This document shows, piece by piece, positions 1-64,000 of a DNA stretch of 64,000 nucleotides (position 1 is its first letter; every line of letters begins with the position of its first letter). Source of the stretch: an uncultured Candidatus Saccharibacteria bacterium. Lineage in GTDB: Bacteria > Patescibacteriota > Minisyncoccia > Phycocordibacterales > JACOZG01. The translations under genes were made by a program, and so were the position numbers. The stretch covers positions 380,243 to 444,242 of the forward strand of contig CAZYXJ010000001.1 in NCBI GenBank assembly GCA_964651115.1, given 5' to 3'. The notes below the pieces were generated by a model. It saw only the letters and a list, made by a program, of their open reading frames with translations, was not told the origin of the DNA and did no database searches.

Positions 1-11
1 TAAAAGACTTC

Positions 12-86
12 TGGTGCTCCCGGAGGGACTCGAACCCCCAACGACGGTTCCGAAGACCGTTGTGATATCCATTTCACCACGGGAGC
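12..86 (-). tRNA. tRNA-Arg (anticodon TCG), CCA encoded
   Basis: Reverse complement folds as a cloverleaf: acceptor GCTCCCG/CGGGAGC, anticodon stem ACGGT/ACCGT with loop CTTCGGA, T-arm GGGGGTTCGAGTCCCTC, 3' CCA present. Confidence 0.75.
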
Positions 87-138
87 AGTCTCCACTAGTC
101 TAGCAAAAATGAAACTCGCCTGCTATGATAACTTTGTT

Positions 139-209
139 GCGGGTATGGTTTAGTGGTAGAACACGTCCTTGCCAAGGATGAGACGGGAGTTCGATTCTCC
201 CTACCCGCA
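139..209 (+). tRNA. tRNA-Gly (anticodon GCC), no encoded CCA
   Basis: Acceptor GCGGGTA/TACCCGC, anticodon stem CGTCC/GGATG with loop TTGCCAA, T-arm GGGAGTTCGATTCTCCC. Followed by ACC rather than CCA. Confidence 0.8.
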
Positions 210-218
210 CCGAAAAAC

Positions 219-1709
219 GTGGCCAAAAACTACAAAATTGTGGTTCCACCTCCAGTTTCACGTGCAACTAAGGTGCTCGAAGACGGGGGATTCCAAGCCT
301 ACTTAGTAGGCGGTTGTGTGCGTGACCTTTTTCTTGATCCAGCTCCCAAATTAGGCCCAAAAGACTGGGATATTGCCACCAACGCCCAACCGGAGCAGAT
401 TGTAGCCCTCTTTCCCAAAACCTTTTACGAGAATCGCTTCGGCACCGTGACCGTCGTTAACGAGGAGATTGAAGCTGGTCCAGAACGACAAATCGAAATA
501 ACGCCCTATCGACAGGAAGGGAAGTATAGCGACAATCGCCATCCGGACGAGATTACCTGGGCCAAAACGATTGAGGAGGATCTTGGCCGACGAGACTTTA
601 CCATTAACGCCATGGCTCTTAACCACCAAACCGGGGAGTTAATTGATCCTTATGGCGGGCTAGAAGACCTAAAAAACAAGCTAATCCGGGCCGTAGGAGA
701 CGGATCAGAGCGTTTGGCCGAGGATCCCTTGCGCATTCTCCGAGGCATCCGCTTGGCGGTTGAGCTTGGTTTTACAATCGAATCAACCACCGCTGAGGCG
801 ATCCACCAGAAGGCCGAGCTAGTAAAAACCTTGTCGGCCGAGCGAGTTAGGGACGAATTTACCAAGATAATGCTTTCACGTGAACCAATGTTGGGCCTTG
901 GCTTGGCCCAAAAATTAGGCGTTTTGGCCCACTTTATACCCGAATTAGCCGAAGGAGTTCACGTGAAACAGAATGGTGACCACATTTACGATGTTTGGGA
1001 GCACACTCTCAGGGTAGCTCAACACGCCGCCGAACGCGGAGCCGCGCTCGAAGTTCGGCTAGCGGCCTTGTTCCACGACGTCGGCAAGCCCCGGACGAGG
1101 GAGTTTAGCCAAGAAAAAGGGGATTACACCTTTTACGGCCACGAAGTGGTGGGTGCCAAAATGGCCAAAAAGATTCTCGAACGCTTAAAGTTTCCCGTGA
1201 AAACTACTGAGATCGTGGTTAAGTTGGTGAGAAACCATATGTTCTTTAGCGATATTGAGAAGATTACGCTCTCAGCTGTGCGGCGAATTATCCGCAATGT
1301 TGGCCGCGAACACATTTGGGACCTAATGGAAGTACGAATGTGCGACCGAATTGGCATGGGCCGGCCAAAAGAAGAGTCCTACCGGCTCAGAAAATACGAA
1401 GCCATGATTGAGGAAGCCTTGCGGGCGCCCACTTCGGTAGGGATGCTGGCCATCAACGGCCAAGACGTTATACGTGAAACCGGTCTGCCCACCGGACCAA
1501 AAATCGGCCAGATTCTCCATGCTCTACTAGAAGAAACACTGGATAATCCTGGCCTTAATACTAAAGAAATCTTGGCCAGCAAAGCCAAAGAATTGGCCGA
1601 GTTAAGCGATGAGGAGCTAAAAAATCGGGGAGAGAGCGGCAAGGAAGCCAAAGACGAGAAGGAGGAAGAAGAATTGGCCAAAATCCGTCAGAAGTTCCAC
1701 GTGAAATGA
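219..1709 (+). CDS. cca: CCA-adding enzyme (tRNA nucleotidyltransferase) with C-terminal HD domain
   Basis: Pol-beta nucleotidyltransferase head (LVGGCVRDLFL...DWDIAT...RRDFTINAMAL) and HD motif (LFHDVGKP). The ORF-track start at 153 lies inside tRNA-Gly. GTG at 219 or GTG at 240 are the plausible starts; 240 aligns best with CCA-enzyme N-termini. Confidence 0.85.
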   Translation: MAKNYKIVVPPPVSRATKVLEDGGFQAYLVGGCVRDLFLDPAPKLGPKDWDIATNAQPEQIVALFPKTFYENRFGTVTVVNEEIEAGPERQIEITPYRQEGKYSDNRHPDEITWAKTIEEDLGRRDFTINAMALNHQTGELIDPYGGLEDLKNKLIRAVGDGSERLAEDPLRILRGIRLAVELGFTIESTTAEAIHQKAELVKTLSAERVRDEFTKIMLSREPMLGLGLAQKLGVLAHFIPELAEGVHVKQNGDHIYDVWEHTLRVAQHAAERGAALEVRLAALFHDVGKPRTREFSQEKGDYTFYGHEVVGAKMAKKILERLKFPVKTTEIVVKLVRNHMFFSDIEKITLSAVRRIIRNVGREHIWDLMEVRMCDRIGMGRPKEESYRLRKYEAMIEEALRAPTSVGMLAINGQDVIRETGLPTGPKIGQILHALLEETLDNPGLNTKEILASKAKELAELSDEELKNRGESGKEAKDEKEEEELAKIRQKFHVK

Positions 1710-1963
1710 TTTAAAAGCAAACAACCCACCTCGTGGAGGTGGATTTTGATGGCGCCTGGAGCATAAAAGCTAGGCGGGGACTCTGTTCAAAGGACTTGCC
1801 CACTAATGGAGAACGCGCACATAAGTGGGTGGAGAGATAAAGGCGAGAATTAAGCTGGGTGGGATAAAAAAGCTAAATTCTGCTTGGAAACTCTAAAACA
1901 CAGAGACGCTATTAAGTTGTATAGGACAGGTCCAGAACGAACGTCCTTAAAGATCAAATCGTA

Positions 1964-1992
1964 CCTGTCCTTGATTATATAAGAGACAGCTC
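1964..1992. promoter_or_regulatory. candidate dif-like recombination site (imperfect palindrome with AT-rich centre) next to xerC/D
   Basis: CTGTCCTTGATTATATAAGAGACAG has inverted arms CTGTC...GACAG (about 7/10 arm identity) around a TTATATAA core. It lies in the convergent intergenic region beside the tyrosine recombinase gene. Confidence 0.3.
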
Positions 1993-2025
1993 TAAAGGAC
2001 AACAATCTTTACTGTGGATAACTAG

Positions 2026-2931
2026 CTAGCGTCGGCGGCGGTTGTGGAAATTTTTGTGGATGTCACGGAGATGTTTGTCGGTAACGTGAGTATAAATCTG
2101 AGTGGTCGCAATATTGGCATGACCAAGCATTGCTTGGACGGCGCGGATATCCGCGCCGTTTTGGAGCAGGTCAGTCGCAAAACTATGGCGTAAAGTATGG
2201 GGCGTAACCTTGCGCGTAATGCCCGAACGGACAGCATAATGCTTAATAATCCGCTCCAGACTGCGTGACGTTAAGCGGTCAACATCTTTGCCCTTCTGGA
2301 GACGAGATCTAAGATTAACAAACAAGGCTTCGGAAACATCTTCACGCTTGTCTAAGTAAGCACGCACCGCCGATCTAGCGGCCTCCGACAAGAAGACCAG
2401 CCGAACCTTTTCGCCCTTGCCGCGGACCGAAAACTCATCCTTCTTTAGATCTAAATCGCGGTCCAAACTGCCAAGCTCCGAAACGCGCAAGCCGGTAGAG
2501 AAGAAGAGCTCTAAGATGGCTCGATCACGTAAGGACTTAAGATCCTGGCCCTTGGGTGCCGCTAGTAGGCGATTGAGCTCTTCAGTCGTAATCAGATCCA
2601 ATTCGCGGGCCGGCGTTTTGGCCAATTCGATCCGATTGGGCTCAAGCGTCTTAACGCCGCGCTTAATTAAGTACTTTAAAAAGGTCCTAAGTGCGATTAA
2701 ATAGTAATTTTGAGTGTTCTTTTTAAGCGTCCCGCGGCCAGCCGCCTGGCGGTTAAGCCAAAGACGAAAAGAACGGACGGACTCATCATTTATCTGATCA
2801 GCTCGTTTTAACTTAGTAAATACCAAAAAACGGGTTAAATAACGGTCATAGTTAGCCACGGTTAACAAGGAGCGCCCCTTCTCAATCTCCAGATACTCTA
2901 AGAACTCCTGTTTAAGCCGCGCCAAGTCCAT
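2026..2931 (-). CDS. xerC: site-specific tyrosine recombinase XerC/XerD family
   Basis: C-terminal catalytic motif HTLRHSFATDLLQNGADIRAVQAMLGHANIATTQIYTH; N-terminal core-binding domain; 301 aa. Confidence 0.85.
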   Translation of the reverse strand: MDLARLKQEFLEYLEIEKGRSLLTVANYDRYLTRFLVFTKLKRADQINDESVRSFRLWLNRQAAGRGTLKKNTQNYYLIALRTFLKYLIKRGVKTLEPNRIELAKTPARELDLITTEELNRLLAAPKGQDLKSLRDRAILELFFSTGLRVSELGSLDRDLDLKKDEFSVRGKGEKVRLVFLSEAARSAVRAYLDKREDVSEALFVNLRSRLQKGKDVDRLTSRSLERIIKHYAVRSGITRKVTPHTLRHSFATDLLQNGADIRAVQAMLGHANIATTQIYTHVTDKHLRDIHKNFHNRRRR

Positions 2932-2990
2932 ATTCTTAGTAGTATAACCCGAACTTGCTTTTTAAAAGAATGCGTGCTAGTATCCTAGCC

Positions 2991-3248
2991 ATGCTGTCAC
3001 TGAAGAAAAAGCAAAATATTATTAAGAAAAGCCGGTCCCACGAAAAGGATACCGGCTCGTCCGAGGTGCAAATCGCCCTTTTGAATGAACGTATTAGCGA
3101 CTTAACCAAACATTTAAAAAAGAATCAGAAGGACAATAGTTCTCGTCGCGGCTTGCTCAAGCTGGTTTCCCAGCGCCGCGCTCATGAGAAGTATGTGACA
3201 GCAAAGCAGGCGAAAGCCACCGCGAAAGCCGCCTCGGCTAAGAAATAA
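2991..3248 (+). CDS. rpsO: 30S ribosomal protein S15
   Basis: Typical S15 sequence [52 protein letters not shown]. Start trimmed to the internal ATG ([13 protein letters not shown]) inside the longer ORF 2955..3248. Confidence 0.85.
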
Positions 3249-3254
3249 TTTGGA

Positions 3255-3833
3255 ATGCCCATAATTAAACATCGGGGTCAACGTATCGCCATTCTAATCG
3301 ATACGCAGAACCTCTATCACTGTGCCAAGAATTTATATCAAGCACGGGTCAATTTTGCCGCTGTTTTAAAAGAAGCCGTGGCTGATCGGACGCTTGTCCG
3401 CGCCGTGGCCTACATGGTTACGACCGAAGCCGGGGACGAAAAGAACTTCCTCGACTCCCTCCACAAAATGGGAATCGAAGTAAAATCGAAGGATTTGCAA
3501 ATCTTTGCTGGGGGAGCGAAAAAAGCTGACTGGGACGTTGGCTTGGCCGTCGACGCCATTAAATTAGCCCCCAAAGTTGATGCCATCATCATCGCCTCCG
3601 GCGACGGCGACTTTGTACCCCTAGTAGAATACTTACAAATCCACTCGGGTAATCAGGTGGAAGTCATCGCCTTTGGCCGAAGCACTTCGGGCAAACTTAA
3701 AGAAGCGGCTGACGACTTTATTGATCTCTGCGATAATCCTCGCAAATATCTATTGCGTAGTGGTTCGCCCCGTCGTTCGCCCCGTCGCGAAGGCGAAAAT
3801 GGCAACAACTCAGCGCCCGCCGCGACTAACTAA
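3255..3833 (+). CDS. NYN-domain (LabA/DUF88-like) putative RNase
   Basis: IAILIDTQNLYH...IIIASGDGDFVPLV pattern, characteristic of NYN/LabA PIN-like domains. Confidence 0.6.
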   Translation: MPIIKHRGQRIAILIDTQNLYHCAKNLYQARVNFAAVLKEAVADRTLVRAVAYMVTTEAGDEKNFLDSLHKMGIEVKSKDLQIFAGGAKKADWDVGLAVDAIKLAPKVDAIIIASGDGDFVPLVEYLQIHSGNQVEVIAFGRSTSGKLKEAADDFIDLCDNPRKYLLRSGSPRRSPRREGENGNNSAPAATN

Positions 3834-3872
3834 TCTGGTACGATTCGCTCGGCTCGTAGTATAATAAGAGCG

Positions 3873-4427
3873 ATGCCTGACATTATAACTCCCTTGGGGG
3901 GTGAGGATGCTCGCGAAGCCGCTCGTCGCGCTCTCGAGGGTCCAGAACACACCGCCAAAAGAGAACAAGAAGAGAAGGAAAAGGTCCTCGCCGCCGAGCG
4001 CAGCGTTTTAGAAACCAAACTAAGCGAAATCGTCGCTCAGAAAGAAAAATTAGAGCTCGCTTGGATTGAGCTCGACAATCAACGCAAGGCCGTCCGCACC
4101 GTGCTTAACCCCCTCGTGACCCAAGAGAAAAAGCTCGAAGAAGAGGAGGCGACCCTAGAACAAACCGAAGCCGCGGCCGCTGACCCGGCCGAGCGCCACG
4201 CGACCGAAGAAAAGCGCTGGGCCATTCAAGCCGAGCGAAAGGCGTTAGAAGAAAAGAAGTGGACCGAAGAACAAAAGATTTTAGCCATTGAGCAGACGAT
4301 TGAGGCCAACACCAAGCAATACCGAGCCCTCTTGGAAGAAGAGGACCGAGCCCGAGTAAAACTTGATCAGTTAAAGCTTGCCCAAATTCCCAATGCCGCC
4401 AACCCCATCAAACCCAGCGGAGAATAG
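3873..4427 (+). CDS. hypothetical E/K-rich coiled-coil protein
   Basis: Low-complexity charged heptad-like sequence with a -10-like TAGTATAAT upstream. Overlaps the next ORF by 50 nt in another frame, so a frameshifted single gene is possible. Confidence 0.4.
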   Translation: MPDIITPLGGEDAREAARRALEGPEHTAKREQEEKEKVLAAERSVLETKLSEIVAQKEKLELAWIELDNQRKAVRTVLNPLVTQEKKLEEEEATLEQTEAAAADPAERHATEEKRWAIQAERKALEEKKWTEEQKILAIEQTIEANTKQYRALLEEEDRARVKLDQLKLAQIPNAANPIKPSGE

Positions 4428-5595
4428 TGACCCGAAAACAGAAGCCAAGCGGGCCCTAGGCGGTGAGGACCGCGTTTTGGCCGAGCAGGCCGCCGAGGCG
4501 GCTCTAGAAAAGCGCCGCCTCGAGGCGGCGCGAGCAATGGAAGGGGAAGTGGAGCGTAAGCGACGCGAAGTTCGAGAATTTCAGCGGCGCGAGCGAGAAC
4601 TCGCGACGGCCAATAGTGCCAGCGCCCAAGCCGCCGCCGCCGAACAGGCGGCGTGGCAGGCCGCCCAAACCAAAGCGGCGGCGGCCAAAGCCCAACGGCT
4701 CGAATCCCGCGAGGCGCAAGCCCGACTCGAACGCATCGACCAAGCCACGACGCAAGTTAGCGAACTCCAAAAAGCCCCCGTTAATCTTAACCCCCTCCGA
4801 ACGCTCCGAAGCGATATGGCCAAGGCCGTCCGCGAAGATGGCGTCTCGGCGGCCTCAATCGCCCAAAGCGAAGACGGGCGACGCGCTCTGGCCACGGGCG
4901 AACCCACCCCGCCAAGCTCACGCGGGCTCTGGATAATTATTAGTCTCGTCGTCATTGGTGGAGGCTTTGGTGGTTGGTGGTATTGGTCTAACCAATCTCC
5001 CGCGGTCTCCACGCCCACGCCCAACCCCGTCACTCCCGTGGCTAATCTAATTTTTGCCGAAAACACCTTAGATCTGCCGCTCGACACCGCTCGCACTCCG
5101 GGCGACGTAACCGGCGCCATCAACCAAATCCTTAACAGTCCACCAAACGGCTTGATCGCTCTAACGCCCACCACTGGCGGCGCCCCCATCTCTTTAATCG
5201 CGCTGGGAGAAAAAATCAAATGGCAACCACCCGCCTCCTTAGTGAACATTTTCGAACCAGCGTTTATGCTTGGCGCTCACCAGAGCGCCTCGAGCACCGA
5301 ACGTTTTCTGATTTTAAAAACTCGACTGTATGATCAAGCCTTTGCCGGCATGATTGCTTGGGAAAAGACCCTCGCCGATGATCTCTGGCCGCTCTTGACC
5401 AAAAACAGCACGGCCGCGCCCTTGATCACTAACTACAGCGACAAGTTGGTGCGCAACAAAGACGCCCGTCAAGCCACTCGTCCAGACGGTTCGGTAGTAA
5501 TCTTTTACGGCTTTCTAGACCAAAACACGATTGCGATCACCACTAATCAGGCCACCTTTAGCGAACTAGCCCTCCGCTACAGCAATCGTCAATAG
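4378..5595 (+). CDS. hypothetical membrane-anchored protein (coiled-coil N-terminus, one TM, C-terminal domain)
   Basis: TM segment LWIIISLVVIGGGFGGWWYW after a charged coiled-coil region; no recognisable family. Confidence 0.45.
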   Translation: MPKFPMPPTPSNPAENSDPKTEAKRALGGEDRVLAEQAAEAALEKRRLEAARAMEGEVERKRREVREFQRRERELATANSASAQAAAAEQAAWQAAQTKAAAAKAQRLESREAQARLERIDQATTQVSELQKAPVNLNPLRTLRSDMAKAVREDGVSAASIAQSEDGRRALATGEPTPPSSRGLWIIISLVVIGGGFGGWWYWSNQSPAVSTPTPNPVTPVANLIFAENTLDLPLDTARTPGDVTGAINQILNSPPNGLIALTPTTGGAPISLIALGEKIKWQPPASLVNIFEPAFMLGAHQSASSTERFLILKTRLYDQAFAGMIAWEKTLADDLWPLLTKNSTAAPLITNYSDKLVRNKDARQATRPDGSVVIFYGFLDQNTIAITTNQATFSELALRYSNRQ

Positions 5596-5636
5596 TTGGG
5601 CTTGCTATCCACGGGCGAGGGGAGTAGAATTGGATT

Positions 5637-5972
5637 ATGGCTATTGATTACGAATATTTTAAAGAGAAACTCTTAAACGAAAAGCGCCTACTGGAGGAAG
5701 AGCGGGCCAATCAACCAAGCAGTCCTGCGGCTGAGTTTAATGACGAGATTGCCGACCGACTCGAAGAGCAAGAAGAACGTCAGGCCACTAACGTTGAGGT
5801 GGATCATCGCTACAAATTAGTCCTCCACGCCCTCCGCCGTCTAGAAGAGGGGACTTATGGCATCTGCGAGATCTCGGGCGCGCCCATTGAGGCGAAACGC
5901 CTCGAGGCCAATCCCGCCGCCCGGACCGCCAAAGCTCATCTCGACCAAGAAGACAGTCTGCCTATTGCCTAA
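5637..5972 (+). CDS. DksA/TraR-family regulator with degenerate zinc finger
   Basis: C-terminus YGICEISGAPIEAKRLEANPAARTAKAHL resembles the DksA/TraR C4 region but keeps only one Cys; coiled-coil N-terminus. Confidence 0.55.
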   Translation: MAIDYEYFKEKLLNEKRLLEEERANQPSSPAAEFNDEIADRLEEQEERQATNVEVDHRYKLVLHALRRLEEGTYGICEISGAPIEAKRLEANPAARTAKAHLDQEDSLPIA

Positions 5973-5978
5973 ACCTCC

Positions 5979-7538
5979 ATGGTTTCCAAACTTCACTCGG
6001 CACAAGTTGTCGGCCTCTCGGCTAACCACATTATTGTTGAGGTTGATATTGCCAAGGGCCTCCACTCCTTTGCCATTGTTGGCCTACCCGACAAGGCCAT
6101 TGAAGAATCTAAAGATCGCATTAGCGCCGCGATCAAAAATTCGGGCTTTAAGTCTCCCCAAAAGAGCAACAAAAAAGTAATCGTTAGTCTCGCTCCGGCC
6201 GATCTAAAAAAAGAAGGGCCGGTTTTTGATTTAGCGATCGCAATGGCCTACCTGTTGGCCGGAAAAGAAATAAATTTTAACTCTGATCACCGTCTGATTG
6301 TAGGCGAGCTAGCCCTAGACGGAAGCGTCCGGGCAATTAAGGGCGCGCTGATGATTGCCCGCCTCGCCAAGAAGGCCGGCTTTCGCGAATTATATCTGCC
6401 CAGAGCTAACGCCGCCGAAGCCGCTTTGATCACCGATCTAACCGTCTACCCCGTAGACACACTCAGGCAGCTAGCTGATCATCTCTCGCCGCCCAATCCG
6501 ACGGACGAGCTAGAGCCACCCGTGCGACAAGAAATTATCCCGGCGCCCGCGACCAAGATCGTTTACGCCGAAGCTCATTACCCAAGCGACATGAGCGAGA
6601 TCCGCGGCCAAGAGACCGCTAAGCGGGGACTAGAGATCGCGGCGGCCGGCGGTCACAACGTGGCGATGTCTGGACCACCGGGAACCGGCAAAACGATGCT
6701 GGCTAAAGCCTTTACCTCCATCCTGCCACCGCTCTCGTTTAACGACATTTTAGAAGTGACGGGCATCCATTCGGCCGCTGGATTACTAGAAGAAACCTTA
6801 ATCACCGCGGCACCCTTCCGCTCACCTCATCACACCTCCTCCTATGTTTCGCTCGTCGGTGGCGGGGCCTGGCCTAAACCAGGCGAGATCACCTTGGCGC
6901 ATCGCGGCGTCTTATTTTTAGACGAATTCCCAGAATTTGAAAAACGAGTCATTGAGGCGCTCCGCCAGCCGCTCGAGGATCGAGTGATCAACGTCGCTCG
7001 AGCCCGAGGCAGTCTGAGCTTTCCGGCTGATTTTATTTTGATCGCGGCCATGAATCCTTGCCCCTGCGGCCACCGCGGCTCGCGCGGTCGGGAATGCGTC
7101 TGCTCACCAATGGCCCTAGCTCGTTATGGACGAAAAATTTCGGGACCAATTATTGATCGTATTGATCTGTGGCTAGAAGTCGGCCCAATTGATCACGAAA
7201 AATTAGCCGGGCCAACCCTGGGGGAAAGTTCGGCTAGTTTGCGAGCGCGAGTGGAAGGAGCGCGAGCCCGCCAGGCGGCGCGCCTGCGCGCCGCCGGCCG
7301 CGAAGCCCGGACCAACAGCCAACTAAACACCAAGGACTTACGCCTCTTGGCGCCTCTCTCGGAGAGTAGCACCAAACTGCTAAACGAGGCGGCCAAAAAA
7401 TTAGACCTTTCCGCTCGCGCCTATCATCGAATCATTAAACTAGCCCGGACCATCGCCGATTTGGCGGATGAGGCGGGGATTAAAGACGAACATCTCATCG
7501 AAGCTTTGCAATATCGCCCGCGAACTATTGCGGTCTAG
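5979..7538 (+). CDS. comM: YifB/ComM family Mg-chelatase-like AAA+ ATPase
   Basis: Lon-like N-domain; Walker A NVAMSGPPGTGKTM; Walker B LFLDEFPEF; Cys cluster CPCGHRGSRGRECVC; C-terminal Mg-chelatase ChlI region. Confidence 0.85.
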   Translation: MVSKLHSAQVVGLSANHIIVEVDIAKGLHSFAIVGLPDKAIEESKDRISAAIKNSGFKSPQKSNKKVIVSLAPADLKKEGPVFDLAIAMAYLLAGKEINFNSDHRLIVGELALDGSVRAIKGALMIARLAKKAGFRELYLPRANAAEAALITDLTVYPVDTLRQLADHLSPPNPTDELEPPVRQEIIPAPATKIVYAEAHYPSDMSEIRGQETAKRGLEIAAAGGHNVAMSGPPGTGKTMLAKAFTSILPPLSFNDILEVTGIHSAAGLLEETLITAAPFRSPHHTSSYVSLVGGGAWPKPGEITLAHRGVLFLDEFPEFEKRVIEALRQPLEDRVINVARARGSLSFPADFILIAAMNPCPCGHRGSRGRECVCSPMALARYGRKISGPIIDRIDLWLEVGPIDHEKLAGPTLGESSASLRARVEGARARQAARLRAAGREARTNSQLNTKDLRLLAPLSESSTKLLNEAAKKLDLSARAYHRIIKLARTIADLADEAGIKDEHLIEALQYRPRTIAV

Positions 7539-7619
7539 AAGAAAAATTTTTACAATAGTACACGGAAATCGATCATCGGGATCGCCATCGTCACTTCTTT
7601 CTTGAGAGGAGACTGCGCA

Positions 7620-7763
7620 ATGGAAAACAACCAGAGCGAATACTTGTTCCCAGGGTGCGAACCAATCGACCCACCCAAAGTCGTCCCACCAGAACAATCC
7701 CCGGAAACGACTGAAGCCGAGGAGCCCACCAAGGCGGCAGCCTCGGAATTCCCCAGCCAGTAA
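7620..7763 (+). CDS. small acidic Pro-rich ORF (47 aa), hypothetical
   Basis: ATG with AGGAG Shine-Dalgarno 8 nt upstream. Translates MENNQSEYLFPGCEPIDPPKVVPPEQSPETTEAEEPTKAAASEFPSQ and is followed by a CCCCCG...CGGGGG + T-run terminator. Not in the ORF track because it is under 60 aa. Confidence 0.3.
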   Translation: MENNQSEYLFPGCEPIDPPKVVPPEQSPETTEAEEPTKAAASEFPSQ

Positions 7764-7834
7764 GCAAAACTCAACCGCTCACCTTAGGGACCCCGATCCC
7801 CCGAAGACTTGCCAATCTCCGGGGGATTTTTTTA

Positions 7835-8899
7835 TTAAAACGGATTCTTCGCGCCGCGAATTTCGAAATGGAGGTGAGTGCCGGTCGAGCGGCCGGTATT
7901 ACCCATATAACCAATAACCTGGCCCTGCGTGACTCGCGCCCCCATCGCCACCGCGGTTGATTGGAGGTGAGCGTACAAAGTCTGAGTCCCATTGGAGTGG
8001 GAAATAACCACGTAATTACCATAGCCACCATTCCAACCACCCTCACGACTAATAATTACCTGCCCCGCGGCCGAAGCGAGAATTGGAGTCCCCGCTTTAG
8101 AAGCGAGGTCCACACCGTTATAACCGTGTAGGCCTTGAGTTTTTACTCCGCCCGCCAATGGCCGCAAATAATAGCCCGCGTAACTTGGTCCGGTACTGCC
8201 CTTAACCGGTGACTTGGCACCCGGCTTAGTCGTCGTCACTGGCGCCACCTCGCCATTAGGCACAATCACCACCTGACCAACCTTAACTTCGTCGCTTTCT
8301 AAGCCGTTAAATTGGGCGATTTCCGTCGCGTCACCCTTATATTTTTTAGCGATGCTGGCCAAAGTTTCTCCGCGCGCCACCGTATGACGGACACCAGAAA
8401 CTGGCAAAATAATCAAAATCTGACCTTCCTTAAGTGGCGTCTTGGCCGACATATCGTTAGCCCAAGCAATCGTGTTGACCGAGACGCCATACATCTCGGC
8501 GATTTGCGAAATAGAATCGCCAGCCCGCACCACATAGACACTAATCTCGTCGGTGGTGGGGGAATCATCAAGATCCGCCAAAGTACCTTCTGGGCCAGAT
8601 TCGGCCAAGAGAGCTGAGCCCGAAACAATAGTGTTGTCGCCACCACCCAAACCTCGTCCCGAACCCAAATTAACGCCCAAACTTGGCTCTAAACCAATCT
8701 TTTGGGAATTAACCGCGGCCAGATTAGACCCCGCTTCCACTCGAGCGGAAGAGATGACGTCAAACCAAGAAAAGAAACCGGCCTCAACTGGTCGGGGGGC
8801 AACCCCGCCGGCCAAGATCACCGCGGCTAAAATGGCAACAAAAACTGGCCCGAAACGTCGTGCCCTTGAGAAATCGCTATTAAATTGAGGTCGATCCAA
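7835..8899 (-). CDS. LysM-domain M23 family metallopeptidase (cell-wall endopeptidase)
   Basis: N-terminal TM; two LysM repeats (YVVRAGDSISQIAEMYGVS; HTVARGETLASIAKKYKGD); M23 motifs GVDLASKAGTPILASAAGQV and HLHFEIR. Confidence 0.85.
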   Translation of the reverse strand: MDRPQFNSDFSRARRFGPVFVAILAAVILAGGVAPRPVEAGFFSWFDVISSARVEAGSNLAAVNSQKIGLEPSLGVNLGSGRGLGGGDNTIVSGSALLAESGPEGTLADLDDSPTTDEISVYVVRAGDSISQIAEMYGVSVNTIAWANDMSAKTPLKEGQILIILPVSGVRHTVARGETLASIAKKYKGDATEIAQFNGLESDEVKVGQVVIVPNGEVAPVTTTKPGAKSPVKGSTGPSYAGYYLRPLAGGVKTQGLHGYNGVDLASKAGTPILASAAGQVIISREGGWNGGYGNYVVISHSNGTQTLYAHLQSTAVAMGARVTQGQVIGYMGNTGRSTGTHLHFEIRGAKNPF

Positions 8900-9045
8900 A
8901 ATAAGCCTTAAAGTAAGCCCCGCTATTGATGTTCCGGTCGTAAAATGGCTCTACATAGCCATTTTAATCAATCATTCATCCAAGCTACGGAGGCATTATA
9001 GCGTCCTCTCCGCCAGCAGGCAAGCTATGTTACACTAAAGCGCAC

Positions 9046-10971
9046 ATGGATCCTTTAGCTGGCCTTAATCCTTCGCAAACTACTGCCGCCGCGCACCAAA
9101 ACGGCCCACTGCTAGTGGTTGCCGGTGCGGGAGCCGGAAAAACGAAAACGGTCGCTCATCGCATCTGGAACCTAATCCACCACGGCGTGCCCCCCGAGGC
9201 GATTTTGGCCATCACCTTTACCAACAAAGCGGCCAGCGAAATGCGCGAACGAGTCCACCGCTTGGTCACAGCCGCGACCGGAGAAAATCGCCAGCCCTTC
9301 GTCTCGACCTTCCACGCGCTGGGAGTATTTATCATCCGAGAGAATGCCGCGCTTTTGGGATTAAGCAAATTTTTCTCAATCATCGATAAGGACGAAGCTC
9401 TGTCGGCCATTAAAAGTATTTTGAAGGAGCGCGGCCATGATCCAAAAACCGTCGAACCTAAAAAAGTTTTGAGCGCCATCTCACGCGCCAAAGGAGCGGG
9501 GATTACTCAAAGTAATTTTTCCGAGCGACACGTCGAAAGCTATTTTGGCGAAATTGTCTCGAGTGTTTGGCGCGCTTACGACTCACGACTCAAGGAGCAG
9601 GGCGCGCTCGACTTTGATGACCTGCTCCAAAAAACCGTCGAGCTCTGGAAAAATCATCCGGCCGTTTTGGAGCGCTACCAAAATCGCTGGCGCTATCTGC
9701 ACATCGACGAATATCAAGACACCAACAGCATCCAATATCAGATGGCGCGTCTTTTGGCCACGCGTCATCGCAACATCTGCGTCGTCGGCGACATTGATCA
9801 ATCAATTTATTCTTGGCGCGGCGCTGACTACAAAAATATTATGCGCTTCGAAGAAGATTACCCCGATGCCACCGTCGTCACCTTGGAACAAAATTATCGT
9901 TCGACCAAAACTATTCTGGCGGCGGCTAACGCGGTCATTAAAAAAAATCGCTCCCGTCGCGAAAAAAATCTTTTCACCGATAACGAAGACGGCGAATTGA
10001 TCAAATTGATTGTGGCTTTTGATGGCAACGACGAGGCCGCCAGGATCGCGAACGAAGCGAACACTCTCATCCGCGGCGGAACCAAAGCCAGCGACATCGC
10101 CGTGCTCTATCGAGCCAACTTCTTATCGCGCGCGCTGGAAGAAGCTTTTTTGCGCGCTGGCGTCCACTACCATGTTTTGGGCACCCGCTTTTTTGAACGG
10201 GCCGAAGTCAAAGATGTTTTAGCTTTCCTCAAAGCCGCGCTTAATCCGCAAGACATTGAGAGCACTAAGCGAATCATTAATGTGCCGGCCCGCGGCATCG
10301 GCAAAGTAACGCTGGCCAAATTATTTGCTCACGGGCCAGACTCCCTCGCCAAAGAAGTGCGGAAAAAAGTTAACGACTTCTACGAAACTATGGCCGACAT
10401 CAAGCGCGTCGCCGAACAAGAAAAACCATCAGTCACCATTAAATACATTGTTGAACGAAGCGGACTGGCCAACGCTCTGAAGGCCGGCGGTGATGACGAT
10501 CTCGAGCGTCTAGAAAACGTCCGCGAACTCGCCACCCTCGCGACTAAGTATGACGATCTCGGACCAGAGGAGGGGATTTGGAAACTTCTCACTGAGGCGG
10601 CGCTAATGTCGGATCAGGACGAATTAACTGAGGATCAAAAGGGTGTCCACTTGATGACCGTCCACGCCGCCAAGGGTCTAGAATTTGATTACGTTTTTGT
10701 AGCCGGATTAGAGCAAGACTTATTCCCTAGCGGACGATCGAAAAACGAAGATGCCGACCAGCGTGACGACGAGGAGGAGCGACGACTATTTTACGTGGCG
10801 GTGACGCGAGCCAAAAAACGACTCTACTTAACTTACGCGCAGATGCGCACGATCTATGGCCAGCGAATGATGACTTTGCCCTCAGAATTTATCGGCGACA
10901 TCGCGCCCGAATTACTGGAGGCCGAAGACGCCGAAGATCCATTTAAAAATTCTTATTTTATTGATTTTTAA
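9046..10971 (+). CDS. pcrA: UvrD/PcrA-family ATP-dependent DNA helicase
   Basis: Walker A AGAGAGKTKT; helicase motifs YLHIDEYQDTN, VVGDIDQSIY, QNYRS and the C-terminal VHAAKGLEFDYVFVAGLE motif. Confidence 0.85.
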   Translation: MDPLAGLNPSQTTAAAHQNGPLLVVAGAGAGKTKTVAHRIWNLIHHGVPPEAILAITFTNKAASEMRERVHRLVTAATGENRQPFVSTFHALGVFIIRENAALLGLSKFFSIIDKDEALSAIKSILKERGHDPKTVEPKKVLSAISRAKGAGITQSNFSERHVESYFGEIVSSVWRAYDSRLKEQGALDFDDLLQKTVELWKNHPAVLERYQNRWRYLHIDEYQDTNSIQYQMARLLATRHRNICVVGDIDQSIYSWRGADYKNIMRFEEDYPDATVVTLEQNYRSTKTILAAANAVIKKNRSRREKNLFTDNEDGELIKLIVAFDGNDEAARIANEANTLIRGGTKASDIAVLYRANFLSRALEEAFLRAGVHYHVLGTRFFERAEVKDVLAFLKAALNPQDIESTKRIINVPARGIGKVTLAKLFAHGPDSLAKEVRKKVNDFYETMADIKRVAEQEKPSVTIKYIVERSGLANALKAGGDDDLERLENVRELATLATKYDDLGPEEGIWKLLTEAALMSDQDELTEDQKGVHLMTVHAAKGLEFDYVFVAGLEQDLFPSGRSKNEDADQRDDEEERRLFYVAVTRAKKRLYLTYAQMRTIYGQRMMTLPSEFIGDIAPELLEAEDAEDPFKNSYFIDF

Positions 10972-10985
10972 TTGCTCGGATATAT

Positions 10986-11013
10986 TTGACTTAAAAATCA
11001 CCCGGCGTAAGAT
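10986..11013 (+). promoter_or_regulatory. predicted sigma70 promoter (TTGACT-N16-TAAGAT) for the 11041 gene
   Basis: -35/-10 hexamers at correct spacing, followed by AAAGGAGG Shine-Dalgarno and ATG. Confidence 0.45.
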
Positions 11014-11040
11014 GATGCTCAGACAAGAAAGGAGGCCGTT

Positions 11041-11472
11041 ATGGCCCAGATCATCGTTCGCCAACACTTTGGCAAGCAATCTCTAACTCCCCCTGTCGCC
11101 GCACTGGCATACGGAGCCATATCCAGGAGCATGGATGGATCGAGGGGTTATTGGTACCAAATCAAAAAACTGGTCATCGAACTTTCTTTTTTCCGCCCCA
11201 GCCTGGACGGACGAAAATCCATCCGCGTACCGGAAGGAGTCCTAGCGGTTAGTCTAACGATCAGCCTCCAGCACTCAGGCGTACGAGTGACCTCGCAGCG
11301 ATATTTAAATGGCCCGAACAACGTCACCGAACGCGACATCCAAGACGCCATCTCGTTCGCGTGGGAGATGTCCCTCAAGCAAGAACAAAAGTGTGCTAAT
11401 AGGAATAAAAAGGCCCAAGAAGAGATCCGGCAAACCATCTCCCATCTACAAGATCAAACCTGGTGCCCATGA
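11041..11472 (+). CDS. hypothetical protein (143 aa)
   Basis: Strong Shine-Dalgarno AAAGGAGG, own promoter and own terminator; no recognisable domain. Confidence 0.5.
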   Translation: MAQIIVRQHFGKQSLTPPVAALAYGAISRSMDGSRGYWYQIKKLVIELSFFRPSLDGRKSIRVPEGVLAVSLTISLQHSGVRVTSQRYLNGPNNVTERDIQDAISFAWEMSLKQEQKCANRNKKAQEEIRQTISHLQDQTWCP

Positions 11473-11478
11473 TCGCTC

Positions 11479-11518
11479 GCCCCAACTCTGGGGCTTTTTC
11501 TTTTTTCCAAAATTGACA
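11479..11518 (+). repeat. terminator/UP-element/-35 module copy 1 (GCCCCA-loop-TGGGGC hairpin, CTTTTTCTTTTTTCCAAAATTGACA)
   Basis: Hairpin and T-run immediately followed by AAAATTGACA. The same ~35-nt core recurs at 12061-12130, 14313-14380, 14682-14745 and 39268-39360. Confidence 0.6.
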
Positions 11519-11594
11519 AATTTTAAATATTAAGTAGTTTTAATGACGGAATCCGCGTTAAGTCAGAGACCACAAGCACACAAGAAGAATAACA

Positions 11595-12035
11595 GTGGAA
11601 CTGGCAAGATTGGTTGTCTATACTCTTTGGGGAAAAAATCCTCTAGCGGCTTACGAGCTCGTTAAGGGGGCGCACCAAATTCTGGGTGCCATCCCTGGCA
11701 CCAAAGTAGAAACCTTGGGGGTAGAGAATTCTGACCGGGCCGTAGCCGGGGCCGCCGGGAAAATCATCAAGATTACCCGTTGGCCAAGCAAGGCCGAGTT
11801 ACAGGTCTACGAGAATCATCCCAACCTCCGGCAGTGGTGCAAATATGTCTTACGAGGTTGGATGCTAAAAGGGAGTACCGCATCCGATCCCGCCACAGAA
11901 TTCATCGATTTCATTCTCTCGGCCAACAAAGCTGACCATCGAGAATGGGCCCGAGACCCGAATTACGAAGACTCCAAAGTGATCTGGGGCGGCGAGGAAG
12001 TTTGGCCTTGCCAAGTAATTCCTCCGCAACACTGA
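11595..12035 (+). CDS. Dabb-like (stress-responsive dimeric alpha+beta barrel) domain protein
   Basis: GTG start. The segment ITRWPSKAELQVYENHPNLRQWCKYVLRGWML resembles the Dabb signature (..EALQAYLAHPAH.AFVE..); weak call from memory. Confidence 0.4.
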   Translation: MELARLVVYTLWGKNPLAAYELVKGAHQILGAIPGTKVETLGVENSDRAVAGAAGKIIKITRWPSKAELQVYENHPNLRQWCKYVLRGWMLKGSTASDPATEFIDFILSANKADHREWARDPNYEDSKVIWGGEEVWPCQVIPPQH

Positions 12036-12060
12036 TCGGCAACCGTTACACACCCACCAA

Positions 12061-12130
12061 CCCCGACCGTCAGCCGACGATCGGGGTCTTTCTTTTCCAA
12101 AATTGACACCGCGCTCGGGGGGAGTAGGAT
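12061..12130 (+). repeat. terminator + promoter module copy 2 (TTGACA-N16-TAGGAT)
   Basis: CCCCGAccg...CGATCGGGG hairpin and T-run, then AAAATTGACACCGCGCTCGGGGGGAGTAGGATAG. Near-identical to the 14341-14382 copy through the -10 element. Confidence 0.6.
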
Positions 12131-12163
12131 AGTCCAAACAGGTCATCGAGAAAGGAGGCCACG

Positions 12164-12670
12164 ATGAAGATAACCTTCATCCAGACCGGCGGAACCTTCG
12201 ATAAGGATTACCCCGTCGGCAAAGCATACGAGTTTGTGATCGGTGATTCGGCCGTGCCAACAGTACTCACCCCAGTAAATCCCGCGTTCGAGTTCGAGGT
12301 CGTGACACTGCTTAAAAAGGACAGTAGCGATATTCGTAAACCGGATCGGGATAAGATCGTCCAAGCGTGCCGAAGTTGCAAGAATGATCGAATTATTGTG
12401 ACCCACGGCACGGACACGATGATCAAAACAGCAAAAGCGATCCAGGGGATTGAAAACAAGAGGATTGTGCTGACCGGCAGCACCAAGCCGCAACGGTTCA
12501 AGGAGACCGACGCCGATTTTAATCTCGGTTTTGCAATTGCCGCTGTGCAATTGATCAAACCCGGCGTGTATGTGGCAATGAACGGCCAAGTACACCATTG
12601 GTCTCGCTGCCTCAAAAACATGGAAACCGGGCAATTTGTAAAACATATCCCGGATCCACCATTCAAATAG
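12164..12670 (+). CDS. L-asparaginase N-terminal-domain-like protein (single domain, 168 aa)
   Basis: MKITFIQTGGTFDK (asparaginase TGGTIAG-type motif) and VTHGTDTM (hGTDTM motif); no C-terminal asparaginase domain. Shine-Dalgarno AAAGGAGG. Confidence 0.55.
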   Translation: MKITFIQTGGTFDKDYPVGKAYEFVIGDSAVPTVLTPVNPAFEFEVVTLLKKDSSDIRKPDRDKIVQACRSCKNDRIIVTHGTDTMIKTAKAIQGIENKRIVLTGSTKPQRFKETDADFNLGFAIAAVQLIKPGVYVAMNGQVHHWSRCLKNMETGQFVKHIPDPPFK

Positions 12671-12696
12671 AATGAACCAATCATCTGAAGCGCCGC

Positions 12697-12751
12697 GGCC
12701 ACGACTTGTCGTGGCCTTTTTCATTGACGCCAAGTTTTAGTGGAGTAGGAT
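12697..12751 (+). repeat. terminator (GGCCACGAC-ttg-TCGTGGCC + T-run) fused to promoter TTGACG-N16-TAGGAT
   Basis: Perfect 9-bp hairpin then TTTTTCATTGACGCCAAGTTTTAGTGGAGTAGGAT; the -10 context GAGTAGGAT is shared with module copy 2. Confidence 0.55.
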
Positions 12752-12768
12752 TTGATCATAAATATTTT

Positions 12769-13209
12769 ATGAGCGACGAGATCAATCGACCAAAAGTGGG
12801 AGTAGGGGTGATGATTATTAAAGATGGGAAAGTTTTGATGGCCAAACGCAAAGGATCGCACGGTGCAGGAGAATACGGCTTCCCCGGTGGCCACTTAGAA
12901 AATTTAGAGTCGTTTGAAGATTGTGCCGTCAGGGAAACGCGCGAGGAGTGTGGTATTGAAATAAAGAATATTAAATTTCTTTACGTCACCAACATTACCA
13001 AGTACGCCCCTAAACATTATGTTCACATTGGCGTGACGGCTGAATGGGCGAGCGGCGAACCAAAAACTTTGGAATCAGAAAAGGCCGAAGGGTGGCAATG
13101 GCACGATTTAAATAATTTACCCGAGGGCCCAACTTTCGAATTCTGCAAATTAGCTTTTGATGCCTACAAAACCGGCAAAGTTTATTACCCACTAATGAAA
13201 GCTGACTAA
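12769..13209 (+). CDS. Nudix hydrolase (MutT family)
   Basis: Nudix box GGHLENLESFEDCAVRETREECGIE (GX5EX7REUXEEXGU). Start placed at the ATG downstream of the predicted promoter; the track ORF begins at 12706. Confidence 0.8.
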   Translation: MSDEINRPKVGVGVMIIKDGKVLMAKRKGSHGAGEYGFPGGHLENLESFEDCAVRETREECGIEIKNIKFLYVTNITKYAPKHYVHIGVTAEWASGEPKTLESEKAEGWQWHDLNNLPEGPTFEFCKLAFDAYKTGKVYYPLMKAD

Positions 13210-13308
13210 AATACCGTTTGACTTTAACTAATTTTTGTGTTAGTTACAAAACAGAGCTCTTCGATAAGAGCCTAGAATAAAACACCTCTTTCAAGAAAGG
13301 AACGGTCT

Positions 13309-13803
13309 GTGGAACCTGCAAAATTCGTAAAAACACGCAAGTTCAAGATGCTGGTTGGAGTAGGAGGAGGAGTCTTCGTGCTCTCCTTCATCGTCTTTCT
13401 CGTTTGGTACGGCTTCTGGGTCAACTTTGTCGAGAACTACCAATACGGCTTCGTCTACGACAAGTTCAGCGGGGAAATCACCCCCCTGGATCACACCGGC
13501 TGGGTGGTGCGCAACCCCTGGCACTACAGCGTCCATTCGATCGACACCAGACCCTACCAGGTGTCGATCAGCGCCAACGAACGCGTTCTGAACGCGAAGC
13601 TTATCCGCTTCAACACCGAAGGCATCAAGACCTTTGTGGAGTGGCACGGACGGGCCGCCGGCGACGACACTTACAGCCTCAAAGAGATTCTGAAGTGCTA
13701 CGCCTTCGATCGTGATGAGGGCCGTGATTGCCCCTTCCTCACCGTCATCAGCGTGTTGGCGCCGAATCAGGCTGCCGGCCCCGTTGCCACTAAGGAGAAG
13801 TAA
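13309..13803 (+). CDS. hypothetical N-terminally anchored protein, paralog of the next gene
   Basis: N-terminal TM (MLVGVGGGVFVLSFIVFLVWYGFW). Shared motifs with the next ORF: ..SIDTRPYQVSI / ..RVDTRPMRVAV, NAKLIRF / SAKLIQF, EW..TVEGFRYW, CPFLTVI / YPFLRIL. GC-rich codon usage. Confidence 0.55.
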   Translation: MEPAKFVKTRKFKMLVGVGGGVFVLSFIVFLVWYGFWVNFVENYQYGFVYDKFSGEITPLDHTGWVVRNPWHYSVHSIDTRPYQVSISANERVLNAKLIRFNTEGIKTFVEWHGRAAGDDTYSLKEILKCYAFDRDEGRDCPFLTVISVLAPNQAAGPVATKEK

Positions 13804-14279
13804 TGCGGACTATCCAACCGGGGATCATCCTGAGTAAAGCCTGGCATAACCGCTGGGTGAAAAGGATCACGCCCGTACTCACTGGCGCCGTACTCTTCTA
13901 CCTGCTTTGCCTTAACCACAACGAGCCCACCCAAATCGGCATTGCTCGCAATCGAGTAAACGGTGCTATGTGGACTCAAAGAGGAGGCTGGCACCTGACG
14001 TCGCCCTGGGTTTCCGTGGCCCGCGTTGACACTCGTCCCATGAGAGTGGCGGTGAACTCGGCCGGACACGGTTACAGCGCCAAGCTGATCCAGTTTGCCC
14101 CTGAACACTGGCAAGAGTTCGTGACCGTAGAAGGCTTTCGCTATTGGTGGTGGGCCAACCGGTTCTCCTTCAACGGAGGGTACGACGAGGAGTACCGCGG
14201 AATGAGAGACATTCTCCGAGGCCATGCCTATGGAACCAAGTCATACCCGTTTCTGCGGATACTCAACGAGTACCAGTAG
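13803..14279 (+). CDS. hypothetical N-terminally anchored protein, paralog of the previous gene
   Basis: Start ATG overlaps the upstream stop (TAATG), implying translational coupling. N-terminal TM ITPVLTGAVLFYLLCL; paralogous motifs listed for the previous gene. Confidence 0.55.
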   Translation: MRTIQPGIILSKAWHNRWVKRITPVLTGAVLFYLLCLNHNEPTQIGIARNRVNGAMWTQRGGWHLTSPWVSVARVDTRPMRVAVNSAGHGYSAKLIQFAPEHWQEFVTVEGFRYWWWANRFSFNGGYDEEYRGMRDILRGHAYGTKSYPFLRILNEYQ

Positions 14280-14312
14280 AAACCACTCACCAACGACAAG
14301 TTCTCTTTCGCC

Positions 14313-14380
14313 CTGACGCACCAGCGCCGGGGCTTTTTCTTTTTTCAAAAATTGACACCGCGCTCGGGCGAGAGTAGGGT
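14313..14380 (+). repeat. terminator + promoter module copy 3 (TTGACA-N17-TAGGGT)
   Basis: GGGGCTTTTTCTTTTTTCAAAAATTGACACCGCGCTCGGGCGAGAGTAGGGTAG, then AGGAAGGA Shine-Dalgarno and ATG at 14415. Confidence 0.6.
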
Positions 14381-14414
14381 AGTTTTGGATCTATTTAACT
14401 TAGGAAGGACAAGA

Positions 14415-14642
14415 ATGGACCGAAAAACGATCACTAAGTTGCACAACGCCGCCAAGATAATTGAAGTGGACGGCGACGAAGGAGTCCAAGCGGCAACCAG
14501 AGTGGCAGGAGAAGAGGTGGCCATAGCTCTCCTCATCGCTCACTTGCGGCGAGCCAGCGGTTCGATGGAGACTTATCCGCCCAACCCGAACATCGAGCTG
14601 CAGGTGAACCGTCTGCTTGAGGGCAAGGGCTTGATTCCTTAA
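14415..14642 (+). CDS. hypothetical small protein (75 aa)
   Basis: ATG 7 nt after a GGAAGGA Shine-Dalgarno, downstream of module copy 3; the track ORF 14352..14642 is trimmed to this start. Confidence 0.45.
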   Translation: MDRKTITKLHNAAKIIEVDGDEGVQAATRVAGEEVAIALLIAHLRRASGSMETYPPNPNIELQVNRLLEGKGLIP

Positions 14643-14681
14643 CCGACCCGCGTCACCTCCAAAACAAAAAGTTTGCCCTTA

Positions 14682-14745
14682 GCTCCGCCCCGCGGAGCTT
14701 TTTTCTTTTTCAAAAATTGACACCAAGAAGAATCCGCATATTATT
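14682..14745 (+). repeat. terminator (GCTCCGC-ccc-GCGGAGC + T-run) + promoter module copy 4
   Basis: Perfect 7-bp hairpin, then TTTTTTCTTTTTCAAAAATTGACACC, with a -10-like ATTATT 17 nt downstream. Confidence 0.55.
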
Positions 14746-14769
14746 GGGATAATCTCAAGTTACCTCCAC

Positions 14770-15297
14770 ATGTTACAGCCAACAGAAATTCTAGCAGAAA
14801 TTAAAAGCCGGCCACCGCTTCAAAGAAAAAGCGCGGAGGAAAGCTATCGAGGAATAAAAGTTAATTGGAAACTTACGTTTAAGGACGCTCACCGAAGAAA
14901 TACCAACTTATTAATTCACGCCTGGCCTGAAAATAGTTTGTACCCAGATGTAGATTTCGAGGTAAATAAAGACGCCTACCCACATTTTAACATTTTACAT
15001 GACGGGGAGCTATTTTGGGTAAAGGGAAAAATAAGTGAATTAACTATGTATAAAATTCAATTAATAGACTGCGAGGTCAAATTTAGCGACGAATCGGAAT
15101 CCCAAAATGTTGAACAACCCTCTACAGGGAGCACTTTCGTAAATTCACAGATTCATTATGGAAATGGAGACAACGTTATTGGTAAAAAAACCATGGCCGT
15201 CGAAAGAAGTTTCTGGTCTAGTCTAGTAGGTCAGGTAATTGTAGGACTATCAGTTACTGCTATTGTCGCTATTTTTACTTATATTTTAAATAAGTGA
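14770..15297 (+). CDS. hypothetical C-terminally membrane-anchored protein, AT-rich (foreign-looking)
   Basis: C-terminal TM LVGQVIVGLSVTAIVAIFTYIL; by eye GC is roughly 38-40% versus about 50-55% in neighbours; no Shine-Dalgarno. Confidence 0.5.
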   Translation: MLQPTEILAEIKSRPPLQRKSAEESYRGIKVNWKLTFKDAHRRNTNLLIHAWPENSLYPDVDFEVNKDAYPHFNILHDGELFWVKGKISELTMYKIQLIDCEVKFSDESESQNVEQPSTGSTFVNSQIHYGNGDNVIGKKTMAVERSFWSSLVGQVIVGLSVTAIVAIFTYILNK

Positions 15298-16085
15298 TTA
15301 CTCGTCCTAAAAAATCACTCGGGCAAAATTGGCTCCGAAGCGAAGCGGCGAGAGCGGCGATTATTGAGGCGGCCGAGCTTGGCACTACTTCGCCCTCTGG
15401 GCTTCGAAGTACGACGACTAACGTCGTCGAGATTGGCCCCGGCGAAGGTTTTTTAACCGAAGCTCTACTGGCCACCGGCGCCACCGTCACCGCCATTGAG
15501 AAGGACGACCGCCTCATTGGCCTACTTTCCACCAAATTTTCCGCTCCACTCACGACCGGTCAGCTCAAGTTAATCCATGGCGACGCCCTCGATCAACCGC
15601 CACCAAGCGCGCCTTACAAAATCGTGGCTAATATACCTTATTATTTGACCGGGGAGATCTTGCGCCACTTCTTAACCCACTCCCATCAACCAACTCAGAT
15701 GGTCTTGATGCTCCAAAAAGAGGTGGCCGACCGGATTATTGCCCGGGATGGCAAAGAATCCTTACTCTCAATCTCCGTCAAAGCTTATGGCGAGCCAATT
15801 TATGTAAAAACTGTCCCGCGGGGCGCCTTTTCGCCCGTGCCCAACGTCGATTCGGCCATTCTTAACATTAAAAATATCTCTCGGGCTCGTCTAAAGAGGG
15901 AAGAGGAGTCTCGTTTTTGGGAAATTCTCCATTTAGGCTTCGCTCATAAACGTAAGTTAGTCTTAAAAAATCTGGGTTGTTCGACAGCCATCGCCGAGCT
16001 CTGTACAATTAGCCCCAAAGCCCGAGCAGAAAATCTAACCCTTAAACAATGGCTATGCCTAACGAAGCAACCGAACCTCCAGTAA
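15294..16085 (+). CDS. rsmA: 16S rRNA (adenine1518-N6/adenine1519-N6)-dimethyltransferase
   Basis: KsgA motifs SLGQNWL, VVEIGPGEGFLT, IVANIPYYLT. Confidence 0.85.
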   Translation: MITRPKKSLGQNWLRSEAARAAIIEAAELGTTSPSGLRSTTTNVVEIGPGEGFLTEALLATGATVTAIEKDDRLIGLLSTKFSAPLTTGQLKLIHGDALDQPPPSAPYKIVANIPYYLTGEILRHFLTHSHQPTQMVLMLQKEVADRIIARDGKESLLSISVKAYGEPIYVKTVPRGAFSPVPNVDSAILNIKNISRARLKREEESRFWEILHLGFAHKRKLVLKNLGCSTAIAELCTISPKARAENLTLKQWLCLTKQPNLQ

Positions 16086-16108
16086 AATTACCCGGCTCAG
16101 GCTGGTTT

Positions 16109-16639
16109 ATGGCCATGATTGGCCTGGCTCTGGTCGTTTTGGGACTAGCCCACTCCTTGACCTTATCGAACAACACCGCATCCGAAGCCCCGGGTCTAAC
16201 CAGCACCGCCAACCCATCCGCAATTGACGAAAATTCCACTTTACCGCTCAGCAAGGCCACTACTTCGAAAATTAAGATCAACAACTTAACCCTCGACGTC
16301 TTTTTGGCCGCTGATCCAGTGGCTCAAGCCCAAGGCCTGTCGGGGCGGCCAGCCCTCGGCCCACTCGAAGGGATGCTCTTTATCTTTAATCGCGACACCG
16401 AACCAAACTTCTGGATGAAAGATATGAACTTCGCCATCGACATCATCTGGATTGATCAAGCCGGCCGAGTTATTGCCATCGAACCCAATCTCACCCCCGA
16501 TACTTATCCCAACTATTTTGCTCCACCCGAACCAATCCGCTACGTCTTGGAAGTAAACGCGGGCTTTGCCGATACTCATCAGATTACACTGGGTAATTTT
16601 ATCCACTTTCTTGAGCCAGAAGTCGTGAACACTCAGTGA
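16109..16639 (+). CDS. DUF192 (COG1430) family protein with N-terminal signal/TM
   Basis: FIFNRDTEPNFWMKDMNFAIDIIWIDQAGRVIAIEP matches the DUF192 core; start taken at the internal ATG (MAMIGLALVVLG). Confidence 0.6.
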   Translation: MAMIGLALVVLGLAHSLTLSNNTASEAPGLTSTANPSAIDENSTLPLSKATTSKIKINNLTLDVFLAADPVAQAQGLSGRPALGPLEGMLFIFNRDTEPNFWMKDMNFAIDIIWIDQAGRVIAIEPNLTPDTYPNYFAPPEPIRYVLEVNAGFADTHQITLGNFIHFLEPEVVNTQ

Positions 16640-16662
16640 AAAACAAGTTATAATAAACTTGG

Positions 16663-17520
16663 GTGAAGAGAAAAATATTTATTTTCGCGCTTGTCGCGAT
16701 TCTTGTTGTAGGTGGAGGAGTGATTTTCTTGTGGGTACTAGGAAACAAAACTCTCCAAGACCAAGAGCTCGCGGCTCAAGGTTTTAAAAAAATTGATCAG
16801 CCAGACTCAGACGGGGATAGTCTGGCTGATTGGGAAGAAGAATTGTGGGAAACCGATCCACAAAAACCCGACACCGATGGCGACGGCGCCAGCGACGGAG
16901 AAGAAATTAAAGCCCGTCGCGACCCGCGACGGGCTGGACCAGGTGACGAGATACAGACCGCAAAAGATAATTTAAATATTTTAATTTATCAGGCGCTTAA
17001 ATCTAAGGATAATGGATTAATTATCCCCGAGACACCACTAGCATCCCCATCAGTAAAACAAGTAAAAGTTACAACAACAAACGAACGAACTGCCGAGGAA
17101 GCAATTCAATACGCGAGGAAGTTCGTGGCCGCCACTGCCCCCTACTTGCAATACTCCGGACCCAACCCCGAAAAATCGCTGCTAGAAAAAATCGACAACG
17201 AGAAATCCTCAGCCACAGAAAACCTGACCAATTACGGTTACATGCTCGAGGGGGTGACCCAATCACTTGAAGACATAAGCACCCCAGAAGAAGTTAGTTC
17301 TCATCACATTAAACTAATAACTCAAATAAAAAAAATGGCTGTTTTAGTTCAAAATATGCTTGAAGCCGAAAAACAACCAATTATCGCCCTGCAAGCTGGC
17401 CAACAATTTCCGATTGAGCGAGCATACGTTAGCCAAGCAATTTTAGATATAAACCAATATCTGATTAGATATGGCGTTTCGTTAACACCGGAAATGCTTA
17501 GTGGGATTCTTCGATTTTAA
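16663..17520 (+). CDS. membrane-anchored protein with thrombospondin-type-3-like Ca-binding Asp repeats
   Basis: N-terminal TM; DSDGDSLADWEEE and DTDGDGASDGEE (DxDxDG) motifs; first gene of the T4SS-like cluster. Confidence 0.45.
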   Translation: MKRKIFIFALVAILVVGGGVIFLWVLGNKTLQDQELAAQGFKKIDQPDSDGDSLADWEEELWETDPQKPDTDGDGASDGEEIKARRDPRRAGPGDEIQTAKDNLNILIYQALKSKDNGLIIPETPLASPSVKQVKVTTTNERTAEEAIQYARKFVAATAPYLQYSGPNPEKSLLEKIDNEKSSATENLTNYGYMLEGVTQSLEDISTPEEVSSHHIKLITQIKKMAVLVQNMLEAEKQPIIALQAGQQFPIERAYVSQAILDINQYLIRYGVSLTPEMLSGILRF

Positions 17521-17523
17521 AAC

Positions 17524-20500
17524 ATGAAACTCGGATCAAATATAAAAAAAGCTAGCTCCGGAATGATATTTATTTGGATAATTTCCTGTTTGATTTTTGT
17601 GCCCATAATGGCCGCGGCTCAAAATAAGACCAGTGTTGACCAGCGACGTCAGCAAGATAGCCAAATTTGCCAAGCGGAAGCAGAGAATAACAGAAACTTT
17701 AACTCACTCCCTGGGGGACGTAAGCTGGCTGATTCTTTGGCCCTAGGACTAGCCGAAGGTTTTAATACGGTTTTGAAAAATACCCTAGAGACCAAGGTTC
17801 CCGCCATCATGTCGAGGCAGATCAGCCAAAAATTACCTGCTCTCATAAACGGAAACCTCCAGCGCCAACTTGCCCCCGCCATCAACAATCAAATTAGAAC
17901 AATGAGAAGCCGGGGGCTTTCTGACATTCAAATAAAACAAGAGTTGCAATCAATCATCGCTCAGGCAATTGAGGCCATCGTATCTGAAACAATCAACGCC
18001 CACGCGGGAACACTAACTCAGCAAGGGATCCAAACTGCTTTGCCACAAGAGCTAGCACGCCAAATGGGTGATCAAGTGCCAAGTATTTTGGAAGCTAGTG
18101 GATTTAATCGCCAGACTCAAGAGATGGTCGATCAACTAGTAAATCCAATTAACCAGCTTTTGCCCCTCGTTATCCAATTAATGACTCAGGTTCAAAATGT
18201 TGGCGACGTTCAACAAATTATTCAACAAATTTTCGCCCAAGCGGTACAAAAAATTATTACAGATGCAATAAGTAGCAAGAACCCAGAAATCGGCCCCCTA
18301 CTTGGATCAGAAATCACTATCTCCGACGCCGATCGTAAATTAATCGCGGAAAAAATTTCAACCGGAGTCGCCAGCACCACTCAGCAAACCCTTTATAAAT
18401 CAAGGAATTTAGTTAACCTGTCCAATGAAGTATCCCGACGCTATGCCTCACAACTGACCCCCTTATTAATCTCTCAACTCACCCCCCAAATATCTCAAGC
18501 CTTTAGAAATGGCCCCACCGGATCCTCATTAAACAACTCAATTAACAACATTCTAACGGGACCAGGGTTCGACTTGTCGCGCGGCATGTCTGGGGATTTT
18601 CTAATGCCGATAATGAACTCAATCGAAAAACCCCTGGCCGACGTTGTTCAAACCCAAGTAGCGTCGTGGACAAACAGCCTCCAAAGTCTTGAGCAAACAA
18701 ATCCTGCTTTGTTCGAAAGTTTAACTTTCGAACAATCCGATCTTTTGGGTGAATCGGCAACACTAGATGCGGAATTTGCTGATCGAGGAATGGGCGGTAG
18801 TTATGGTGGCGTAGAAAATGGCAACCAAGCGGCGGCCGAGGCTACAGTAACCGACCCGGAATTTGCTGATCGAGGAGTAGGTAATGTGGCCGCGGTAAGC
18901 GACGAAGCTGCTCAGGCCGTTAAAGGCAACGGATCAGAAATAACTTCAAACGCCCTAAGCGGAATGGGTTCAAAAATAAGTGATGCTTTTAAGGGTAGTC
19001 TCGCTAACGGTTTGGCGGGGGGTCTAGCTGGTCTGGTGGATAATGTGCCAGTGGTTGGTGGGCTACTCTCTGGTGTTGTTCGCCAAGTCACCCTACAAGC
19101 CATGCAACAAGTATTGGGGGTCGGTGTGGGTGCTGGAGTAGGCGGAGGAGCCACTGGTGGCGGTGGCGGTGGAATCCAGGGCGAAGCTAAAACCGGTTTA
19201 AAACTTGGCACGACTGTAGGCATACTACCCGTTAGTAGTCATCAATTTGCTGGCATGAGCCTGCTTCTCGACGCCATCTTTAACTTCTTGCACTTAGGAC
19301 TTACGGCCTCCAATGTAAACACCGGCGGTATTTTGGGTAACACTTCAACCAGCAATCAAAACGAAAAACAACAAATAACCATCGGTCAAGAAACTCAAGC
19401 TCTAGTAACCCAAATGTGCACTCTAGAAAAGCAGCTCAAAGGATCTCTTTACAACATGGAGGACGTTTTAACTAAACACAACCCAAACGCCAACAAATCA
19501 TCGCTCTTAAAACTCGTTGGAATGCTCAAAGGAGGGACAACCTACTTCTCCCAGTATTACGATGATGGTAGCAAAGGAGGAGTGGCCGCGGGCGACGGGA
19601 CCACTACGCGCAGTGGTCAATCGGGAGTGGCCCAGTTAGATAAAAACATCAAACAGGCCGGGCAAGATGAGAGCAACCTAGTCTTAACCACTGCCCAAAC
19701 CAGCCAAAATCCCCTGACCCAGGAGGCGATAGAACTATACCGCAGCAGTCGCGCGGATGAAAACGTCTTTGCTAGTTGGATCGCGCCCGAAGATTGTTCC
19801 AAGCTAAATAACCCAGGGTCACTTTCTTCTCAAGAAGCGTCTGACCTGGCGGTCGAATGTTCTAAACCAGCCAATAACAAGTTCGGACTGTTTACTCAAG
19901 TGAGACAGGGCGCCCTATCGGCGGAGGCGCGAGGCCAAGAAGATGCCCAAACCAAGTTTGTCGCCTATAGCGGAGTCAACGAAAAGAGATACTGCTCCGG
20001 AGGCTGGACCACCGACCCACTTGAAGCCGATCTGAGCGATTTAACACTACCTGGCGAAAACGGTGACATCCTTGGACAAACGCCAATTGGCGCACCACGG
20101 CAATATTGTAAAGAATGGACAACTCTAACCCCCGGATCAATCAACTATCTGTACATGTTTGAATTAATCGCTTCGATAATAAGAAAAATCGGCTCGGCTG
20201 ATTCCGTGGGAGAAGATGTGGCCAATAACTATGCGGTAGTACCAGAACGAATAGTGCAAAACCTGTCCACCAAACCAGAGGAGCAATTGTTTGACCCAAA
20301 TGATGATCCCTGCCCGGGAACAGATCCCTGCCCGGGAACTGGTTGGAATAAAAAACAGGTTTCTGAAGGATCAGCCCTGGAAGAGGCCTTCTCTCAAGGA
20401 CTCGATGAAGGTCTAGCAAACACCGTAGATAATCTTTCTAATGTTTTTGACACTATCAGCTACGACGCAATTAATTCTCCCACTAGTGGCACTGTTTTCC

Positions 20501-20880
20501 CCGCCAACCCCCTTGACTTCTCTCTACCCGCCATCGACTTTAACCAACTATTTCAAAATCAGTTGGCGGTGCAGCCGGCTTTGGCCGCCCCCGGCATCAG
20601 CATTCAACAAGCCACTACCGACAGCACCCCCGGCATTAAACAATCGAGAGTCTCGTGGAAGACCACCGGCGCCGTAACTTGTTTTGCCTCCACGGATTGG
20701 CTAAGCGGCACTTGGCCCGGCGACATTAGCACCACCACCGCTGGCAGTCTACTGGAGACGGTGGGGGAAATAACCCTCAACTACCCAGCCACCACCACAA
20801 CAGACCTGACTTACGGCTTAAACTGCTATAACTCCCAAGGCGTGAGCAGTCAGACGGAAGTTAAAGTAACCAATGAATAA
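17524..20880 (+). CDS. large (1118 aa) secreted/surface low-complexity protein of the T4SS-like cluster
   Basis: N-terminal TM; Q-, S- and G-rich regions (GGGATGGGGGG); internal tandem repeats (EFADRG x2, DPCPGT x2); no enzymatic motif recognised. Confidence 0.5.
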   Translation: MKLGSNIKKASSGMIFIWIISCLIFVPIMAAAQNKTSVDQRRQQDSQICQAEAENNRNFNSLPGGRKLADSLALGLAEGFNTVLKNTLETKVPAIMSRQISQKLPALINGNLQRQLAPAINNQIRTMRSRGLSDIQIKQELQSIIAQAIEAIVSETINAHAGTLTQQGIQTALPQELARQMGDQVPSILEASGFNRQTQEMVDQLVNPINQLLPLVIQLMTQVQNVGDVQQIIQQIFAQAVQKIITDAISSKNPEIGPLLGSEITISDADRKLIAEKISTGVASTTQQTLYKSRNLVNLSNEVSRRYASQLTPLLISQLTPQISQAFRNGPTGSSLNNSINNILTGPGFDLSRGMSGDFLMPIMNSIEKPLADVVQTQVASWTNSLQSLEQTNPALFESLTFEQSDLLGESATLDAEFADRGMGGSYGGVENGNQAAAEATVTDPEFADRGVGNVAAVSDEAAQAVKGNGSEITSNALSGMGSKISDAFKGSLANGLAGGLAGLVDNVPVVGGLLSGVVRQVTLQAMQQVLGVGVGAGVGGGATGGGGGGIQGEAKTGLKLGTTVGILPVSSHQFAGMSLLLDAIFNFLHLGLTASNVNTGGILGNTSTSNQNEKQQITIGQETQALVTQMCTLEKQLKGSLYNMEDVLTKHNPNANKSSLLKLVGMLKGGTTYFSQYYDDGSKGGVAAGDGTTTRSGQSGVAQLDKNIKQAGQDESNLVLTTAQTSQNPLTQEAIELYRSSRADENVFASWIAPEDCSKLNNPGSLSSQEASDLAVECSKPANNKFGLFTQVRQGALSAEARGQEDAQTKFVAYSGVNEKRYCSGGWTTDPLEADLSDLTLPGENGDILGQTPIGAPRQYCKEWTTLTPGSINYLYMFELIASIIRKIGSADSVGEDVANNYAVVPERIVQNLSTKPEEQLFDPNDDPCPGTDPCPGTGWNKKQVSEGSALEEAFSQGLDEGLANTVDNLSNVFDTISYDAINSPTSGTVFPANPLDFSLPAIDFNQLFQNQLAVQPALAAPGISIQQATTDSTPGIKQSRVSWKTTGAVTCFASTDWLSGTWPGDISTTTAGSLLETVGEITLNYPATTTTDLTYGLNCYNSQGVSSQTEVKVTNE

Positions 20881-23383
20881 CTGGCTTAAAAACCTATTGC
20901 TTCTTTCCCTCATCCTGCTCAGTACTGGGTGGGGAAGTAAAGCATGGGCAATCAGCGATAGCTATGACAACATAGGCAATCCGACCACGACCCTCGCTGA
21001 AGCAAAAAATGAAAAACCCACTGCCGAGGGTTACTCACCCAAGGCCTGGGCACTAGCAAATCAGCTAGAGAGCGTGGATAATCAAATCAAAACGAACCCT
21101 CCACCAGCCAATCTAGCCGAGCTCTCCTCACTGAAAGAAAATCTGCTTCTGGAATATAGCTGCTACAAAAGTGGCGTCTGCCACGATGGCGCTCCGTGGA
21201 TCCCAATGTCTATTTACGGCACAGATGCAGATGCCTACAATTTCGCTCGTCTGCAAGCCATACAAAGGCATTGGTCCGGAAATTCTGGAATAAACCAATC
21301 CAATACCAAAGCATATGAAGAGGCTCGCCAAGCGATGTCTCGACGCATGGCCGATCTCCAAACCGAGCTGGCCAAGGACCCCGAGAGAAAAGCGCTCGGC
21401 GATGAAGCTTCTAAACAATTCTACAACCAAGACATCAGAAAAGACATCGAGCAGAGGCGCAATTGTGGCCTGTGGAATTGGGGTCCATGTTTTGTTGACG
21501 CCGTAAACTACCTCACTCAAACGATTATCAAACCAGTAGGAGAAAAGCTAGTAAAAGGGGCTAATTATCTGTTTAACGCTTCTTTCCAGTTTTCCGTCCG
21601 AGACTTCTCAACCTACGCCTCCAAACAATCGATTAAAGACGGTTGGACAATTGTACGAGACCTCACTAATATCGGCTTTATTTTCGCTCTACTATATGCC
21701 GCCACCTCGATTATCCTCCAACTGAAAAGCGTTGACGGCAAACGAATGATCGGAATGATCGTCGTCGGAGCACTTTTGGTAAACTTTAGTGCCTTCTTTG
21801 TGGGCATAGTCATTAACGCCAGCAACGTCTTGGCTAATCAAATCTATCTCGCCGCGGCGGGGGATGAACTACTTGATGGAACACCAGATTTGGCCGGTAA
21901 AATAATTAAATACCGAAACACTGTCGGGAACGGCTCTCAAACCACGCTAGCCCCCGATCAAACTTCGACTGACGCTCTATCGGCTTCGATTATGAATGGT
22001 TTAGGCTCCGCAACCCTCGCCATCGTCACCGCCGTCGTGCTATTAGCCGGAGCCCTAATGATGCTTACTCGTTTTTTGAAGCTTCTCCTGGTTATCGTTT
22101 TCTCTCCTATCCTTTTTCTAGGACTAGGTCTTCCACTAGCTCGTTCCTGGGGCGGCGAATGGGTGAAAAAAACTCTGTTCTCAGAAGCCTTCTTCGCCCC
22201 CGCCTACCTACTAATGCTGTTAGTGGCTTCTAAATTTATTGCCGTGGCCGAATTTAATCTTCCGGGCAAACCATCTAGCTTTGTTAACGCCGTTTTCTAT
22301 AATTTTATTACCGTTGGCCTAATGGTTGGGTCACTGCTGATCGCGCAGTTCGTGGGCCATTCTTCCGGTGGTTACGTTGCCAATAAACTTAAGCAGTATG
22401 GGCGCAGTTTAGGCCTGGGCCTAGCTGGAGCTAGCACCTTTGGCGCGGCTGGACGCTTAGGCCGATCAATTATCGGACGGGCGGCCAAAAACGAGCTCGA
22501 AGATCCAAGAACCCTAAATCGGTCTAATCAGCGCGGGGTTAGCGGCTGGCTAGCAAAACAAACTCTTAAGGTGGCCGACTTCGCTTCCAAATCTAGTTTT
22601 GACGCTCGCGGCTTAGATTCAGTTAAAAAATTAGGCCTTGGTGAGGGCCAAAAAGGTGGCTACGTGGGTGACATCAAACGCAAGGCGGAGGCCGCCGGAA
22701 AAATCGCTAAGCTTATAGGCGCTAAAGACAGCGAGGGGAGCGAAGTTAGCGCCAGAGAACAAGCTCGCATCGACGATAAAAAACTCGAAGCACGAACTCG
22801 CGCTGACGAGATCCAGGCGCAAGCCAAATCGGCCCAGGATGCGGCAACCACTAGCGCTCAAGCAGAAATTAACGCCAAAAAAGCTGAACAAGCACGAGAA
22901 ATCGATCGCATCGGTCAAGAAGCTAACGCGCAACTACAAAGTAACGGAGCCAAACCAGAAGAAGTTAAGGCGGAGCGAGAAAGAAAGGAGGAAGAGGTTC
23001 GCCAGCGCATTGAAGCGCAAATTAAGGAAGTCGAACGAAAGCGCGATGAAAGCATTAGCAAAGCTAGTAGCCAAATTAAAGAGGCAGAAAAATTACGCAC
23101 CGCGGCCGAAAAGCTCCAGCCCCGAAAACGTGTCCAAGAACTGGCCGATCAATACGATGACGCCGGCGGAAAAGAGCCTCAATCTTGGTACCGCTTTAAT
23201 CGTTGGCGCGGCAAGGTGACCCGCACGCGCAAAGCTCAAGCCGCCGCCATTCGAGAAAGCGCTAAATCCAAAAAGGAGAAGTACCAAGAGAACTTAGCCA
23301 AGCTTCTAGAAAAAGCAGAGAAAGAAGAAGGGGAGACGAATGCCGAAAAGACGCCCAATGAACCACCTAAACCAACTGCCTAA
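20873..23383 (+). CDS. VirB6/TrbL-like polytopic membrane protein (TcpH-like) with long charged coiled-coil C-terminal tail
   Basis: Signal peptide, then at least 6 hydrophobic helices across residues ~250-500, then a K/E/A-rich tail. Size and architecture match Gram-positive VirB6 homologues (~830 aa). Confidence 0.5.
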   Translation: MNNWLKNLLLLSLILLSTGWGSKAWAISDSYDNIGNPTTTLAEAKNEKPTAEGYSPKAWALANQLESVDNQIKTNPPPANLAELSSLKENLLLEYSCYKSGVCHDGAPWIPMSIYGTDADAYNFARLQAIQRHWSGNSGINQSNTKAYEEARQAMSRRMADLQTELAKDPERKALGDEASKQFYNQDIRKDIEQRRNCGLWNWGPCFVDAVNYLTQTIIKPVGEKLVKGANYLFNASFQFSVRDFSTYASKQSIKDGWTIVRDLTNIGFIFALLYAATSIILQLKSVDGKRMIGMIVVGALLVNFSAFFVGIVINASNVLANQIYLAAAGDELLDGTPDLAGKIIKYRNTVGNGSQTTLAPDQTSTDALSASIMNGLGSATLAIVTAVVLLAGALMMLTRFLKLLLVIVFSPILFLGLGLPLARSWGGEWVKKTLFSEAFFAPAYLLMLLVASKFIAVAEFNLPGKPSSFVNAVFYNFITVGLMVGSLLIAQFVGHSSGGYVANKLKQYGRSLGLGLAGASTFGAAGRLGRSIIGRAAKNELEDPRTLNRSNQRGVSGWLAKQTLKVADFASKSSFDARGLDSVKKLGLGEGQKGGYVGDIKRKAEAAGKIAKLIGAKDSEGSEVSAREQARIDDKKLEARTRADEIQAQAKSAQDAATTSAQAEINAKKAEQAREIDRIGQEANAQLQSNGAKPEEVKAERERKEEEVRQRIEAQIKEVERKRDESISKASSQIKEAEKLRTAAEKLQPRKRVQELADQYDDAGGKEPQSWYRFNRWRGKVTRTRKAQAAAIRESAKSKKEKYQENLAKLLEKAEKEEGETNAEKTPNEPPKPTA

Positions 23384-23386
23384 TTT

Positions 23387-24166
23387 ATGACAACGCAACC
23401 CTTAACTGATCGCCTAAAAGAACTCCCAGCCGACTGGCAAGCTGACCTCCAGCGGCTCAATTTACCCGAGGTTGTCAAAAAGCTAGCTGCTGATTACAAG
23501 TTATCGCGTGAGCAAGAAGAACAACTAGAAGCCGAAACCGTTCTGGTGGCCATCGGTTTGGAGTTACGAACCGACCTAACCGCTAATCTAACCGCGGCTC
23601 TACACAGTGATTCGGCCGCGATCATCTCAATTAAAGATCGTTTAGAACGAGATGTTTTTAACCCCTTAGCCAAACACCTCGACCAAGCGGAAAAAGAAAT
23701 CAAGGCCGCGGAAGCGGAGGAGCGGGAAAAATACAAACACTTGCCCCTCGAACTCCAAAAAGTAATTCTCGACGCCCGAACCGAAGAGATCTTAGCCGCC
23801 CTTAGCGACAAGTACCAACTCCACATTGACCAAGCTGGTGCCCTGTACGACGTTACCGATCAGGTTTTAATGGGTAAAATTAAGTCCCGGGACTTTGTTG
23901 CCGAACTCGTTCGGACCTCCTCGATGAGTACCGATCTCGCTAGCAAAATAGCCGCGGATCTTAATCAGCAATTATTCCAGCCAGTCCAAAACACTCTCCG
24001 AACACTGGAAAGTCAGCCGCCAACCGTCTTCGAAGCCAAGTTAAAAGGGCTCTGGAGCGGCAATCAAAATCAAAGTTCGAACGAAATTTTGATCAAACCC
24101 CAACCCGCCACTACCGCCACCACACCCACCAAAGTTGCCGATCCCTACTTAGAACCCTTAGAATAA
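23387..24166 (+). CDS. hypothetical acidic soluble protein (T4SS-like cluster)
   Basis: No TM and no recognisable motifs; tightly packed between the VirB6-like and VirB3-like genes. Confidence 0.4.
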   Translation: MTTQPLTDRLKELPADWQADLQRLNLPEVVKKLAADYKLSREQEEQLEAETVLVAIGLELRTDLTANLTAALHSDSAAIISIKDRLERDVFNPLAKHLDQAEKEIKAAEAEEREKYKHLPLELQKVILDARTEEILAALSDKYQLHIDQAGALYDVTDQVLMGKIKSRDFVAELVRTSSMSTDLASKIAADLNQQLFQPVQNTLRTLESQPPTVFEAKLKGLWSGNQNQSSNEILIKPQPATTATTPTKVADPYLEPLE

Positions 24167-24170
24167 AGAC

Positions 24171-24572
24171 ATGAACTTCCAAGTACCCCAATTTATCGAG
24201 GTCGAAGACAAAATTTTCGGCCCCTTTACCTTTAAACAATTCGTCTACTTGGCTGGTTCGGCTGGTGCCGCTTTTCTGATTTGGGTTTATATCCCGGTTC
24301 GCTTTGTTGCCTTAATTTTCGTCATTCCGGTTTTGATCTTAGGGCTCTTGCTAACCTTTTACCGAGTTAATAATCGCCCATTTGTTTCTATTTTGGAGGC
24401 CGCGGCCCGCTACGCTCTAACTCACAAACTTTATATCTGGCAAAGATCTAGTGCTCCCACTAAAACTAACGTCACCGCTCCGACGACCTCGGGTTTAAAA
24501 ATTCCCAAACTCTCTGACAGCAAATTAAAAGACCTCTCCTGGAGTCTAGATGTGAAAGAAAAAATCCAGTAA
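24171..24572 (+). CDS. PrgI/VirB3-like small two-TM protein
   Basis: EDKIFGPFTFKQFVYLAGSAGAAFLIW + second TM; immediately upstream of VirB4 as in MPF_FA systems. Confidence 0.5.
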   Translation: MNFQVPQFIEVEDKIFGPFTFKQFVYLAGSAGAAFLIWVYIPVRFVALIFVIPVLILGLLLTFYRVNNRPFVSILEAAARYALTHKLYIWQRSSAPTKTNVTAPTTSGLKIPKLSDSKLKDLSWSLDVKEKIQ

Positions 24573-24592
24573 CAATGGTACACTAATAGGCA

Positions 24593-25240
24593 ATGGCCGC
24601 TGACACTAAAGCCAAAGCTTCGCAAGAATTTATTCCGATTCAAGAAATTCGGGATGGGGTAGTCATCCTTAAAGATGGGGGAATGCGTTTAGGTTTGATC
24701 GTCTCCTCGATTAACTTTGCGCTCAAATCGGCCGACGAACAAACCGCGATTCTGCTCCAGTTCCAAAACTTTCTTAACTCTCTGGATTTTGACATCCAGC
24801 TGTTTGTAGAATCCCGCAAACTAGACATCATGCCTTACCTCACCACCCTAGAGGAAAGATTGGTGGCTCAAACCAACGATTTGATGAAGGTCCAAACTCG
24901 AGAGTACATCGAATTTATCAAAAAATTTACTGAGACCACCGACATTATGTCGAAGAGTTTTTTCGTGATCGTCCCTTTCAATCCTTCAATCATCAGCAAT
25001 GCCAAATCACAAAGTTTAATTGGCCGATTCTGGCCCGGCGGCCAACCATCACCTAGTGCCGAGCAAGACCAGCTTAATAATTTTGAAGAAAATCGAACTC
25101 AATTAGAACAGCGAGCCGCCGTCGTCGCCGGCGGCCTGGGGGCCGCCGGCCTCCGGGTCTCCCAACTCGGCACCGAGGAATTAGTCGAGTTATACTTTAA
25201 GATGTTTAATCCGGGGGAACGCGAAATCCCTTCGATCTAA
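24593..25240 (+). CDS. VirB4/TrbE-family conjugation ATPase, N-terminal fragment (split gene)
   Basis: IPIQEIRDGVVILKDGGMRLGLIVSSINFALKSADEQTAILLQFQNFLNSL matches the VirB4 N-terminus of Gram-positive systems. Stops at 25238-25240, 4 nt before the next ORF in a different frame. Confidence 0.55.
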   Translation: MAADTKAKASQEFIPIQEIRDGVVILKDGGMRLGLIVSSINFALKSADEQTAILLQFQNFLNSLDFDIQLFVESRKLDIMPYLTTLEERLVAQTNDLMKVQTREYIEFIKKFTETTDIMSKSFFVIVPFNPSIISNAKSQSLIGRFWPGGQPSPSAEQDQLNNFEENRTQLEQRAAVVAGGLGAAGLRVSQLGTEELVELYFKMFNPGEREIPSI

Positions 25241-25244
25241 ATTT

Positions 25245-27080
25245 ATGTCTTTATTTAATTTCGGCAAAAAAACTGAGGCCGCCCCCACACTGACTCCGAT
25301 TCTGCCTCAAGACATTTATCAATTGGGAGTTTTGCAGCTACGCGACGTCATCGCGCCTTCAGCCCTCAAGGTCACGCCCAAGATGCTCCACCTGGGCGAT
25401 CGATTGGCCCGCACTTTTTACGTTATCTCTTACCCGCGATTCCTGTCTGGCGATTGGTTTGCCCCCATCATCAATCTCGACAAAATTTTTGACATTTCGA
25501 TTCATATCCATCCAATCGATAGCGCCTTGGCTCTGCGTCAACTAGAAAAAAAAGTGGCCGAAGTGCAAAGCCAAATCAGTATGAAGGAGGATCGGGGACT
25601 GGTGCGTGACCCGGTGCTCGACACCGCCTACCAAGACATCGAGGACTTACGCGACAGTCTCCAGCAAGCCCGCGAAAAAATCTTCGACGTCGGTATCTAC
25701 ATCACGATTTACGGTGACGGCGAAGAAGATCTCGACCGAGTCGAAACCGAGGTCAAAGGAATTCTCGACGCCAAACTAGTCTATTTAAAGCCCGCGCTCT
25801 TCCAACAAGCGGAAGGCTTTCGCAGCGTTTTACCCACCGCCACCGACGAATTAAACGTCAATTACAAACTCAACTCTTCACCGCTGTCGAGCGTCTTTCC
25901 CTTTGTCTCTTTTGATCTCACCTCCAACCGCGGCATTCTTTATGGCATCAACCGTCACAATTCCAGTCTCGTGCTCTTTGACCGCTTCTCACTCGAAAAC
26001 TACAACTCAGTGATCTTTGCCAAATCTGGTTCCGGTAAATCTTACGCCACCAAACTAGAAATCTTGCGTAGTTTAATGTTTGATACCGACGTTATCGTCA
26101 TTGACCCCGAGCGCGAATACGAATTCCTTGCCGAAGCCGTGGGGGGACGGTACTTTAACATCTCTCTATCTTCCGAACATCACATTAACCCCTTTGATCT
26201 CCCTTTCCCTCGCGAAGATGAGTCACCGGCCGACGTTCTCCGTTCCCACATCATCAATCTCGTCGGACTCTTTCGCCTAATGCTTGGCGGCCTCACCCCC
26301 GAGGAAGATGCCATTATCGACCGCGCCATTACCGAAACTTACGCCCTCAAAGACATCACGGCCGACATTGACTACACCACCAAGCCGGCGCCCCTGCTCT
26401 CCGACTTGGAATTAGTTCTGGCGGGCATGGAGGGCGGGGAGGGCTTGGCGCAACGCTTGCTCAAATACACCCGCGGCACCTGGTCGGGCTTTATCAACAA
26501 ACCGACCAACGTCGACATCAACAAAAAATTTATTGTTTTCTCCGTCCGCGACATGGAGGATGAGTTAAAGCCCGTGGCGATGTACATCGTGATGCACAAT
26601 ATCTGGAACTCCATCCGACGCAATCTTAAAAAGCGCCTGCTGGTAATCGATGAGGCCTGGTGGATGATGAAGTCCAAAGACACGGCCTCCTTCCTCTTCT
26701 CGCTCGTTAAGCGCGGACGCAAATACTATCTTGGCGTCGCGACAATTACCCAGGATGTCGGCGACTTCTTGCGCTCAGAGTACGGCACGCCAATTATTAC
26801 CAACTCTTCGATCCAACTCTTACTCAAGCAATCACCGGCCTCAATTGACCTCGTCCAGCAGACCTTCCAATTAACTGACGAAGAAAAATATTTACTCCTC
26901 GAATCAGCGGTCGGGGAGGGGATCTTTTTCGCCGGGCTAAAGCACGTGGCGATCAAAATCATTTCGTCTTACACCGAAAATCAAATTATCACTTCTGATC
27001 CGTCAGAGATTCTGGCCATCCGCCAAGCCAAAAAAGATCTAGCGGCCCTAAACAACAATGAAAGCGTCCCCGAAAATTAA
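25245..27080 (+). CDS. VirB4/TrbE-family conjugation ATPase, C-terminal portion (Walker A/B)
   Basis: Walker A IFAKSGSGKSYAT; Walker B LLVIDEAWWMM; VATITQDVGDF. Combined length with the upstream ORF is 826 aa, typical of intact VirB4. Confidence 0.75.
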   Translation: MSLFNFGKKTEAAPTLTPILPQDIYQLGVLQLRDVIAPSALKVTPKMLHLGDRLARTFYVISYPRFLSGDWFAPIINLDKIFDISIHIHPIDSALALRQLEKKVAEVQSQISMKEDRGLVRDPVLDTAYQDIEDLRDSLQQAREKIFDVGIYITIYGDGEEDLDRVETEVKGILDAKLVYLKPALFQQAEGFRSVLPTATDELNVNYKLNSSPLSSVFPFVSFDLTSNRGILYGINRHNSSLVLFDRFSLENYNSVIFAKSGSGKSYATKLEILRSLMFDTDVIVIDPEREYEFLAEAVGGRYFNISLSSEHHINPFDLPFPREDESPADVLRSHIINLVGLFRLMLGGLTPEEDAIIDRAITETYALKDITADIDYTTKPAPLLSDLELVLAGMEGGEGLAQRLLKYTRGTWSGFINKPTNVDINKKFIVFSVRDMEDELKPVAMYIVMHNIWNSIRRNLKKRLLVIDEAWWMMKSKDTASFLFSLVKRGRKYYLGVATITQDVGDFLRSEYGTPIITNSSIQLLLKQSPASIDLVQQTFQLTDEEKYLLLESAVGEGIFFAGLKHVAIKIISSYTENQIITSDPSEILAIRQAKKDLAALNNNESVPEN

Positions 27081-27378
27081 TGGTCTAAGCGCCATTGGTT
27101 TAACCGTCGTAGCCTTAGTCTTCGACATCTTAAGTCTCGTTCCTCTCTTAAACATCATTACTGGCTTAGTCGGCTGGTTCATCTTTTCTTTGTGGTTCTT
27201 CTTGCTTGGCTTTGGTTTACTGGAGGGGCGTCGGCTAGTCACTATTATGTCTTCAATGATTATCGAGGTTGTTCCTCTCTTAAGTTGGCTACCCACAATG
27301 ACCATCGGTGTTATCGCGCTCATTCTAATGGTAAACTTAAAGGGTGTCTTACCTCTCCCCAAAGTTAATTCTCGTTAG
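27058..27378 (+). CDS. small polytopic membrane protein (3 TM), T4SS-like cluster
   Basis: Three hydrophobic helices; overlaps the VirB4 stop. Confidence 0.4.
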   Translation: MKASPKINGLSAIGLTVVALVFDILSLVPLLNIITGLVGWFIFSLWFFLLGFGLLEGRRLVTIMSSMIIEVVPLLSWLPTMTIGVIALILMVNLKGVLPLPKVNSR

Positions 27379-28087
27379 TCTCGCATTACTTACCTCGAGC
27401 CTAACCGCTAATGCTCAAACCGCCCCCTTGGTTGATCTAATTTGGGAGGCCGATAGCTACTTACCGGCTTTTTACCCTGGACACAGCCGGCCAGCGCCTG
27501 GCAGCACCGTCCGCCTGGCCGCTTTAGCCCAGTTTACTGATCCGGCCACTGGCCGAAGTTTGGGTCCCGACAGTCTCACTTACACTTGGTCCAAAAATGG
27601 CCAAACCATGGGCGGCGTCTCGGGAGTGGGTAAAGATTCCATTATCTTTAGCGCTACCGAACAAGCTATTTTTCGAGTCACGGTGAGCCACTCGGCAAGC
27701 GGCCTAAGCGCGACTAATCAAGTCTCGATTAGTCCTCAACCCGGGCTCATTAAGCTTTATTACGAGGAACCACTCTTGGGCACGGCCCACCATCAACCGG
27801 TCCCGAGCACCTTTGAGATGCCCGAAGGTGAAATTAATTTAAGAGCCGAACCATTTTATTTTTCCCAGAACGCTTATCTCAACAAAAAAATCCAGTTCCA
27901 ATGGACCATCAACGGCGAAAATATTGTTTCTGACCCCGCCGATCCAGGTTTGATTACGATCACCAAGCCAGACACCGGGGTGGGGGAGAATGCTTTTACC
28001 GTCACGGCCAAAAATTTAGCTAACGTCTTGCAAACCGCGACTAATAAATTCACAATTAAGTTCAACAGCAGTAATATTTCTTTTTAA
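27344..28087 (+). CDS. secreted protein with signal peptide (T4SS-like cluster)
   Basis: Signal peptide LILVSLALLTSSLTANAQ; no recognisable domain. Confidence 0.45.
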   Translation: MSYLSPKLILVSLALLTSSLTANAQTAPLVDLIWEADSYLPAFYPGHSRPAPGSTVRLAALAQFTDPATGRSLGPDSLTYTWSKNGQTMGGVSGVGKDSIIFSATEQAIFRVTVSHSASGLSATNQVSISPQPGLIKLYYEEPLLGTAHHQPVPSTFEMPEGEINLRAEPFYFSQNAYLNKKIQFQWTINGENIVSDPADPGLITITKPDTGVGENAFTVTAKNLANVLQTATNKFTIKFNSSNISF

Positions 28088-28089
28088 CT

Positions 28090-28452
28090 ATGGATCCTCT
28101 TTACGCCGCTCAAAATACCAAACAAGTCGTGCTCATTCCTAATGCCGTTATCCCGGGCACCGAAAATCCTGAAGACTTCACTGATTTTATAGGCGGCCTC
28201 CTGCCGCAAATAATTACTGTTTTAGTCCTGCTCACGGTCATCTCCCTGGCGTGGTGGGGAATTGGCTACTTCTTAAAAAACATCCCGGGCTTCAAGTCCT
28301 ACGCCAAAACCAGAATTTGGGACATTATTTTAGGCCTAGTCCTAATTTTTGGGGCCTATCTCATTCTCCAAGTAATCAACCCCAACATCAATAACGGCAA
28401 CCTCTTTAACAACTCTTTAAATCAGATCAAGAATTCGAGTCCAGCCAAGTAA
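28090..28452 (+). CDS. small hydrophobic protein, possible VirB2/TrbC-like pilin
   Basis: 120 aa with two hydrophobic segments (ITVLVLLTVISLAWWGIGYF; IILGLVLIFGAYLILQVI), a pilin-like architecture; speculative. Confidence 0.35.
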   Translation: MDPLYAAQNTKQVVLIPNAVIPGTENPEDFTDFIGGLLPQIITVLVLLTVISLAWWGIGYFLKNIPGFKSYAKTRIWDIILGLVLIFGAYLILQVINPNINNGNLFNNSLNQIKNSSPAK

Positions 28453-28455
28453 ACC

Positions 28456-29679
28456 ATGCGGCGCCTTCTTATTATTATCATCTTAGTAGCCACCGGCTTA
28501 GCTGGCGGAGGTTGGTGGCTGTGGCAAAGGGCCCAAACTAACGGTGTTCTCTACGAGCCGCCAGCGGCCACCATTAACTTCCCCCAAGGAGAAGAGCGTC
28601 CAGGAATCAGCCGTTCAACCACCAGCGCCACCCTAATCCTGCCGGATCTTTCGAGTGGACCGCTTCAAACCGCCTCTAATCGACCCGTGGTGGGAGTAAT
28701 GAGCTTTGGTTCAGCGTCCTCCTCTCTAGAAATCTACGCCGAAGCAGTGAGCGGCCACCTTTATCTCGCCGGCGGCGGCCGCCTCTCCAACACCACGGTG
28801 GCTGGCCTCCGTCGGATCGTCGGGGCCAGCCAAGGCAAAAATATTAAGCTCCTCCTCACCACTCAAACGGGAGCCATGCCAGAAACCTTACTCGCCACTT
28901 TTATTCCACCCAAAGAAAATACTAATAGCTTCGTTGATAATCTCGAATCGGAAACCACCCTCCAAACTCAAGCGCTCTCTCGACTAATTAGAGAGCCCGT
29001 CATTAGCCCGACGGGCGAGGCCTGGGCCTATCTCACCCCCAAAGGCCCCAAGACTGAAGTCGTGATTAATCAATTTAGCAGCAGCAGTCCAATTTCGCTT
29101 TATTCCTCGCCGCTCGAAGAATGGTCTCTCGCTTGGCCCGCAACCTCAACCATCACCCTACAAACAAAGCCGGCCAGCTTTATTGCGGGCACCTTAATCG
29201 GTCTAAATCCGAAAACTAAAGTAGCCACGCGGCTAATCGGGGGAGTCTCCGGCCTCTCCGCCCAGATGAGCCCCGATGGCCAAGCCATCGTCTACAGCGG
29301 CGCTGCTACCAACGGAATTTTTCTGGGACTTTACTACCCAGCCACCGACCTATTAACTCGCGCGCCTTTTGTAACGCTAGCCGATAAGTGTACCTGGTCT
29401 AAAAATAGCCAAACTCTTTATTGCGCAGTGCCCAAAACCATCCCCCCAGGGAATTATCCCGAAGATTGGTATCAAAGTAACGTTAGTTTTAGCGATATTT
29501 TCTGGAAATTTAATCGTCAGACCAACCGCGCCGAAATTATTTACAATCCCGAATTGGCTAATCCTAGCCGGTCACTCGACGCGACCAATCTAGTCGTCAG
29601 CATTGACGAAAGCAAACTCTACTTTAAAAATAAAGCTGACCAACTTCTTTGGAGTCTTAATCTCAAGACAGGATTTTAG
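28456..29679 (+). CDS. N-terminally anchored secreted protein, putative beta-propeller (TolB-like repeats)
   Basis: N-terminal TM; repeated SP(D/T)G...Y motifs (SPTGEAWAYL, SPDGQAIVYS). Confidence 0.4.
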   Translation: MRRLLIIIILVATGLAGGGWWLWQRAQTNGVLYEPPAATINFPQGEERPGISRSTTSATLILPDLSSGPLQTASNRPVVGVMSFGSASSSLEIYAEAVSGHLYLAGGGRLSNTTVAGLRRIVGASQGKNIKLLLTTQTGAMPETLLATFIPPKENTNSFVDNLESETTLQTQALSRLIREPVISPTGEAWAYLTPKGPKTEVVINQFSSSSPISLYSSPLEEWSLAWPATSTITLQTKPASFIAGTLIGLNPKTKVATRLIGGVSGLSAQMSPDGQAIVYSGAATNGIFLGLYYPATDLLTRAPFVTLADKCTWSKNSQTLYCAVPKTIPPGNYPEDWYQSNVSFSDIFWKFNRQTNRAEIIYNPELANPSRSLDATNLVVSIDESKLYFKNKADQLLWSLNLKTGF

Positions 29680-30385
29680 CTCGACGCCGGACCAATAACT
29701 CGTGGCCGATGGCGAAACAATTACTCGTCACCCAATAAAGCACCACCGCGGCCGGAAATCCTAGCGCGACAAAGGTAATCATCACGGGGAAGATAAATCG
29801 CATCTGCATATTCATACTCCGCGCCAAGTCGGCTTTGAGCGACGGCTGGTCTTGATTAGAACTCTGAGGCAGGGGAGGAACCGCCAAACTGATTTGAAAA
29901 TACTGGGAGACGCCGGCCACCAAGGCCAACGGGATACTGCGAGCGGTTAGATCAAGTAGCCCTAAAAAATGCGCGTTGACCCCGAGCGGAGGAGTAATAA
30001 ACGCGTACAACCACTGGCTATTAATCGTCAGGCTGTCACGGAAAACGTAAAGTAAAGCAAACATAATGGGTAATTGAATAAGCAAAGTCACAAAACCAGA
30101 AAACGGGTTGACTCCATGAGCTCGATAAAGAGCCATAATCGCCTGGGCTTGAGCGGCGCTATCACTTTGATGTTTAGCTTTGAGCGCCGCAATCTCCGCC
30201 TCTAACTCCTTAAGCTTCTTTTGCGTGGTTAGAGCACGATGTTGGAGAGGAAGTAACGCGAATTTAACTAAAATAGTCAATAAAATAATGGCAATACCTA
30301 AATCGTGCCCAGGTACAATGGCCGACAGCCAAATCAAAAGATTATAAAGCGGTTCGAAGAAAATCGTTCGGAAAAGAGCCCGCAT
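29663..30385 (-). CDS. yidC: membrane protein insertase YidC/Oxa1 (short form)
   Basis: LLTILVKFALLPLQHRALTTQKKLKELE, MALYRAHGVNPFSGFVTLLIQLPIMFALLYVF; upstream of rnpA/rpmH in classic origin-region synteny. Confidence 0.85.
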   Translation of the reverse strand: MRALFRTIFFEPLYNLLIWLSAIVPGHDLGIAIILLTILVKFALLPLQHRALTTQKKLKELEAEIAALKAKHQSDSAAQAQAIMALYRAHGVNPFSGFVTLLIQLPIMFALLYVFRDSLTINSQWLYAFITPPLGVNAHFLGLLDLTARSIPLALVAGVSQYFQISLAVPPLPQSSNQDQPSLKADLARSMNMQMRFIFPVMITFVALGFPAAVVLYWVTSNCFAIGHELLVRRRAKILS

Positions 30386-30391
30386 AGAGAT

Positions 30392-30724
30392 TTATAGTAT
30401 ACCCGCTTCGCGTAACAAAGACAGTATTGACGCCTTAAGGGCCGGATAGGAATAGTTGAGCAGGGGAGCCCCCAAGAAAAAAGCCCCTCCCTGACCGCGC
30501 TTTAAACGGGAAAACTCCTGGGTCACGACCGCCCGAACTCGTCGGCGAAGACGATTGCGATCAACCGCCCGACGAAGGGATTTGCGACCAACAATAAAGG
30601 CAAATTTAGGGCCGAGCTGAACATTTTCGAGAGGGTGGAGAGTTAACGATAGGGGAAAATGGCCATATTTATGGCCATTTTTAATGACTGCGGTCAGGAA
30701 ATCGCGGTCGAGAGCGTTCTTCAC
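30392..30724 (-). CDS. rnpA: ribonuclease P protein component
   Basis: Basic RnpA motif KSLRRAVDRNRLRRRVRAVV; position between rpmH and yidC. Confidence 0.75.
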   Translation of the reverse strand: MKNALDRDFLTAVIKNGHKYGHFPLSLTLHPLENVQLGPKFAFIVGRKSLRRAVDRNRLRRRVRAVVTQEFSRLKRGQGGAFFLGAPLLNYSYPALKASILSLLREAGIL

Positions 30725-30727
30725 AAT

Positions 30728-30862
30728 TTAAACAGACAACCGAGCGCGACCTTTACGTCGACGGCTTTGCAAAACCTTGCGTCCACCGGGCGTCCGACTC
30801 CGAACGAGAAAGCCGTGGGTTCGGGCGCGTTTGCGCTTTTTTGGTTGGTAGGTAACAGACAT
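30728..30862 (-). CDS. rpmH: 50S ribosomal protein L34
   Basis: My own reverse-strand translation gives [44 protein letters not shown] (44 aa), a canonical L34. Absent from the ORF track (under 60 aa). Confidence 0.85.
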
Positions 30863-30899
30863 GCGGCCATACTAGCTTATTTATCTAATTGGTTCAAGC

Positions 30900-31028
30900 C
30901 TAGAGCCGCTTAAGCGACTTATACTAAAGGCATCCACAGTTTTGGCTCAGTCATCCACAGTAATTCACAGCTTATTAACAGGTGGGGATAAGTTGCTTCT
31001 CCCTCCGACTAAAGCATATAATTGAGCC
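30900..31028. promoter_or_regulatory. dnaA upstream region with DnaA-box-like 9-mers
   Basis: GCATCCACA, TCATCCACA and ACTTATCCCCACC (reverse complement) resemble TTATCCACA. Confidence 0.45.
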
Positions 31029-32393
31029 ATGAATGATTTGGCTAAATTGTGGAACGAGGCTTTGCTGGATATCGAGACCACAATTTCTAAAGCCAACTTT
31101 GGCACGTGGTTTAAAAACACTCGGATTGTTCGTCACGATAGCGGCGTTATCTACCTAGGAGTACCTAATGCCTTCGTTAAAGAATGGCTCTCCACCAAAT
31201 ACCACAAATTTATCCTCAAGGCCGTCCGCACTCTCTACCCCGAAGTCCGCGCGTTGGAGTATCAGATCGTTAAGAACGAAGAACTGGCTAAATTTAAGGT
31301 CGCCGATACCACTCCCAAGCCAATTTTTGGCGGGCAATTGGAAATGCCCGAGATTTACATCAATCGGGAGGATAATCTTAACCCCCGCTACGTCTTTGAC
31401 AGCTTTATTGTTGGCTCTTTTAACGAATTAGCCCATGCCGCCACCCAAGCCGTCATTAGAAATCCAGGCAGTGTTTATAATCCACTCTTTATTTACGGCA
31501 ATACCGGGGTAGGTAAGACCCATCTCATCCAATCGGCGGGGAATCATATTAAAAAGAATTTGCCCCAGAAAAAGGTTTTTTACGTCACCTCCGAACAATT
31601 CGCTATCGACTACGTTAATGCCCTCCAGAGCAACAAAATTCACGTTTTTAAGGAGCGTTACCGCAAATATGACCTCCTAATCATTGATGACGTGCAGTTT
31701 TTCTCCAATAAAGACAAAATGCAGGAGGAATTATTCCATTTGTTTAACAGTTTTCATGAGCAAAACAAGCAAATCATCTTTTCTTCTGATAAACCGCCCA
31801 AATATATCCCCAATTTAGAAGATCGCCTGCGCTCCCGCTTCGAAGGGGGGATGATTGTTGACGTTGCTAAGCCAGATTATGAGTCTCGATTGGCCATTCT
31901 CCAGACCAAGGCTAAGCAAGCCGCTATTCCTCCCGGAGGGGAAATCTTAGATTTCCTGGCCAACTCCATTCAAGACAGCATTCGTGAGCTCGAAGGCACT
32001 CTCAATACCATCATTTGCCAAGCGCAAGTAAAAAATCGACCGCTTAGCATCCAAGAAGTTAAATTATTGGTCAAAAACAACCTTAAACCCAAAAAAGTAC
32101 CCTCGGTTAAAAACGTTGCTGAAGTCATTTCTTCTTTCTACAACATTGCCGAAAGGGCGCTCTACGACAAAACGCGCCGCAAAGAGGTCGTTAAACCCCG
32201 TCAAATAATGATGTATATTCTCCGCGAAGACTTTAATACGTCTTACCCTACTATTGGTCAGAAGCTGGGCGGTCGCGATCACACCACCGTTATTCACGCT
32301 TACGAAAAAGTAAAAAATGATCTGAAGGGCGATAGTGTTTTGACTCAAGAATTAGAACAGATCCGCACCATGCTTTATAACGAACAATCTTAA
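31029..32393 (+). CDS. dnaA: chromosomal replication initiator DnaA
   Basis: AAA+ Walker A GNTGVGKTHL, Walker B LLIIDDVQF, and C-terminal DNA-binding helix-turn-helix motif (GGRDHTTVIHA). Confidence 0.9.
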   Translation: MNDLAKLWNEALLDIETTISKANFGTWFKNTRIVRHDSGVIYLGVPNAFVKEWLSTKYHKFILKAVRTLYPEVRALEYQIVKNEELAKFKVADTTPKPIFGGQLEMPEIYINREDNLNPRYVFDSFIVGSFNELAHAATQAVIRNPGSVYNPLFIYGNTGVGKTHLIQSAGNHIKKNLPQKKVFYVTSEQFAIDYVNALQSNKIHVFKERYRKYDLLIIDDVQFFSNKDKMQEELFHLFNSFHEQNKQIIFSSDKPPKYIPNLEDRLRSRFEGGMIVDVAKPDYESRLAILQTKAKQAAIPPGGEILDFLANSIQDSIRELEGTLNTIICQAQVKNRPLSIQEVKLLVKNNLKPKKVPSVKNVAEVISSFYNIAERALYDKTRRKEVVKPRQIMMYILREDFNTSYPTIGQKLGGRDHTTVIHAYEKVKNDLKGDSVLTQELEQIRTMLYNEQS

Positions 32394-32542
32394 TCCCCAG
32401 TTATCACCAGAGTTATGCACAACCGTCATTCATTAAACAGCTCTCTAACTAAGGATATTTTGGACTATCCACCTATCCACACCCTTAATAGTATTAGTAA
32501 TAGAATTATCTTTAAAATACTTTAATTAATACTATTAGAGAT
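32394..32542. promoter_or_regulatory. oriC: predicted oriC (DnaA boxes + AT-rich unwinding element) in the dnaA-dnaN intergenic region
   Basis: AGTTATCACCA, AGTTATGCACA and CTATCCACCTATCCACA match TTATCCACA with 0-2 mismatches, followed by an AT-rich run TAATAGTATTAGTAATAGAATTATCTTTAAAATACTTTAATTAATACTATTAG. Confidence 0.6.
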
Positions 32543-33646
32543 ATGAAATTTTCTTGCTCCACCTCTCAGTTACGTTTAGCGATCACGACCGCCGAAAGAT
32601 TGACGGGAAAAAATTTATCCCTACCGGCCTTAGCCCATTTATATTTGGCGGTAGTTGATGATCAGGTAATTATTAGATCAACTAACCTAGATATTGGTTT
32701 AGAGCTAAAGTTGGCGGCTAATCAAACCAAGGCAGGAGCGGTAATGGTTTCGGGCGCAGTTTTAGGTAACTTTTTGAGTAATTTACCTAGTTCACAAGAA
32801 ATTACTGTTGAGTTAGATAAAAACATCCTAAAACTTAAAGGTGGTCGGACGCAAAGCTCGGTGGTTACTTATCCGGTTGATGATTTTCCGACAATTCCTC
32901 GCTTAACCGAAGGGGAGACGGTGGAATTTCCGGTGTCGACGATGGTCGCGGCTTTTAAAAATGTTTGGTATGCCGCTTCGTTATCGGATATCAAGCCGGA
33001 AATTGCCAGCGTTTATGCTTACGCGGACAATCGCGATCTGGTTTTGGTCGCGACGGACTCTTTTCGTTTGGCGGAAAAGAAAGTTTCTTTCTCGGCAACC
33101 CTGCCCGATAATTTAAAATTAATCATTCCCTTTAAGAACGCCGTGGAATTGGTGAGAGTTTTTGAACACAGTGAAGAAGTCGCCACTTTGTCTTACACGG
33201 CTAATCAATTTACGGTCACGACGCCGACGGTTTTCTTTTCGTCTCGTTTGGTTGACGGTATTTATCCTGATTATCGGCAAATTGTGCCGACGGCTTCAAC
33301 TACGCGGGTAGTGGTAAGCAAGCCCGAGTTGCAGAATGCTCTTAAAATCTCCACCATCTTCTCCGATAAGCTTAATCAGATCTCGCTACGCGTTGATGTG
33401 GAAAGTGGTCGCTGTGAGCTTTCTGCGCGCAATAGCGAGGTGGGAGAGAGCGCGACAGAGCTGTCGGCCCGAGTGGAAGGCGAAACCTTGGAGGTAAGTT
33501 ATAACGTTAAATATTTACTAGACGCTTTCCAGTCGTTAAATACCGATACCCTTTCGCTTTCCTGGAATGGTAAACAACGACCCCTTTCCGTTACCGCGGT
33601 TGGTGATCCAAGCTTTTTGTATTTGGTAATGCCCCTCAATCGTTAG
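32543..33646 (+). CDS. dnaN: DNA polymerase III beta sliding clamp
   Basis: 367 aa, three-domain beta-clamp pattern, immediately after dnaA. Confidence 0.85.
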   Translation: MKFSCSTSQLRLAITTAERLTGKNLSLPALAHLYLAVVDDQVIIRSTNLDIGLELKLAANQTKAGAVMVSGAVLGNFLSNLPSSQEITVELDKNILKLKGGRTQSSVVTYPVDDFPTIPRLTEGETVEFPVSTMVAAFKNVWYAASLSDIKPEIASVYAYADNRDLVLVATDSFRLAEKKVSFSATLPDNLKLIIPFKNAVELVRVFEHSEEVATLSYTANQFTVTTPTVFFSSRLVDGIYPDYRQIVPTASTTRVVVSKPELQNALKISTIFSDKLNQISLRVDVESGRCELSARNSEVGESATELSARVEGETLEVSYNVKYLLDAFQSLNTDTLSLSWNGKQRPLSVTAVGDPSFLYLVMPLNR

Positions 33647-33648
33647 GC

Positions 33649-33906
33649 ATGCAGGGAATCCATTTTTTTCTAGAAAAATTTCGTCATCTTGTCCCGGCCG
33701 ATAAAGAGTTGAAGGAAGCGGTGGTCGCGGCTGTTAAGCAGGTCACGGGTCGCGATCTGCCAGTTGCTGATGTCTCGGTGCAGAAATGGAACGTTTATAT
33801 TAAAACCAAACCTGCCTTAAAGAGCGAAATTTTTTTAAATCACGAGGAGATTAATCAAGCGCTAGAGAGTGCTTTAGCGAGTCGGAGACCGCGTCGCGTC
33901 GTCTAG
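33649..33906 (+). CDS. small protein downstream of dnaN (possibly DUF721/DciA-like)
   Basis: 85 aa; position and size resemble small nucleic-acid-binding proteins found after dnaN; family assignment uncertain. Confidence 0.35.
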   Translation: MQGIHFFLEKFRHLVPADKELKEAVVAAVKQVTGRDLPVADVSVQKWNVYIKTKPALKSEIFLNHEEINQALESALASRRPRRVV

Positions 33907-36012
33907 GTTTAATTTTTGAGTCTTAGCCCAAGCTTGAATGGGTTCTTCCCAGAGCGAGTATTGAGGATCGTTAGTTCGACCGAGCCAGTATAAAATCGAG
34001 TGGATTTTAGGGATGATTTCTTCTTGGACGCCGTCATCAGTTTCGATTAAACGACTTTCTCCACCTTGCCAGTAACCACGATAATAGGGCGGTAAGGAAG
34101 GATCAATTGGTTCGGGTGGGTTAAAGTTTTCGGTAGGAAGTTTTCGGAGGGCCTCTCTCATAAAGGCGTTCCACATTGGGGCGACGACTAAGCCGGCCAC
34201 CTTTTTTTCGATGGGAGAATTATCGTTATTTCCCGCCCAGGCGCCGACGGCAATGGTGGGAGTGTAGCCCATAATCCAGGTGTCGCGAAAATCGTTGGTC
34301 GTACCGGTTTTGGCGGCCACGTCGTAGCCCGGTAAGTAGAGAGGTGAGTTGGCGGAATAACTTGGTTGGCGGGCCTCGTTATCGGAGAGGATATTAGAAA
34401 TAATCCGAGCGGTATTGGGGGCCAGAACTTGTTCGGAAGCTTCTTCGAACTCACGAATTACCGTGCCATCACGTTCTTCGATGCGGAGGATGGTGGCATA
34501 AGGATTTCTTACTCCTTCGTTAGCAAAAACCCCATAGGCGCTAGTCAAATCGAGGAGAGAAACTTCGCCGCCACCCAAAACGAGGGTTAGACCATAGCGG
34601 CGCCAATCGCCGAGTGTTTGAATCCCCATTCTTTTAGCTAAATCGAGGGTGTCTTTAACGCCAGCTAGGTAGAGAACTTTAATGGCGGGGATGTTGATTG
34701 ATTGAGCCAGGGCCGTGCGAAAGGTCATCGGTCCACGGAATTGATCATCGTAGTTAGATGGTGCATAGCAACGTTCGGGGTTGGCGGAACAGCCAGTATC
34801 AAATTGTGTCGGCAGGTCGAAAATTGCCGTTTCGGAAGTGAAGCCTTTGTTGAAGGCCTCGGCGTAAGCGAAGGGCTTAAAGGTTGAGCCCGGTTGGCGC
34901 TTAGCTAAAGCAATATTGTAATTACCGTCAATTTCGTCGCTAAAGTAATCTTTAGAGCCGACGAGCGTTAAGATTTGCCCGGTTTTGGGATCGAGGGCGA
35001 CTAAAGCGGCGTTAGAGGCGTTAAAATTCTTTAAGTTTTCGGCGGCGTAGTTGGCAACAATTTCTTCCGCTTTCTCTTGGAGTTCCCAATCGAGAGTGGT
35101 GATCACTTTGTAACCTCGCGTCCGGATGGCTTCTTCGCCTAATTCTTTTTCTAATTGTTCGCGGACCATCAGGACAAAGTGAGGAGCTCGAATATTTCCT
35201 TTAGGTGGTTTTTGAAAATCAACTTTAATTTTATTAGCCGCTTCGCGCTGTTCTGCCGTAATGAAGCCGATTTCTTCCATGCGGCTCAAGACTAAATTTT
35301 TCCGCTCTTCTAATTTGTCGCGGTGTTCGCCGAAGGGCGAATAATAAGTTGGCGCTTTCGGGATGGCGGCCAAATAAGCCGCTTCCGGCAAAGTCACTTC
35401 TGACGCCGGCTTGCCAAAAAAGGCTCTGGCGGCTTCCTCAACCCCGTAAATCGTCCCGCCGTAAGGTGACTCATTAAGATAAATGCTCAAAATCTGCTCT
35501 TTGCTGAGGACTCGTTCCATTTTAATGGCTAAAATGGCCTCTTTAATCTTACGCGTCCAAGTTTTTTCAGTCGTGAGGAGGGAATTTTTGACCACTTGCT
35601 GGCTAATGGTGGAACCGCCTTGGACTTTAGCGCCCGCTAAAATGTTGACGATCATGGCGCGGACGATCGCCATGGGCTTAACGCCCGAGTGTTCGTAAAA
35701 TTCGCTGTCTTCGATCGCGACAGTCGCGTTCTTTATCTCTTTGGAAATATCTTCGAAGGGTACTACCTGTCTTTTGACTTGATCATAGACGTCGTAGAGC
35801 ACGACTTTGCCCGTTCGATCATAAATTTTAGTCGATTCGCTAACGATGCGATTTTCGAAGGAATCAAAATCGGGGAGGGGGAGAGTGGCAATCCAAAACA
35901 AAATTACCCCGGTTCCCAGGAAGCCGGCAATTAGGGCCAAGATTAGGGCGGAGCGCCACCAAGCCGGCAACCGCCACCAAGTCCTTTTCCTCATGTTCTT
36001 TGATCGTAGCAT
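33874..36012 (-). CDS. class A penicillin-binding protein (glycosyltransferase + transpeptidase), PBP1A-like
   Basis: N-terminal TM; GT51 motifs EDSEFYEHSG and GGSTISQQVVKN; transpeptidase STFKPF (SxxK) and KTGTT. Confidence 0.85.
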   Translation of the reverse strand: MLRSKNMRKRTWWRLPAWWRSALILALIAGFLGTGVILFWIATLPLPDFDSFENRIVSESTKIYDRTGKVVLYDVYDQVKRQVVPFEDISKEIKNATVAIEDSEFYEHSGVKPMAIVRAMIVNILAGAKVQGGSTISQQVVKNSLLTTEKTWTRKIKEAILAIKMERVLSKEQILSIYLNESPYGGTIYGVEEAARAFFGKPASEVTLPEAAYLAAIPKAPTYYSPFGEHRDKLEERKNLVLSRMEEIGFITAEQREAANKIKVDFQKPPKGNIRAPHFVLMVREQLEKELGEEAIRTRGYKVITTLDWELQEKAEEIVANYAAENLKNFNASNAALVALDPKTGQILTLVGSKDYFSDEIDGNYNIALAKRQPGSTFKPFAYAEAFNKGFTSETAIFDLPTQFDTGCSANPERCYAPSNYDDQFRGPMTFRTALAQSINIPAIKVLYLAGVKDTLDLAKRMGIQTLGDWRRYGLTLVLGGGEVSLLDLTSAYGVFANEGVRNPYATILRIEERDGTVIREFEEASEQVLAPNTARIISNILSDNEARQPSYSANSPLYLPGYDVAAKTGTTNDFRDTWIMGYTPTIAVGAWAGNNDNSPIEKKVAGLVVAPMWNAFMREALRKLPTENFNPPEPIDPSLPPYYRGYWQGGESRLIETDDGVQEEIIPKIHSILYWLGRTNDPQYSLWEEPIQAWAKTQKLNLDDATRSPTR

Positions 36013-36050
36013 GGTGGTCAGACGCCGGCAAAGTATGATACATTCTTTTT

Positions 36051-37202
36051 ATGGCTGAACTATTAACTCGCGGTGTAGAGCGGATTTACCCCTCTTTCGA
36101 CGAACTCGAAAAAGTTTTAGCGAGTGGCAAAAAATTGAAGATTTATTTGGGGATCGACCCGACGGGGCCATCTCTGCATCTTGGTCATTTGGCCAATCTT
36201 TTACGATTGAGAGATTTTCAAGAGCAAGGGCATGAAGTCGTGATTTTGATCGGTGATTTTACCGCCATGATTGGCGATCCCACCGATAAGACCGCGGCGC
36301 GAATTAAGTTGACGGCCGATCAAGTGGCGGAAAATTTGAAAAATTATCAATCGCAGATTGAAAAAATCTTAAACCCCGAAAAAACTAAGTTCGTGTTTAA
36401 TAGCAGTTGGCTGTCCGGACTAAATTTGGGAGAAATTTTAGAGCTAGCTTCGGAGTTTACTGTTAGCCAACTGCTTGAACGAGATATGTTTCAGGAACGG
36501 TTACGTCGTGAGCAACCTGTTTATCTTCATGAGTTTTTGTATCCCCTGATGCAAGGTTATGATTCGGTGGTGTTGGCGGTCGATTTGGAGATTGGAGGCA
36601 ATGATCAAACCTTTAACATGCTGGTGGGTCGAGAGATGCAGAAGCGCCGCGGTCGGGAAAAGTTTGTTTTGGCGGGCAAACTGCTCGTTGACGGCGCTGG
36701 TAAAAAAATGGGTAAGACGGAGGGTAATATGGTGATGTTAAGCGATCATCCCAACGAAATCTTCGGCAAGGTGATGAGTTGGCCTGACGCGCTTTTGCCT
36801 TTAGGTTTCGAGTTGTGTACTCGCTTACCTCTGGCGACTCAATTGGCTTTTATTGCGGAAGATCCTAAGTTGGCCAAGATGCGATTAGCTCGGGAGATTA
36901 TTAGCTTGCTTTATGGCTCGGCCGAGGCGCAGTCGGCTGAGGAGTATTTCGTTAACACCTTCCAAAAAAAAGAAGTTCCGGAATCATTGGAGGAGGTAGA
37001 AATCGAACCCGGGGAAATGTTGGGAGATTCGTTAGTGAGAGCCGGAGTCGTTGCTTCCAAGTCCGAATTTCGACGTCTGGTGGAGCAGGGAGGCGTTCAT
37101 GACTTAGACGGTTCGGTGATCACTGATCCACTAATTTTAGCTAAGCCCGATTTGCGTTTACGTTTAGGTAAACGTCGGTTTGTTAAGTTGGTGGCTCGAT
37201 AA
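36051..37202 (+). CDS. tyrS: tyrosine--tRNA ligase
   Basis: HIGH-type GPSLHLGHL, IGDPTDKT, KMSKS-type KMGKT, C-terminal S4 domain. Confidence 0.85.
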   Translation: MAELLTRGVERIYPSFDELEKVLASGKKLKIYLGIDPTGPSLHLGHLANLLRLRDFQEQGHEVVILIGDFTAMIGDPTDKTAARIKLTADQVAENLKNYQSQIEKILNPEKTKFVFNSSWLSGLNLGEILELASEFTVSQLLERDMFQERLRREQPVYLHEFLYPLMQGYDSVVLAVDLEIGGNDQTFNMLVGREMQKRRGREKFVLAGKLLVDGAGKKMGKTEGNMVMLSDHPNEIFGKVMSWPDALLPLGFELCTRLPLATQLAFIAEDPKLAKMRLAREIISLLYGSAEAQSAEEYFVNTFQKKEVPESLEEVEIEPGEMLGDSLVRAGVVASKSEFRRLVEQGGVHDLDGSVITDPLILAKPDLRLRLGKRRFVKLVAR

Positions 37203-37237
37203 AAAACCACCCCGCCAAGGCGGGGTGGTTTTTAGAT
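37203..37237 (+). terminator. rho-independent terminator of tyrS
   Basis: AAAAAACCACCCCGCC-aa-GGCGGGGTGGTTTTTAG: perfect hairpin flanked by A/T runs (bidirectional). Confidence 0.7.
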
Positions 37238-37242
37238 TGCCT

Positions 37243-37380
37243 TTACATTATTTCATCTTCCTCTTCCTCCTCATCTTCTTCGTCATCACCTAAATCATCT
37301 AGCGTTTCATCTTCTTCATCATCTAAAATTTCTTTTTCCTCATCTAATACTTCATCTCCGCCGAGCATTGAATCATCCAT
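37243..37380 (-). CDS. small highly acidic (D/E-rich) 45-aa ORF, hypothetical
   Basis: Reverse strand reads MDDSMLGGDEVLDEEKEILDDEEDETLDDLGDDEEDEEEEEDEIM. A TTGCAA...TACAAT promoter-like element and a CCTCAAA/TTTGAGG hairpin lie upstream. Not in the track (under 60 aa). Confidence 0.3.
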   Translation of the reverse strand: MDDSMLGGDEVLDEEKEILDDEEDETLDDLGDDEEDEEEEEDEIM

Positions 37381-37470
37381 GGTGTGAAAACTTATTTTTT
37401 AAATTTACCCGACCTCAAATTTTTTTGAGGTGGCTCTATTGTAAACAACCGAATTAATTTTGCAAGACCT

Positions 37471-37968
37471 TTAAGAAATATATGTGGACAAAGCGGCTAG
37501 GCCGATGGCGATCGCGTCGTATTCATCATCGTGTCTTTGGATTGTTGATAGCTTAACTAGGCGTTTAACCATGTTCTGAACTTGAGCTTTGTCGGCTTTG
37601 CCGTAACCGGTGACGGCCAGTTTGATGCTTTGAGGATTTAGTTCGCAGATGCTGGCTTGAGCTTTGGCGGCAAGATAGAGGATGACGCCGCGGGTCTCGG
37701 CCACGGCGCTGGCCGTTTTACGATTAGTTGAGAAGAAAAGTGTTTCTAGGGCGACGAGATTTGGTTGCCACTCCTTGATCAGATCTTCTAGTTGCCGACC
37801 AATTTCCGCCAGCCGATTAGGAAAGGAATTGGTTTTTTGGGACGTGAGACAGGTCGAGAATTTTACCACCTCGCGTCCTTGCTCGCGTTTAATCACGGCT
37901 ACGCCTAAACGGTCGTAGCCGGGGTCGAGAGCCAGAACAGTCAGTTCGTCTTTAGAGGCCGGGGACAT
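37471..37968 (-). CDS. ruvC: crossover junction endodeoxyribonuclease RuvC
   Basis: VLALDPGYDRLGVAVI, catalytic acidic residues, 165 aa. Confidence 0.85.
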   Translation of the reverse strand: MSPASKDELTVLALDPGYDRLGVAVIKREQGREVVKFSTCLTSQKTNSFPNRLAEIGRQLEDLIKEWQPNLVALETLFFSTNRKTASAVAETRGVILYLAAKAQASICELNPQSIKLAVTGYGKADKAQVQNMVKRLVKLSTIQRHDDEYDAIAIGLAALSTYIS

Positions 37969-38488
37969 TGGTGGTTACATTTTTAACATCCTCATTTTCC
38001 TCAAGCTCATCAAGCAAGTTGGCTAATTGTTGGGTCTCGGCTTCGCCAATCTCCAGCGGCGTTTTGGCGCTCCAACCGGTGAGCGTTTTGGTAAAAGCCC
38101 AAGTGACTGAGCCGGGAGTGGCTAAGCTTGAGCCATAAAGGGAGAGGAGGTGTTTTAGTTCTTGAGAGGTCCGATTTTTATTATCGGTGATCCCTTCGAT
38201 GATCAACGCCGCCCCACCTGGGCCGTAAGCTTCGTACATGACTTCTGCCAGATCGGCGGCACCGGCTCCCGTCGCGGCGGCGATCGCTCGTTCGATGTTG
38301 TCGTTTGGCATATTAACGGCTCGGGCGCGTTCGATGGCGGCGCGAACGCCGGGGTGATTCCGATCGCCGCCGGCCCGCTTGATTTCTACGTTAATTGCTT
38401 TAGCGTGCATGCCAAAAACTTTGCTGCGTTTTTGGTCTTCGACCCCCTTTTTTCTCTTGATTTGTGACCATTTACTATGACCAGACAT
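37952..38488 (-). CDS. yebC: YebC/PmpR family protein (short variant)
   Basis: N-terminus MSGHSKWSQIKRKKGVEDQKRSKVFGMHAKAI is canonical YebC/DUF28; only 178 aa. Confidence 0.75.
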   Translation of the reverse strand: MSGHSKWSQIKRKKGVEDQKRSKVFGMHAKAINVEIKRAGGDRNHPGVRAAIERARAVNMPNDNIERAIAAATGAGAADLAEVMYEAYGPGGAALIIEGITDNKNRTSQELKHLLSLYGSSLATPGSVTWAFTKTLTGWSAKTPLEIGEAETQQLANLLDELEENEDVKNVTTNVPGL

Positions 38489-38609
38489 AGCGGCATTTTA
38501 GCATATTTGGTGAGGCCTAACCCTTGACAAGATTTTAATTAAATGCTAGTTTCCGCAGTGAAGAACTCGGGTGAGTTCGAGATCTTTTAAAGAAGGAAGG
38601 AGGCGCGTA

Positions 38610-39233
38610 ATGCGCCAGGCGATGTGGAAGATGATCGTGGCGGCGGTGGCGGTGATGGCGGCGTCGGTGTCGGCGAATTCGATCGTGGGGGTGAGCTACC
38701 CTCGCGATCAGTTCGAAGTGGGGGTCTCCCACGGCTACGGCCATGAGGAGCTGGCCGTAGCGTCGGTCAATCTGTCGACTAACTCCCGGCAGATCGAGGA
38801 GGCCCGAGTCCAGGCCCGGCCCATTTTCTGGGACGACCAGCCCGGACTCATGATCGTGATGACCTTCTACGGCCGTCACGATCAAGACCCGACAAAGGCC
38901 AAGAAGTGGTTAAGCTCGGTCCAGGCATTTCCTGGGGTCGAGCTCGGCTCCTCGATTGGAGGATGGGATGATCAGGGGAAGGTCGTCGATCAGGCGTTCG
39001 CCTGGGCGGAGATCGAAGGCCTGAGTTGGTCTAACACCTGGATCAATTATGAGACCTTCCCTTACGGGAAGGGGAGCCTCAACCAGCCGCGGGGTTTCCA
39101 GTGGACCTTCGGGTTCACTGGTTACTTTGATGATCCGGTTAAGGGGCGAGCGACGCTCGCGGCCTTGCCGGAGCCATCTGCACTCGTCCTTCTGGGCATC
39201 GGCGCCCTTCCGTTTTTGCTGCGCCGGCGCTAG
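38610..39233 (+). CDS. secreted protein with C-terminal PEP-CTERM sorting signal
   Basis: GGAGG Shine-Dalgarno; signal peptide MIVAAVAVMAASVSA; C-terminus LPEPSALVLLGIGALPFLLRRR-stop (PEP + TM + Arg cluster). GC-rich. Confidence 0.6.
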   Translation: MRQAMWKMIVAAVAVMAASVSANSIVGVSYPRDQFEVGVSHGYGHEELAVASVNLSTNSRQIEEARVQARPIFWDDQPGLMIVMTFYGRHDQDPTKAKKWLSSVQAFPGVELGSSIGGWDDQGKVVDQAFAWAEIEGLSWSNTWINYETFPYGKGSLNQPRGFQWTFGFTGYFDDPVKGRATLAALPEPSALVLLGIGALPFLLRRR

Positions 39234-39267
39234 GATTGAGTGAGTTGAGTCGTGCGCTGGCGACTCC

Positions 39268-39360
39268 CCCGGGCGAGCACCTTACGGTGCCGCTCGGGGT
39301 TTTTCTTTTTTAAAAATCAGACTTATACACAACCGGACAGAGCCGTATATGCTAGAGTAG
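39268..39360 (+). repeat. terminator + degenerate promoter module copy 5
   Basis: CCCCGGGCGAGC...GCCGCTCGGGG hairpin, then TTTTTCTTTTTTAAAAATCAGAC, related to the 11-15 kb modules; followed by palindrome GAGTTCGgtgtTCGAACTC. Confidence 0.5.
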
Positions 39361-39369
39361 TAAAAGAAG

Positions 39370-39388
39370 AGTTCGGTGTTCGAACTCG
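39370..39388 (+). promoter_or_regulatory. perfect 7-bp inverted repeat (GAGTTCG-gtgt-CGAACTC) between promoter and Shine-Dalgarno, operator-like
   Basis: Exact palindrome located in the 5' leader of the second PEP-CTERM gene. Confidence 0.3.
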
Positions 39389-39420
39389 CTCAGTCCTTTT
39401 TTAGTAAGAGAGGAGGATTT

Positions 39421-40023
39421 ATGCGCGGAATTTTGGTTGGTTGGTGTTTGCTCGGCCTCGTTGATTTTGTTTCGGCGACCACTATTAGGATGGCGTCTGG
39501 CTATGCTCCGGATCGGGCCTGGGCCTCGCTTACTGGTACTATCGCGGTGGAGACGGCGAATCATAGCTTTGTCTTTTGGGAGACGCCAGCCGGCGCAAGG
39601 TGGAATCTGACCCTCTCTGGCGTGGGGCGGATGGACGCTGGCGGGCTCGCTGGTCCGCCGCTGATGGGACAGTATCAAATTCCGGGACACGACTTTCTAT
39701 TAACGTGGGAAATGCTAGTTCCTGGCAGTTGGTATGCCACCGCCAGTCTCCAGGGCGGCGTCGTGGAGAGCGCGACTCCGGTTTTGGAGGCGCTGGGAGA
39801 GGATCGCTGGCGAGCGGGTTTATTTATTACTGGCTTAGCCGCGCCGGAGCCCGGGGCGCTGGTAGTTTTTTTGATTAGCGCCGCGCTAGTAAACACCCGC
39901 CGGAGGGGGCGGGTGTTTTTGTTGGGGCTAAAGCAACTTAGCTTGATCTGTCTCGGGGTAATCGTAACCCAAGTGGAGGTAGGCCTTTTTGGTGACAACG
40001 CGACCGCGCGGTGTTCGCTCTAA
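39421..40023 (+). CDS. secreted protein with PEP-CTERM-like signal and an odd ~40-aa extension
   Basis: GAGGAGG Shine-Dalgarno; signal peptide LVGWCLLGLVDFVSA; APEPGALVVFLISAALVNTRRRGRV, but the frame stays open about 40 more codons and overlaps the ruvB 3' end. The true stop may be earlier, or the C-terminus is decayed. Confidence 0.45.
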   Translation: MRGILVGWCLLGLVDFVSATTIRMASGYAPDRAWASLTGTIAVETANHSFVFWETPAGARWNLTLSGVGRMDAGGLAGPPLMGQYQIPGHDFLLTWEMLVPGSWYATASLQGGVVESATPVLEALGEDRWRAGLFITGLAAPEPGALVVFLISAALVNTRRRGRVFLLGLKQLSLICLGVIVTQVEVGLFGDNATARCSL

Positions 40024-40938
40024 GAAACCGAGCTGGATGAGGTAGGGCTCATGAACTTCTTCAATCGCGGCGTCTTCTTCGGAGGTAGCGGTAGCGATTG
40101 TTGAAACGCCCACGGGGCCGCCGTTAAATTTTTCAATAATGGTTTCTAAGATTTTTCGATCGGTCGTGGTTAAACCGTATTCATCGATGCCCATTAGGTT
40201 AAGAGTATCTTGAACTACTTTTTTGTTTATCGTTTGTTTGTTGAGCTGGGCGAAGTCGCGACAGCGTTTTAAAAATTGATTAGCGATCCGGGGAGTAGAG
40301 CGACTCCGTTCGGCGATGATTTGAGCCGCTTCAGATTCCAGAGTGATATCTAAGATGGCCGCCGAGCGCGAGACAATCGTGGCAATTTCTTGGGGGGTAT
40401 AAAATTCGAGACGGAAAGTTCCGCCGGAGAAGCGCGAGCGCAGGGGGGAAGAGAGGAGGGCAATGCGCGTAGTGGCCGCCACGAGCGTAAAGGGCGGCAG
40501 GTCCAGTTGAATAGAGCGTGCTCCCGGTCCTTTGCCAATAATGATGTTGAGATTACCCGACTCCATCGCGGGGTAGAGGACTTCTTCGATCAGCTTGTTG
40601 AGGCGGTGGATCTCGTCAATAAAGAGAATGTCGCCGGCCGATAGATTGGTGAGGATTGAGGCTAGGTCACCGACCTTTTCGATGGCTGGTCCTGACGTAA
40701 CCTTCATTTGAGCGCCCATTTCCTTGGCGATTAGGTGGGCGAGAGTGGTTTTGCCGAGCCCCGGTGGGCCATAAAACAGGAGGTGTTCTGGCGGGTGCTT
40801 GCGCTCGGCGGCCGCTTTCAGTAGAATCTTCAGGTTGTCTTTTATTGATGATTGACCCACATAATCATCCCACGAGTCTGGTCGCAGGGCGCTATCGTTA
40901 AAACGTTCTGATTTGTCGGAGGGGGTTATGCTTGACAT
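39928..40938 (-). CDS. ruvB: Holliday junction branch-migration helicase RuvB
   Basis: Walker A LLFYGPPGLGKTTLA; Walker B ILFIDEIHRL; RuvB C-terminal winged helix. Confidence 0.9.
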   Translation of the reverse strand: MSSITPSDKSERFNDSALRPDSWDDYVGQSSIKDNLKILLKAAAERKHPPEHLLFYGPPGLGKTTLAHLIAKEMGAQMKVTSGPAIEKVGDLASILTNLSAGDILFIDEIHRLNKLIEEVLYPAMESGNLNIIIGKGPGARSIQLDLPPFTLVAATTRIALLSSPLRSRFSGGTFRLEFYTPQEIATIVSRSAAILDITLESEAAQIIAERSRSTPRIANQFLKRCRDFAQLNKQTINKKVVQDTLNLMGIDEYGLTTTDRKILETIIEKFNGGPVGVSTIATATSEEDAAIEEVHEPYLIQLGFLERTPRGRVVTKKAYLHLGYDYPETDQAKLL

Positions 40939-41188
40939 ACTAAAATTGGTATGCTATATTGGCGCTGTTCAATCACAAGTCTTGGTATTTTCGAATCGAG
41001 GCCATAAACCTCTAAGCAATAAGCTTCCACGCTTAAACGGGTTTTTACAAAAGGACGGGTTGGTGTTCGTTTTTAACGAAAGGGCTGGCCCCATCCTTGC
41101 GTAATTACCTCACTTTTTGTATTCAGTACAGAAAGGATTGCTTAGAGGTTTATGCTCTCGATTTTTTTGTTCAAGTGCTGTCGACAGT

Positions 41189-42883
41189 CTAGATGATCTC
41201 TTCGTTCAAATCAATCACGCGCGCTAGTTCATCAAGCGAGGTGACTCCCGTCAATACCTTAATCACCCCATCCTCGCGCATTTCGAGGATTTTTTGGGCC
41301 TTAGCCGCAATTCTAATGTCGCGCTCGTTAGGATTTTTTACAATCGTGTCGGCCATCGGAGAATCGATGAGGATGGCTTCAAAAATTCCTTGCCGGCCGC
41401 GGTAGCCGGTATGATTGCAGGCGGCACAGCCAGTGGCTTGCCAGGTCTGGTAGGGTGCTTCGGGCAGTGAAATTTCTGGTCGTTTGATTTTGATATTTTG
41501 GCAAACCGCGCTCAACAGCTCCGTTTGTTCGGGGGTGGGGTTGAGGGGCTGGCGGCAATCAGGGCACAGCTGGCGCACCAGCCGCTGGGCGATGGATAGG
41601 TTCAGCGCGGCTTCAATAATTTTGGGGTTAATTCCGAGATCGATCAGTCGAGGGATGGTCCCAGCCGCGTTATTGGTGTGGAGAGTAGAGAAGACGAGGT
41701 GGCCCGTGAGCGAGGCATTGATCGCGATTTTGGCTGTTTCGGCATCGCGAATTTCTCCGACCATGATGATGTCGGGATCTTGCCGCAGGGCACTGCGCAA
41801 GCCGGAAAGGAAGGTGTAATTTTTTTTCGGATCAACCTGGGTCTGGTTAATTCCCTTGAGGTGATATTCGATCGGGTCTTCGATGGTGATGATTTTCGTT
41901 TCGGGACTATTGACCGTGCGGAGAAAGGAGTAGAGCGTCGTGGTTTTTCCTGAGCCGGTGGGGCCAGTCAGCAAAACGAGGCCATTGGGTTTGGAAATTT
42001 CTTTTTGGATAATATTAAAGAGCGCTGGTTCGATGCCTAAGGTTTCAAAGGTCACGGCGATGGCTTTGGGGTTGAGAATTCTGAGGACGATGGATTCGCC
42101 GTAAGCTCCGGGCAGGATGGCGGTGCGGATTTCGATTTCTTCGTCTTTAATTTTGATGGAGAAGCGGCCGTCCTGAGCACTTCGTTGGACGTTGAGTTTG
42201 AGGCCGGAAACTAGTTTAACTCGCGAGAGGAGATGGCGATAAAGTTTGTGATCAAAATAGGTAATATCTTGCAAGACGCCGTCGAGTCGGTAACGTAAGC
42301 GCACTTTTTCGTCTTGAGGTTCAATGTGGATGTCGGAGGCGAGGGTGGCCAAGCTGCCCGCGAGAATAATTTCGAGCAAAGCCGAGATGCCGCCCGCGGC
42401 TAATTCGGTTACGCCTTCGCTTTGGAGAATTTGTTTAACGTCATCAATCGTCTTTATTTGATTAACGGCGCTTTCGATGCTGTCGGGAGTGATGTCGATG
42501 ACCCCGGCGTGCGTAATGCTCGATTTAGAAATTTCTTGGTAGCGTTCCCAGGCTCGCTTTAAGCTCGCCGGCGAGCCGATGTATGATTCGAGATTGTAAT
42601 TTTTATTCCGTAAATCTTCTAGAATCCCAGCTACGCGAGGATTCCCCGGCGCGCCCAAGACTAGGTAGAGATTTTTTCCAACTAATTTAAAGGCAGCCAG
42701 ATCGGCGGCGCGGGCCTCCTCTTCGGGGATGAGTCTTAGGGCATCGGTATTAATCGAAAATTTAGAGAGATCGATATAGGGGAGATTGTATTTTTGCGAT
42801 AGAACCTGAGCTAACTCCTCGGCTTCTTGGCTGTAGAGTTCGCTAAGTTTTTTGGCTCCCGTGGCATCATCAAAGCGCAACAT
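41189..42883 (-). CDS. pilB: type IV pilus assembly / type II secretion ATPase (PilB/GspE family)
   Basis: Walker A LLTGPTGSGKTTTLYS; GspE N-terminal domains; C-terminal tetracysteine CPDC...CAAC. Confidence 0.85.
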   Translation of the reverse strand: MLRFDDATGAKKLSELYSQEAEELAQVLSQKYNLPYIDLSKFSINTDALRLIPEEEARAADLAAFKLVGKNLYLVLGAPGNPRVAGILEDLRNKNYNLESYIGSPASLKRAWERYQEISKSSITHAGVIDITPDSIESAVNQIKTIDDVKQILQSEGVTELAAGGISALLEIILAGSLATLASDIHIEPQDEKVRLRYRLDGVLQDITYFDHKLYRHLLSRVKLVSGLKLNVQRSAQDGRFSIKIKDEEIEIRTAILPGAYGESIVLRILNPKAIAVTFETLGIEPALFNIIQKEISKPNGLVLLTGPTGSGKTTTLYSFLRTVNSPETKIITIEDPIEYHLKGINQTQVDPKKNYTFLSGLRSALRQDPDIIMVGEIRDAETAKIAINASLTGHLVFSTLHTNNAAGTIPRLIDLGINPKIIEAALNLSIAQRLVRQLCPDCRQPLNPTPEQTELLSAVCQNIKIKRPEISLPEAPYQTWQATGCAACNHTGYRGRQGIFEAILIDSPMADTIVKNPNERDIRIAAKAQKILEMREDGVIKVLTGVTSLDELARVIDLNEEII

Positions 42884-42961
42884 TGTGCTTTAAGTGTAAC
42901 ATGGGCCCGAAGTAGCGTCACAGCTAGTCCCGGCTTTCGGAGGGTGTTACAATCCGAAGGT

Positions 42962-43399
42962 ATGGAGCGTTATCTGATTAAGGGGGTCAACGACATGCAA
43001 AGGTTCGCGGCTGACCTGGCGCGGCGGCTTAAGCCTCAAGCTTCGGGCGCGACGGTTTTGGGATTGGTCGGCGATCTAGGTTCGGGCAAAACAACTTTTA
43101 CTCAAGGCGTGGCCGAGGCTTTGGGGGTTAGGGGGGCGGTGACGAGTCCGACTTTTGTCATCGAGAAAGTTTATGATTTGGAAGGTGGGCCCTGGGGTCG
43201 ACTCATCCACATTGATACTTATCGTTTGGAGCGAGCTGATGAGTTGTTGGCGTTGGGTTGGGAACGAATCATTAAACCCCCAGAGAATTTGGTTTTAGTT
43301 GAATGGGCCGATCGCGTCGACGAACTTTTGCCGGCTTCGGCTCGGAAGTTATATTTTAAATTTATCGATGAAGAAACCAGAGAAATTAGTCTTACTTGA
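42962..43399 (+). CDS. tsaE: tRNA threonylcarbamoyladenosine biosynthesis protein TsaE
   Basis: P-loop LVGDLGSGKTTFTQGVAEALG typical of YjeE/TsaE; start trimmed to the internal ATG (MERYLIKG). Confidence 0.75.
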   Translation: MERYLIKGVNDMQRFAADLARRLKPQASGATVLGLVGDLGSGKTTFTQGVAEALGVRGAVTSPTFVIEKVYDLEGGPWGRLIHIDTYRLERADELLALGWERIIKPPENLVLVEWADRVDELLPASARKLYFKFIDEETREISLT

Positions 43400-45704
43400 T
43401 GTCCACGCGATTTTGCATCGCGCCTATCACGCTTTGCCGGATTTTTCTTCGAGCAAGGGCGAGTCGACTGGCGGCTTGTACGGATTGGTTTCGATGTTGC
43501 TTAGGATCGTGAGCGAGATCAAGCCGGATTACGTGGTGGCTTGCTATGATTTGCCCGAGCCAACATTTCGCAAGCAATTATATGATGAGTACAAAGCGGG
43601 CAGGCCTAAAGCCGACGAATCTTTGGTGTCGCAAATTATTCGCTCGCGTGATGTTTTTGCCGCTTTTAATATTCCGATTTACGATACGCCAGGCTTTGAA
43701 GCCGACGATATTATCGGCACCATCGTTGAGCAATTAAAAGAGCGCGAAGATCTTCAGGTGATTATCGCTTCTGGTGATATGGATACCTTGCAGTTGGTTC
43801 GCGGTGATCAGGTGGTCGTCTTTACGCTTAAAAAGGGTATCAATGACACGATTGTCTACAACGAGTCAGCGGTGGTTAGCCGCTTTGGGTTTGGACCAGA
43901 GCGGTTGCCGGATTATAAAGGCTTGCGGGGCGATCCGTCCGATAACATTATTGGGATCGCGGGGATTGGCGAAAAAACGGCGACGGAATTGATCACGCAA
44001 TTTGGTTCGCTGGAGCAGATTTACGAACAATTAAAGAGCGATGAGTCAGCTTTTAAGCGTGCTGGGATTAAGGACCGGGTGATTGGCTTGTTGCGGGAAG
44101 GCGAAGAAGAGGCCTTCTTTTCCAAAACCTTGGCGACGATTAGGCGAGATGCGCCGATTAAGTTTGTTTTGCCGGGGTCATTTCGCCAAGGCGTGACGGT
44201 GGCGCAAGTTGAGGCGTTGTTTGCCGAGTTTGAGTTTCGGACTTTGGGCCAACGTTTGCGAGCGGCGTTGGCTGATCGGGGAGTGATGGAGGTTTCGGCG
44301 CCGCCGCCGCTAGCGGCGGCGGCGCTTTCTGCTGAGCTGGCGATCGCGGTTTGGCTCTTGGACTCTAACCTAACTACTCCGACGGCCGAAGACGCCTGTC
44401 GCCTGGCGGGTGTCGAAAATTTGGCGGCCGCGGAATCAAAAATTATGGCGGAAATCAAGGAGCAGGGTTTAGAAGTGGTCTATCGGGAGATCGAATTGCC
44501 TTTAATACCAATTATCGCCGCCGCGGAACGGCGCGGGATTGTGGTGGACGTGGCCTATCTGGCCAATCTTTCGCAGGAATATCACCGATTGTTAGATTTG
44601 GAAGCGTCGAAGATTTATCTCCAAGCTGGTCGAGAGTTTAATCTTAATTCCCCCAAGCAGGTGGGCGAAGTTTTGTTTGATCATTTAGGTTTGTCGACCA
44701 AGGGTTTAAAAAAGACGGCGGGCGGCGCTCGTTCGACTCGCGAATCAGAGTTGGCAAAATTGGCTGACGAGCACGCCATCGTTAAAAATATTTTAGAGTA
44801 TCGGGAGTTAGCAAAATTGGTTTCGACTTACGTCGATAGCATTCCGACTTTGGTTGATCGTGAGGGGCGATTGCATACTCATCTCCATCAAACCGGAACG
44901 ACGACTGGGCGGATGTCTAGCTCTGAGCCAAATTTGCAAAATATTCCGGCTGGTGGCGAGAGGGGGCGGGCGATTCGGCGCGCTTTTAAACCTAGTGACG
45001 GTTTCGTGTGGGCGGGTTTTGATTACTCGCAAATTGAGATGAGGGTGTTGGCGCTACTTTCGCGCGATCCTGAGCTCGAAAGGATTTTTAAGGCCGGTGA
45101 AGATATCCATACTGGCGTGGCGGCCAGAGTTTTTAAGGTCGAGGCGGAGGCGGTAACTAAAGATATGAGACGCCAAGCTAAGGTGATTAATTTTGGAATT
45201 ATTTATGGCATGGGAGTTAATGCTTTGCGCGTTAATTTGGGCTCGACTCGTGACGAGGCGCAAGCTTTTTATAATAATTATTTTGAGACTTTTCCGACGA
45301 TCAAAAATTATTTTGAACAAGTTAAGGCCGAAGCTCTCGATCGAGGTTATACTGAGACTTATTTTGGTCGGCGCCGTCACTTCCCGGGTTTAAAGTCACG
45401 GCTACCACAAGTTCGGGCGATGAATGAGCGCATGGCGATGAACGCGCCGCTCCAAGGTACGGCGGCTGATATTGTAAAAAAGGCGATGATTGCCGTTGAG
45501 CAAGAGATTGTGGGGCAGGGTCTGGCGTCCGAAGCCTTTCTGCTTTTGCAAGTTCATGATGAATTAATTTTTGAGCTAAAGTCCGAGTCGGTCGAGCGCC
45601 TCGTACCTCTAATTCGAGGCGCGATGGAGGGGGTAATGGGGAAAACGGGTTTGCCCTTTCCCGTCTCTTTGGCCTTGGGACCTAACTGGGCCGACGCTAA
45701 ATAG
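43386..45704 (+). CDS. polA: DNA polymerase I (5'-3' exonuclease + polymerase domains)
   Basis: N-terminal 5'-nuclease (LLDVHAILHRAYHA, GIGEKTA); polymerase motifs A (DYSQIEMR), B (RRQAKVINFGIIYG) and C (QVHDEL). Start taken at ATG 43386. Confidence 0.85.
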   Translation, partial: LVLLDVHAILHRAYHALPDFSSSKGESTGGLYGLVSMLLRIVSEIKPDYVVACYDLPEPTFRKQLYDEYKAGRPKADESLVSQIIRSRDVFAAFNIPIYDTPGFEADDIIGTIVEQLKEREDLQVIIASGDMDTLQLVRGDQVVVFTLKKGINDTIVYNESAVVSRFGFGPERLPDYKGLRGDPSDNIIGIAGIGEKTATELITQFGSLEQIYEQLKSDESAFKRAGIKDRVIGLLREGEEEAFFSKTLATIRRDAPIKFVLPGSFRQGVTVAQVEALFAEFEFRTLGQRLRAALADRGVMEVSAPPPLAAAALSAELAIAVWLLDSNLTTPTAEDACRLAGVENLAAAESKIMAEIKEQGLEVVYREIELPLIPIIAAAERRGIVVDVAYLANLSQEYHRLLDLEASKIYLQAGREFNLNSPKQVGEVLFDHLGLSTKGLKKTAGGARSTRESELAKLADEHAIVKNILEYRELAKLVSTYVDSIPTLVDREGRLHTHLHQTGTTTGRMSSSEPNLQNIPAGGERGRAIRRAFKPSDGFVWAGFDYSQIEMRVLALLSRDPELERIFKAGEDIHTGVAARVFKVEAEAVTKDMRRQAKVINFGIIYGMGVNALRVNLGSTRDEAQAFYNNYFETFPTIKNYFEQVKAEALDRGYTETYFGRRRHFPGLKSRLPQVRAMNERMAMNAPLQGTAADIVKKAMIAVEQEIVGQGLASEAFLLLQVHDELIFELKSESVERLVPLIRGAMEGVMGKTGLPFPVSLALGPNWADAK

Positions 45705-45727
45705 CTTCGTGCTACAATAACGGCATT

Positions 45728-46240
45728 ATGCGGTTGGGCTTTTTTTCCAAACCAGAAGTTTTGTTGCCAGTGCCTTTTTTCAAGCAAGATCGTAGTTTTA
45801 CCTGTGGACCTACCGCCGTCCAAATGGCCTGCGCTTTTTGGGGCGCTCGGTTAAGCGAGTCTAAGCTGGTTAAACTGGCCCATTCTAGCCCTTTCGGTAC
45901 TTCTCATGGTGGTTTATTGCAAAGCGTTCTCGATGCCGGTCTCTATTGCTATCTTAATGCCGACACTTCGATCGAAGAAATTAAGTATTTGTTGCGAAGC
46001 GGTTGGCCAGTGATTGTTAATTACACCGAGCCATCAACCAACGACGGCCACTATGCTGTGGCGGTTGGTTTTTCTGAGCGATCAATTATTCTTAACGATC
46101 CATGGAATGGCCCAAATTTTAAATTACCTTGGCCGGAATTTGAGCGGCGTTGGTATGATCATGGGCTTCACCGATCGAGTCACTGGCTTTTGGCGGTGGC
46201 TGATCAGCCGTTTACCCTCGGACGAACTTACGCGCCATGA
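45728..46240 (+). CDS. peptidase C39-like (papain-fold Cys/His) domain protein
   Basis: Catalytic-looking Cys (FTCGPTAVQMA) and His (DGHYAVAVG) at spacing typical of the C39_2/transglutaminase-like fold. Confidence 0.5.
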   Translation: MRLGFFSKPEVLLPVPFFKQDRSFTCGPTAVQMACAFWGARLSESKLVKLAHSSPFGTSHGGLLQSVLDAGLYCYLNADTSIEEIKYLLRSGWPVIVNYTEPSTNDGHYAVAVGFSERSIILNDPWNGPNFKLPWPEFERRWYDHGLHRSSHWLLAVADQPFTLGRTYAP

Positions 46241-47013
46241 GCGAATATTATAAAGCAAATCGGGGAGCGGATTGGAATTATGGCGGCCAGAATTGGAAGC
46301 TTAGTCGTTCCAAGATTGATTTGTTTTTAGAGTGCCCGCGGTGTTTTTATTTAGATAATAAACTTGGCGTCAAGCGAGTTCCCGGTTTCCCTTTTTCTTT
46401 AAACAGCGCGGTTGACCATTTGCTTAAGCAAGAATTTGATTTCTATCGGGCTAAAGGTGAGCCGCACCCGCTTCAGGTTGAGGCTAAGGTTAGGGCCCGA
46501 CCAGTCGCTCATCCGGAGCTTGATGAGTGGCGGCGAAATTTTGGCGGCGTAAAACATTTGCATCAAAAAACCGGACTTCTGGTTTGCGGGGCGATCGATG
46601 ATCTGTGGCTCAGCGACCAGGGTGATTATCTGGTGGTTGACTACAAGGCTACCGCCAAAGAGGAGGCGGTTAAAGAGCTCGATAAAGAGTGGCAGATTGG
46701 TTACAAAAGACAGATGGAAGTTTATCAGTGGTTATTGCGGCAGAACGGCTTAAAAGTTTCTGACACCGGTTATTTTGTTTATTGCACTGGCAAGCTGGAC
46801 CGAAAGGCTTTCGATAAAAAAATCGAATTTGACGTTAACTTGATCGCTTACACGGGCAATGACTCGTGGGTCGGGCCGGCGCTCGAAGAGATCAAAGCTT
46901 GCTTGGAAAACCCAAAATTACCAAACTCAGGTTCCGACTGCGATCACTGTAAGTATTGGACTGCCCGTCAACAACTTGAACCGGTTGAGAGTGGGCAAAT
47001 GAGGATGCTATAA
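46237..47013 (+). CDS. PD-(D/E)XK nuclease with Fe-S Cys cluster (Cas4/RecB-nuclease-like), standalone
   Basis: N-terminal Cys (ECPRCF), motif II IDDLW, motif III VVDYKAT, QhxxY (QMEVYQWLL), C-terminal CDHCKYW; no CRISPR or cas neighbours. Confidence 0.55.
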   Translation: MSEYYKANRGADWNYGGQNWKLSRSKIDLFLECPRCFYLDNKLGVKRVPGFPFSLNSAVDHLLKQEFDFYRAKGEPHPLQVEAKVRARPVAHPELDEWRRNFGGVKHLHQKTGLLVCGAIDDLWLSDQGDYLVVDYKATAKEEAVKELDKEWQIGYKRQMEVYQWLLRQNGLKVSDTGYFVYCTGKLDRKAFDKKIEFDVNLIAYTGNDSWVGPALEEIKACLENPKLPNSGSDCDHCKYWTARQQLEPVESGQMRML

Positions 47014-47021
47014 TTTAACTT

Positions 47022-47507
47022 ATGATCGAACTAATCCCTAGTCTTTCTAATGAGATCGTGATGCGATTGATTTTGGCAGTAATTTTGGGGGCGTTATTGG
47101 GTCTGGAGCGGACGCTGGCCGGTAAGACCGCGGGGATGAGGACTTACACCTTAGTTACTTTGGGCTCGGCTATTTTTATTATCGTATCTCAATTAATTAC
47201 TGATCATTATTTCACGTTGGGCGTAAGAGCGTTTGATCCCCTGCGCGTGGCTTCGCAACTGGTGGTGGGGATTGGCTTTTTGGGTGCCGGCTTGATCATC
47301 TTTCAAGATCAAAAATTGCGCGGCCTCACGACGGCCGCTGGGTTGTGGGTGGCCTGTGCTTTAGGCATGGCGATCGGCTTTGGACTCTATTTGTTGGCGA
47401 TCGCCGCGACAATCTTAACTCTGTTCATTTTTACCATTCTCCTTAAAGTGGAACAATTTCTGGAACGAAAGATTCGGCCGCAATGGGACGAAGCTCACAA
47501 AAAATAA
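47022..47507 (+). CDS. mgtC: MgtC/SapB family membrane protein
   Basis: LGLERTLAGKTAGMRTYTLVTLGSA is the MgtC signature; 4-5 TM helices. Confidence 0.75.
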   Translation: MIELIPSLSNEIVMRLILAVILGALLGLERTLAGKTAGMRTYTLVTLGSAIFIIVSQLITDHYFTLGVRAFDPLRVASQLVVGIGFLGAGLIIFQDQKLRGLTTAAGLWVACALGMAIGFGLYLLAIAATILTLFIFTILLKVEQFLERKIRPQWDEAHKK

Positions 47508-48091
47508 CTGATCTGCGAGATCTGCGCGAGGCCGTGTTGGCCTTACCAAGTTCGGAGTTGGTTAACTTTCGTCGAGAAAATAGTTATCAGCCGGTCATTG
47601 GCGAGGGCGATCCGGACGCCCGGTTAATTTTAATTGGCGAGGCTCCCGGCAAGAACGAAGCCCTTTCGGGTCGGCCTTTTTGCGGCGCGTCGGGGAAGAT
47701 TCTCGATCAGATTTTGGCCGAGGTTGGTTTAGCGCGCTCGGCGATCTATATTACTAGTATTGTTAAGGATCGACCGCCGGCTAATCGTGACCCACGGCCA
47801 GAGGAGATCGCCACTTACGCGCCCTTTTTGGACCAACAGCTACTGATTATCCAGCCCACGGTTATTGGCACTTTAGGTCGATTTTCGATGCAGTATATTT
47901 TGTCTCGTCTGGGTTTAGCTGAGCAGATAGGCCCGATCAGCTCTCTCCATGGTCGAGTTTTTGAGTCCGAACTCCCTTATGGAGCCGTTAAAGTGATGCC
48001 TCTGTACCATCCGGCGGCGACGATTTATAATCAAGGCCTGCGAGGCGCTCTGCTCGAAGATTTCAAAAAACTTAAGCGATTAGTTGATTAA
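47483..48091 (+). CDS. uracil-DNA glycosylase, family 4
   Basis: LILIGEAPGKNEALSGRPFCGASGKILD, the family-4 UDG motif. Confidence 0.8.
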   Translation: MGRSSQKITDLRDLREAVLALPSSELVNFRRENSYQPVIGEGDPDARLILIGEAPGKNEALSGRPFCGASGKILDQILAEVGLARSAIYITSIVKDRPPANRDPRPEEIATYAPFLDQQLLIIQPTVIGTLGRFSMQYILSRLGLAEQIGPISSLHGRVFESELPYGAVKVMPLYHPAATIYNQGLRGALLEDFKKLKRLVD

Positions 48092-48870
48092 TGAAGCGGA
48101 CACTCATCTCCTGGAACGTTAATGGCATCCGCGCCGCCGAGCGCAAGGGTTTTTTGCCTTGGTTGGCGGCGGGTAATTATGACGTGGTCTCGATCCAAGA
48201 AACCAAAGTCAGCCGCGACGTTAAGCTGGCCCCGGAGCTGGTCTCACCGCCCGGCTATCAATCTTATTGGGATTACGCCGAAAAGAAGGGGTACAGTGGC
48301 GTAGCTAGCTTTGCTCGGCAGGATTTTTTACCCCAAAAGATCGTAACCGAATTTAATGATCGTACTTTGGCCCAGGAGGGGAGACTGCTCGAATTGGCTT
48401 ACCCTGAATTTTCGTTATTTAACGTCTATTTTCCTAACGGCAAACGCGACGCCGCTCGGTTAAAATATAAGTTAGATTTTTATGAACATTTCCTAGCTTA
48501 TCTTAAGGAGTTGCAAACGGCAGGGCGCTCAGTTATTTTTTGCGGCGACGTCAATACGGCTCACCAAGAAATTGATTTAGCGCGGCCCAAAGAAAATTCG
48601 AAGGTCTCTGGTTTTTTACCGATCGAACGAGAGTGGATGGATCGAGTCGTGGCCGCCGGCTTTGTTGATACTCTCAGACTCTTTCACCCCGAGCCAAATT
48701 TGTATAGTTGGTGGGATCAATATAGCTTTGCTCGGGAGCGCAACGTTGGTTGGCGGATTGATTACTTTTTCGTCAGTGCTGATCTAGCGCCGAAGGTAAC
48801 GGATGCCTTTATTCTAACTGATGTCTATGGCTCAGATCACGCGCCGGTTGGCCTCACGATTGATCTATGA
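48091..48870 (+). CDS. xth: exodeoxyribonuclease III (AP endonuclease)
   Basis: LISWNVNGIRAA, DVVSIQETK, GSDHAPV. Confidence 0.85.
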   Translation: MKRTLISWNVNGIRAAERKGFLPWLAAGNYDVVSIQETKVSRDVKLAPELVSPPGYQSYWDYAEKKGYSGVASFARQDFLPQKIVTEFNDRTLAQEGRLLELAYPEFSLFNVYFPNGKRDAARLKYKLDFYEHFLAYLKELQTAGRSVIFCGDVNTAHQEIDLARPKENSKVSGFLPIEREWMDRVVAAGFVDTLRLFHPEPNLYSWWDQYSFARERNVGWRIDYFFVSADLAPKVTDAFILTDVYGSDHAPVGLTIDL

Positions 48871-49583
48871 TTTATTTCTTTTTCGGCACTGATCAGACCG
48901 CGGCTCGGGCCAAGTGGCGCGCGGTCGGTGAATCATTCGCGGGTAAGTATCCTACGGGATCGTGCTTCGTTTTCGAGGCGGAAAATTTTAATCCGACAGT
49001 CTGGGAGGAGTTGGCGGGGTCGGCCGATCTTTTTGGTGACAAGCGTTTAGTATTGGCCAGTCGGCTGAGTGAGAATCCGGAGGCCCTGGCTTTTATCGAA
49101 ACTCATTTGGCCGAATTGGTCGCGACGCCGGTGGTTTTTGCTTGTCTGGAAACCGCCTTGGCGCCGGCCTGGCGGAAAAAATTGGAACAGGCCGGCGCCA
49201 AACTCTCGGAGTCTAAGTCGCGCCAAGTGGTCGGCGAAAACTTCAACCCCTTTGCTCTTAGCGACGCGGTGTTGGCGCGCGATCGCAAAGCTCTATGGTT
49301 GGCTTATCAAAAATTATTGGATCAGCGGCTGGCACCAGAAGAGATTTTTTGGAAATTAGTTTGGCCGGTTAAGAATATGTTGTTGGTTAAGTCCTCGGAG
49401 GGTGGCGGGGCGAGCCGCTTGAGCCCTGGGGTCGCCAGTCGGGCGCGCTCGGCGCTCAGTCGTTTTGCTGATGGTGAGGTGGAGGAGCTGTCGGGACGGC
49501 TGGTAAGACTCTGGCATCAAACCAAAGAAGAGGGAGGAGGTGACTTTGCGGTTGGCCTTGAGCAATTGATCTTAACGTTATAA
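48867..49583 (+). CDS. DNA polymerase III delta subunit-like (HolA-like, short)
   Basis: N-terminus MIYFFFGTD resembles the HolA start; 238 aa. Confidence 0.4.
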   Translation: MIYFFFGTDQTAARAKWRAVGESFAGKYPTGSCFVFEAENFNPTVWEELAGSADLFGDKRLVLASRLSENPEALAFIETHLAELVATPVVFACLETALAPAWRKKLEQAGAKLSESKSRQVVGENFNPFALSDAVLARDRKALWLAYQKLLDQRLAPEEIFWKLVWPVKNMLLVKSSEGGGASRLSPGVASRARSALSRFADGEVEELSGRLVRLWHQTKEEGGGDFAVGLEQLILTL

Positions 49584-49607
49584 TAGATTAGTATTTCGTT
49601 GACGTGA

Positions 49608-49680
49608 GCCCCGTTAGCTCAGTTGGTAGAGCAGCTGCCTTTTAAGCAGACGGTCGCAGGTTCGATTCCTGCACGGGGCA
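49608..49680 (+). tRNA. tRNA-Lys (anticodon TTT)
   Basis: Acceptor GCCCCGT/ACGGGGC, D-arm TAGCTCAGTTGGTAGAGCA, anticodon loop CTTTTAA, T-arm GCAGGTTCGATTCCTGC. Confidence 0.8.
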
Positions 49681-49681
49681 C

Positions 49682-50149
49682 TTGGCTACGGTTCTTATTC
49701 TCGATAATCTTCGCAGTGCCGAAAACGTGGGCGCCATTTTCCGCACCGCGGACGCGGCTGGAGTGAGTAAGATTTTTCTCACTGGCTACACGCCGGCGCC
49801 GCGCGACCGCTTTGATCGGCCGGTGGCCAAGTTGGCTAAGGCAGCGCTCGGCGCCGAAGAATTTGTGTCGTGGGAGTCGCGACCCGAGGCCGGAACGTTA
49901 ATTAATGATTTGCGTAATCACGGTTATAAAATTGTCGCGCTGGAGCAGGCACCGGGCGCGGTTGACTATTCGACGATCCCTGCCGATCAACCACTTGGGG
50001 TAATTGTGGGGAACGAAGTGGCCGGCGTCTCACCGGAACTTTTGGCGGCCGCTGATCTGGTGGCCGAGATCCCAATGTGCGGTCGCAAGGAGTCGCTTAA
50101 CGTCTCGGTGGCGGTGGGGATCTTTCTTTACCGTCACCATTTGCGCTAG
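49682..50149 (+). CDS. SpoU/TrmH-family RNA 2'-O-methyltransferase
   Basis: SPOUT motifs LEQAPGAVDY, IVGNEVAGVS, IPMCGRKESLNVSVAVGIFLY; start directly after the tRNA (TTG). Confidence 0.7.
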   Translation: MATVLILDNLRSAENVGAIFRTADAAGVSKIFLTGYTPAPRDRFDRPVAKLAKAALGAEEFVSWESRPEAGTLINDLRNHGYKIVALEQAPGAVDYSTIPADQPLGVIVGNEVAGVSPELLAAADLVAEIPMCGRKESLNVSVAVGIFLYRHHLR

Positions 50150-50222
50150 ATTGACGGCGCTAAGATTTGCGTTAAGCTGTAACCGGATGACCCTGGTTTA
50201 ATTTAAAGAACAGGAGGATCTA

Positions 50223-50552
50223 ATGTACCTGCGCTTTGAGTATCGTTTTGATTGCGATAACGAGGTGATGGTGAGCCGGGTTTGCGCCAAGTTGATTGAC
50301 GCTCTGTTCAATTATTTTGGAGAGCGAAAGTTCTCTCCGGAGGAGCAAGATGGCGTTATCAAACTCGCCCTTAACGATTGCTGGCCTCTCGAAACCACTA
50401 TCGTGGTGGGTAATGGCTCAGTGGTGGGGGATTTGAAATTGACAGGCAGGTTTAATCCGACTGAGGCCTTCATTCGGAGAACTGTCGATCAGCATGCCCG
50501 TGAGATCGGCTTGCGGCCGGCGATGCCGGGCGCGGTTGTGGGGGCGGCGTAG
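50223..50552 (+). CDS. hypothetical protein (109 aa)
   Basis: AGGAGG Shine-Dalgarno upstream; no recognisable family. Confidence 0.4.
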   Translation: MYLRFEYRFDCDNEVMVSRVCAKLIDALFNYFGERKFSPEEQDGVIKLALNDCWPLETTIVVGNGSVVGDLKLTGRFNPTEAFIRRTVDQHAREIGLRPAMPGAVVGAA

Positions 50553-50596
50553 ATTTGGTGCGGGGGATCGCCTTGACCTTAAGTGGTCAAGGCGAT

Positions 50597-51424
50597 TTAT
50601 TTTTGGCAAACGAGGCAGAAGTGGGTGCCGCGACCGTTTAGTTTAATTTTTTGGATTAGTTCTCGGCACTGCTTACAGCTTTGACCACCGCGGCCGTAAA
50701 CTTTTAAGTAGGCCACCATGCGGCCCTGGCCGCCGTTGGAGCGGCGGTAATTACGGGCGGAGGTGCCCTTTTTGGCGATTGATAATTTCAAAACGCTCAC
50801 GATGGAGTGATAGAGTTTTTCTATTTCTTTTTTGCTGAGACTTGCCGCCAGGCGATCAGGCCGAACTCCCGCCAAGAAGCACGCCTCGTCCACATAAATA
50901 TTTCCCAAACCGGCAATGAGCTGTTGGTCGAGGAGGATTTGTTTGAGGCGTCGCCTCGGGTAGTGCTTAATAATTTCCCCGAGAATCGCGGGAGAAAAAT
51001 TACGGCTTAAAGGCTCTGGTCCGTGGCGGTCAAAAATTTTTTCAGCTTCGGTCTTGGGCAAGACCTTGAGCCAGCCAAATTTGCGCAGATCGTTAAAGCG
51101 GAGGCGCGAGCCATCGGTAAAATCAAATATGGCTCGGGTGTGTTTGCTTGGTTCGCGAGTTGGTGGAGCTGGGTGTCCGCCCATCACGGATTGCCCGCGA
51201 GTGGGCTCAAAGATTAGTTGGCCCGTCATCTTGAGGTGGATGAGCAGATTTTCGTGCCCAGCGAGTTCGAAGATTAGAATTTTAGCTCGTCGTTCGACGG
51301 CGGCAATTTTTTTACCAGTCAAGGGGAGAGCAAACTTTTCCGAAGTAAAGGCCTTAATTTTTTTGCCCACCAACACCCGCGCCAGCTCGCGCTTGAGCGT
51401 CTCCACTTCGGGTAATTCTGGCAT
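50597..51424 (-). CDS. mutM: formamidopyrimidine-DNA glycosylase (Fpg/MutM)
   Basis: N-terminal MPELPEVE (catalytic Pro2/Glu3); helix-two-turn-helix domain; C-terminal zinc finger CKQC...CLVC. Confidence 0.85.
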   Translation of the reverse strand: MPELPEVETLKRELARVLVGKKIKAFTSEKFALPLTGKKIAAVERRAKILIFELAGHENLLIHLKMTGQLIFEPTRGQSVMGGHPAPPTREPSKHTRAIFDFTDGSRLRFNDLRKFGWLKVLPKTEAEKIFDRHGPEPLSRNFSPAILGEIIKHYPRRRLKQILLDQQLIAGLGNIYVDEACFLAGVRPDRLAASLSKKEIEKLYHSIVSVLKLSIAKKGTSARNYRRSNGGQGRMVAYLKVYGRGGQSCKQCRELIQKIKLNGRGTHFCLVCQK

Positions 51425-51442
51425 GCGGATAGCTTATCTGGT

Positions 51443-52615
51443 TTAGGAAATTTTGGCTAACTCTTCTGTGGTAATGCCCTTATCGCTCCACGGTTCTTTG
51501 GTGCCAGCGGCCCGCATAATGTAGGGATCAGTGCCTTTGCCCGTGATCAAAACGACGTCTCCCGGCTGAGCGGTTTTTAAGGCTTGGCGAATTGCTTCTC
51601 GGCGGTCCATGATAATTTTATATTTCCCCGAGTCTTTAACCCCGGCGGCGACTTCTTTAACGATTTTTTCTGGGTCTTCGTCGTAAGGATCTTCGTCGGT
51701 AAAGAAGATTTGGTCGCAGTAGCGTCCGGCGATCTCGCCCATCACTGGCCGCTTCCAGCTATCGCGGCCGCCACCGGTGCCTCCTAAGACACAGATTTTG
51801 CGTTGGTGGGGGAATGATTTATAAACCGCTTCGAGTGAGTCAGGAGTGTGGGCGTAGTCGACGATGATCTCAAAAGGCGCGCCGGCTACTTTTTCCATTC
51901 GGCCAGCTACGCCTTTAAATTTTTTGATAGCGCGGGTGATTGTGTCACGAGAAATTCCCAGGGCCTCGGCCAGCGTGCCAGCCGCTAGAATATTATATTT
52001 GTTAAAGTCGCCGATTAAAGAACTCTGGTTAACATAATCCGGGGCCTCGGCCAGACGGAAGGACCGGGTATCGGCGACGCCGAGGGCGGCAAAATGGGCC
52101 GATTCGGGGTCGTCGCCGTTGATGATTAGGAGTGGTCGGGCGGTGCGCGAGCGGAGTAGCTGGCGGGCTAACTCGATCTTGGCAGCACGGTAATTCTCGT
52201 AAGAGCCGTGACTCTCAATGTGCTCCGGGGCGAGATTGGTAAAGACGAAGGCGTTGAGGTTGATCCCGCGATGGCGGTATTGCGGGGCCCCCTGGCTCGT
52301 CATCTCAATGACGGCGTGGGTGCAGCCGGCTTGGAGGGCTCGGTGGAAAAATTTTTGCAGCCAGCCTCGGCCGGGCATCGACATCTTTTTTAAATTTGGC
52401 TCAGAGTGATTGTCGATTTTAGTCCTTACGGTGGAGGCGAGAGCGGTGCGGTAGCCGGCTTCTTCTAAAATGGCGTTGATCAGCTCGGCGGTCGTACTCT
52501 TGCCTTTGGTTCCGGTAATGCCGATGACGAAAAGTTTTCGGGAGGGGAAGCGGTAAATCGCGGCGCTACCGACGGCCCAGAGCCAGTGATAAATTTGATG
52601 GAACAATTTAATCAT
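51443..52615 (-). CDS. Mur ligase family protein (MurE/MurT-like)
   Basis: ATP-binding P-loop IGITGTKGKSTT and Mur-ligase middle and C-terminal domains; 390 aa lacks the MurE N-domain. Confidence 0.55.
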   Translation of the reverse strand: MIKLFHQIYHWLWAVGSAAIYRFPSRKLFVIGITGTKGKSTTAELINAILEEAGYRTALASTVRTKIDNHSEPNLKKMSMPGRGWLQKFFHRALQAGCTHAVIEMTSQGAPQYRHRGINLNAFVFTNLAPEHIESHGSYENYRAAKIELARQLLRSRTARPLLIINGDDPESAHFAALGVADTRSFRLAEAPDYVNQSSLIGDFNKYNILAAGTLAEALGISRDTITRAIKKFKGVAGRMEKVAGAPFEIIVDYAHTPDSLEAVYKSFPHQRKICVLGGTGGGRDSWKRPVMGEIAGRYCDQIFFTDEDPYDEDPEKIVKEVAAGVKDSGKYKIIMDRREAIRQALKTAQPGDVVLITGKGTDPYIMRAAGTKEPWSDKGITTEELAKIS

Positions 52616-53196
52616 GATTTAGAGCTTAGGAATTTAAGAGCCGCCTTTACTTTGTCGCCAGTGTCGGAGAGTTCGGCCGGCAGTTGGCGCAAGGCGTCCC
52701 GGGCTTCTCTTAAGCCGTAGCCCAGGGCCTGTAAGGCCTCGATTACTTCGGCTTCGCCAGTGAGGGTGGCGCTTGATTCGGCGCTGGCTAAGGCGCCTAA
52801 CTTATCGCGCAATTCGAGAATAATTTTTTCCGCGCTTTTCTTGCCGATGCCGGAGACGCGGGTGAGATAAGAAGAGTCGCCCGCGGCGATTGCTCGTTCG
52901 AGGGTGGTAGGCGGCGCCAAAGAGAGGATCCCGAGGGCGCTTTTAGGGCCAATGCCCGAGATCGAGATCAACAGTTCAAAAAAATTTAATTCGGCCTGTT
53001 CTAAAAACCCGTAGAGGTCTAAGGCGTCTTCGCGAACAATCTGATGGATCCAGAGCCGGAGCGGTTCAGGCGTGATGGCTCCCAGTTGGCGTTGGGCCTC
53101 GGCCGAAACGTATACCTTGTAGCCCACGCCGCCGACCTCTAAAATCAAGTAACGTTCGCCTCGGTAAGCGACCTTGCCAGTCAATTGACCAATCAT
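52612..53196 (-). CDS. ruvA: Holliday junction DNA helicase RuvA
   Basis: MIGQLTGKV...GVGYKVYVS OB domain, HhH pair (ISGIGPKSA), C-terminal domain III. Confidence 0.85.
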   Translation of the reverse strand: MIGQLTGKVAYRGERYLILEVGGVGYKVYVSAEAQRQLGAITPEPLRLWIHQIVREDALDLYGFLEQAELNFFELLISISGIGPKSALGILSLAPPTTLERAIAAGDSSYLTRVSGIGKKSAEKIILELRDKLGALASAESSATLTGEAEVIEALQALGYGLREARDALRQLPAELSDTGDKVKAALKFLSSKS

Positions 53197-53253
53197 GCCG
53201 CTAGTATACCGTGACGTTGCTTTTTTCTCTATTCTCGGTATACTCCTAGGGAT

Positions 53254-53517
53254 ATGGCAATTACCAAGTCAGCAAAAAAGGCGATCCGCTCATCCGAGCG
53301 CAAGCGTGTCTTTAACGTCCGTCGTAAGCGCGTGATGGTAGAAGCGGTTAAGCAGGTTAAGAAACTAGTTTCGAGCAAGGAGGTTAAGGCCGCCGCCAAG
53401 GAGTTGGCCGCCGCTTATCAGGCCATCGACAAGGCCGCTAAGCGTGGCGTGATCAAGAAGAACGCCGCCGCTCGCAAAAAGTCTCGCCTCGCTGCGCTCT
53501 TAAAGCGCTCTCAGTAA
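53254..53517 (+). CDS. rpsT: 30S ribosomal protein S20
   Basis: MAITKSAKKAIRSSERKRVFNVRRK...AAKRGVIKKNAAARKKSRL. Confidence 0.85.
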   Translation: MAITKSAKKAIRSSERKRVFNVRRKRVMVEAVKQVKKLVSSKEVKAAAKELAAAYQAIDKAAKRGVIKKNAAARKKSRLAALLKRSQ

Positions 53518-53526
53518 TCCTTCGGG

Positions 53527-53598
53527 TCCTCTCGGTAGGAATCGAACCTACATCGTGGGTTCCGCAAACCCATATTCTATCCATTGAACTACGAGAGG
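53527..53598 (-). tRNA. tRNA with anticodon GCG (Arg; unusual anticodon)
   Basis: Reverse complement: acceptor CCTCTCG/CGAGAGG, D-arm TAGTTCAATGGATAGAATA, anticodon stem TGGGT/ACCCA with loop TTGCGGA, T-arm GTAGGTTCGATTCCTAC. Arms are near-identical to tRNA-Arg(TCT) at 58841. Confidence 0.6.
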
Positions 53599-53648
53599 GT
53601 AACGTTCTGTATCCTACACGAAAATAGTCTCGGCGCAAAGCCGCAGGC

Positions 53649-54116
53649 TTAAAAACCTAGTTCCTCCCAAATAATATCGATGACGGATTCTTCGTGACGC
53701 TGTTCTGGCAGGTATTGGAGCAGAAATTCGCGCGCTTGCTCGTTAGTGATGTTTTCGGGGAGAGGGACGACTAAGTGGGGCAAAAAGGTGCGCTCCGATT
53801 CGATAATTATTTTGTGAGGATGACGATCGTCATGGACCCAAAAAGAATGGAGGCGATCGTAGGGGAAGAGACGGTTGCTAATTTTAAGTCCGCGCGGTGA
53901 GAGAGAATAATTAATCATTTCTGGTTTCCGGACGCCGTAGAGAATGAGGGTAAAGGCTCCTAAAAGGACGATAATGGCAAACAAAAAGTTAGCCAACAAA
54001 AGGGCGATCAGAAAAAATATTGCCGCGATAATCCCAAGGGACCAGTACCACGTGCTAGTCTTTGGTTGATGAATGTACTCGGGTGCTTGCCACTCAAAAC
54101 TTTTAGGCAAATCCAT
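53649..54116 (-). CDS. bacterial PH-domain (bPH_2/DUF304-like) membrane protein
   Basis: Two N-terminal TM helices, then a ~90-aa domain (..ISNRLFPYDRLHSFWV..) with YdbS/YdbT-like architecture. Confidence 0.45.
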   Translation of the reverse strand: MDLPKSFEWQAPEYIHQPKTSTWYWSLGIIAAIFFLIALLLANFLFAIIVLLGAFTLILYGVRKPEMINYSLSPRGLKISNRLFPYDRLHSFWVHDDRHPHKIIIESERTFLPHLVVPLPENITNEQAREFLLQYLPEQRHEESVIDIIWEELGF

Positions 54117-54179
54117 GGGCTCATTATACCATTAAGTGGTTTGTCAAACAGGGGGAAAGTGCGCTAGTGTAGTTTTGTT

Positions 54180-54264
54180 GGAGGAGTGGCAGAGTGGTCT
54201 ATCGCACCTGTCTTGAAAACAGGAGTCTCGCAAGGGACCGTGAGTTCGAATCTCACCTCCTCCG
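54180..54264 (+). tRNA. tRNA-Ser (anticodon TGA), long variable arm
   Basis: Acceptor GGAGGAG/CTCCTCC, anticodon stem CCTGT/ACAGG with loop CTTGAAA, long variable arm GAGTCTCGCAAGGGACC, T-arm GTGAGTTCGAATCTCAC. Confidence 0.8.
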
Positions 54265-54383
54265 CACTGGGTACTGAACCCACAATGCCCGCTATTTACT
54301 TTTTGTCAAACTCTGTGCTAGTTATATATCCGGCGCGGATTAATGCGATTTGCGCACAGTTCTTCGTAATAGGAGACGTTTAC

Positions 54384-54803
54384 ATGGGCAAGTTAATGCA
54401 GTGGATGCAAGGCGAGCTCGAGGGGATCGGGGCCGCGGATGTTAAGGCGCCCGAGTTTTCGGTGGCCGTCGGCGAGGAGGTGCTCGGTACTCTGACCGAT
54501 CTCTACCTGCAGAAGCTCTGGGTGCTCGGCGAACGGTTGAGTAACGAGTTGGCGACTCTTGCCAAGGAGCCCGCTCACAAGCGGAATACGATCACTCTGA
54601 GCGAGAAGAAAGACGTCGTGTACACGCTCTTCTGGACCGGCCTTCGGCACGAGCTTTCCGAGGACGCTCTCGTGAGGTTCGACAAGGAGTGTTCCATGAT
54701 CGGTATTCGCAAGGGCTGGGAGATCGTGGCCTGTCGCAAGCCCCAGTTTTCGCTGCCCGCCGTCCTCCTGGCGTTCGGGCCCCGCATTCCGATTCCGGGC
54801 TAA
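54384..54803 (+). CDS. hypothetical GC-rich protein (139 aa)
   Basis: ATG with AGGAG Shine-Dalgarno; the track ORF 54186..54803 is trimmed because its 5' part is tRNA-Ser. Followed by terminator AGGCGACCAAA-ttttt-GGTCGCCTTTTT. Confidence 0.45.
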   Translation: MGKLMQWMQGELEGIGAADVKAPEFSVAVGEEVLGTLTDLYLQKLWVLGERLSNELATLAKEPAHKRNTITLSEKKDVVYTLFWTGLRHELSEDALVRFDKECSMIGIRKGWEIVACRKPQFSLPAVLLAFGPRIPIPG

Positions 54804-55348
54804 TCTGTACATTGGATGGGAAGTCATTATCAGGCGACCAAATTTTTGGTCGCCTTTTTGTTGCGTGAAAAAAGGGCTCCTAAGATGTCTATGTGTTGTG
54901 TTTTACTTTTGCAATATTTGTGATAAATTGCGTCTCAGTGGAGTACTTTCAGGGCATAAGCATGATTAGGCCCTGCCTCGGCGGGTTAACCAGTCCTGCA
55001 GATCAGATGATTCTCACCGCCATCTGACGAGCATTAGAGGATCGAGATCTCCTCTGAGCTCGGAGGTAGTCAGTCCTCCATCGTGCGGTGACACAGTGCT
55101 TCGCCAGGATCATGCGCCCAATCAGCGGGGTTCGTCAGGCGCCAAGCGGCTAATCTCTCCACTTGGGCTGACGGTAGCCAGTCCGTCCGAACACAACAAC
55201 TCGCTGGTTGTCGGAATTAAGACCAATCTTTCTTACTAAAGATTGGTCTATTTTTTTACCAAATTTTATCCGTTTAAGAACTTTTTATGCGGCAAATCAG
55301 GGCGCTCAGGTTAATCGTAAAATATATAGAACTAAGCAACGCAGGTTA

Positions 55349-55570
55349 TCATTCTTTCGAGTTGCGGTTGGCGAAGAAGAAGATGTAGATAATCTCCAAG
55401 ATCCCTACGGTGTTGAGAATAAGTAGGGCAATAAACCACTTGGGTTCACCGCGCCGAGCGGCTTTCCAGAGGGCGGCGCCTTTCCAAGCCAGCGACCAGA
55501 TCGCCATGATCACAAAGAGCGGCCAATAAACTTCGAGCGTTTGCTGTAATTGCGTTAAATTGGTAGTCAT
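55349..55570 (-). CDS. small two-TM membrane protein (73 aa), hypothetical
   Basis: Two hydrophobic helices (WPLFVIMAIWSLAW; FIALLILNTVGILEIIYIFFF). Confidence 0.4.
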   Translation of the reverse strand: MTTNLTQLQQTLEVYWPLFVIMAIWSLAWKGAALWKAARRGEPKWFIALLILNTVGILEIIYIFFFANRNSKE

Positions 55571-55603
55571 ATATTAAGTATAATCAAGTGCTATGATAAC
55601 ACA

Positions 55604-55990
55604 ATGAGATTAGCCGGAATCGATTATGGATCTAAACGAGTGGGGGTGGCGCTCACGGATGAGTCGGGGCGTTTTGCTTTGCCGTTGGCCGTTTTCCCCA
55701 ATGATGCTGATTTGGTCCCAGCGCTCGCGACGTTGTGTCGCGAGCGCGGCGTCGGGACGGTCGTCGTCGGCGAGTCGCGCACCCTGGCTGGTCAGCCCAA
55801 TCCGATTATGAGTCGAGCGCTGGCTTTTGCTCGGCAGCTGCGTGCGGCTACTAATTTGCCGATTGAGTTCGAACCAGAGTTTTATACCAGCGCGGAGGCC
55901 GAGCGATTGCAGGGCAAGGTCAAAGATCTTGATGCTTCAGCTGCCGCGTTAATTTTAAAAAGTTACATTGATAAGCAATCTAAGTCATAA
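55604..55990 (+). CDS. ruvX: putative pre-16S rRNA nuclease / Holliday junction resolvase-like YqgF (RuvX)
   Basis: MRLAGIDYGSKRVGVALTDESG N-terminal motif. Confidence 0.8.
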   Translation: MRLAGIDYGSKRVGVALTDESGRFALPLAVFPNDADLVPALATLCRERGVGTVVVGESRTLAGQPNPIMSRALAFARQLRAATNLPIEFEPEFYTSAEAERLQGKVKDLDASAAALILKSYIDKQSKS

Positions 55991-55993
55991 ATT

Positions 55994-56323
55994 ATGAATG
56001 TTAGTTACGATCAATTTAAGTTAGTCGAGATGCGGGTGGGCGAGATCTTAAGCGCTGAGCGGGTGCCCGAGACAGATAAACTTCTCCGCTTGTCGGTAAA
56101 TTTTGGGGAAGCCTCGCCGCGACAAATTGTTTCCGGCATTGCCGCTTACTTTCCTGAGCCGGCCTCACTTGTGGGTACTAAGTGTGCTTTTGTGACTAAT
56201 CTCGAGCCGCGCGTCATTCGCGACCTAGAGAGTCAGGGGATGATCATGGCCGTGGGCGAAGGCGAAACTTTTTCATTACTGCGCGTCTCGGCCAGTGCTG
56301 TTCCGGGTAGTCCGGTAAAATAA
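55994..56323 (+). CDS. tRNA-binding domain protein (CsaA/Trbp111-like OB fold)
   Basis: FKLVEMRVGEILSAERVPETDKLLRLSVNFGE is typical of EMAPII/CsaA tRNA-binding domains. Confidence 0.65.
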   Translation: MNVSYDQFKLVEMRVGEILSAERVPETDKLLRLSVNFGEASPRQIVSGIAAYFPEPASLVGTKCAFVTNLEPRVIRDLESQGMIMAVGEGETFSLLRVSASAVPGSPVK

Positions 56324-56360
56324 TTTTCGACGCGACTTAAGTGCGGTATACTTATAAGCG

Positions 56361-57458
56361 ATGGTTGCTCCGTCGCTCTTTAAGTTTTTGGCGCCGCCGC
56401 GATACCTCGCGCTTAATCCGGTGGGCCTCGACATTTCCGATCAGTCGGTAAAATTTTGCCGTCTAACCTACGGTCGCCGAGGATTGCGAGTGGTGGCGCT
56501 TGGCGAGCGCGCTCTGTCGGCCGGCTTGATCGAACGTGGTCGCGTGCTGGACGGCGCTAAGTTATCGGAGGCTTTGCGGGGCTGGATTAAAGATTTTGGT
56601 TCGCGCTTTGTCTACGCCTCCTTGCCGGAAGAGTTGGGCTACGTCGTTAAGATGGGTTTGCCGGCGCTCAAGCCCGTCGAGCTGCGTCAGAGCATCGAGC
56701 TCCAATTAGAGGAGTATGTGCCCTTGCCGGCCACGGGGGTAGTGTTTGATTATGAGGTAATCCATGCGCCCGCTCACGTTCATGATGGGTATGATCTGGC
56801 CGTCTCGGTCTTCCCCAAAGAGATGGCCGAGCAGTATACCCAAGCTCTAGCCGGCGCCGGTCTCGCGCCTTTGGGTCTGGTGATCGAGGCACAGGCCATA
56901 GCCCGATCTTTGCTGAAGCGAGGGAGTGAGGGAGCCGCTTTGTTGATTGACGTGGGCAAGACGCGTACGGGCTTGTTTGTTACCGTGGGGACGCGCGTGG
57001 TGCTGACTTCCACAGTGGACCAAGTTGGCGGCGATCTCATCAATCGAGCGGTGGAGCGTGGCTTGTCGGTGTCTCGCGAGGAGGCGATTAAGCTTAAGCG
57101 AGAGCATGGATTGTTGCAGTCTGGTGACGGTAAGGTGCTTAACGCGCTTTTGCCAGCGGTCTCGGTGTTGCGCGATGAGGTGGGCAAGTTCTATGACTAT
57201 TGGCGCGCGCACGAGGGGGGCAAGGCGGGGAATGGCGGGGCTCTTAAGCGGATAATTTTGTGCGGGGGCGAAGCGGCTCTGCCTGGCTTGGTCGAATATC
57301 TAGGTTCAGGTCTAGACGTGCCGGTGGAGCTGGGCAATGTTTGGACCAATATTATTGATACCGAAAATGTGGTGCCGCCTCTGCCGCTGACCGAGTCTTT
57401 GCGTTACGCGACCGCTTTGGGTTTGGCTTTGCGACCCTTTAATCATCTGCCACTATGA
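56361..57458 (+). CDS. pilM: type IV pilus assembly protein PilM (actin-like ATPase fold)
   Basis: N-terminal GLDISDQSVKFCRL; about 365 aa; followed by pilN-like and pilO-like genes with overlapping stops and starts. Confidence 0.6.
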   Translation: MVAPSLFKFLAPPRYLALNPVGLDISDQSVKFCRLTYGRRGLRVVALGERALSAGLIERGRVLDGAKLSEALRGWIKDFGSRFVYASLPEELGYVVKMGLPALKPVELRQSIELQLEEYVPLPATGVVFDYEVIHAPAHVHDGYDLAVSVFPKEMAEQYTQALAGAGLAPLGLVIEAQAIARSLLKRGSEGAALLIDVGKTRTGLFVTVGTRVVLTSTVDQVGGDLINRAVERGLSVSREEAIKLKREHGLLQSGDGKVLNALLPAVSVLRDEVGKFYDYWRAHEGGKAGNGGALKRIILCGGEAALPGLVEYLGSGLDVPVELGNVWTNIIDTENVVPPLPLTESLRYATALGLALRPFNHLPL

Positions 57459-57967
57459 TTAATCTTTTACCACCAGAAGAAATTAAGGCCCGGATCCGGT
57501 CTTATCACGCTCGGCGGCGAGTGGTTTACGGGGGAGCGATTTTGGGTTGGGTGGTGGTGGCGGTTATTTTGACTGGCGTGGTTTACGCCCGATTGCACTT
57601 TAATCAAGTCGCCGTGCCGCCTCTGCCCGAGATTACTCAAGCTGGTGCCGATCTGGCCGCTTTGCCTAAGCGTTTGGACCGCTTGAGTACGGACCTCGCT
57701 AAGCAGACGGCCTTTCTTGATTTGCTTGGCAAGACTCTGTCGCACCGCAATCAAGCCGTGCGGATCACCGACATCCGTTATGCCGAGGAGGATAAGACTC
57801 TCCAGATTGAGCTGGCGGGCTTCGCGCTGAGCCGGCAAAGTTTGCTCCAGTTTTTAGAAGAGTTTAAGAATGATCCCACCTTTAGCGTGATCGATTCGCC
57901 GATTTCTAATCTTATTAAAGAGCGCGACGTGCCCTTTACTTTGTTGTTGTCTGCTCCCGCACCATGA
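57455..57967 (+). CDS. pilN: type IV pilus assembly protein PilN-like
   Basis: MINLLPPEE start typical of PilN, single TM, coiled-coil periplasmic part. Confidence 0.55.
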   Translation: MINLLPPEEIKARIRSYHARRRVVYGGAILGWVVVAVILTGVVYARLHFNQVAVPPLPEITQAGADLAALPKRLDRLSTDLAKQTAFLDLLGKTLSHRNQAVRITDIRYAEEDKTLQIELAGFALSRQSLLQFLEEFKNDPTFSVIDSPISNLIKERDVPFTLLLSAPAP

Positions 57968-58473
57968 ACTTACGCTCACCCCACTTCCATTTAATAATGA
58001 TGTTGACGGCCATCGCGGTGATGATGGGGGTGGCCGCGGCTGGTGTTTATTTGGTGTGGCGGGAGTATGAGCAGACGATGGCGACTCAGCGGGCTTATTA
58101 TCAAGCCAAACATGAGCAGGAGGCGGCCGAGGCCACGGCGGCGACAGTGGCTAATTTGGCCCAAGAGTTGGCGGCCATTAATGCCTACTTCGTTAACCCC
58201 GACACCGTCTCCCGAGTGATCGAAGATTTAGAAAAGCTGGCGGCGGTAACCCGGGTTGAGTTTGCCTTAGCCGAAGCGGCGATTGTGGAGAGTGGCCCGG
58301 AGGTCCAATTGTCGTTCGCGGCGCGCGGATCTTTTGGCAATCTGACCAAGTTGGTGGGACTGATCAGTACGATGCCTTATGCCATTCGAGTTAGTGGAGC
58401 CGAGTTGGGGCAGATTGGCCCGGGGCAGTGGCAGGGACAGTTTTCTTTACGAGTAACGAGCTTCGAACTCTAG
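57964..58473 (+). CDS. pilO: type IV pilus assembly protein PilO-like
   Basis: Single N-terminal TM, coiled-coil, 169 aa; position after pilN. Confidence 0.45.
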   Translation: MNLRSPHFHLIMMLTAIAVMMGVAAAGVYLVWREYEQTMATQRAYYQAKHEQEAAEATAATVANLAQELAAINAYFVNPDTVSRVIEDLEKLAAVTRVEFALAEAAIVESGPEVQLSFAARGSFGNLTKLVGLISTMPYAIRVSGAELGQIGPGQWQGQFSLRVTSFEL

Positions 58474-58476
58474 ATT

Positions 58477-58821
58477 ATGAATTTGTCTTTTAAAAATTGG
58501 CGTCAGAAATTGTTGGCCGGTTATTACGAGCGACGTGATCGCGATCCGCTGAAGGTGGCGCTGGACCCTTATCATGATTGGGCGAGACTCTTTCGGTGGT
58601 GGGTGCCGGCGGTCGCTTTGTTGTTGGCGGGGGGAGCAATCGCTTCGTGGTGGTTGGGGCAGACGCCAACTCGCGCCGAGCGCTCGGCAACGGGGAGCGT
58701 GGCGCCGGCCGTCTCGGCGCCACGCGTGGGTGGAGTGGCGGCGATTGTCGCCGAGCGCTCGGCTAAGCATCGGGAGTATCTCACGGCTAGTACGACTTTG
58801 TTTGTTGACCCCAGCCGGTAA
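58477..58821 (+). CDS. hypothetical membrane-anchored protein (114 aa), last gene of the pilMNO operon
   Basis: TM WWVPAVALLLAGGAIASWWL; could be a PilP-like component. Confidence 0.4.
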   Translation: MNLSFKNWRQKLLAGYYERRDRDPLKVALDPYHDWARLFRWWVPAVALLLAGGAIASWWLGQTPTRAERSATGSVAPAVSAPRVGGVAAIVAERSAKHREYLTASTTLFVDPSR

Positions 58822-58840
58822 GCCAGAGTAGAGTGAAAGG

Positions 58841-58912
58841 GCCCTTGTAGTTCAATGGATAGAACACCGGACTTCTAAGCCGGCTATGTAGGTTCGATTC
58901 CTACCGGGGGCA
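58841..58912 (+). tRNA. tRNA-Arg (anticodon TCT)
   Basis: Acceptor GCCCTTG/CGGGGGC (two G-U pairs), D-arm TAGTTCAATGGATAGAA, anticodon loop CTTCTAA, T-arm GTAGGTTCGATTCCTAC. Followed by perfect palindrome CGCGGTCGAAC-tta-GTTCGACCGCG. Confidence 0.7.
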
Positions 58913-58963
58913 CAAAAAACGCGGTCGAACTTAGTTCGACCGCGCCGGCGGCAGAAAGGACAC

Positions 58964-59368
58964 TCAGCCAAATTTCAGGAACGGTAAGAGGTGATCAAGG
59001 ATGGTTTTGATTTTTTCGTGCCAAGCATCCTTGGTATTCAGTGCCCGCTTCTCCAGGCGAGGGGTCTCGAATTCTTCGGGGGAGCCGTCATCGTTGAGCC
59101 AGAGGGTGACTTCACCAGAGTGGGCGGTGGTCTTGATCCGAACGAAATCGGTTACGACGTGTTTACTGGAGCGAATTCTTTCCCTGGTGACAGTAAGCAG
59201 GTCATCAAGCAGGGAAATTTTCACTTTTTCTCCGAATTGGGTTCGGGCCGATTTTCTTTTCCACCCGCCTTCATTTTTGCGAAAAAGTTCCTGGTGTTCT
59301 CTGATGAGAGAGAGGACGTCTGCGAGGGTTAGTTTAGGATTAATTGCCTTCCTTTTTGGGTCGGCCAT
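58964..59368 (-). CDS. hypothetical protein (134 aa)
   Basis: ATG with AGGAGA Shine-Dalgarno. The track ORF 58964..59566 is trimmed because its 5' extension reads through tRNA-Val. Confidence 0.45.
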   Translation of the reverse strand: MADPKRKAINPKLTLADVLSLIREHQELFRKNEGGWKRKSARTQFGEKVKISLLDDLLTVTRERIRSSKHVVTDFVRIKTTAHSGEVTLWLNDDGSPEEFETPRLEKRALNTKDAWHEKIKTILDHLLPFLKFG

Positions 59369-59454
59369 GTAGAGTCTCCTTTTTTGGTTAAAACAAGAAT
59401 TGATGGGAAGGACTGGCTGTTGGCACTCTACTACACAATCGATTTTTTGTCTTG

Positions 59455-59527
59455 TGGGCGATGAGGGACTCGAACCCCCGACCTTCCCGGTGTAAACGGG
59501 TTGCTCTACCAACTGAGCTAATCGCCC
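59455..59527 (-). tRNA. tRNA-Val (anticodon TAC)
   Basis: Reverse complement: acceptor GGGCGAT/ATCGCCC, D-arm TAGCTCAGTTGGTAGAGC, anticodon stem ACCCG/CGGGA with loop TTTACAC, T-arm GGGGGTTCGAGTCCCTC. Confidence 0.8.
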
Positions 59528-59574
59528 GGCCCATTGATTATAGTGTACACTATACCATGCGTCCATAATTTACA

Positions 59575-60315
59575 ATGCCCGAGCCAGAAATTATTTTTCA
59601 GAACGCTGATTGCTTGGTTTTAAATAAGCCCGCCGGCTTGGCTGTCCACCCTGATCGTTTTACCTCAGGCGGGACGTTGGCTGATTGGTTGTTGTCTCAC
59701 TGGCCAGAACTTAGTGTTGTCGGCGAGCCAGTGATTTTGCCCGACGGGACGACGGTGCCTCGGCCGGGGATTGTCCATCGGCTCGATCGTGATACTACGG
59801 GCGTTTTGGTGGTGGCAAAAAATCAGACGGCGTTTGAATTTTTTAAAGAACAGTTTGCCCAGCGGACGGTTAGTAAAGAGTATCGAGCGATTTTGTTGGG
59901 ACAACTTAAGAATGATCAAGGAGTAATTGATTTGCCAATTGGCCGGTCGCGTAAGGATCCGCGGCGACGTTTGGCGGGGCGGGGGGCAACGGGGCAATTG
60001 CGCGAAGCGTTAACCGAGTATCAGGTTTTGGAGCGTTTCGCTGGTTTTGTGTATGTGGCCGCTTTCCCCAAGACGGGGCGGACGCATCAATTGCGAGCTC
60101 ATTTTAAGGCGATCTCGGCGCCGATTGCTTGCGACCCGCTTTATGGGGCGCCGGCCTGCCCGCCAGGCTTGGCGCGGCAGGCCCTCCACGCTTATCGCGT
60201 GGAGTTAGCCCTGCCGACCGGTGGTCGGCAGGGCTTTACGGCGCCCTTACCCCAAGACCTCACCGGGGCCCTGGAGCAACTTCGCGCCGGGCTTGATAAT
60301 TTAAAAGAGGCGTGA
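59575..60315 (+). CDS. RluA-family pseudouridine synthase
   Basis: Catalytic motif [19 protein letters not shown]; 246 aa without an S4 domain. Confidence 0.8.
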
Positions 60316-60331
60316 TAGATTACAATCTCGT

Positions 60332-60730
60332 ATGATCAAGATTTCTCCCATCAATGTGGACGAACGCAAAGTCCTCGACCTCTCGGCCGGCAACACCGTC
60401 CGGGTGTGGCAAAAGATCCAGGAAAAGGGTAAGACTCGTCTCCAGGCTTTTGAGGGTTTGGTGATTGCTCGTAAGCACGGCGCCGAGCCGGGCGCGACCT
60501 TCACCGTCCGCAAGGTGGCTTCGGGTGTTGGTGTTGAGAAAATCTTTCCGCTCTATTCTCCTTTGATTGATAAGATTGAGGTGGTCCGTCGCGCCAAGGT
60601 CCGTCGCGCCAAGCTCTATTATATTCGTACCAAGGTGGCCAAGGAGGTTCGCCGCGCCATGCGCAATGTCCAGTCTGCCGTCGCCGCTCCGGTAACGGCT
60701 GAGGTTGTAAGTGAGGAGTCTTCGGATTAA
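60332..60730 (+). CDS. rplS: 50S ribosomal protein L19
   Basis: [50 protein letters not shown] is canonical L19. Confidence 0.85.
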
Positions 60731-60741
60731 GCTAGAGGCAA

Positions 60742-60826
60742 GCGCGGGTGGCGAAATTGGCAGACGCACTACCTTGAGGTGGTAGCGCCGCAAGGCGTGG
60801 AGGTTCAAATCCTCTCCCGCGCACCA
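60742..60826 (+). tRNA. tRNA-Leu (anticodon GAG), CCA encoded
   Basis: Acceptor GCGCGGG/CCCGCGC, anticodon stem CTACC/GGTAG with loop TTGAGGT, long variable arm, T-arm GGAGGTTCAAATCCTCT, 3' ACCA. Confidence 0.8.
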
Positions 60827-60968
60827 TGGGTGATGTTTTAAAAACTCTTTTTTGGTTTATCGTGGCGTTGGGCGTCATTCTGGGCCTGATGGCTTGGTAG
60901 CTTGCAAGTTTTTTATCTAGTGGCATAATAAAGGCAGACCTGATTTCACTTTTTAGGAGGATCCTAAG

Positions 60969-61247
60969 GTGCAATATAAGGTGGTGATTAAGTCGGCGCG
61001 AACCGGACAAGTTCTCTGGGAGGCGATGCGGCCAGCCAAGTCCGCACTGCAGGCCCAGAACTGGGTTCGTCGATATCTGTTCGGCACAAAATCCTTTGCC
61101 GCGTTGGAGCAGGATGGGTATGTCTTTGAGACGGCGGAAGTGCTTCCACCTCGTCCTTCGACTTCGTTTCGGCAGCCGGCGTTCGCCCGTCAACTTTTGT
61201 TCTCTTTTTGTAATCAATCTGAGTCGCTGGCAGCTTTTACCCGCTAG
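60969..61247 (+). CDS. hypothetical small protein (92 aa)
   Basis: GTG start 8 nt after an AGGAGG Shine-Dalgarno. Preferred over the antisense 183-aa ORF that spans tRNA-Leu. Confidence 0.35.
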   Translation: MQYKVVIKSARTGQVLWEAMRPAKSALQAQNWVRRYLFGTKSFAALEQDGYVFETAEVLPPRPSTSFRQPAFARQLLFSFCNQSESLAAFTR

Positions 61248-61309
61248 CCGGAGACTCGTCGCTCTGGGCGCCCCTCTTACCAAGGGCGCCCTTTTGCTAT
61301 ACTAGGGGC

Positions 61310-61828
61310 ATGCTTTACACTGGCGCCGGCGACGGCGGATTAACGACCACTTTCGGCTGCGATCAAAAGATTTCGAAAAGTTCGGCGGTGGCCGAGGCGT
61401 TTGGCTCGCTTGATGAAATTAATTCGTTATTGGGCGTGCCTAAGGTAGTGGCGGAGGCAGAGCTAGCGGAAGTGTTGGAACAGGCCCAGCAGACGCTTTT
61501 TATCGTCCAGGCGGAACTGGCTGGCGCGGACAAGACGGTGCCGGAGGAGCGCGTTCGCGCTTTGGAAAAGTTGATTAACGAGATCGAAAAAGAGTTACCG
61601 CCGATTCGAACCTTTTTCGTCTCCGGCGGGACGTCGCTGGCGGCCCAACTCGACTTTGCGCGGACGGTGGCGCGGCGGGCCGAGCGGCGCGTGGTGGCGG
61701 TGGCGGAGGAGCGGTCGGTGGGCAAGTGGACGCTGGCTTACCTCAACCGACTCTCCTCGGCGCTCTATGCTCTTGCTAGACTCGCTAACCATAAGTCTGG
61801 TATAAAGGAGCAACCGCCTCGGTACTAA
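61310..61828 (+). CDS. ATP:cob(I)alamin adenosyltransferase, PduO-type (MMAB family)
   Basis: MLYTGAGDGGLTTTFGCDQKISKSSAVAEAFGSLDEINSLLG matches the PduO-type N-terminus (YTRTGDKGETSL...EAYGTVDELNS). Confidence 0.75.
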   Translation: MLYTGAGDGGLTTTFGCDQKISKSSAVAEAFGSLDEINSLLGVPKVVAEAELAEVLEQAQQTLFIVQAELAGADKTVPEERVRALEKLINEIEKELPPIRTFFVSGGTSLAAQLDFARTVARRAERRVVAVAEERSVGKWTLAYLNRLSSALYALARLANHKSGIKEQPPRY

Positions 61829-61845
61829 GCCGATTTCGGGTACAT

Positions 61846-61918
61846 GGTGCCTATAGTTTAGTGGTAAAACTCCGCTCTGTGGAAGCGGTATCGTGAGTTC
61901 GATTCTCACTAGGCACCC
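61846..61918 (+). tRNA. tRNA-His (anticodon GTG)
   Basis: Acceptor GGTGCCT/AGGCACC with discriminator C, anticodon stem CCGCT/AGCGG with loop CTGTGGA, T-arm GTGAGTTCGATTCTCAC. Confidence 0.8.
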
Positions 61919-61930
61919 ACACCTATATTT

Positions 61931-62185
61931 CTATTGCAGACTGTCTGACAGACGGCGTTTTAACTGTGCTAAAGCGCGGCCGTCCTTCTTGAGCGACGCC
62001 TCTCTATTCCGCGCATCACTCTCGGTGGAGTAAGCCTCGTAATATTTCAGGACAAAAGGACGGCGAGGTTTAGTGGAAGGAACTTTGCCGGTGTTGTGAT
62101 CAGCCAGTCTGCGTCGCAAATCATTGGTAGAGCCAAAATAAAGCTTGTCATCTTTCTCACTTTTTAGCACATAGACATAAAACAT
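61931..62185 (-). CDS. GIY-YIG nuclease domain protein (small, standalone)
   Basis: MFYVYVLKSEKDDKLYFGSTNDLRRRLADHN GIY-YIG motif; 84 aa; adjacent to a tRNA gene. Confidence 0.75.
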   Translation of the reverse strand: MFYVYVLKSEKDDKLYFGSTNDLRRRLADHNTGKVPSTKPRRPFVLKYYEAYSTESDARNREASLKKDGRALAQLKRRLSDSLQ

Positions 62186-62436
62186 TCCTTGATTATATGA
62201 TTTGCGACGATAGAAACATAGGTGTGGGTGTAGGCACCCAGTGATTTGACTTTCGCTCAGGATAAATAACTTCCTCCGCTACGACGGCAGCCACTTTAGC
62301 GGCCTCAGAAAAGTTGTTTGACGGTAAATTTAAAATATGTCAATCTAGCGGTGGTTGGCTTGCTTGGAGCAAGCTTTGGATTTGATCCGGTTTAGCCACA
62401 ACCGGGTCAGGCGGTAGTTATTACGAAAGGGGCGTC

Positions 62437-62769
62437 ATGAAAGGTGGCGACATTTATTGTCTCATGGTGTCTGGTCCTGGATTGACCGATGGCCTGCGCA
62501 GCCTCTTGTTTAATCAGGCCAGGAGACTGCTACAATATAAGAAGGGCTATTGCCGCTTTCGGGGCAGTGATTTTGAGGGAGCGGTTTCCACTACCAACGA
62601 GACGGGTGTGATCGGTTCGGTGTCGGGGGTGATCTTTCAGGCCAAGCTCGACATTGGGAATCGGACGATCGAGGCGCGGTATCTCGTTAGGGCCGGTGAC
62701 CTGGCCGACGGCGAAGGTCAGTGGATCGAATGGGACGGCACTCTTCCGTTTGATCCTTCGTTGAATTAG
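62437..62769 (+). CDS. hypothetical protein (110 aa)
   Basis: Preceded by a ~250-nt leader containing inverted repeats (TTGAC...GTCAA; GCTTGC-ttgga-GCAAGC); no family recognised. Confidence 0.4.
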   Translation: MKGGDIYCLMVSGPGLTDGLRSLLFNQARRLLQYKKGYCRFRGSDFEGAVSTTNETGVIGSVSGVIFQAKLDIGNRTIEARYLVRAGDLADGEGQWIEWDGTLPFDPSLN

Positions 62770-62915
62770 TTGTTGTGGGGTGCGGGGCGCACGAACGCGA
62801 GTTCCATTGGGGCTCGCGTTTTTTTATTGGCGGTATCTATTTGACTTTGGATTTTAATATTGTAATTTGATGGTCGGTGGTTCTTTGAGGAAAGCTAGGA
62901 TCCATAATTAGGAGA

Positions 62916-63479
62916 TTGAAAGGAGATGTCATGGATTCGTTTGTTGACAGGGCAAAGCGGTTTGCGTTGAGGGCCCATGAAGGGCTCTTCCGGGAAAATG
63001 CTGCCAGAGAGCCATACTCAGTGCATATTGAGGAGGTGGCTGATCTCGTTATGAAGGCTGGCGGTAACCCAGAAGAAGTCGCGGCCGCCTGGTTGCATGA
63101 CGTGGTCGAGGACACTGGCATTACCCTCGACCAGTTGAGAACGGAATTTGGAGAAGTTGTGGCCGAAATCGTTCATGGGTTGACCGATCCACCCGAGTTT
63201 GAGGGAATGCCAACCTTAGACCGCAAAATGCTTCAGGCCAAACGTGTTGCCACCGAAAGCGACAGCGTGAAGCTGGTCAAGATCGCTGATCAGACTTCCA
63301 ATACCAGATCGGTCGCGGTCGATCCTCCAGTGGGATGGAATCCTGAAAAATGCGTCCTCTATGTTGAGGGTGCGCGGCGTATTGTGGCCCAATGCCAGGG
63401 GGTTAGTATTTTTCTTGAGGCGGAGTTTGCCAAGGCCCATCAGGCCTCCACTCAAAGGTGGGGAGAATTCTCTGGCTGA
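62916..63479 (+). CDS. RelA/SpoT-type HD domain protein (small alarmone hydrolase-like)
   Basis: FALRAHEGLFRENAAREPYSVHIEEVA...AAAWLHDVVEDTG...FGEVVAEIVHGLTD matches the (p)ppGpp hydrolase HD domain; 187 aa and no synthetase domain. Confidence 0.6.
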   Translation: MKGDVMDSFVDRAKRFALRAHEGLFRENAAREPYSVHIEEVADLVMKAGGNPEEVAAAWLHDVVEDTGITLDQLRTEFGEVVAEIVHGLTDPPEFEGMPTLDRKMLQAKRVATESDSVKLVKIADQTSNTRSVAVDPPVGWNPEKCVLYVEGARRIVAQCQGVSIFLEAEFAKAHQASTQRWGEFSG

Positions 63480-63576
63480 GCCTCTTCGAAAAGAAAAGTA
63501 TCCTAAACCGCATGGCTTGCCTGGGAATGGCTTTTCTGGCTTGATAGAAGGGATAAACCAAAAGGAGTTTTTTAAA

Positions 63577-63660
63577 ATGTCCCCCGAGCGGCGTGAGCGG
63601 CTCGGGGGATTTGTTATGATTAATGGACTAAATGATGACTTTTCGGGAAAAGATTTATGA
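63577..63660 (+). CDS. candidate 27-aa small ORF / leader peptide containing a strong hairpin
   Basis: AAGGAG Shine-Dalgarno 10 nt upstream of ATG; encodes MSPERRERLGGFVMINGLNDDFSGKDL. Codons 3-12 form a 12-bp perfect stem CCCCCGAGCGGC-GTGA-GCGGCTCGGGGG. Confidence 0.2.
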   Translation: MSPERRERLGGFVMINGLNDDFSGKDL

Positions 63661-63804
63661 ATTGACGCGGGCCATCCCACCCGGTCGCGTCGCGACCTAC
63701 GGCCAGCTTGCCCTTAAGTCTCTCAATCTTATCCTTAAGAGTGTCTCAAGCTTGGAATGTAGATTGGTTGCCGCTCTTTTGCTTGCTGCCATGACTTTCT
63801 CCTA

Positions 63805-63858
63805 GTGAGAATGAAAAAGGGCTCTCACACAACTGGAGTCATGTGAGAGCCCTGCCCA
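63805..63858 (-). terminator. rho-independent terminator of serS (minus strand)
   Basis: Minus-strand transcript has GGGCTCTCACATGACTCCAGTTGTGTGAGAGCCC followed by TTTTT. Confidence 0.6.
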
Positions 63859-64000
63859 TCAGAATTTTTTGCTTTTGGGCTTGATGCTCTGCACCCCAAC
63901 GTAGGGATGCAACACTTCGGGGATGAGTACGGTGCCGTCGGCCTGCTGGTTGTTCTCGAGGATGCTGAGCATCGTTCGAGTAACGGCAACAGCTGTTCCG
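63859..64000 (-). CDS. serS: serine--tRNA ligase, C-terminal fragment (gene continues beyond window end)
   Basis: Reverse translation gives ...[49 protein letters not shown]-stop, the conserved SerRS C-terminus. Confidence 0.7.

Follow-up and report, generated by a model that had tools for sequence, protein, structure and literature searches.

In the 64-kb stretch of a Candidatus Saccharibacteria (CPR, TM7) genome that we have analysed, hereafter referred to as the window, two plus-strand genes, ORF1 and ORF2, are located between the minus-strand yebC-ruvC pair and the minus-strand gene ruvB, in agreement with the preliminary description of this DNA; ruvA, which had been placed about 12 kb away, is indeed found at 52612-53196 (minus strand), ~11.7 kb past ruvB. 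The site adjoins oriC, in the order dnaA-dnaN ... ruvC-yebC / gene / ruvB-pilB. Both genes probably start at an ATG, at positions 38610 (SD GGAGG at 38599-38603) and 39421 (SD GGAGG at 39412-39416); these starts are kept in relatives and replace the GTG codons at 38571 and 39376, respectively. The features of the locus are as follows:

37471-37968, minus strand: ruvC, divergent from ORF1 (from the open reading frames and Pfam lists)
37952-38488, minus strand: yebC, divergent from ORF1 (from the same sources)
38524-38552, plus strand: predicted ORF1 promoter, TTGACA, 14 nt, extended -10 TGcTAGTTT (pattern scan)
38563-38578, plus strand: 5'-proximal stem-loop of the ORF1 mRNA, GAACTC-GGGT-GAGTTC, a few nucleotides past the inferred transcription start
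38610-39233, plus strand: ORF1, PEP-CTERM protein of 207 aa, ATG start (family alignment A6)
ORF1 aa 1-22: signal peptide, cleavage at VSA/N, MRQAMWKMIVAAVAVMAASVSA/NS, judged from sequence
ORF1 middle region: all-beta domain of ~160 aa (AF2 model)
39165-39230, plus strand: ORF1 PEP-CTERM region, aa 186-207, LPEPSALVLLGIGALPFLLRRR, then stop
39267-39311, plus strand: intrinsic terminator of ORF1, hairpin at 39267-39299 followed by UUUUUCUUUUUU
39350-39358, plus strand: predicted ORF2 promoter, extended -10 TGcTAGAGT lacking a good -35, kept in the related loci L001 and L002
39369-39387, plus strand: 5'-proximal stem-loop of the ORF2 mRNA, GAGTTCG-GTGTT-CGAACTC
39392-39419, plus strand: second hairpin of the ORF2 5'-UTR, in which the CCUUUUUU stretch pairs with the SD
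39421-39909, plus strand: functional core of ORF2, with no stop codon after it (annotated end 40023)
ORF2 aa 1-19: signal peptide, cleavage at VSA/T, MRGILVGWCLLGLVDFVSA/TT, judged from sequence
ORF2 middle region: domain of ~120 aa
39841-39906, plus strand: ORF2 PEP-CTERM region, aa 141-162, APEPGALVVFLISAALVNTRRR, then G163
39891-39924, both strands: intrinsic terminator inside ORF2, directly 3' of ruvB
39910-40023, plus strand: annotated read-through tail of ORF2, antisense to ruvB from 39928, including QLSLICLGVIVTQVEVGLFGDNATAR
39928-40938, minus strand: ruvB, convergent with ORF2, the terminator being common to both (from the open reading frames and the Pfam lists of syntenic loci)

The N-termini of both proteins resemble signal peptides on inspection of the sequence, as had been claimed, and a hydropathy scan has found no internal transmembrane segment in either of them. 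The AF2 model of ORF1 consists of nine strands (pLDDT 62.8) and has no match in the PDB (Foldseek); the ORF2 model has a pLDDT of 34. Homology between the two proteins was considered and rejected, since their alignment is limited to the tails, and ORF2 has no match with the L005 protein. Both are real genes under purifying selection, with omega values of 0.19-0.29 for ORF1 and 0.15-0.23 for ORF2, compared with 0.03-0.08 in the neighbouring genes.

The promoters, 5' hairpins, SDs and terminators of the two genes are conserved more strongly than the coding sequence. The ORF1 promoter is near-invariant across the window, L001 and L002, and the same architecture precedes the orthologues in L005, L014 and L022, with none matched in L025. 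The 5' stem-loop of ORF1 is kept in L001 and L002; the other orthologues have a hairpin with different stems near the equivalent spot, situated further downstream in L014 and L025, and we infer that this element is an mRNA stabiliser or a regulatory hairpin. The region of the ORF1 terminator (39234-39320) folds at -39.6 kcal/mol (z=-4.9); the stem in L001 and L002 is unlike that of the window, but the hairpin is nonetheless retained. Both genes are probably strongly expressed.

Upstream of ORF2, the stem-loop at 39369-39387 is a perfect 7-bp inverted repeat, of which ~0.07 would be expected by chance. It had been described as a perfect palindromic operator at 39370-39388: the repeat is perfect, one base away from that position, but the comparison with relatives argues for a 5'-UTR RNA hairpin instead of an operator, because the equivalent in L001 and L002 (GAGTCCG...CGGATTC) is still able to pair, thanks to a single compensatory change and a single G-U pair, while the DNA palindrome is broken. 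Nor could we find the repeated promoter module to which this element had been assigned: when the two upstream regions are compared with the window by blastn, they match themselves and generic T-rich tails, blastn-short of both upstream regions and the terminator gives no significant repeats in the window, and each inverted-repeat word pattern occurs there a single time. The ORF2 5'-UTR (39355-39423) folds at -20.8 kcal/mol (z=-3.3); its SD-pairing hairpin is kept in L001 and L002 and would exert translational control. A search of 38480-40030 against Rfam (E<=1) has returned two weak chance matches only, on the terminator.

The terminator that is located inside ORF2 has a stem of 11 perfectly matched base pairs (39891-39901 and 39908-39918), a GGAGGG loop and, on the plus strand, a following UUUUUGUUG; its codons spell N-T-R-R-R-G-R-V-F-L-L, the NTRRRG codons being the 5' arm of the hairpin. 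The fold is stable on both strands (plus, -29.7 kcal/mol, z=-4.0; minus, -22.7 kcal/mol, z=-3.2). The element is 100% identical in the window, L001 and L002, and the L022 copy lacks just one G of the loop, against a nucleotide identity of 45% in the body of ORF2. An in-frame stop upstream of the terminator occurs in none of four genomes from two lineages: the L022/L024 homologue, which represents a second deep lineage and is 30% identical as a protein, ends in ALPEPWRASLFILATLLNTRRRGG, likewise without a stop. Earlier, the end of this gene had been attributed to a missing stop or to recent decay. The stop is indeed absent after RRRG, and the frame runs 96 nt into the antisense of ruvB; recent decay is contradicted by the conservation of the missing stop in two deep lineages and by the omega of the core, and a pseudogene reading is ruled out by the same two observations.

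Beyond the terminator, ORF2 is free of constraint in its own frame, the substitution pattern indicating that the tail evolves as passive antisense of ruvB. Among the substitutions in the tail, 14-15 out of 20 fall at codon position 1 of ORF2, and of 16 changed codons, 12 are synonymous for ruvB and 14 non-synonymous for ORF2 (6/6 between L001 and L002). The length of the tail is 37, 64 or 89 aa depending on the lineage, with a different frame in L022; the first stop in L001 is not at the position seen in the window, and the L022 tail is unrelated and basic. Since an open run of at least 31 codons in the tail frame of the window is expected by chance in 26% of genes, no selection for an open tail is needed to account for the window lineage. 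The absence of a stop after NTRRRG, the conserved terminator and the passive tail, taken together, suggest that ORF2, like brfA and arfA, is probably translated from non-stop mRNA; the gene models of 200-252 aa that overlap ruvB would then probably have wrong 3' ends.

The opposite reading, according to which ORF2 is translated as annotated, with the terminator read through and a functional extension of 37 aa (possibly a second helix), survives best among the alternatives, but we consider it unlikely. It agrees with the gene callers, which give ORF2 proteins of 200, 227 and 252 aa, and with the hydrophobic character of the tail in the window lineage, where AF2 places a low-confidence helix; in addition, the open run of 58 codons in L022 is somewhat long, as 3.5% of the genes of the window allow it in that frame. 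When an intrinsic terminator lies within a translated region, a closely trailing ribosome can suppress termination, and substantial read-through of ORF2 is therefore possible. Against a functional extension stand the ruvB-directed substitutions, the shifting stop and frame, and the chance frequency of the open run in the window.

The identity of the two C-termini has been assessed with the PEP-CTERM models TIGR02595 (cut-off 16 bits) and PF07589 (gathering score 20.7). With TIGR02595, ORF2 is above the cut-off in the window (18.0 bits), in protein P0005 (20.7) and in L001 (16.3), with no match for the L022 homologue, while ORF1 is just under it, at 14.8 bits; six ORF1 orthologues score 25.3, 25.1, 22.9, 21.2, 18.8 and 16.6, three others remain below (15.9, 15.9 and 12.4) and one has no match. 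The HMM search that had been proposed for these tails thus has a mixed outcome, ORF2 being above the cut-off and ORF1 narrowly under it, with orthologues that range from well above it to no match. With PF07589, the two proteins score 15.7 and 10.3, under the gathering score; Pfam recognises only ~22% of true PEP-CTERM instances (PMC1569441). Several models of PEP-CTERM families also align with ORF1 at their tails, and the tail of the family profile retrieves canonical PF07589 proteins from the 1.8 billion sequences searched. The ORF1 family comprises proteins of ~200-235 aa, and all 11 sequences of its alignment (A6) have an invariant PEP and RRR, 0-7 residues from the end, with [LVTA]PEP[SATG] as the motif at the tag, although the orthologues are 23-34% identical overall. 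The tag of ORF1 is found at the extreme C-terminus, and that of ORF2 is C-terminal only if translation stops at the internal terminator. Agreement among the HMM scores, the invariant residues and the retrieval of PF07589 proteins supports the original proposal that both C-termini are sorting signals of the PEP-CTERM type. Eight other proteins from the search among representatives (P0007 and P0010-P0016) were set aside as unrelated, being MBG repeats or multi-tag chimeras with a tail-only match.

Could the two instead be surface proteins of an ordinary kind, anchored by the C-terminus (tail-anchored type I), which carry PEP and match the models by coincidence and are served by no sorting enzyme? 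We regard this as improbable, somewhat more so than read-through. The scores of ORF1 with TIGR02595 and of both proteins with PF07589 would fit, as would the fact that no exosortase has been seen in the window or at related loci; short tripartite tails yield noisy HMM matches, and LPXTG tails are among the top noise matches to the PEP-CTERM model (PMC1569441). A plain membrane anchor, however, does not need a conserved PEP, whereas P-E-P is invariant in the 11 family members, despite their divergence, and also in the unrelated ORF2 proteins; moreover, the curated cut-off is passed by six members of the family.

Still less probable is that these are variant sortase signals, with [LVA]PEP[SAG] in place of LPXTG, through which a sortase would attach the proteins to the peptidoglycan of a monoderm-type envelope. 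The tripartite architecture is the same and the signals are known to cross-match (PMC1569441). A gene for a class A penicillin-binding protein is present in the window, hence peptidoglycan is made. On the other hand, TIGR01167, the LPXTG anchor model, has no match at E<=10 to ORF1, ORF2 or the family members tested, while the PEP-CTERM models match, and no sortase has been seen in the window. We know of no sortase that accepts proline in place of the cleaved threonine.

Our search for the enzyme that normally accompanies PEP-CTERM has agreed with the preliminary description, which had noted no exosortase nearby: no exosortase-like protein, of the EpsH/Xrt kind represented by TIGR02602, TIGR04178 and PF09721, is found among the ORFs of the window with at least three hydrophobic segments, which were either scanned or identified as other proteins, and none in the Pfam lists of the ~20-kb syntenic loci (~10-kb flanks) of five lineages. 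No EPS genes have been seen nearby, and each locus has one or two PEP-CTERM tags, neither the window nor the related loci containing any others. Saccharibacteria are usually regarded as monoderm, lacking an outer membrane; they are obligate epibionts that attach to host bacteria via surface proteins, few of which have so far been characterised. In its original description, PEP-CTERM is confined to diderm bacteria that possess EPS genes, at a median of 8 copies per genome (PMC1569441), and a Saccharibacteria host with one or two tags at the locus departs from that pattern; the tag is thus as unexpected in this genome as had been remarked. Our search of the literature on PEP-CTERM or exosortase in Saccharibacteria, Patescibacteria, CPR or TM7 has found nothing relevant.

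The age of the locus follows from the comparison of related loci. The gene order is identical in L001, L002, L005/L017/L018, L014-16, L022-24 and L025, and an ORF1-family gene occurs at the same site, between yebC-ruvC and ruvB, in all five lineages with inspected contigs, whose RuvB proteins are 74-84% identical; a Candidatus Saccharibacteria MAG is among the relatives. No homologues have been found from other identified groups, the remaining family members being located on short contigs. In composition, ORF1 has the highest GC (0.61, z=2.1) and GC3 (0.76, z=2.7) of the 69 ORFs of the window, and ORF2 is mildly elevated (GC 0.57, z=1.3; GC3 z=0.6); the claim that both genes are clearly GC-richer than their surroundings therefore holds for ORF1 and not for ORF2. 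The GC3 of 0.73-0.78 is shared by the three lineages checked, against a background GC of 0.46-0.52, and is thus maintained, not a scar of transfer. By these comparisons, ORF1 belongs to an old and fast-evolving family that has been inherited vertically and is fixed at this site, and ORF2 is a second PEP-CTERM gene, unrelated to ORF1, that occurs in some lineages only; the tag itself may have been acquired by ancient transfer. The view that a recent horizontal insertion of GC-rich DNA from a Gram-negative donor has interrupted the operon and is non-functional in the absence of an exosortase, which goes further than the earlier description of a GC-rich insertion, can appeal to the composition of ORF1 and to the diderm bacteria in which PEP-CTERM is typical, but it is largely refuted and highly improbable in the face of the gene at the exact same site in five lineages, the dS of already ~1 between close relatives, the persistence of high GC3, the purifying selection on both genes and the lack of homologues in other identified groups.

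The reading that we favour, and consider reasonably probable, is that the locus contains two autonomous genes for small, Sec-exported surface proteins with PEP-CTERM-type signals, which undergo tag-specific sorting, ORF2 being made from non-stop mRNA. After Sec export and cleavage of the signal peptide, the C-terminal helix would hold each protein in the membrane, its Arg cluster remaining on the cytoplasmic side; the invariant P-E-P would then be recognised by a dedicated membrane sorting enzyme that is encoded elsewhere in the genome, the likeliest candidate being a protein of the exosortase/archaeosortase family, and this enzyme would either free the beta-rich ectodomain or re-anchor it on the cell surface. 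In the case of ORF2, the internal terminator would end most transcripts, so that the ribosome would reach the 3' end of the message without having met a stop codon; the product would end right after NTRRRG and depend on ribosome rescue for its release, be it through ssrA tagging of the cytoplasmic tail or through another rescue factor (no tmRNA gene is present in the window), and the annotated extension of 37-89 aa would be meaningless read-through.

A more far-reaching version, which we put forward tentatively and think rather doubtful, is that this Saccharibacteria clade keeps a PEP-CTERM pathway, with a very divergent exosortase or a new kind of enzyme, for only one or two abundant surface proteins, and that ORF2 is non-stop by design, because a transcription terminator provides the codons for the Arg anchor of its tag; rescue and ssrA tagging would compete with cleavage at PEP and thereby gate the level of the protein at the surface.

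If the favoured reading of tag-specific sorting is true, exosortase-type sorting would no longer be limited to diderm bacteria and archaea but would include the CPR; should these genomes lack an exosortase, PEP-CTERM could no longer be taken to imply one, and a new sorting enzyme would be there to be discovered. The ORF1 family would be one of conserved, fast-evolving and apparently highly expressed surface proteins with an invariant PEP-CTERM tag. In ORF2, a transcription terminator and a putative protein-sorting signal occupy the same nucleotides, and the gene would be a case of a secreted protein among the very few genes known to be expressed from non-stop mRNA.

Among known systems, the closest to both genes is PEP-CTERM/exosortase (EpsH, XrtA; TIGR02595, PF07589; Haft 2006, PMC1569441), with which they have in common the signal peptide, the Pro-Glu-Pro, the ~14-15 hydrophobic residues and the C-terminal Arg cluster, as well as fast-evolving ectodomains with homology confined to the tail and model matches at or near the curated cut-off; they differ from it in the CPR host, which is not a diderm EPS producer, in the presence of one or two copies at a single conserved housekeeping locus, in the lack of exosortase and EPS genes nearby and in the ORF2 tag, which is not at the annotated C-terminus. 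Within that system, the flocculation-associated PepA of Zoogloea (NCBIfam NF033554) is likewise secreted, tagged with PEP-CTERM and of small size (200-260 aa), and its model is the best or second-best NCBIfam match for most family members, at 15-27 bits vs a cut-off of 80 bits; the match of P0008 reaches the body of the protein (residues 109-218, E 4.5e-6), but the signal is mostly derived from the tail, so that homology of the ectodomains is unproven. The PGF-CTERM/archaeosortase A system of archaea, an exosortase-family system that acts on abundant surface proteins, works in a single-membrane envelope, and an outer membrane is therefore not required; it differs from the present case in its PGF motif and archaeal hosts, and no archaeosortase homologue has been found at these loci.

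For the end of ORF2, the closest parallels are brfA of B. subtilis, in which an intrinsic terminator inside the ORF gives rise to non-stop mRNA and ssrA tagging controls the product, and the similar arfA of E. coli, in which a terminator or a cleavage site inside the ORF has the same effect (PMC6881298). As in these genes, a rho-independent terminator is located in frame, ahead of any stop, in ORF2, and the residues past it are not conserved. Unlike ORF2, the product of which is predicted to be secreted, brfA and arfA encode cytoplasmic ribosome-rescue factors, the levels of which are set by ssrA tagging. ORF2 also differs from them in that no genome has a stop near the terminator, the first in-frame stop varying in position and frame, and in that the stem of the terminator itself encodes the basic anchor of the putative sorting signal.

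The preliminary description of this locus proves real and mostly accurate: two plus-strand genes, ORF1 and ORF2, lie between yebC-ruvC and ruvB, each being its own transcription unit, with the following elements.

37471-38488, minus strand: yebC-ruvC
38524-38552, plus strand: ORF1 promoter, TTGACA-N14-TGcTAGTTT
38563-38578, plus strand: ORF1 stem-loop, upstream of the Shine-Dalgarno sequence
38610 (ATG), plus strand: ORF1, 207 aa, conserved start; Shine-Dalgarno GGAGG at 38599-38603
39267-39311, plus strand: ORF1 terminator
39350-39358, plus strand: ORF2 extended -10, TGcTAGAGT
39369-39387, plus strand: first ORF2 stem-loop
39392-39419, plus strand: second, predicted ORF2 hairpin, in which the upstream stretch CCUUUUUU pairs with the Shine-Dalgarno sequence
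39421 (ATG) to first stop at 40021-40023, plus strand: ORF2, 200 aa, conserved start; GGAGG at 39412-39416
39891-39918: perfect 11-bp GC-rich terminator hairpin, followed by UUUUUGUUG on the plus strand and by only UUU on the minus strand
39928-40938, minus strand: ruvB

The mechanically longest ORFs begin at GTG 38571 and GTG 39376, i.e. at positions other than the conserved starts, which have strong Shine-Dalgarno sequences. Both N-termini are signal-peptide-like (MRQAMWKMIVAAVAVMAASVSA followed by NS in ORF1, MRGILVGWCLLGLVDFVSA followed by TT in ORF2); ORF1 ends with LPEPSALVLLGIGALPFLLRRR and a stop, and APEPGALVVFLISAALVNTRRRG lies inside ORF2, with 37 further residues after it. The overlap of ORF2 with ruvB comprises 96 nt, antisense, codon for codon.

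The two tails had been described as PEP-CTERM tags, and the profile searches agree: against TIGR02595 (NCBIfam, cut-off 16), ORF2 scores 18.0 bits and ORF1 14.8 bits, and ORF1 in addition hits floc_PepA and further PEP-CTERM families (NCBIfam) in their tails. With Pfam PF07589, the scores are 15.7 and 10.3, under the gathering score of 20.7; according to the paper that defined the domain, Pfam detects only ~22% of PEP-CTERM instances (PMC1569441). The case becomes much stronger because of the evidence from relatives: several ORF1 relatives clear TIGR02595 with 25.3, 25.1, 22.9, 21.2, 18.8 and 16.6 bits, a search of 1.8 billion sequences with the ORF1-family profile recovers, through its tail, canonical proteins with multiple PF07589 domains, and in an 11-sequence alignment of the ORF1 family P-E-P and RRR are invariant and the block GYFxDPxxGxxFLAxVPEP is conserved. 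The similarity between ORF1 and ORF2 is confined to the tail; an invariant PEP within free-running sequence is expected of a motif for a specific enzyme, not of a plain membrane anchor. The PEP-CTERM reading of both tails is supported at the level of sequence; the proteins form a new family, in hosts from which this known sorting signal had not been described.

A word-indexed search of 5.8 billion proteins returned, besides the window's own, only two ORF1 relatives and one ORF2 relative, all with identical gene order; one is on a contig of the "uncultured Candidatus Saccharibacteria" MAG GCA_964444555.1, whose housekeeping proteins are 86-96% identical to those of the window, which places the window in a Saccharibacteria genome. 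Exhaustive searching with HMMER and the ORF1 profile added seven remote relatives (197-236 aa), all seven having a signal peptide, a domain of ~170 aa and an end of the form ...VPEPxxxxLLxxG...RRRR. Every member with an inspectable contig occupies the same site, i.e. dnaA-dnaN-PBP1-aaRS-ruvC-yebC, the gene, then ruvB-pilB, at the following related loci.

L005/L017/L018: ORF1-family member P0020
L014-16: P0018
L022-24: P0022
L025: P0017

Between the five lineages, RuvB is 74-84% identical, YebC 58-75% and the PEP protein 23-34%. The preliminary description had the pair inserted into this gene order, but a recent insertion or horizontal transfer is not supported: the shared synteny means that the gene predates the split of the five lineages, and dS from the window to even the nearest relatives is already ~0.8-1.0. 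Omega is 0.19-0.29 for ORF1 and 0.15-0.23 for the ORF2 core (yebC, 0.08; ruvB, 0.03). The GC-richness claimed for the pair holds for ORF1, which tops the 69 ORFs of the window in GC (0.61, z=2.1) and GC3 (0.76, z=2.7), whereas ORF2 is only mildly raised (GC z=1.3, GC3 z=0.6). In the three lineages checked (window clade, 38610-39233; L005, 5067-5750; L014, 10001-10711), the GC3 of the ORF1 family is 0.73-0.78 on backgrounds of 0.46-0.52 GC, despite saturated synonymous divergence; this persistence indicates that high GC3 is maintained and is not a scar of transfer. Its cause may be selection on the mRNA or biased gene conversion. The window's ribosomal-protein genes do not stand out in overall GC (0.46 and 0.55); two ORFs that match no family (13309-13803 and 13803-14279) are GC3-rich like ORF1.

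The syntenic loci contain further elements. Between ruvB and pilB, a conserved structured RNA candidate of ~165-200 nt is found in all five Saccharibacteria lineages (window 40932-41172, plus strand; L001 12358-12564; L022 12432-12605; L017 11798-11971; L014 11814-12030; L025 11768-11977). A near-consensus promoter of its own (TTGACAT-N17-TATGCTATATT) lies at 40932-40960, and U7 comes after the closing helix; of the 56 pairs predicted by RNAalifold, 16 show compensatory changes. Searching Rfam 15 at E<=1 gave no match; the candidate may represent an RNA family not yet described. In lineage L025 alone, dnaN is directly followed by an ORF of 572 aa (4036-5754) that has Hint/intein-like and Big_13 domains.

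No exosortase occurs in the 64-kb window, as had been noted, and PF09721 is absent from the Pfam lists of the ~20-kb syntenic loci of the five lineages. The sole unassigned polytopic protein of the window (20873-23383, 836 aa), without NCBIfam or Pfam match, is located within a type IV secretion/conjugation-like cluster (~14770-29679, plus strand). PEP-CTERM was originally reported only from diderm bacteria that have EPS genes, the median being eight copies in a genome, with EpsH co-occurring (PMC1569441). Our literature search found nothing linking PEP-CTERM or exosortase to Saccharibacteria or CPR. In the archaeal PGF-CTERM/ArtA system, this enzyme family can function without an outer membrane; given this precedent, we favour, with moderate confidence, a divergent exosortase that would be encoded elsewhere in the genome.

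The type IV secretion-like cluster also includes a TraG/VirB4-like ATPase (25245-27080, plus strand), a weak match to a pilin-like conjugal transfer protein (28090-28452, plus strand) and an 1118-aa protein, like the 836-aa one without family match; it appears consistent with the T4SS known from Patescibacteria (PMC12102498). Elsewhere in the window, a C39-family cysteine peptidase domain of 170 aa that stands alone, without attached ABC transporter (45728-46240, plus strand), is conserved in L001, and a 205-aa ORF without family match (54186-54803, plus strand), beginning inside tRNA-Ser (54180-54265), is probably spurious.

Across the window and its two closest loci, L001 and L002, the non-coding signals are better conserved than the coding regions. 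The stem-loop at 39369-39387 had been taken for a palindromic operator within a repeated promoter module; no such repeat exists in the window, and the counterpart in L001 and L002 (GAGTCCG...CGGATTC) retains one pair by a double change and turns another into G-U, so that the RNA helix is preserved and the DNA palindrome broken. Orthologues from other lineages have hairpins of 7-13 bp with unrelated stems on the downstream side of the promoter, the distance being a few nucleotides in most lineages and larger in L014 and L025; because of the compensated helix and these unrelated stems, we read the elements as 5'-UTR RNA hairpins, which would stabilise or regulate the mRNA. The Shine-Dalgarno-pairing hairpin of ORF2, conserved in L001 and L002 and with a weaker equivalent 5' of ORF1, may be a translational control.

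The predicted structure of the ORF1 domain is all-beta and consists of nine strands (pLDDT 62.8). The domain has no PDB fold match and no sequence match; its likeness to the Zoogloea floc protein PepA is weak, sub-threshold and chiefly in the tail, reaching the body only in member P0008. Strong transcription and translation signals, fast evolution and a fixed genome position suggest abundant, exposed surface proteins, possibly with a role in adhesion or host contact.

The missing stop of ORF2 had been ascribed to recent decay. The terminator hairpin begins 10 nt past the ruvB stop, inside ORF2, and folds with -29.7 kcal/mol on the plus strand (z=-4.0) and -22.7 kcal/mol on the minus strand; it codes N-T-R-R-R-G-R-V-F-L-L in ORF2, i.e. 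the stem of the terminator spells out the basic anchor of the sorting signal. Window, L001 and L002 share the element with 100% identity, while flanking codons differ. A second lineage (L022/L024) has an ORF2 homologue (30% protein, 45% nucleotide identity) that ends ALPEPWRASLFILATLLNTRRRGG, carries the same terminator with a loop one G shorter, and likewise lacks a stop; read on in another frame, it reaches 252 aa. The terminator Arg codons are identical between the two lineages, as is the 3' arm, though read in different frames, and the remainder of ORF2 has diverged to near-random nucleotide identity; the sequence is thus held as a nucleic-acid structure.

Past the terminator the ORF2 frame is unconstrained: 14-15 of 20 substitutions among the window, L001 and L002 fall at ORF2 codon position 1, and of the 16 changed codons 12 are synonymous for ruvB and 14 non-synonymous for ORF2 (L001 against L002, 6/6). 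The stop also lies at differing positions: the window and L002 have a tail of 37 aa, L001 one of 64 aa and L022 one of 89 aa. Chance alone often leaves an antisense run of such length open in the window frame (about 32 codons or more in 26% of genes), a run of the length observed in L022 being rarer in its frame (3.5%). Single-gene lineages (L005, L014, L025) have a normal stop, then a different terminator. Some ORF2 molecules could carry a junk tail through partial read-through; our conclusion is that the functional product would end at ~NTRRRG and that the annotated extension appears to be an artefact, produced by reading on into the antisense strand of ruvB. With the stop missing in two lineages, the terminator conserved and the core under constraint (omega 0.15-0.23), its absence looks like an old, stable property and not decay.

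In the likeliest mechanism, transcription would end at the internal terminator and the non-stop ORF2 mRNA would then be translated; any ssrA tag would follow the sorting helix on its cytoplasmic side, since the product would be a membrane-inserted secretory protein. It is unusual for a coding end without a stop to overlap a terminator, as it does here in conserved form; the mechanism that we propose for ORF2 has an experimentally demonstrated precedent in brfA, which arfA resembles (PMC6881298).
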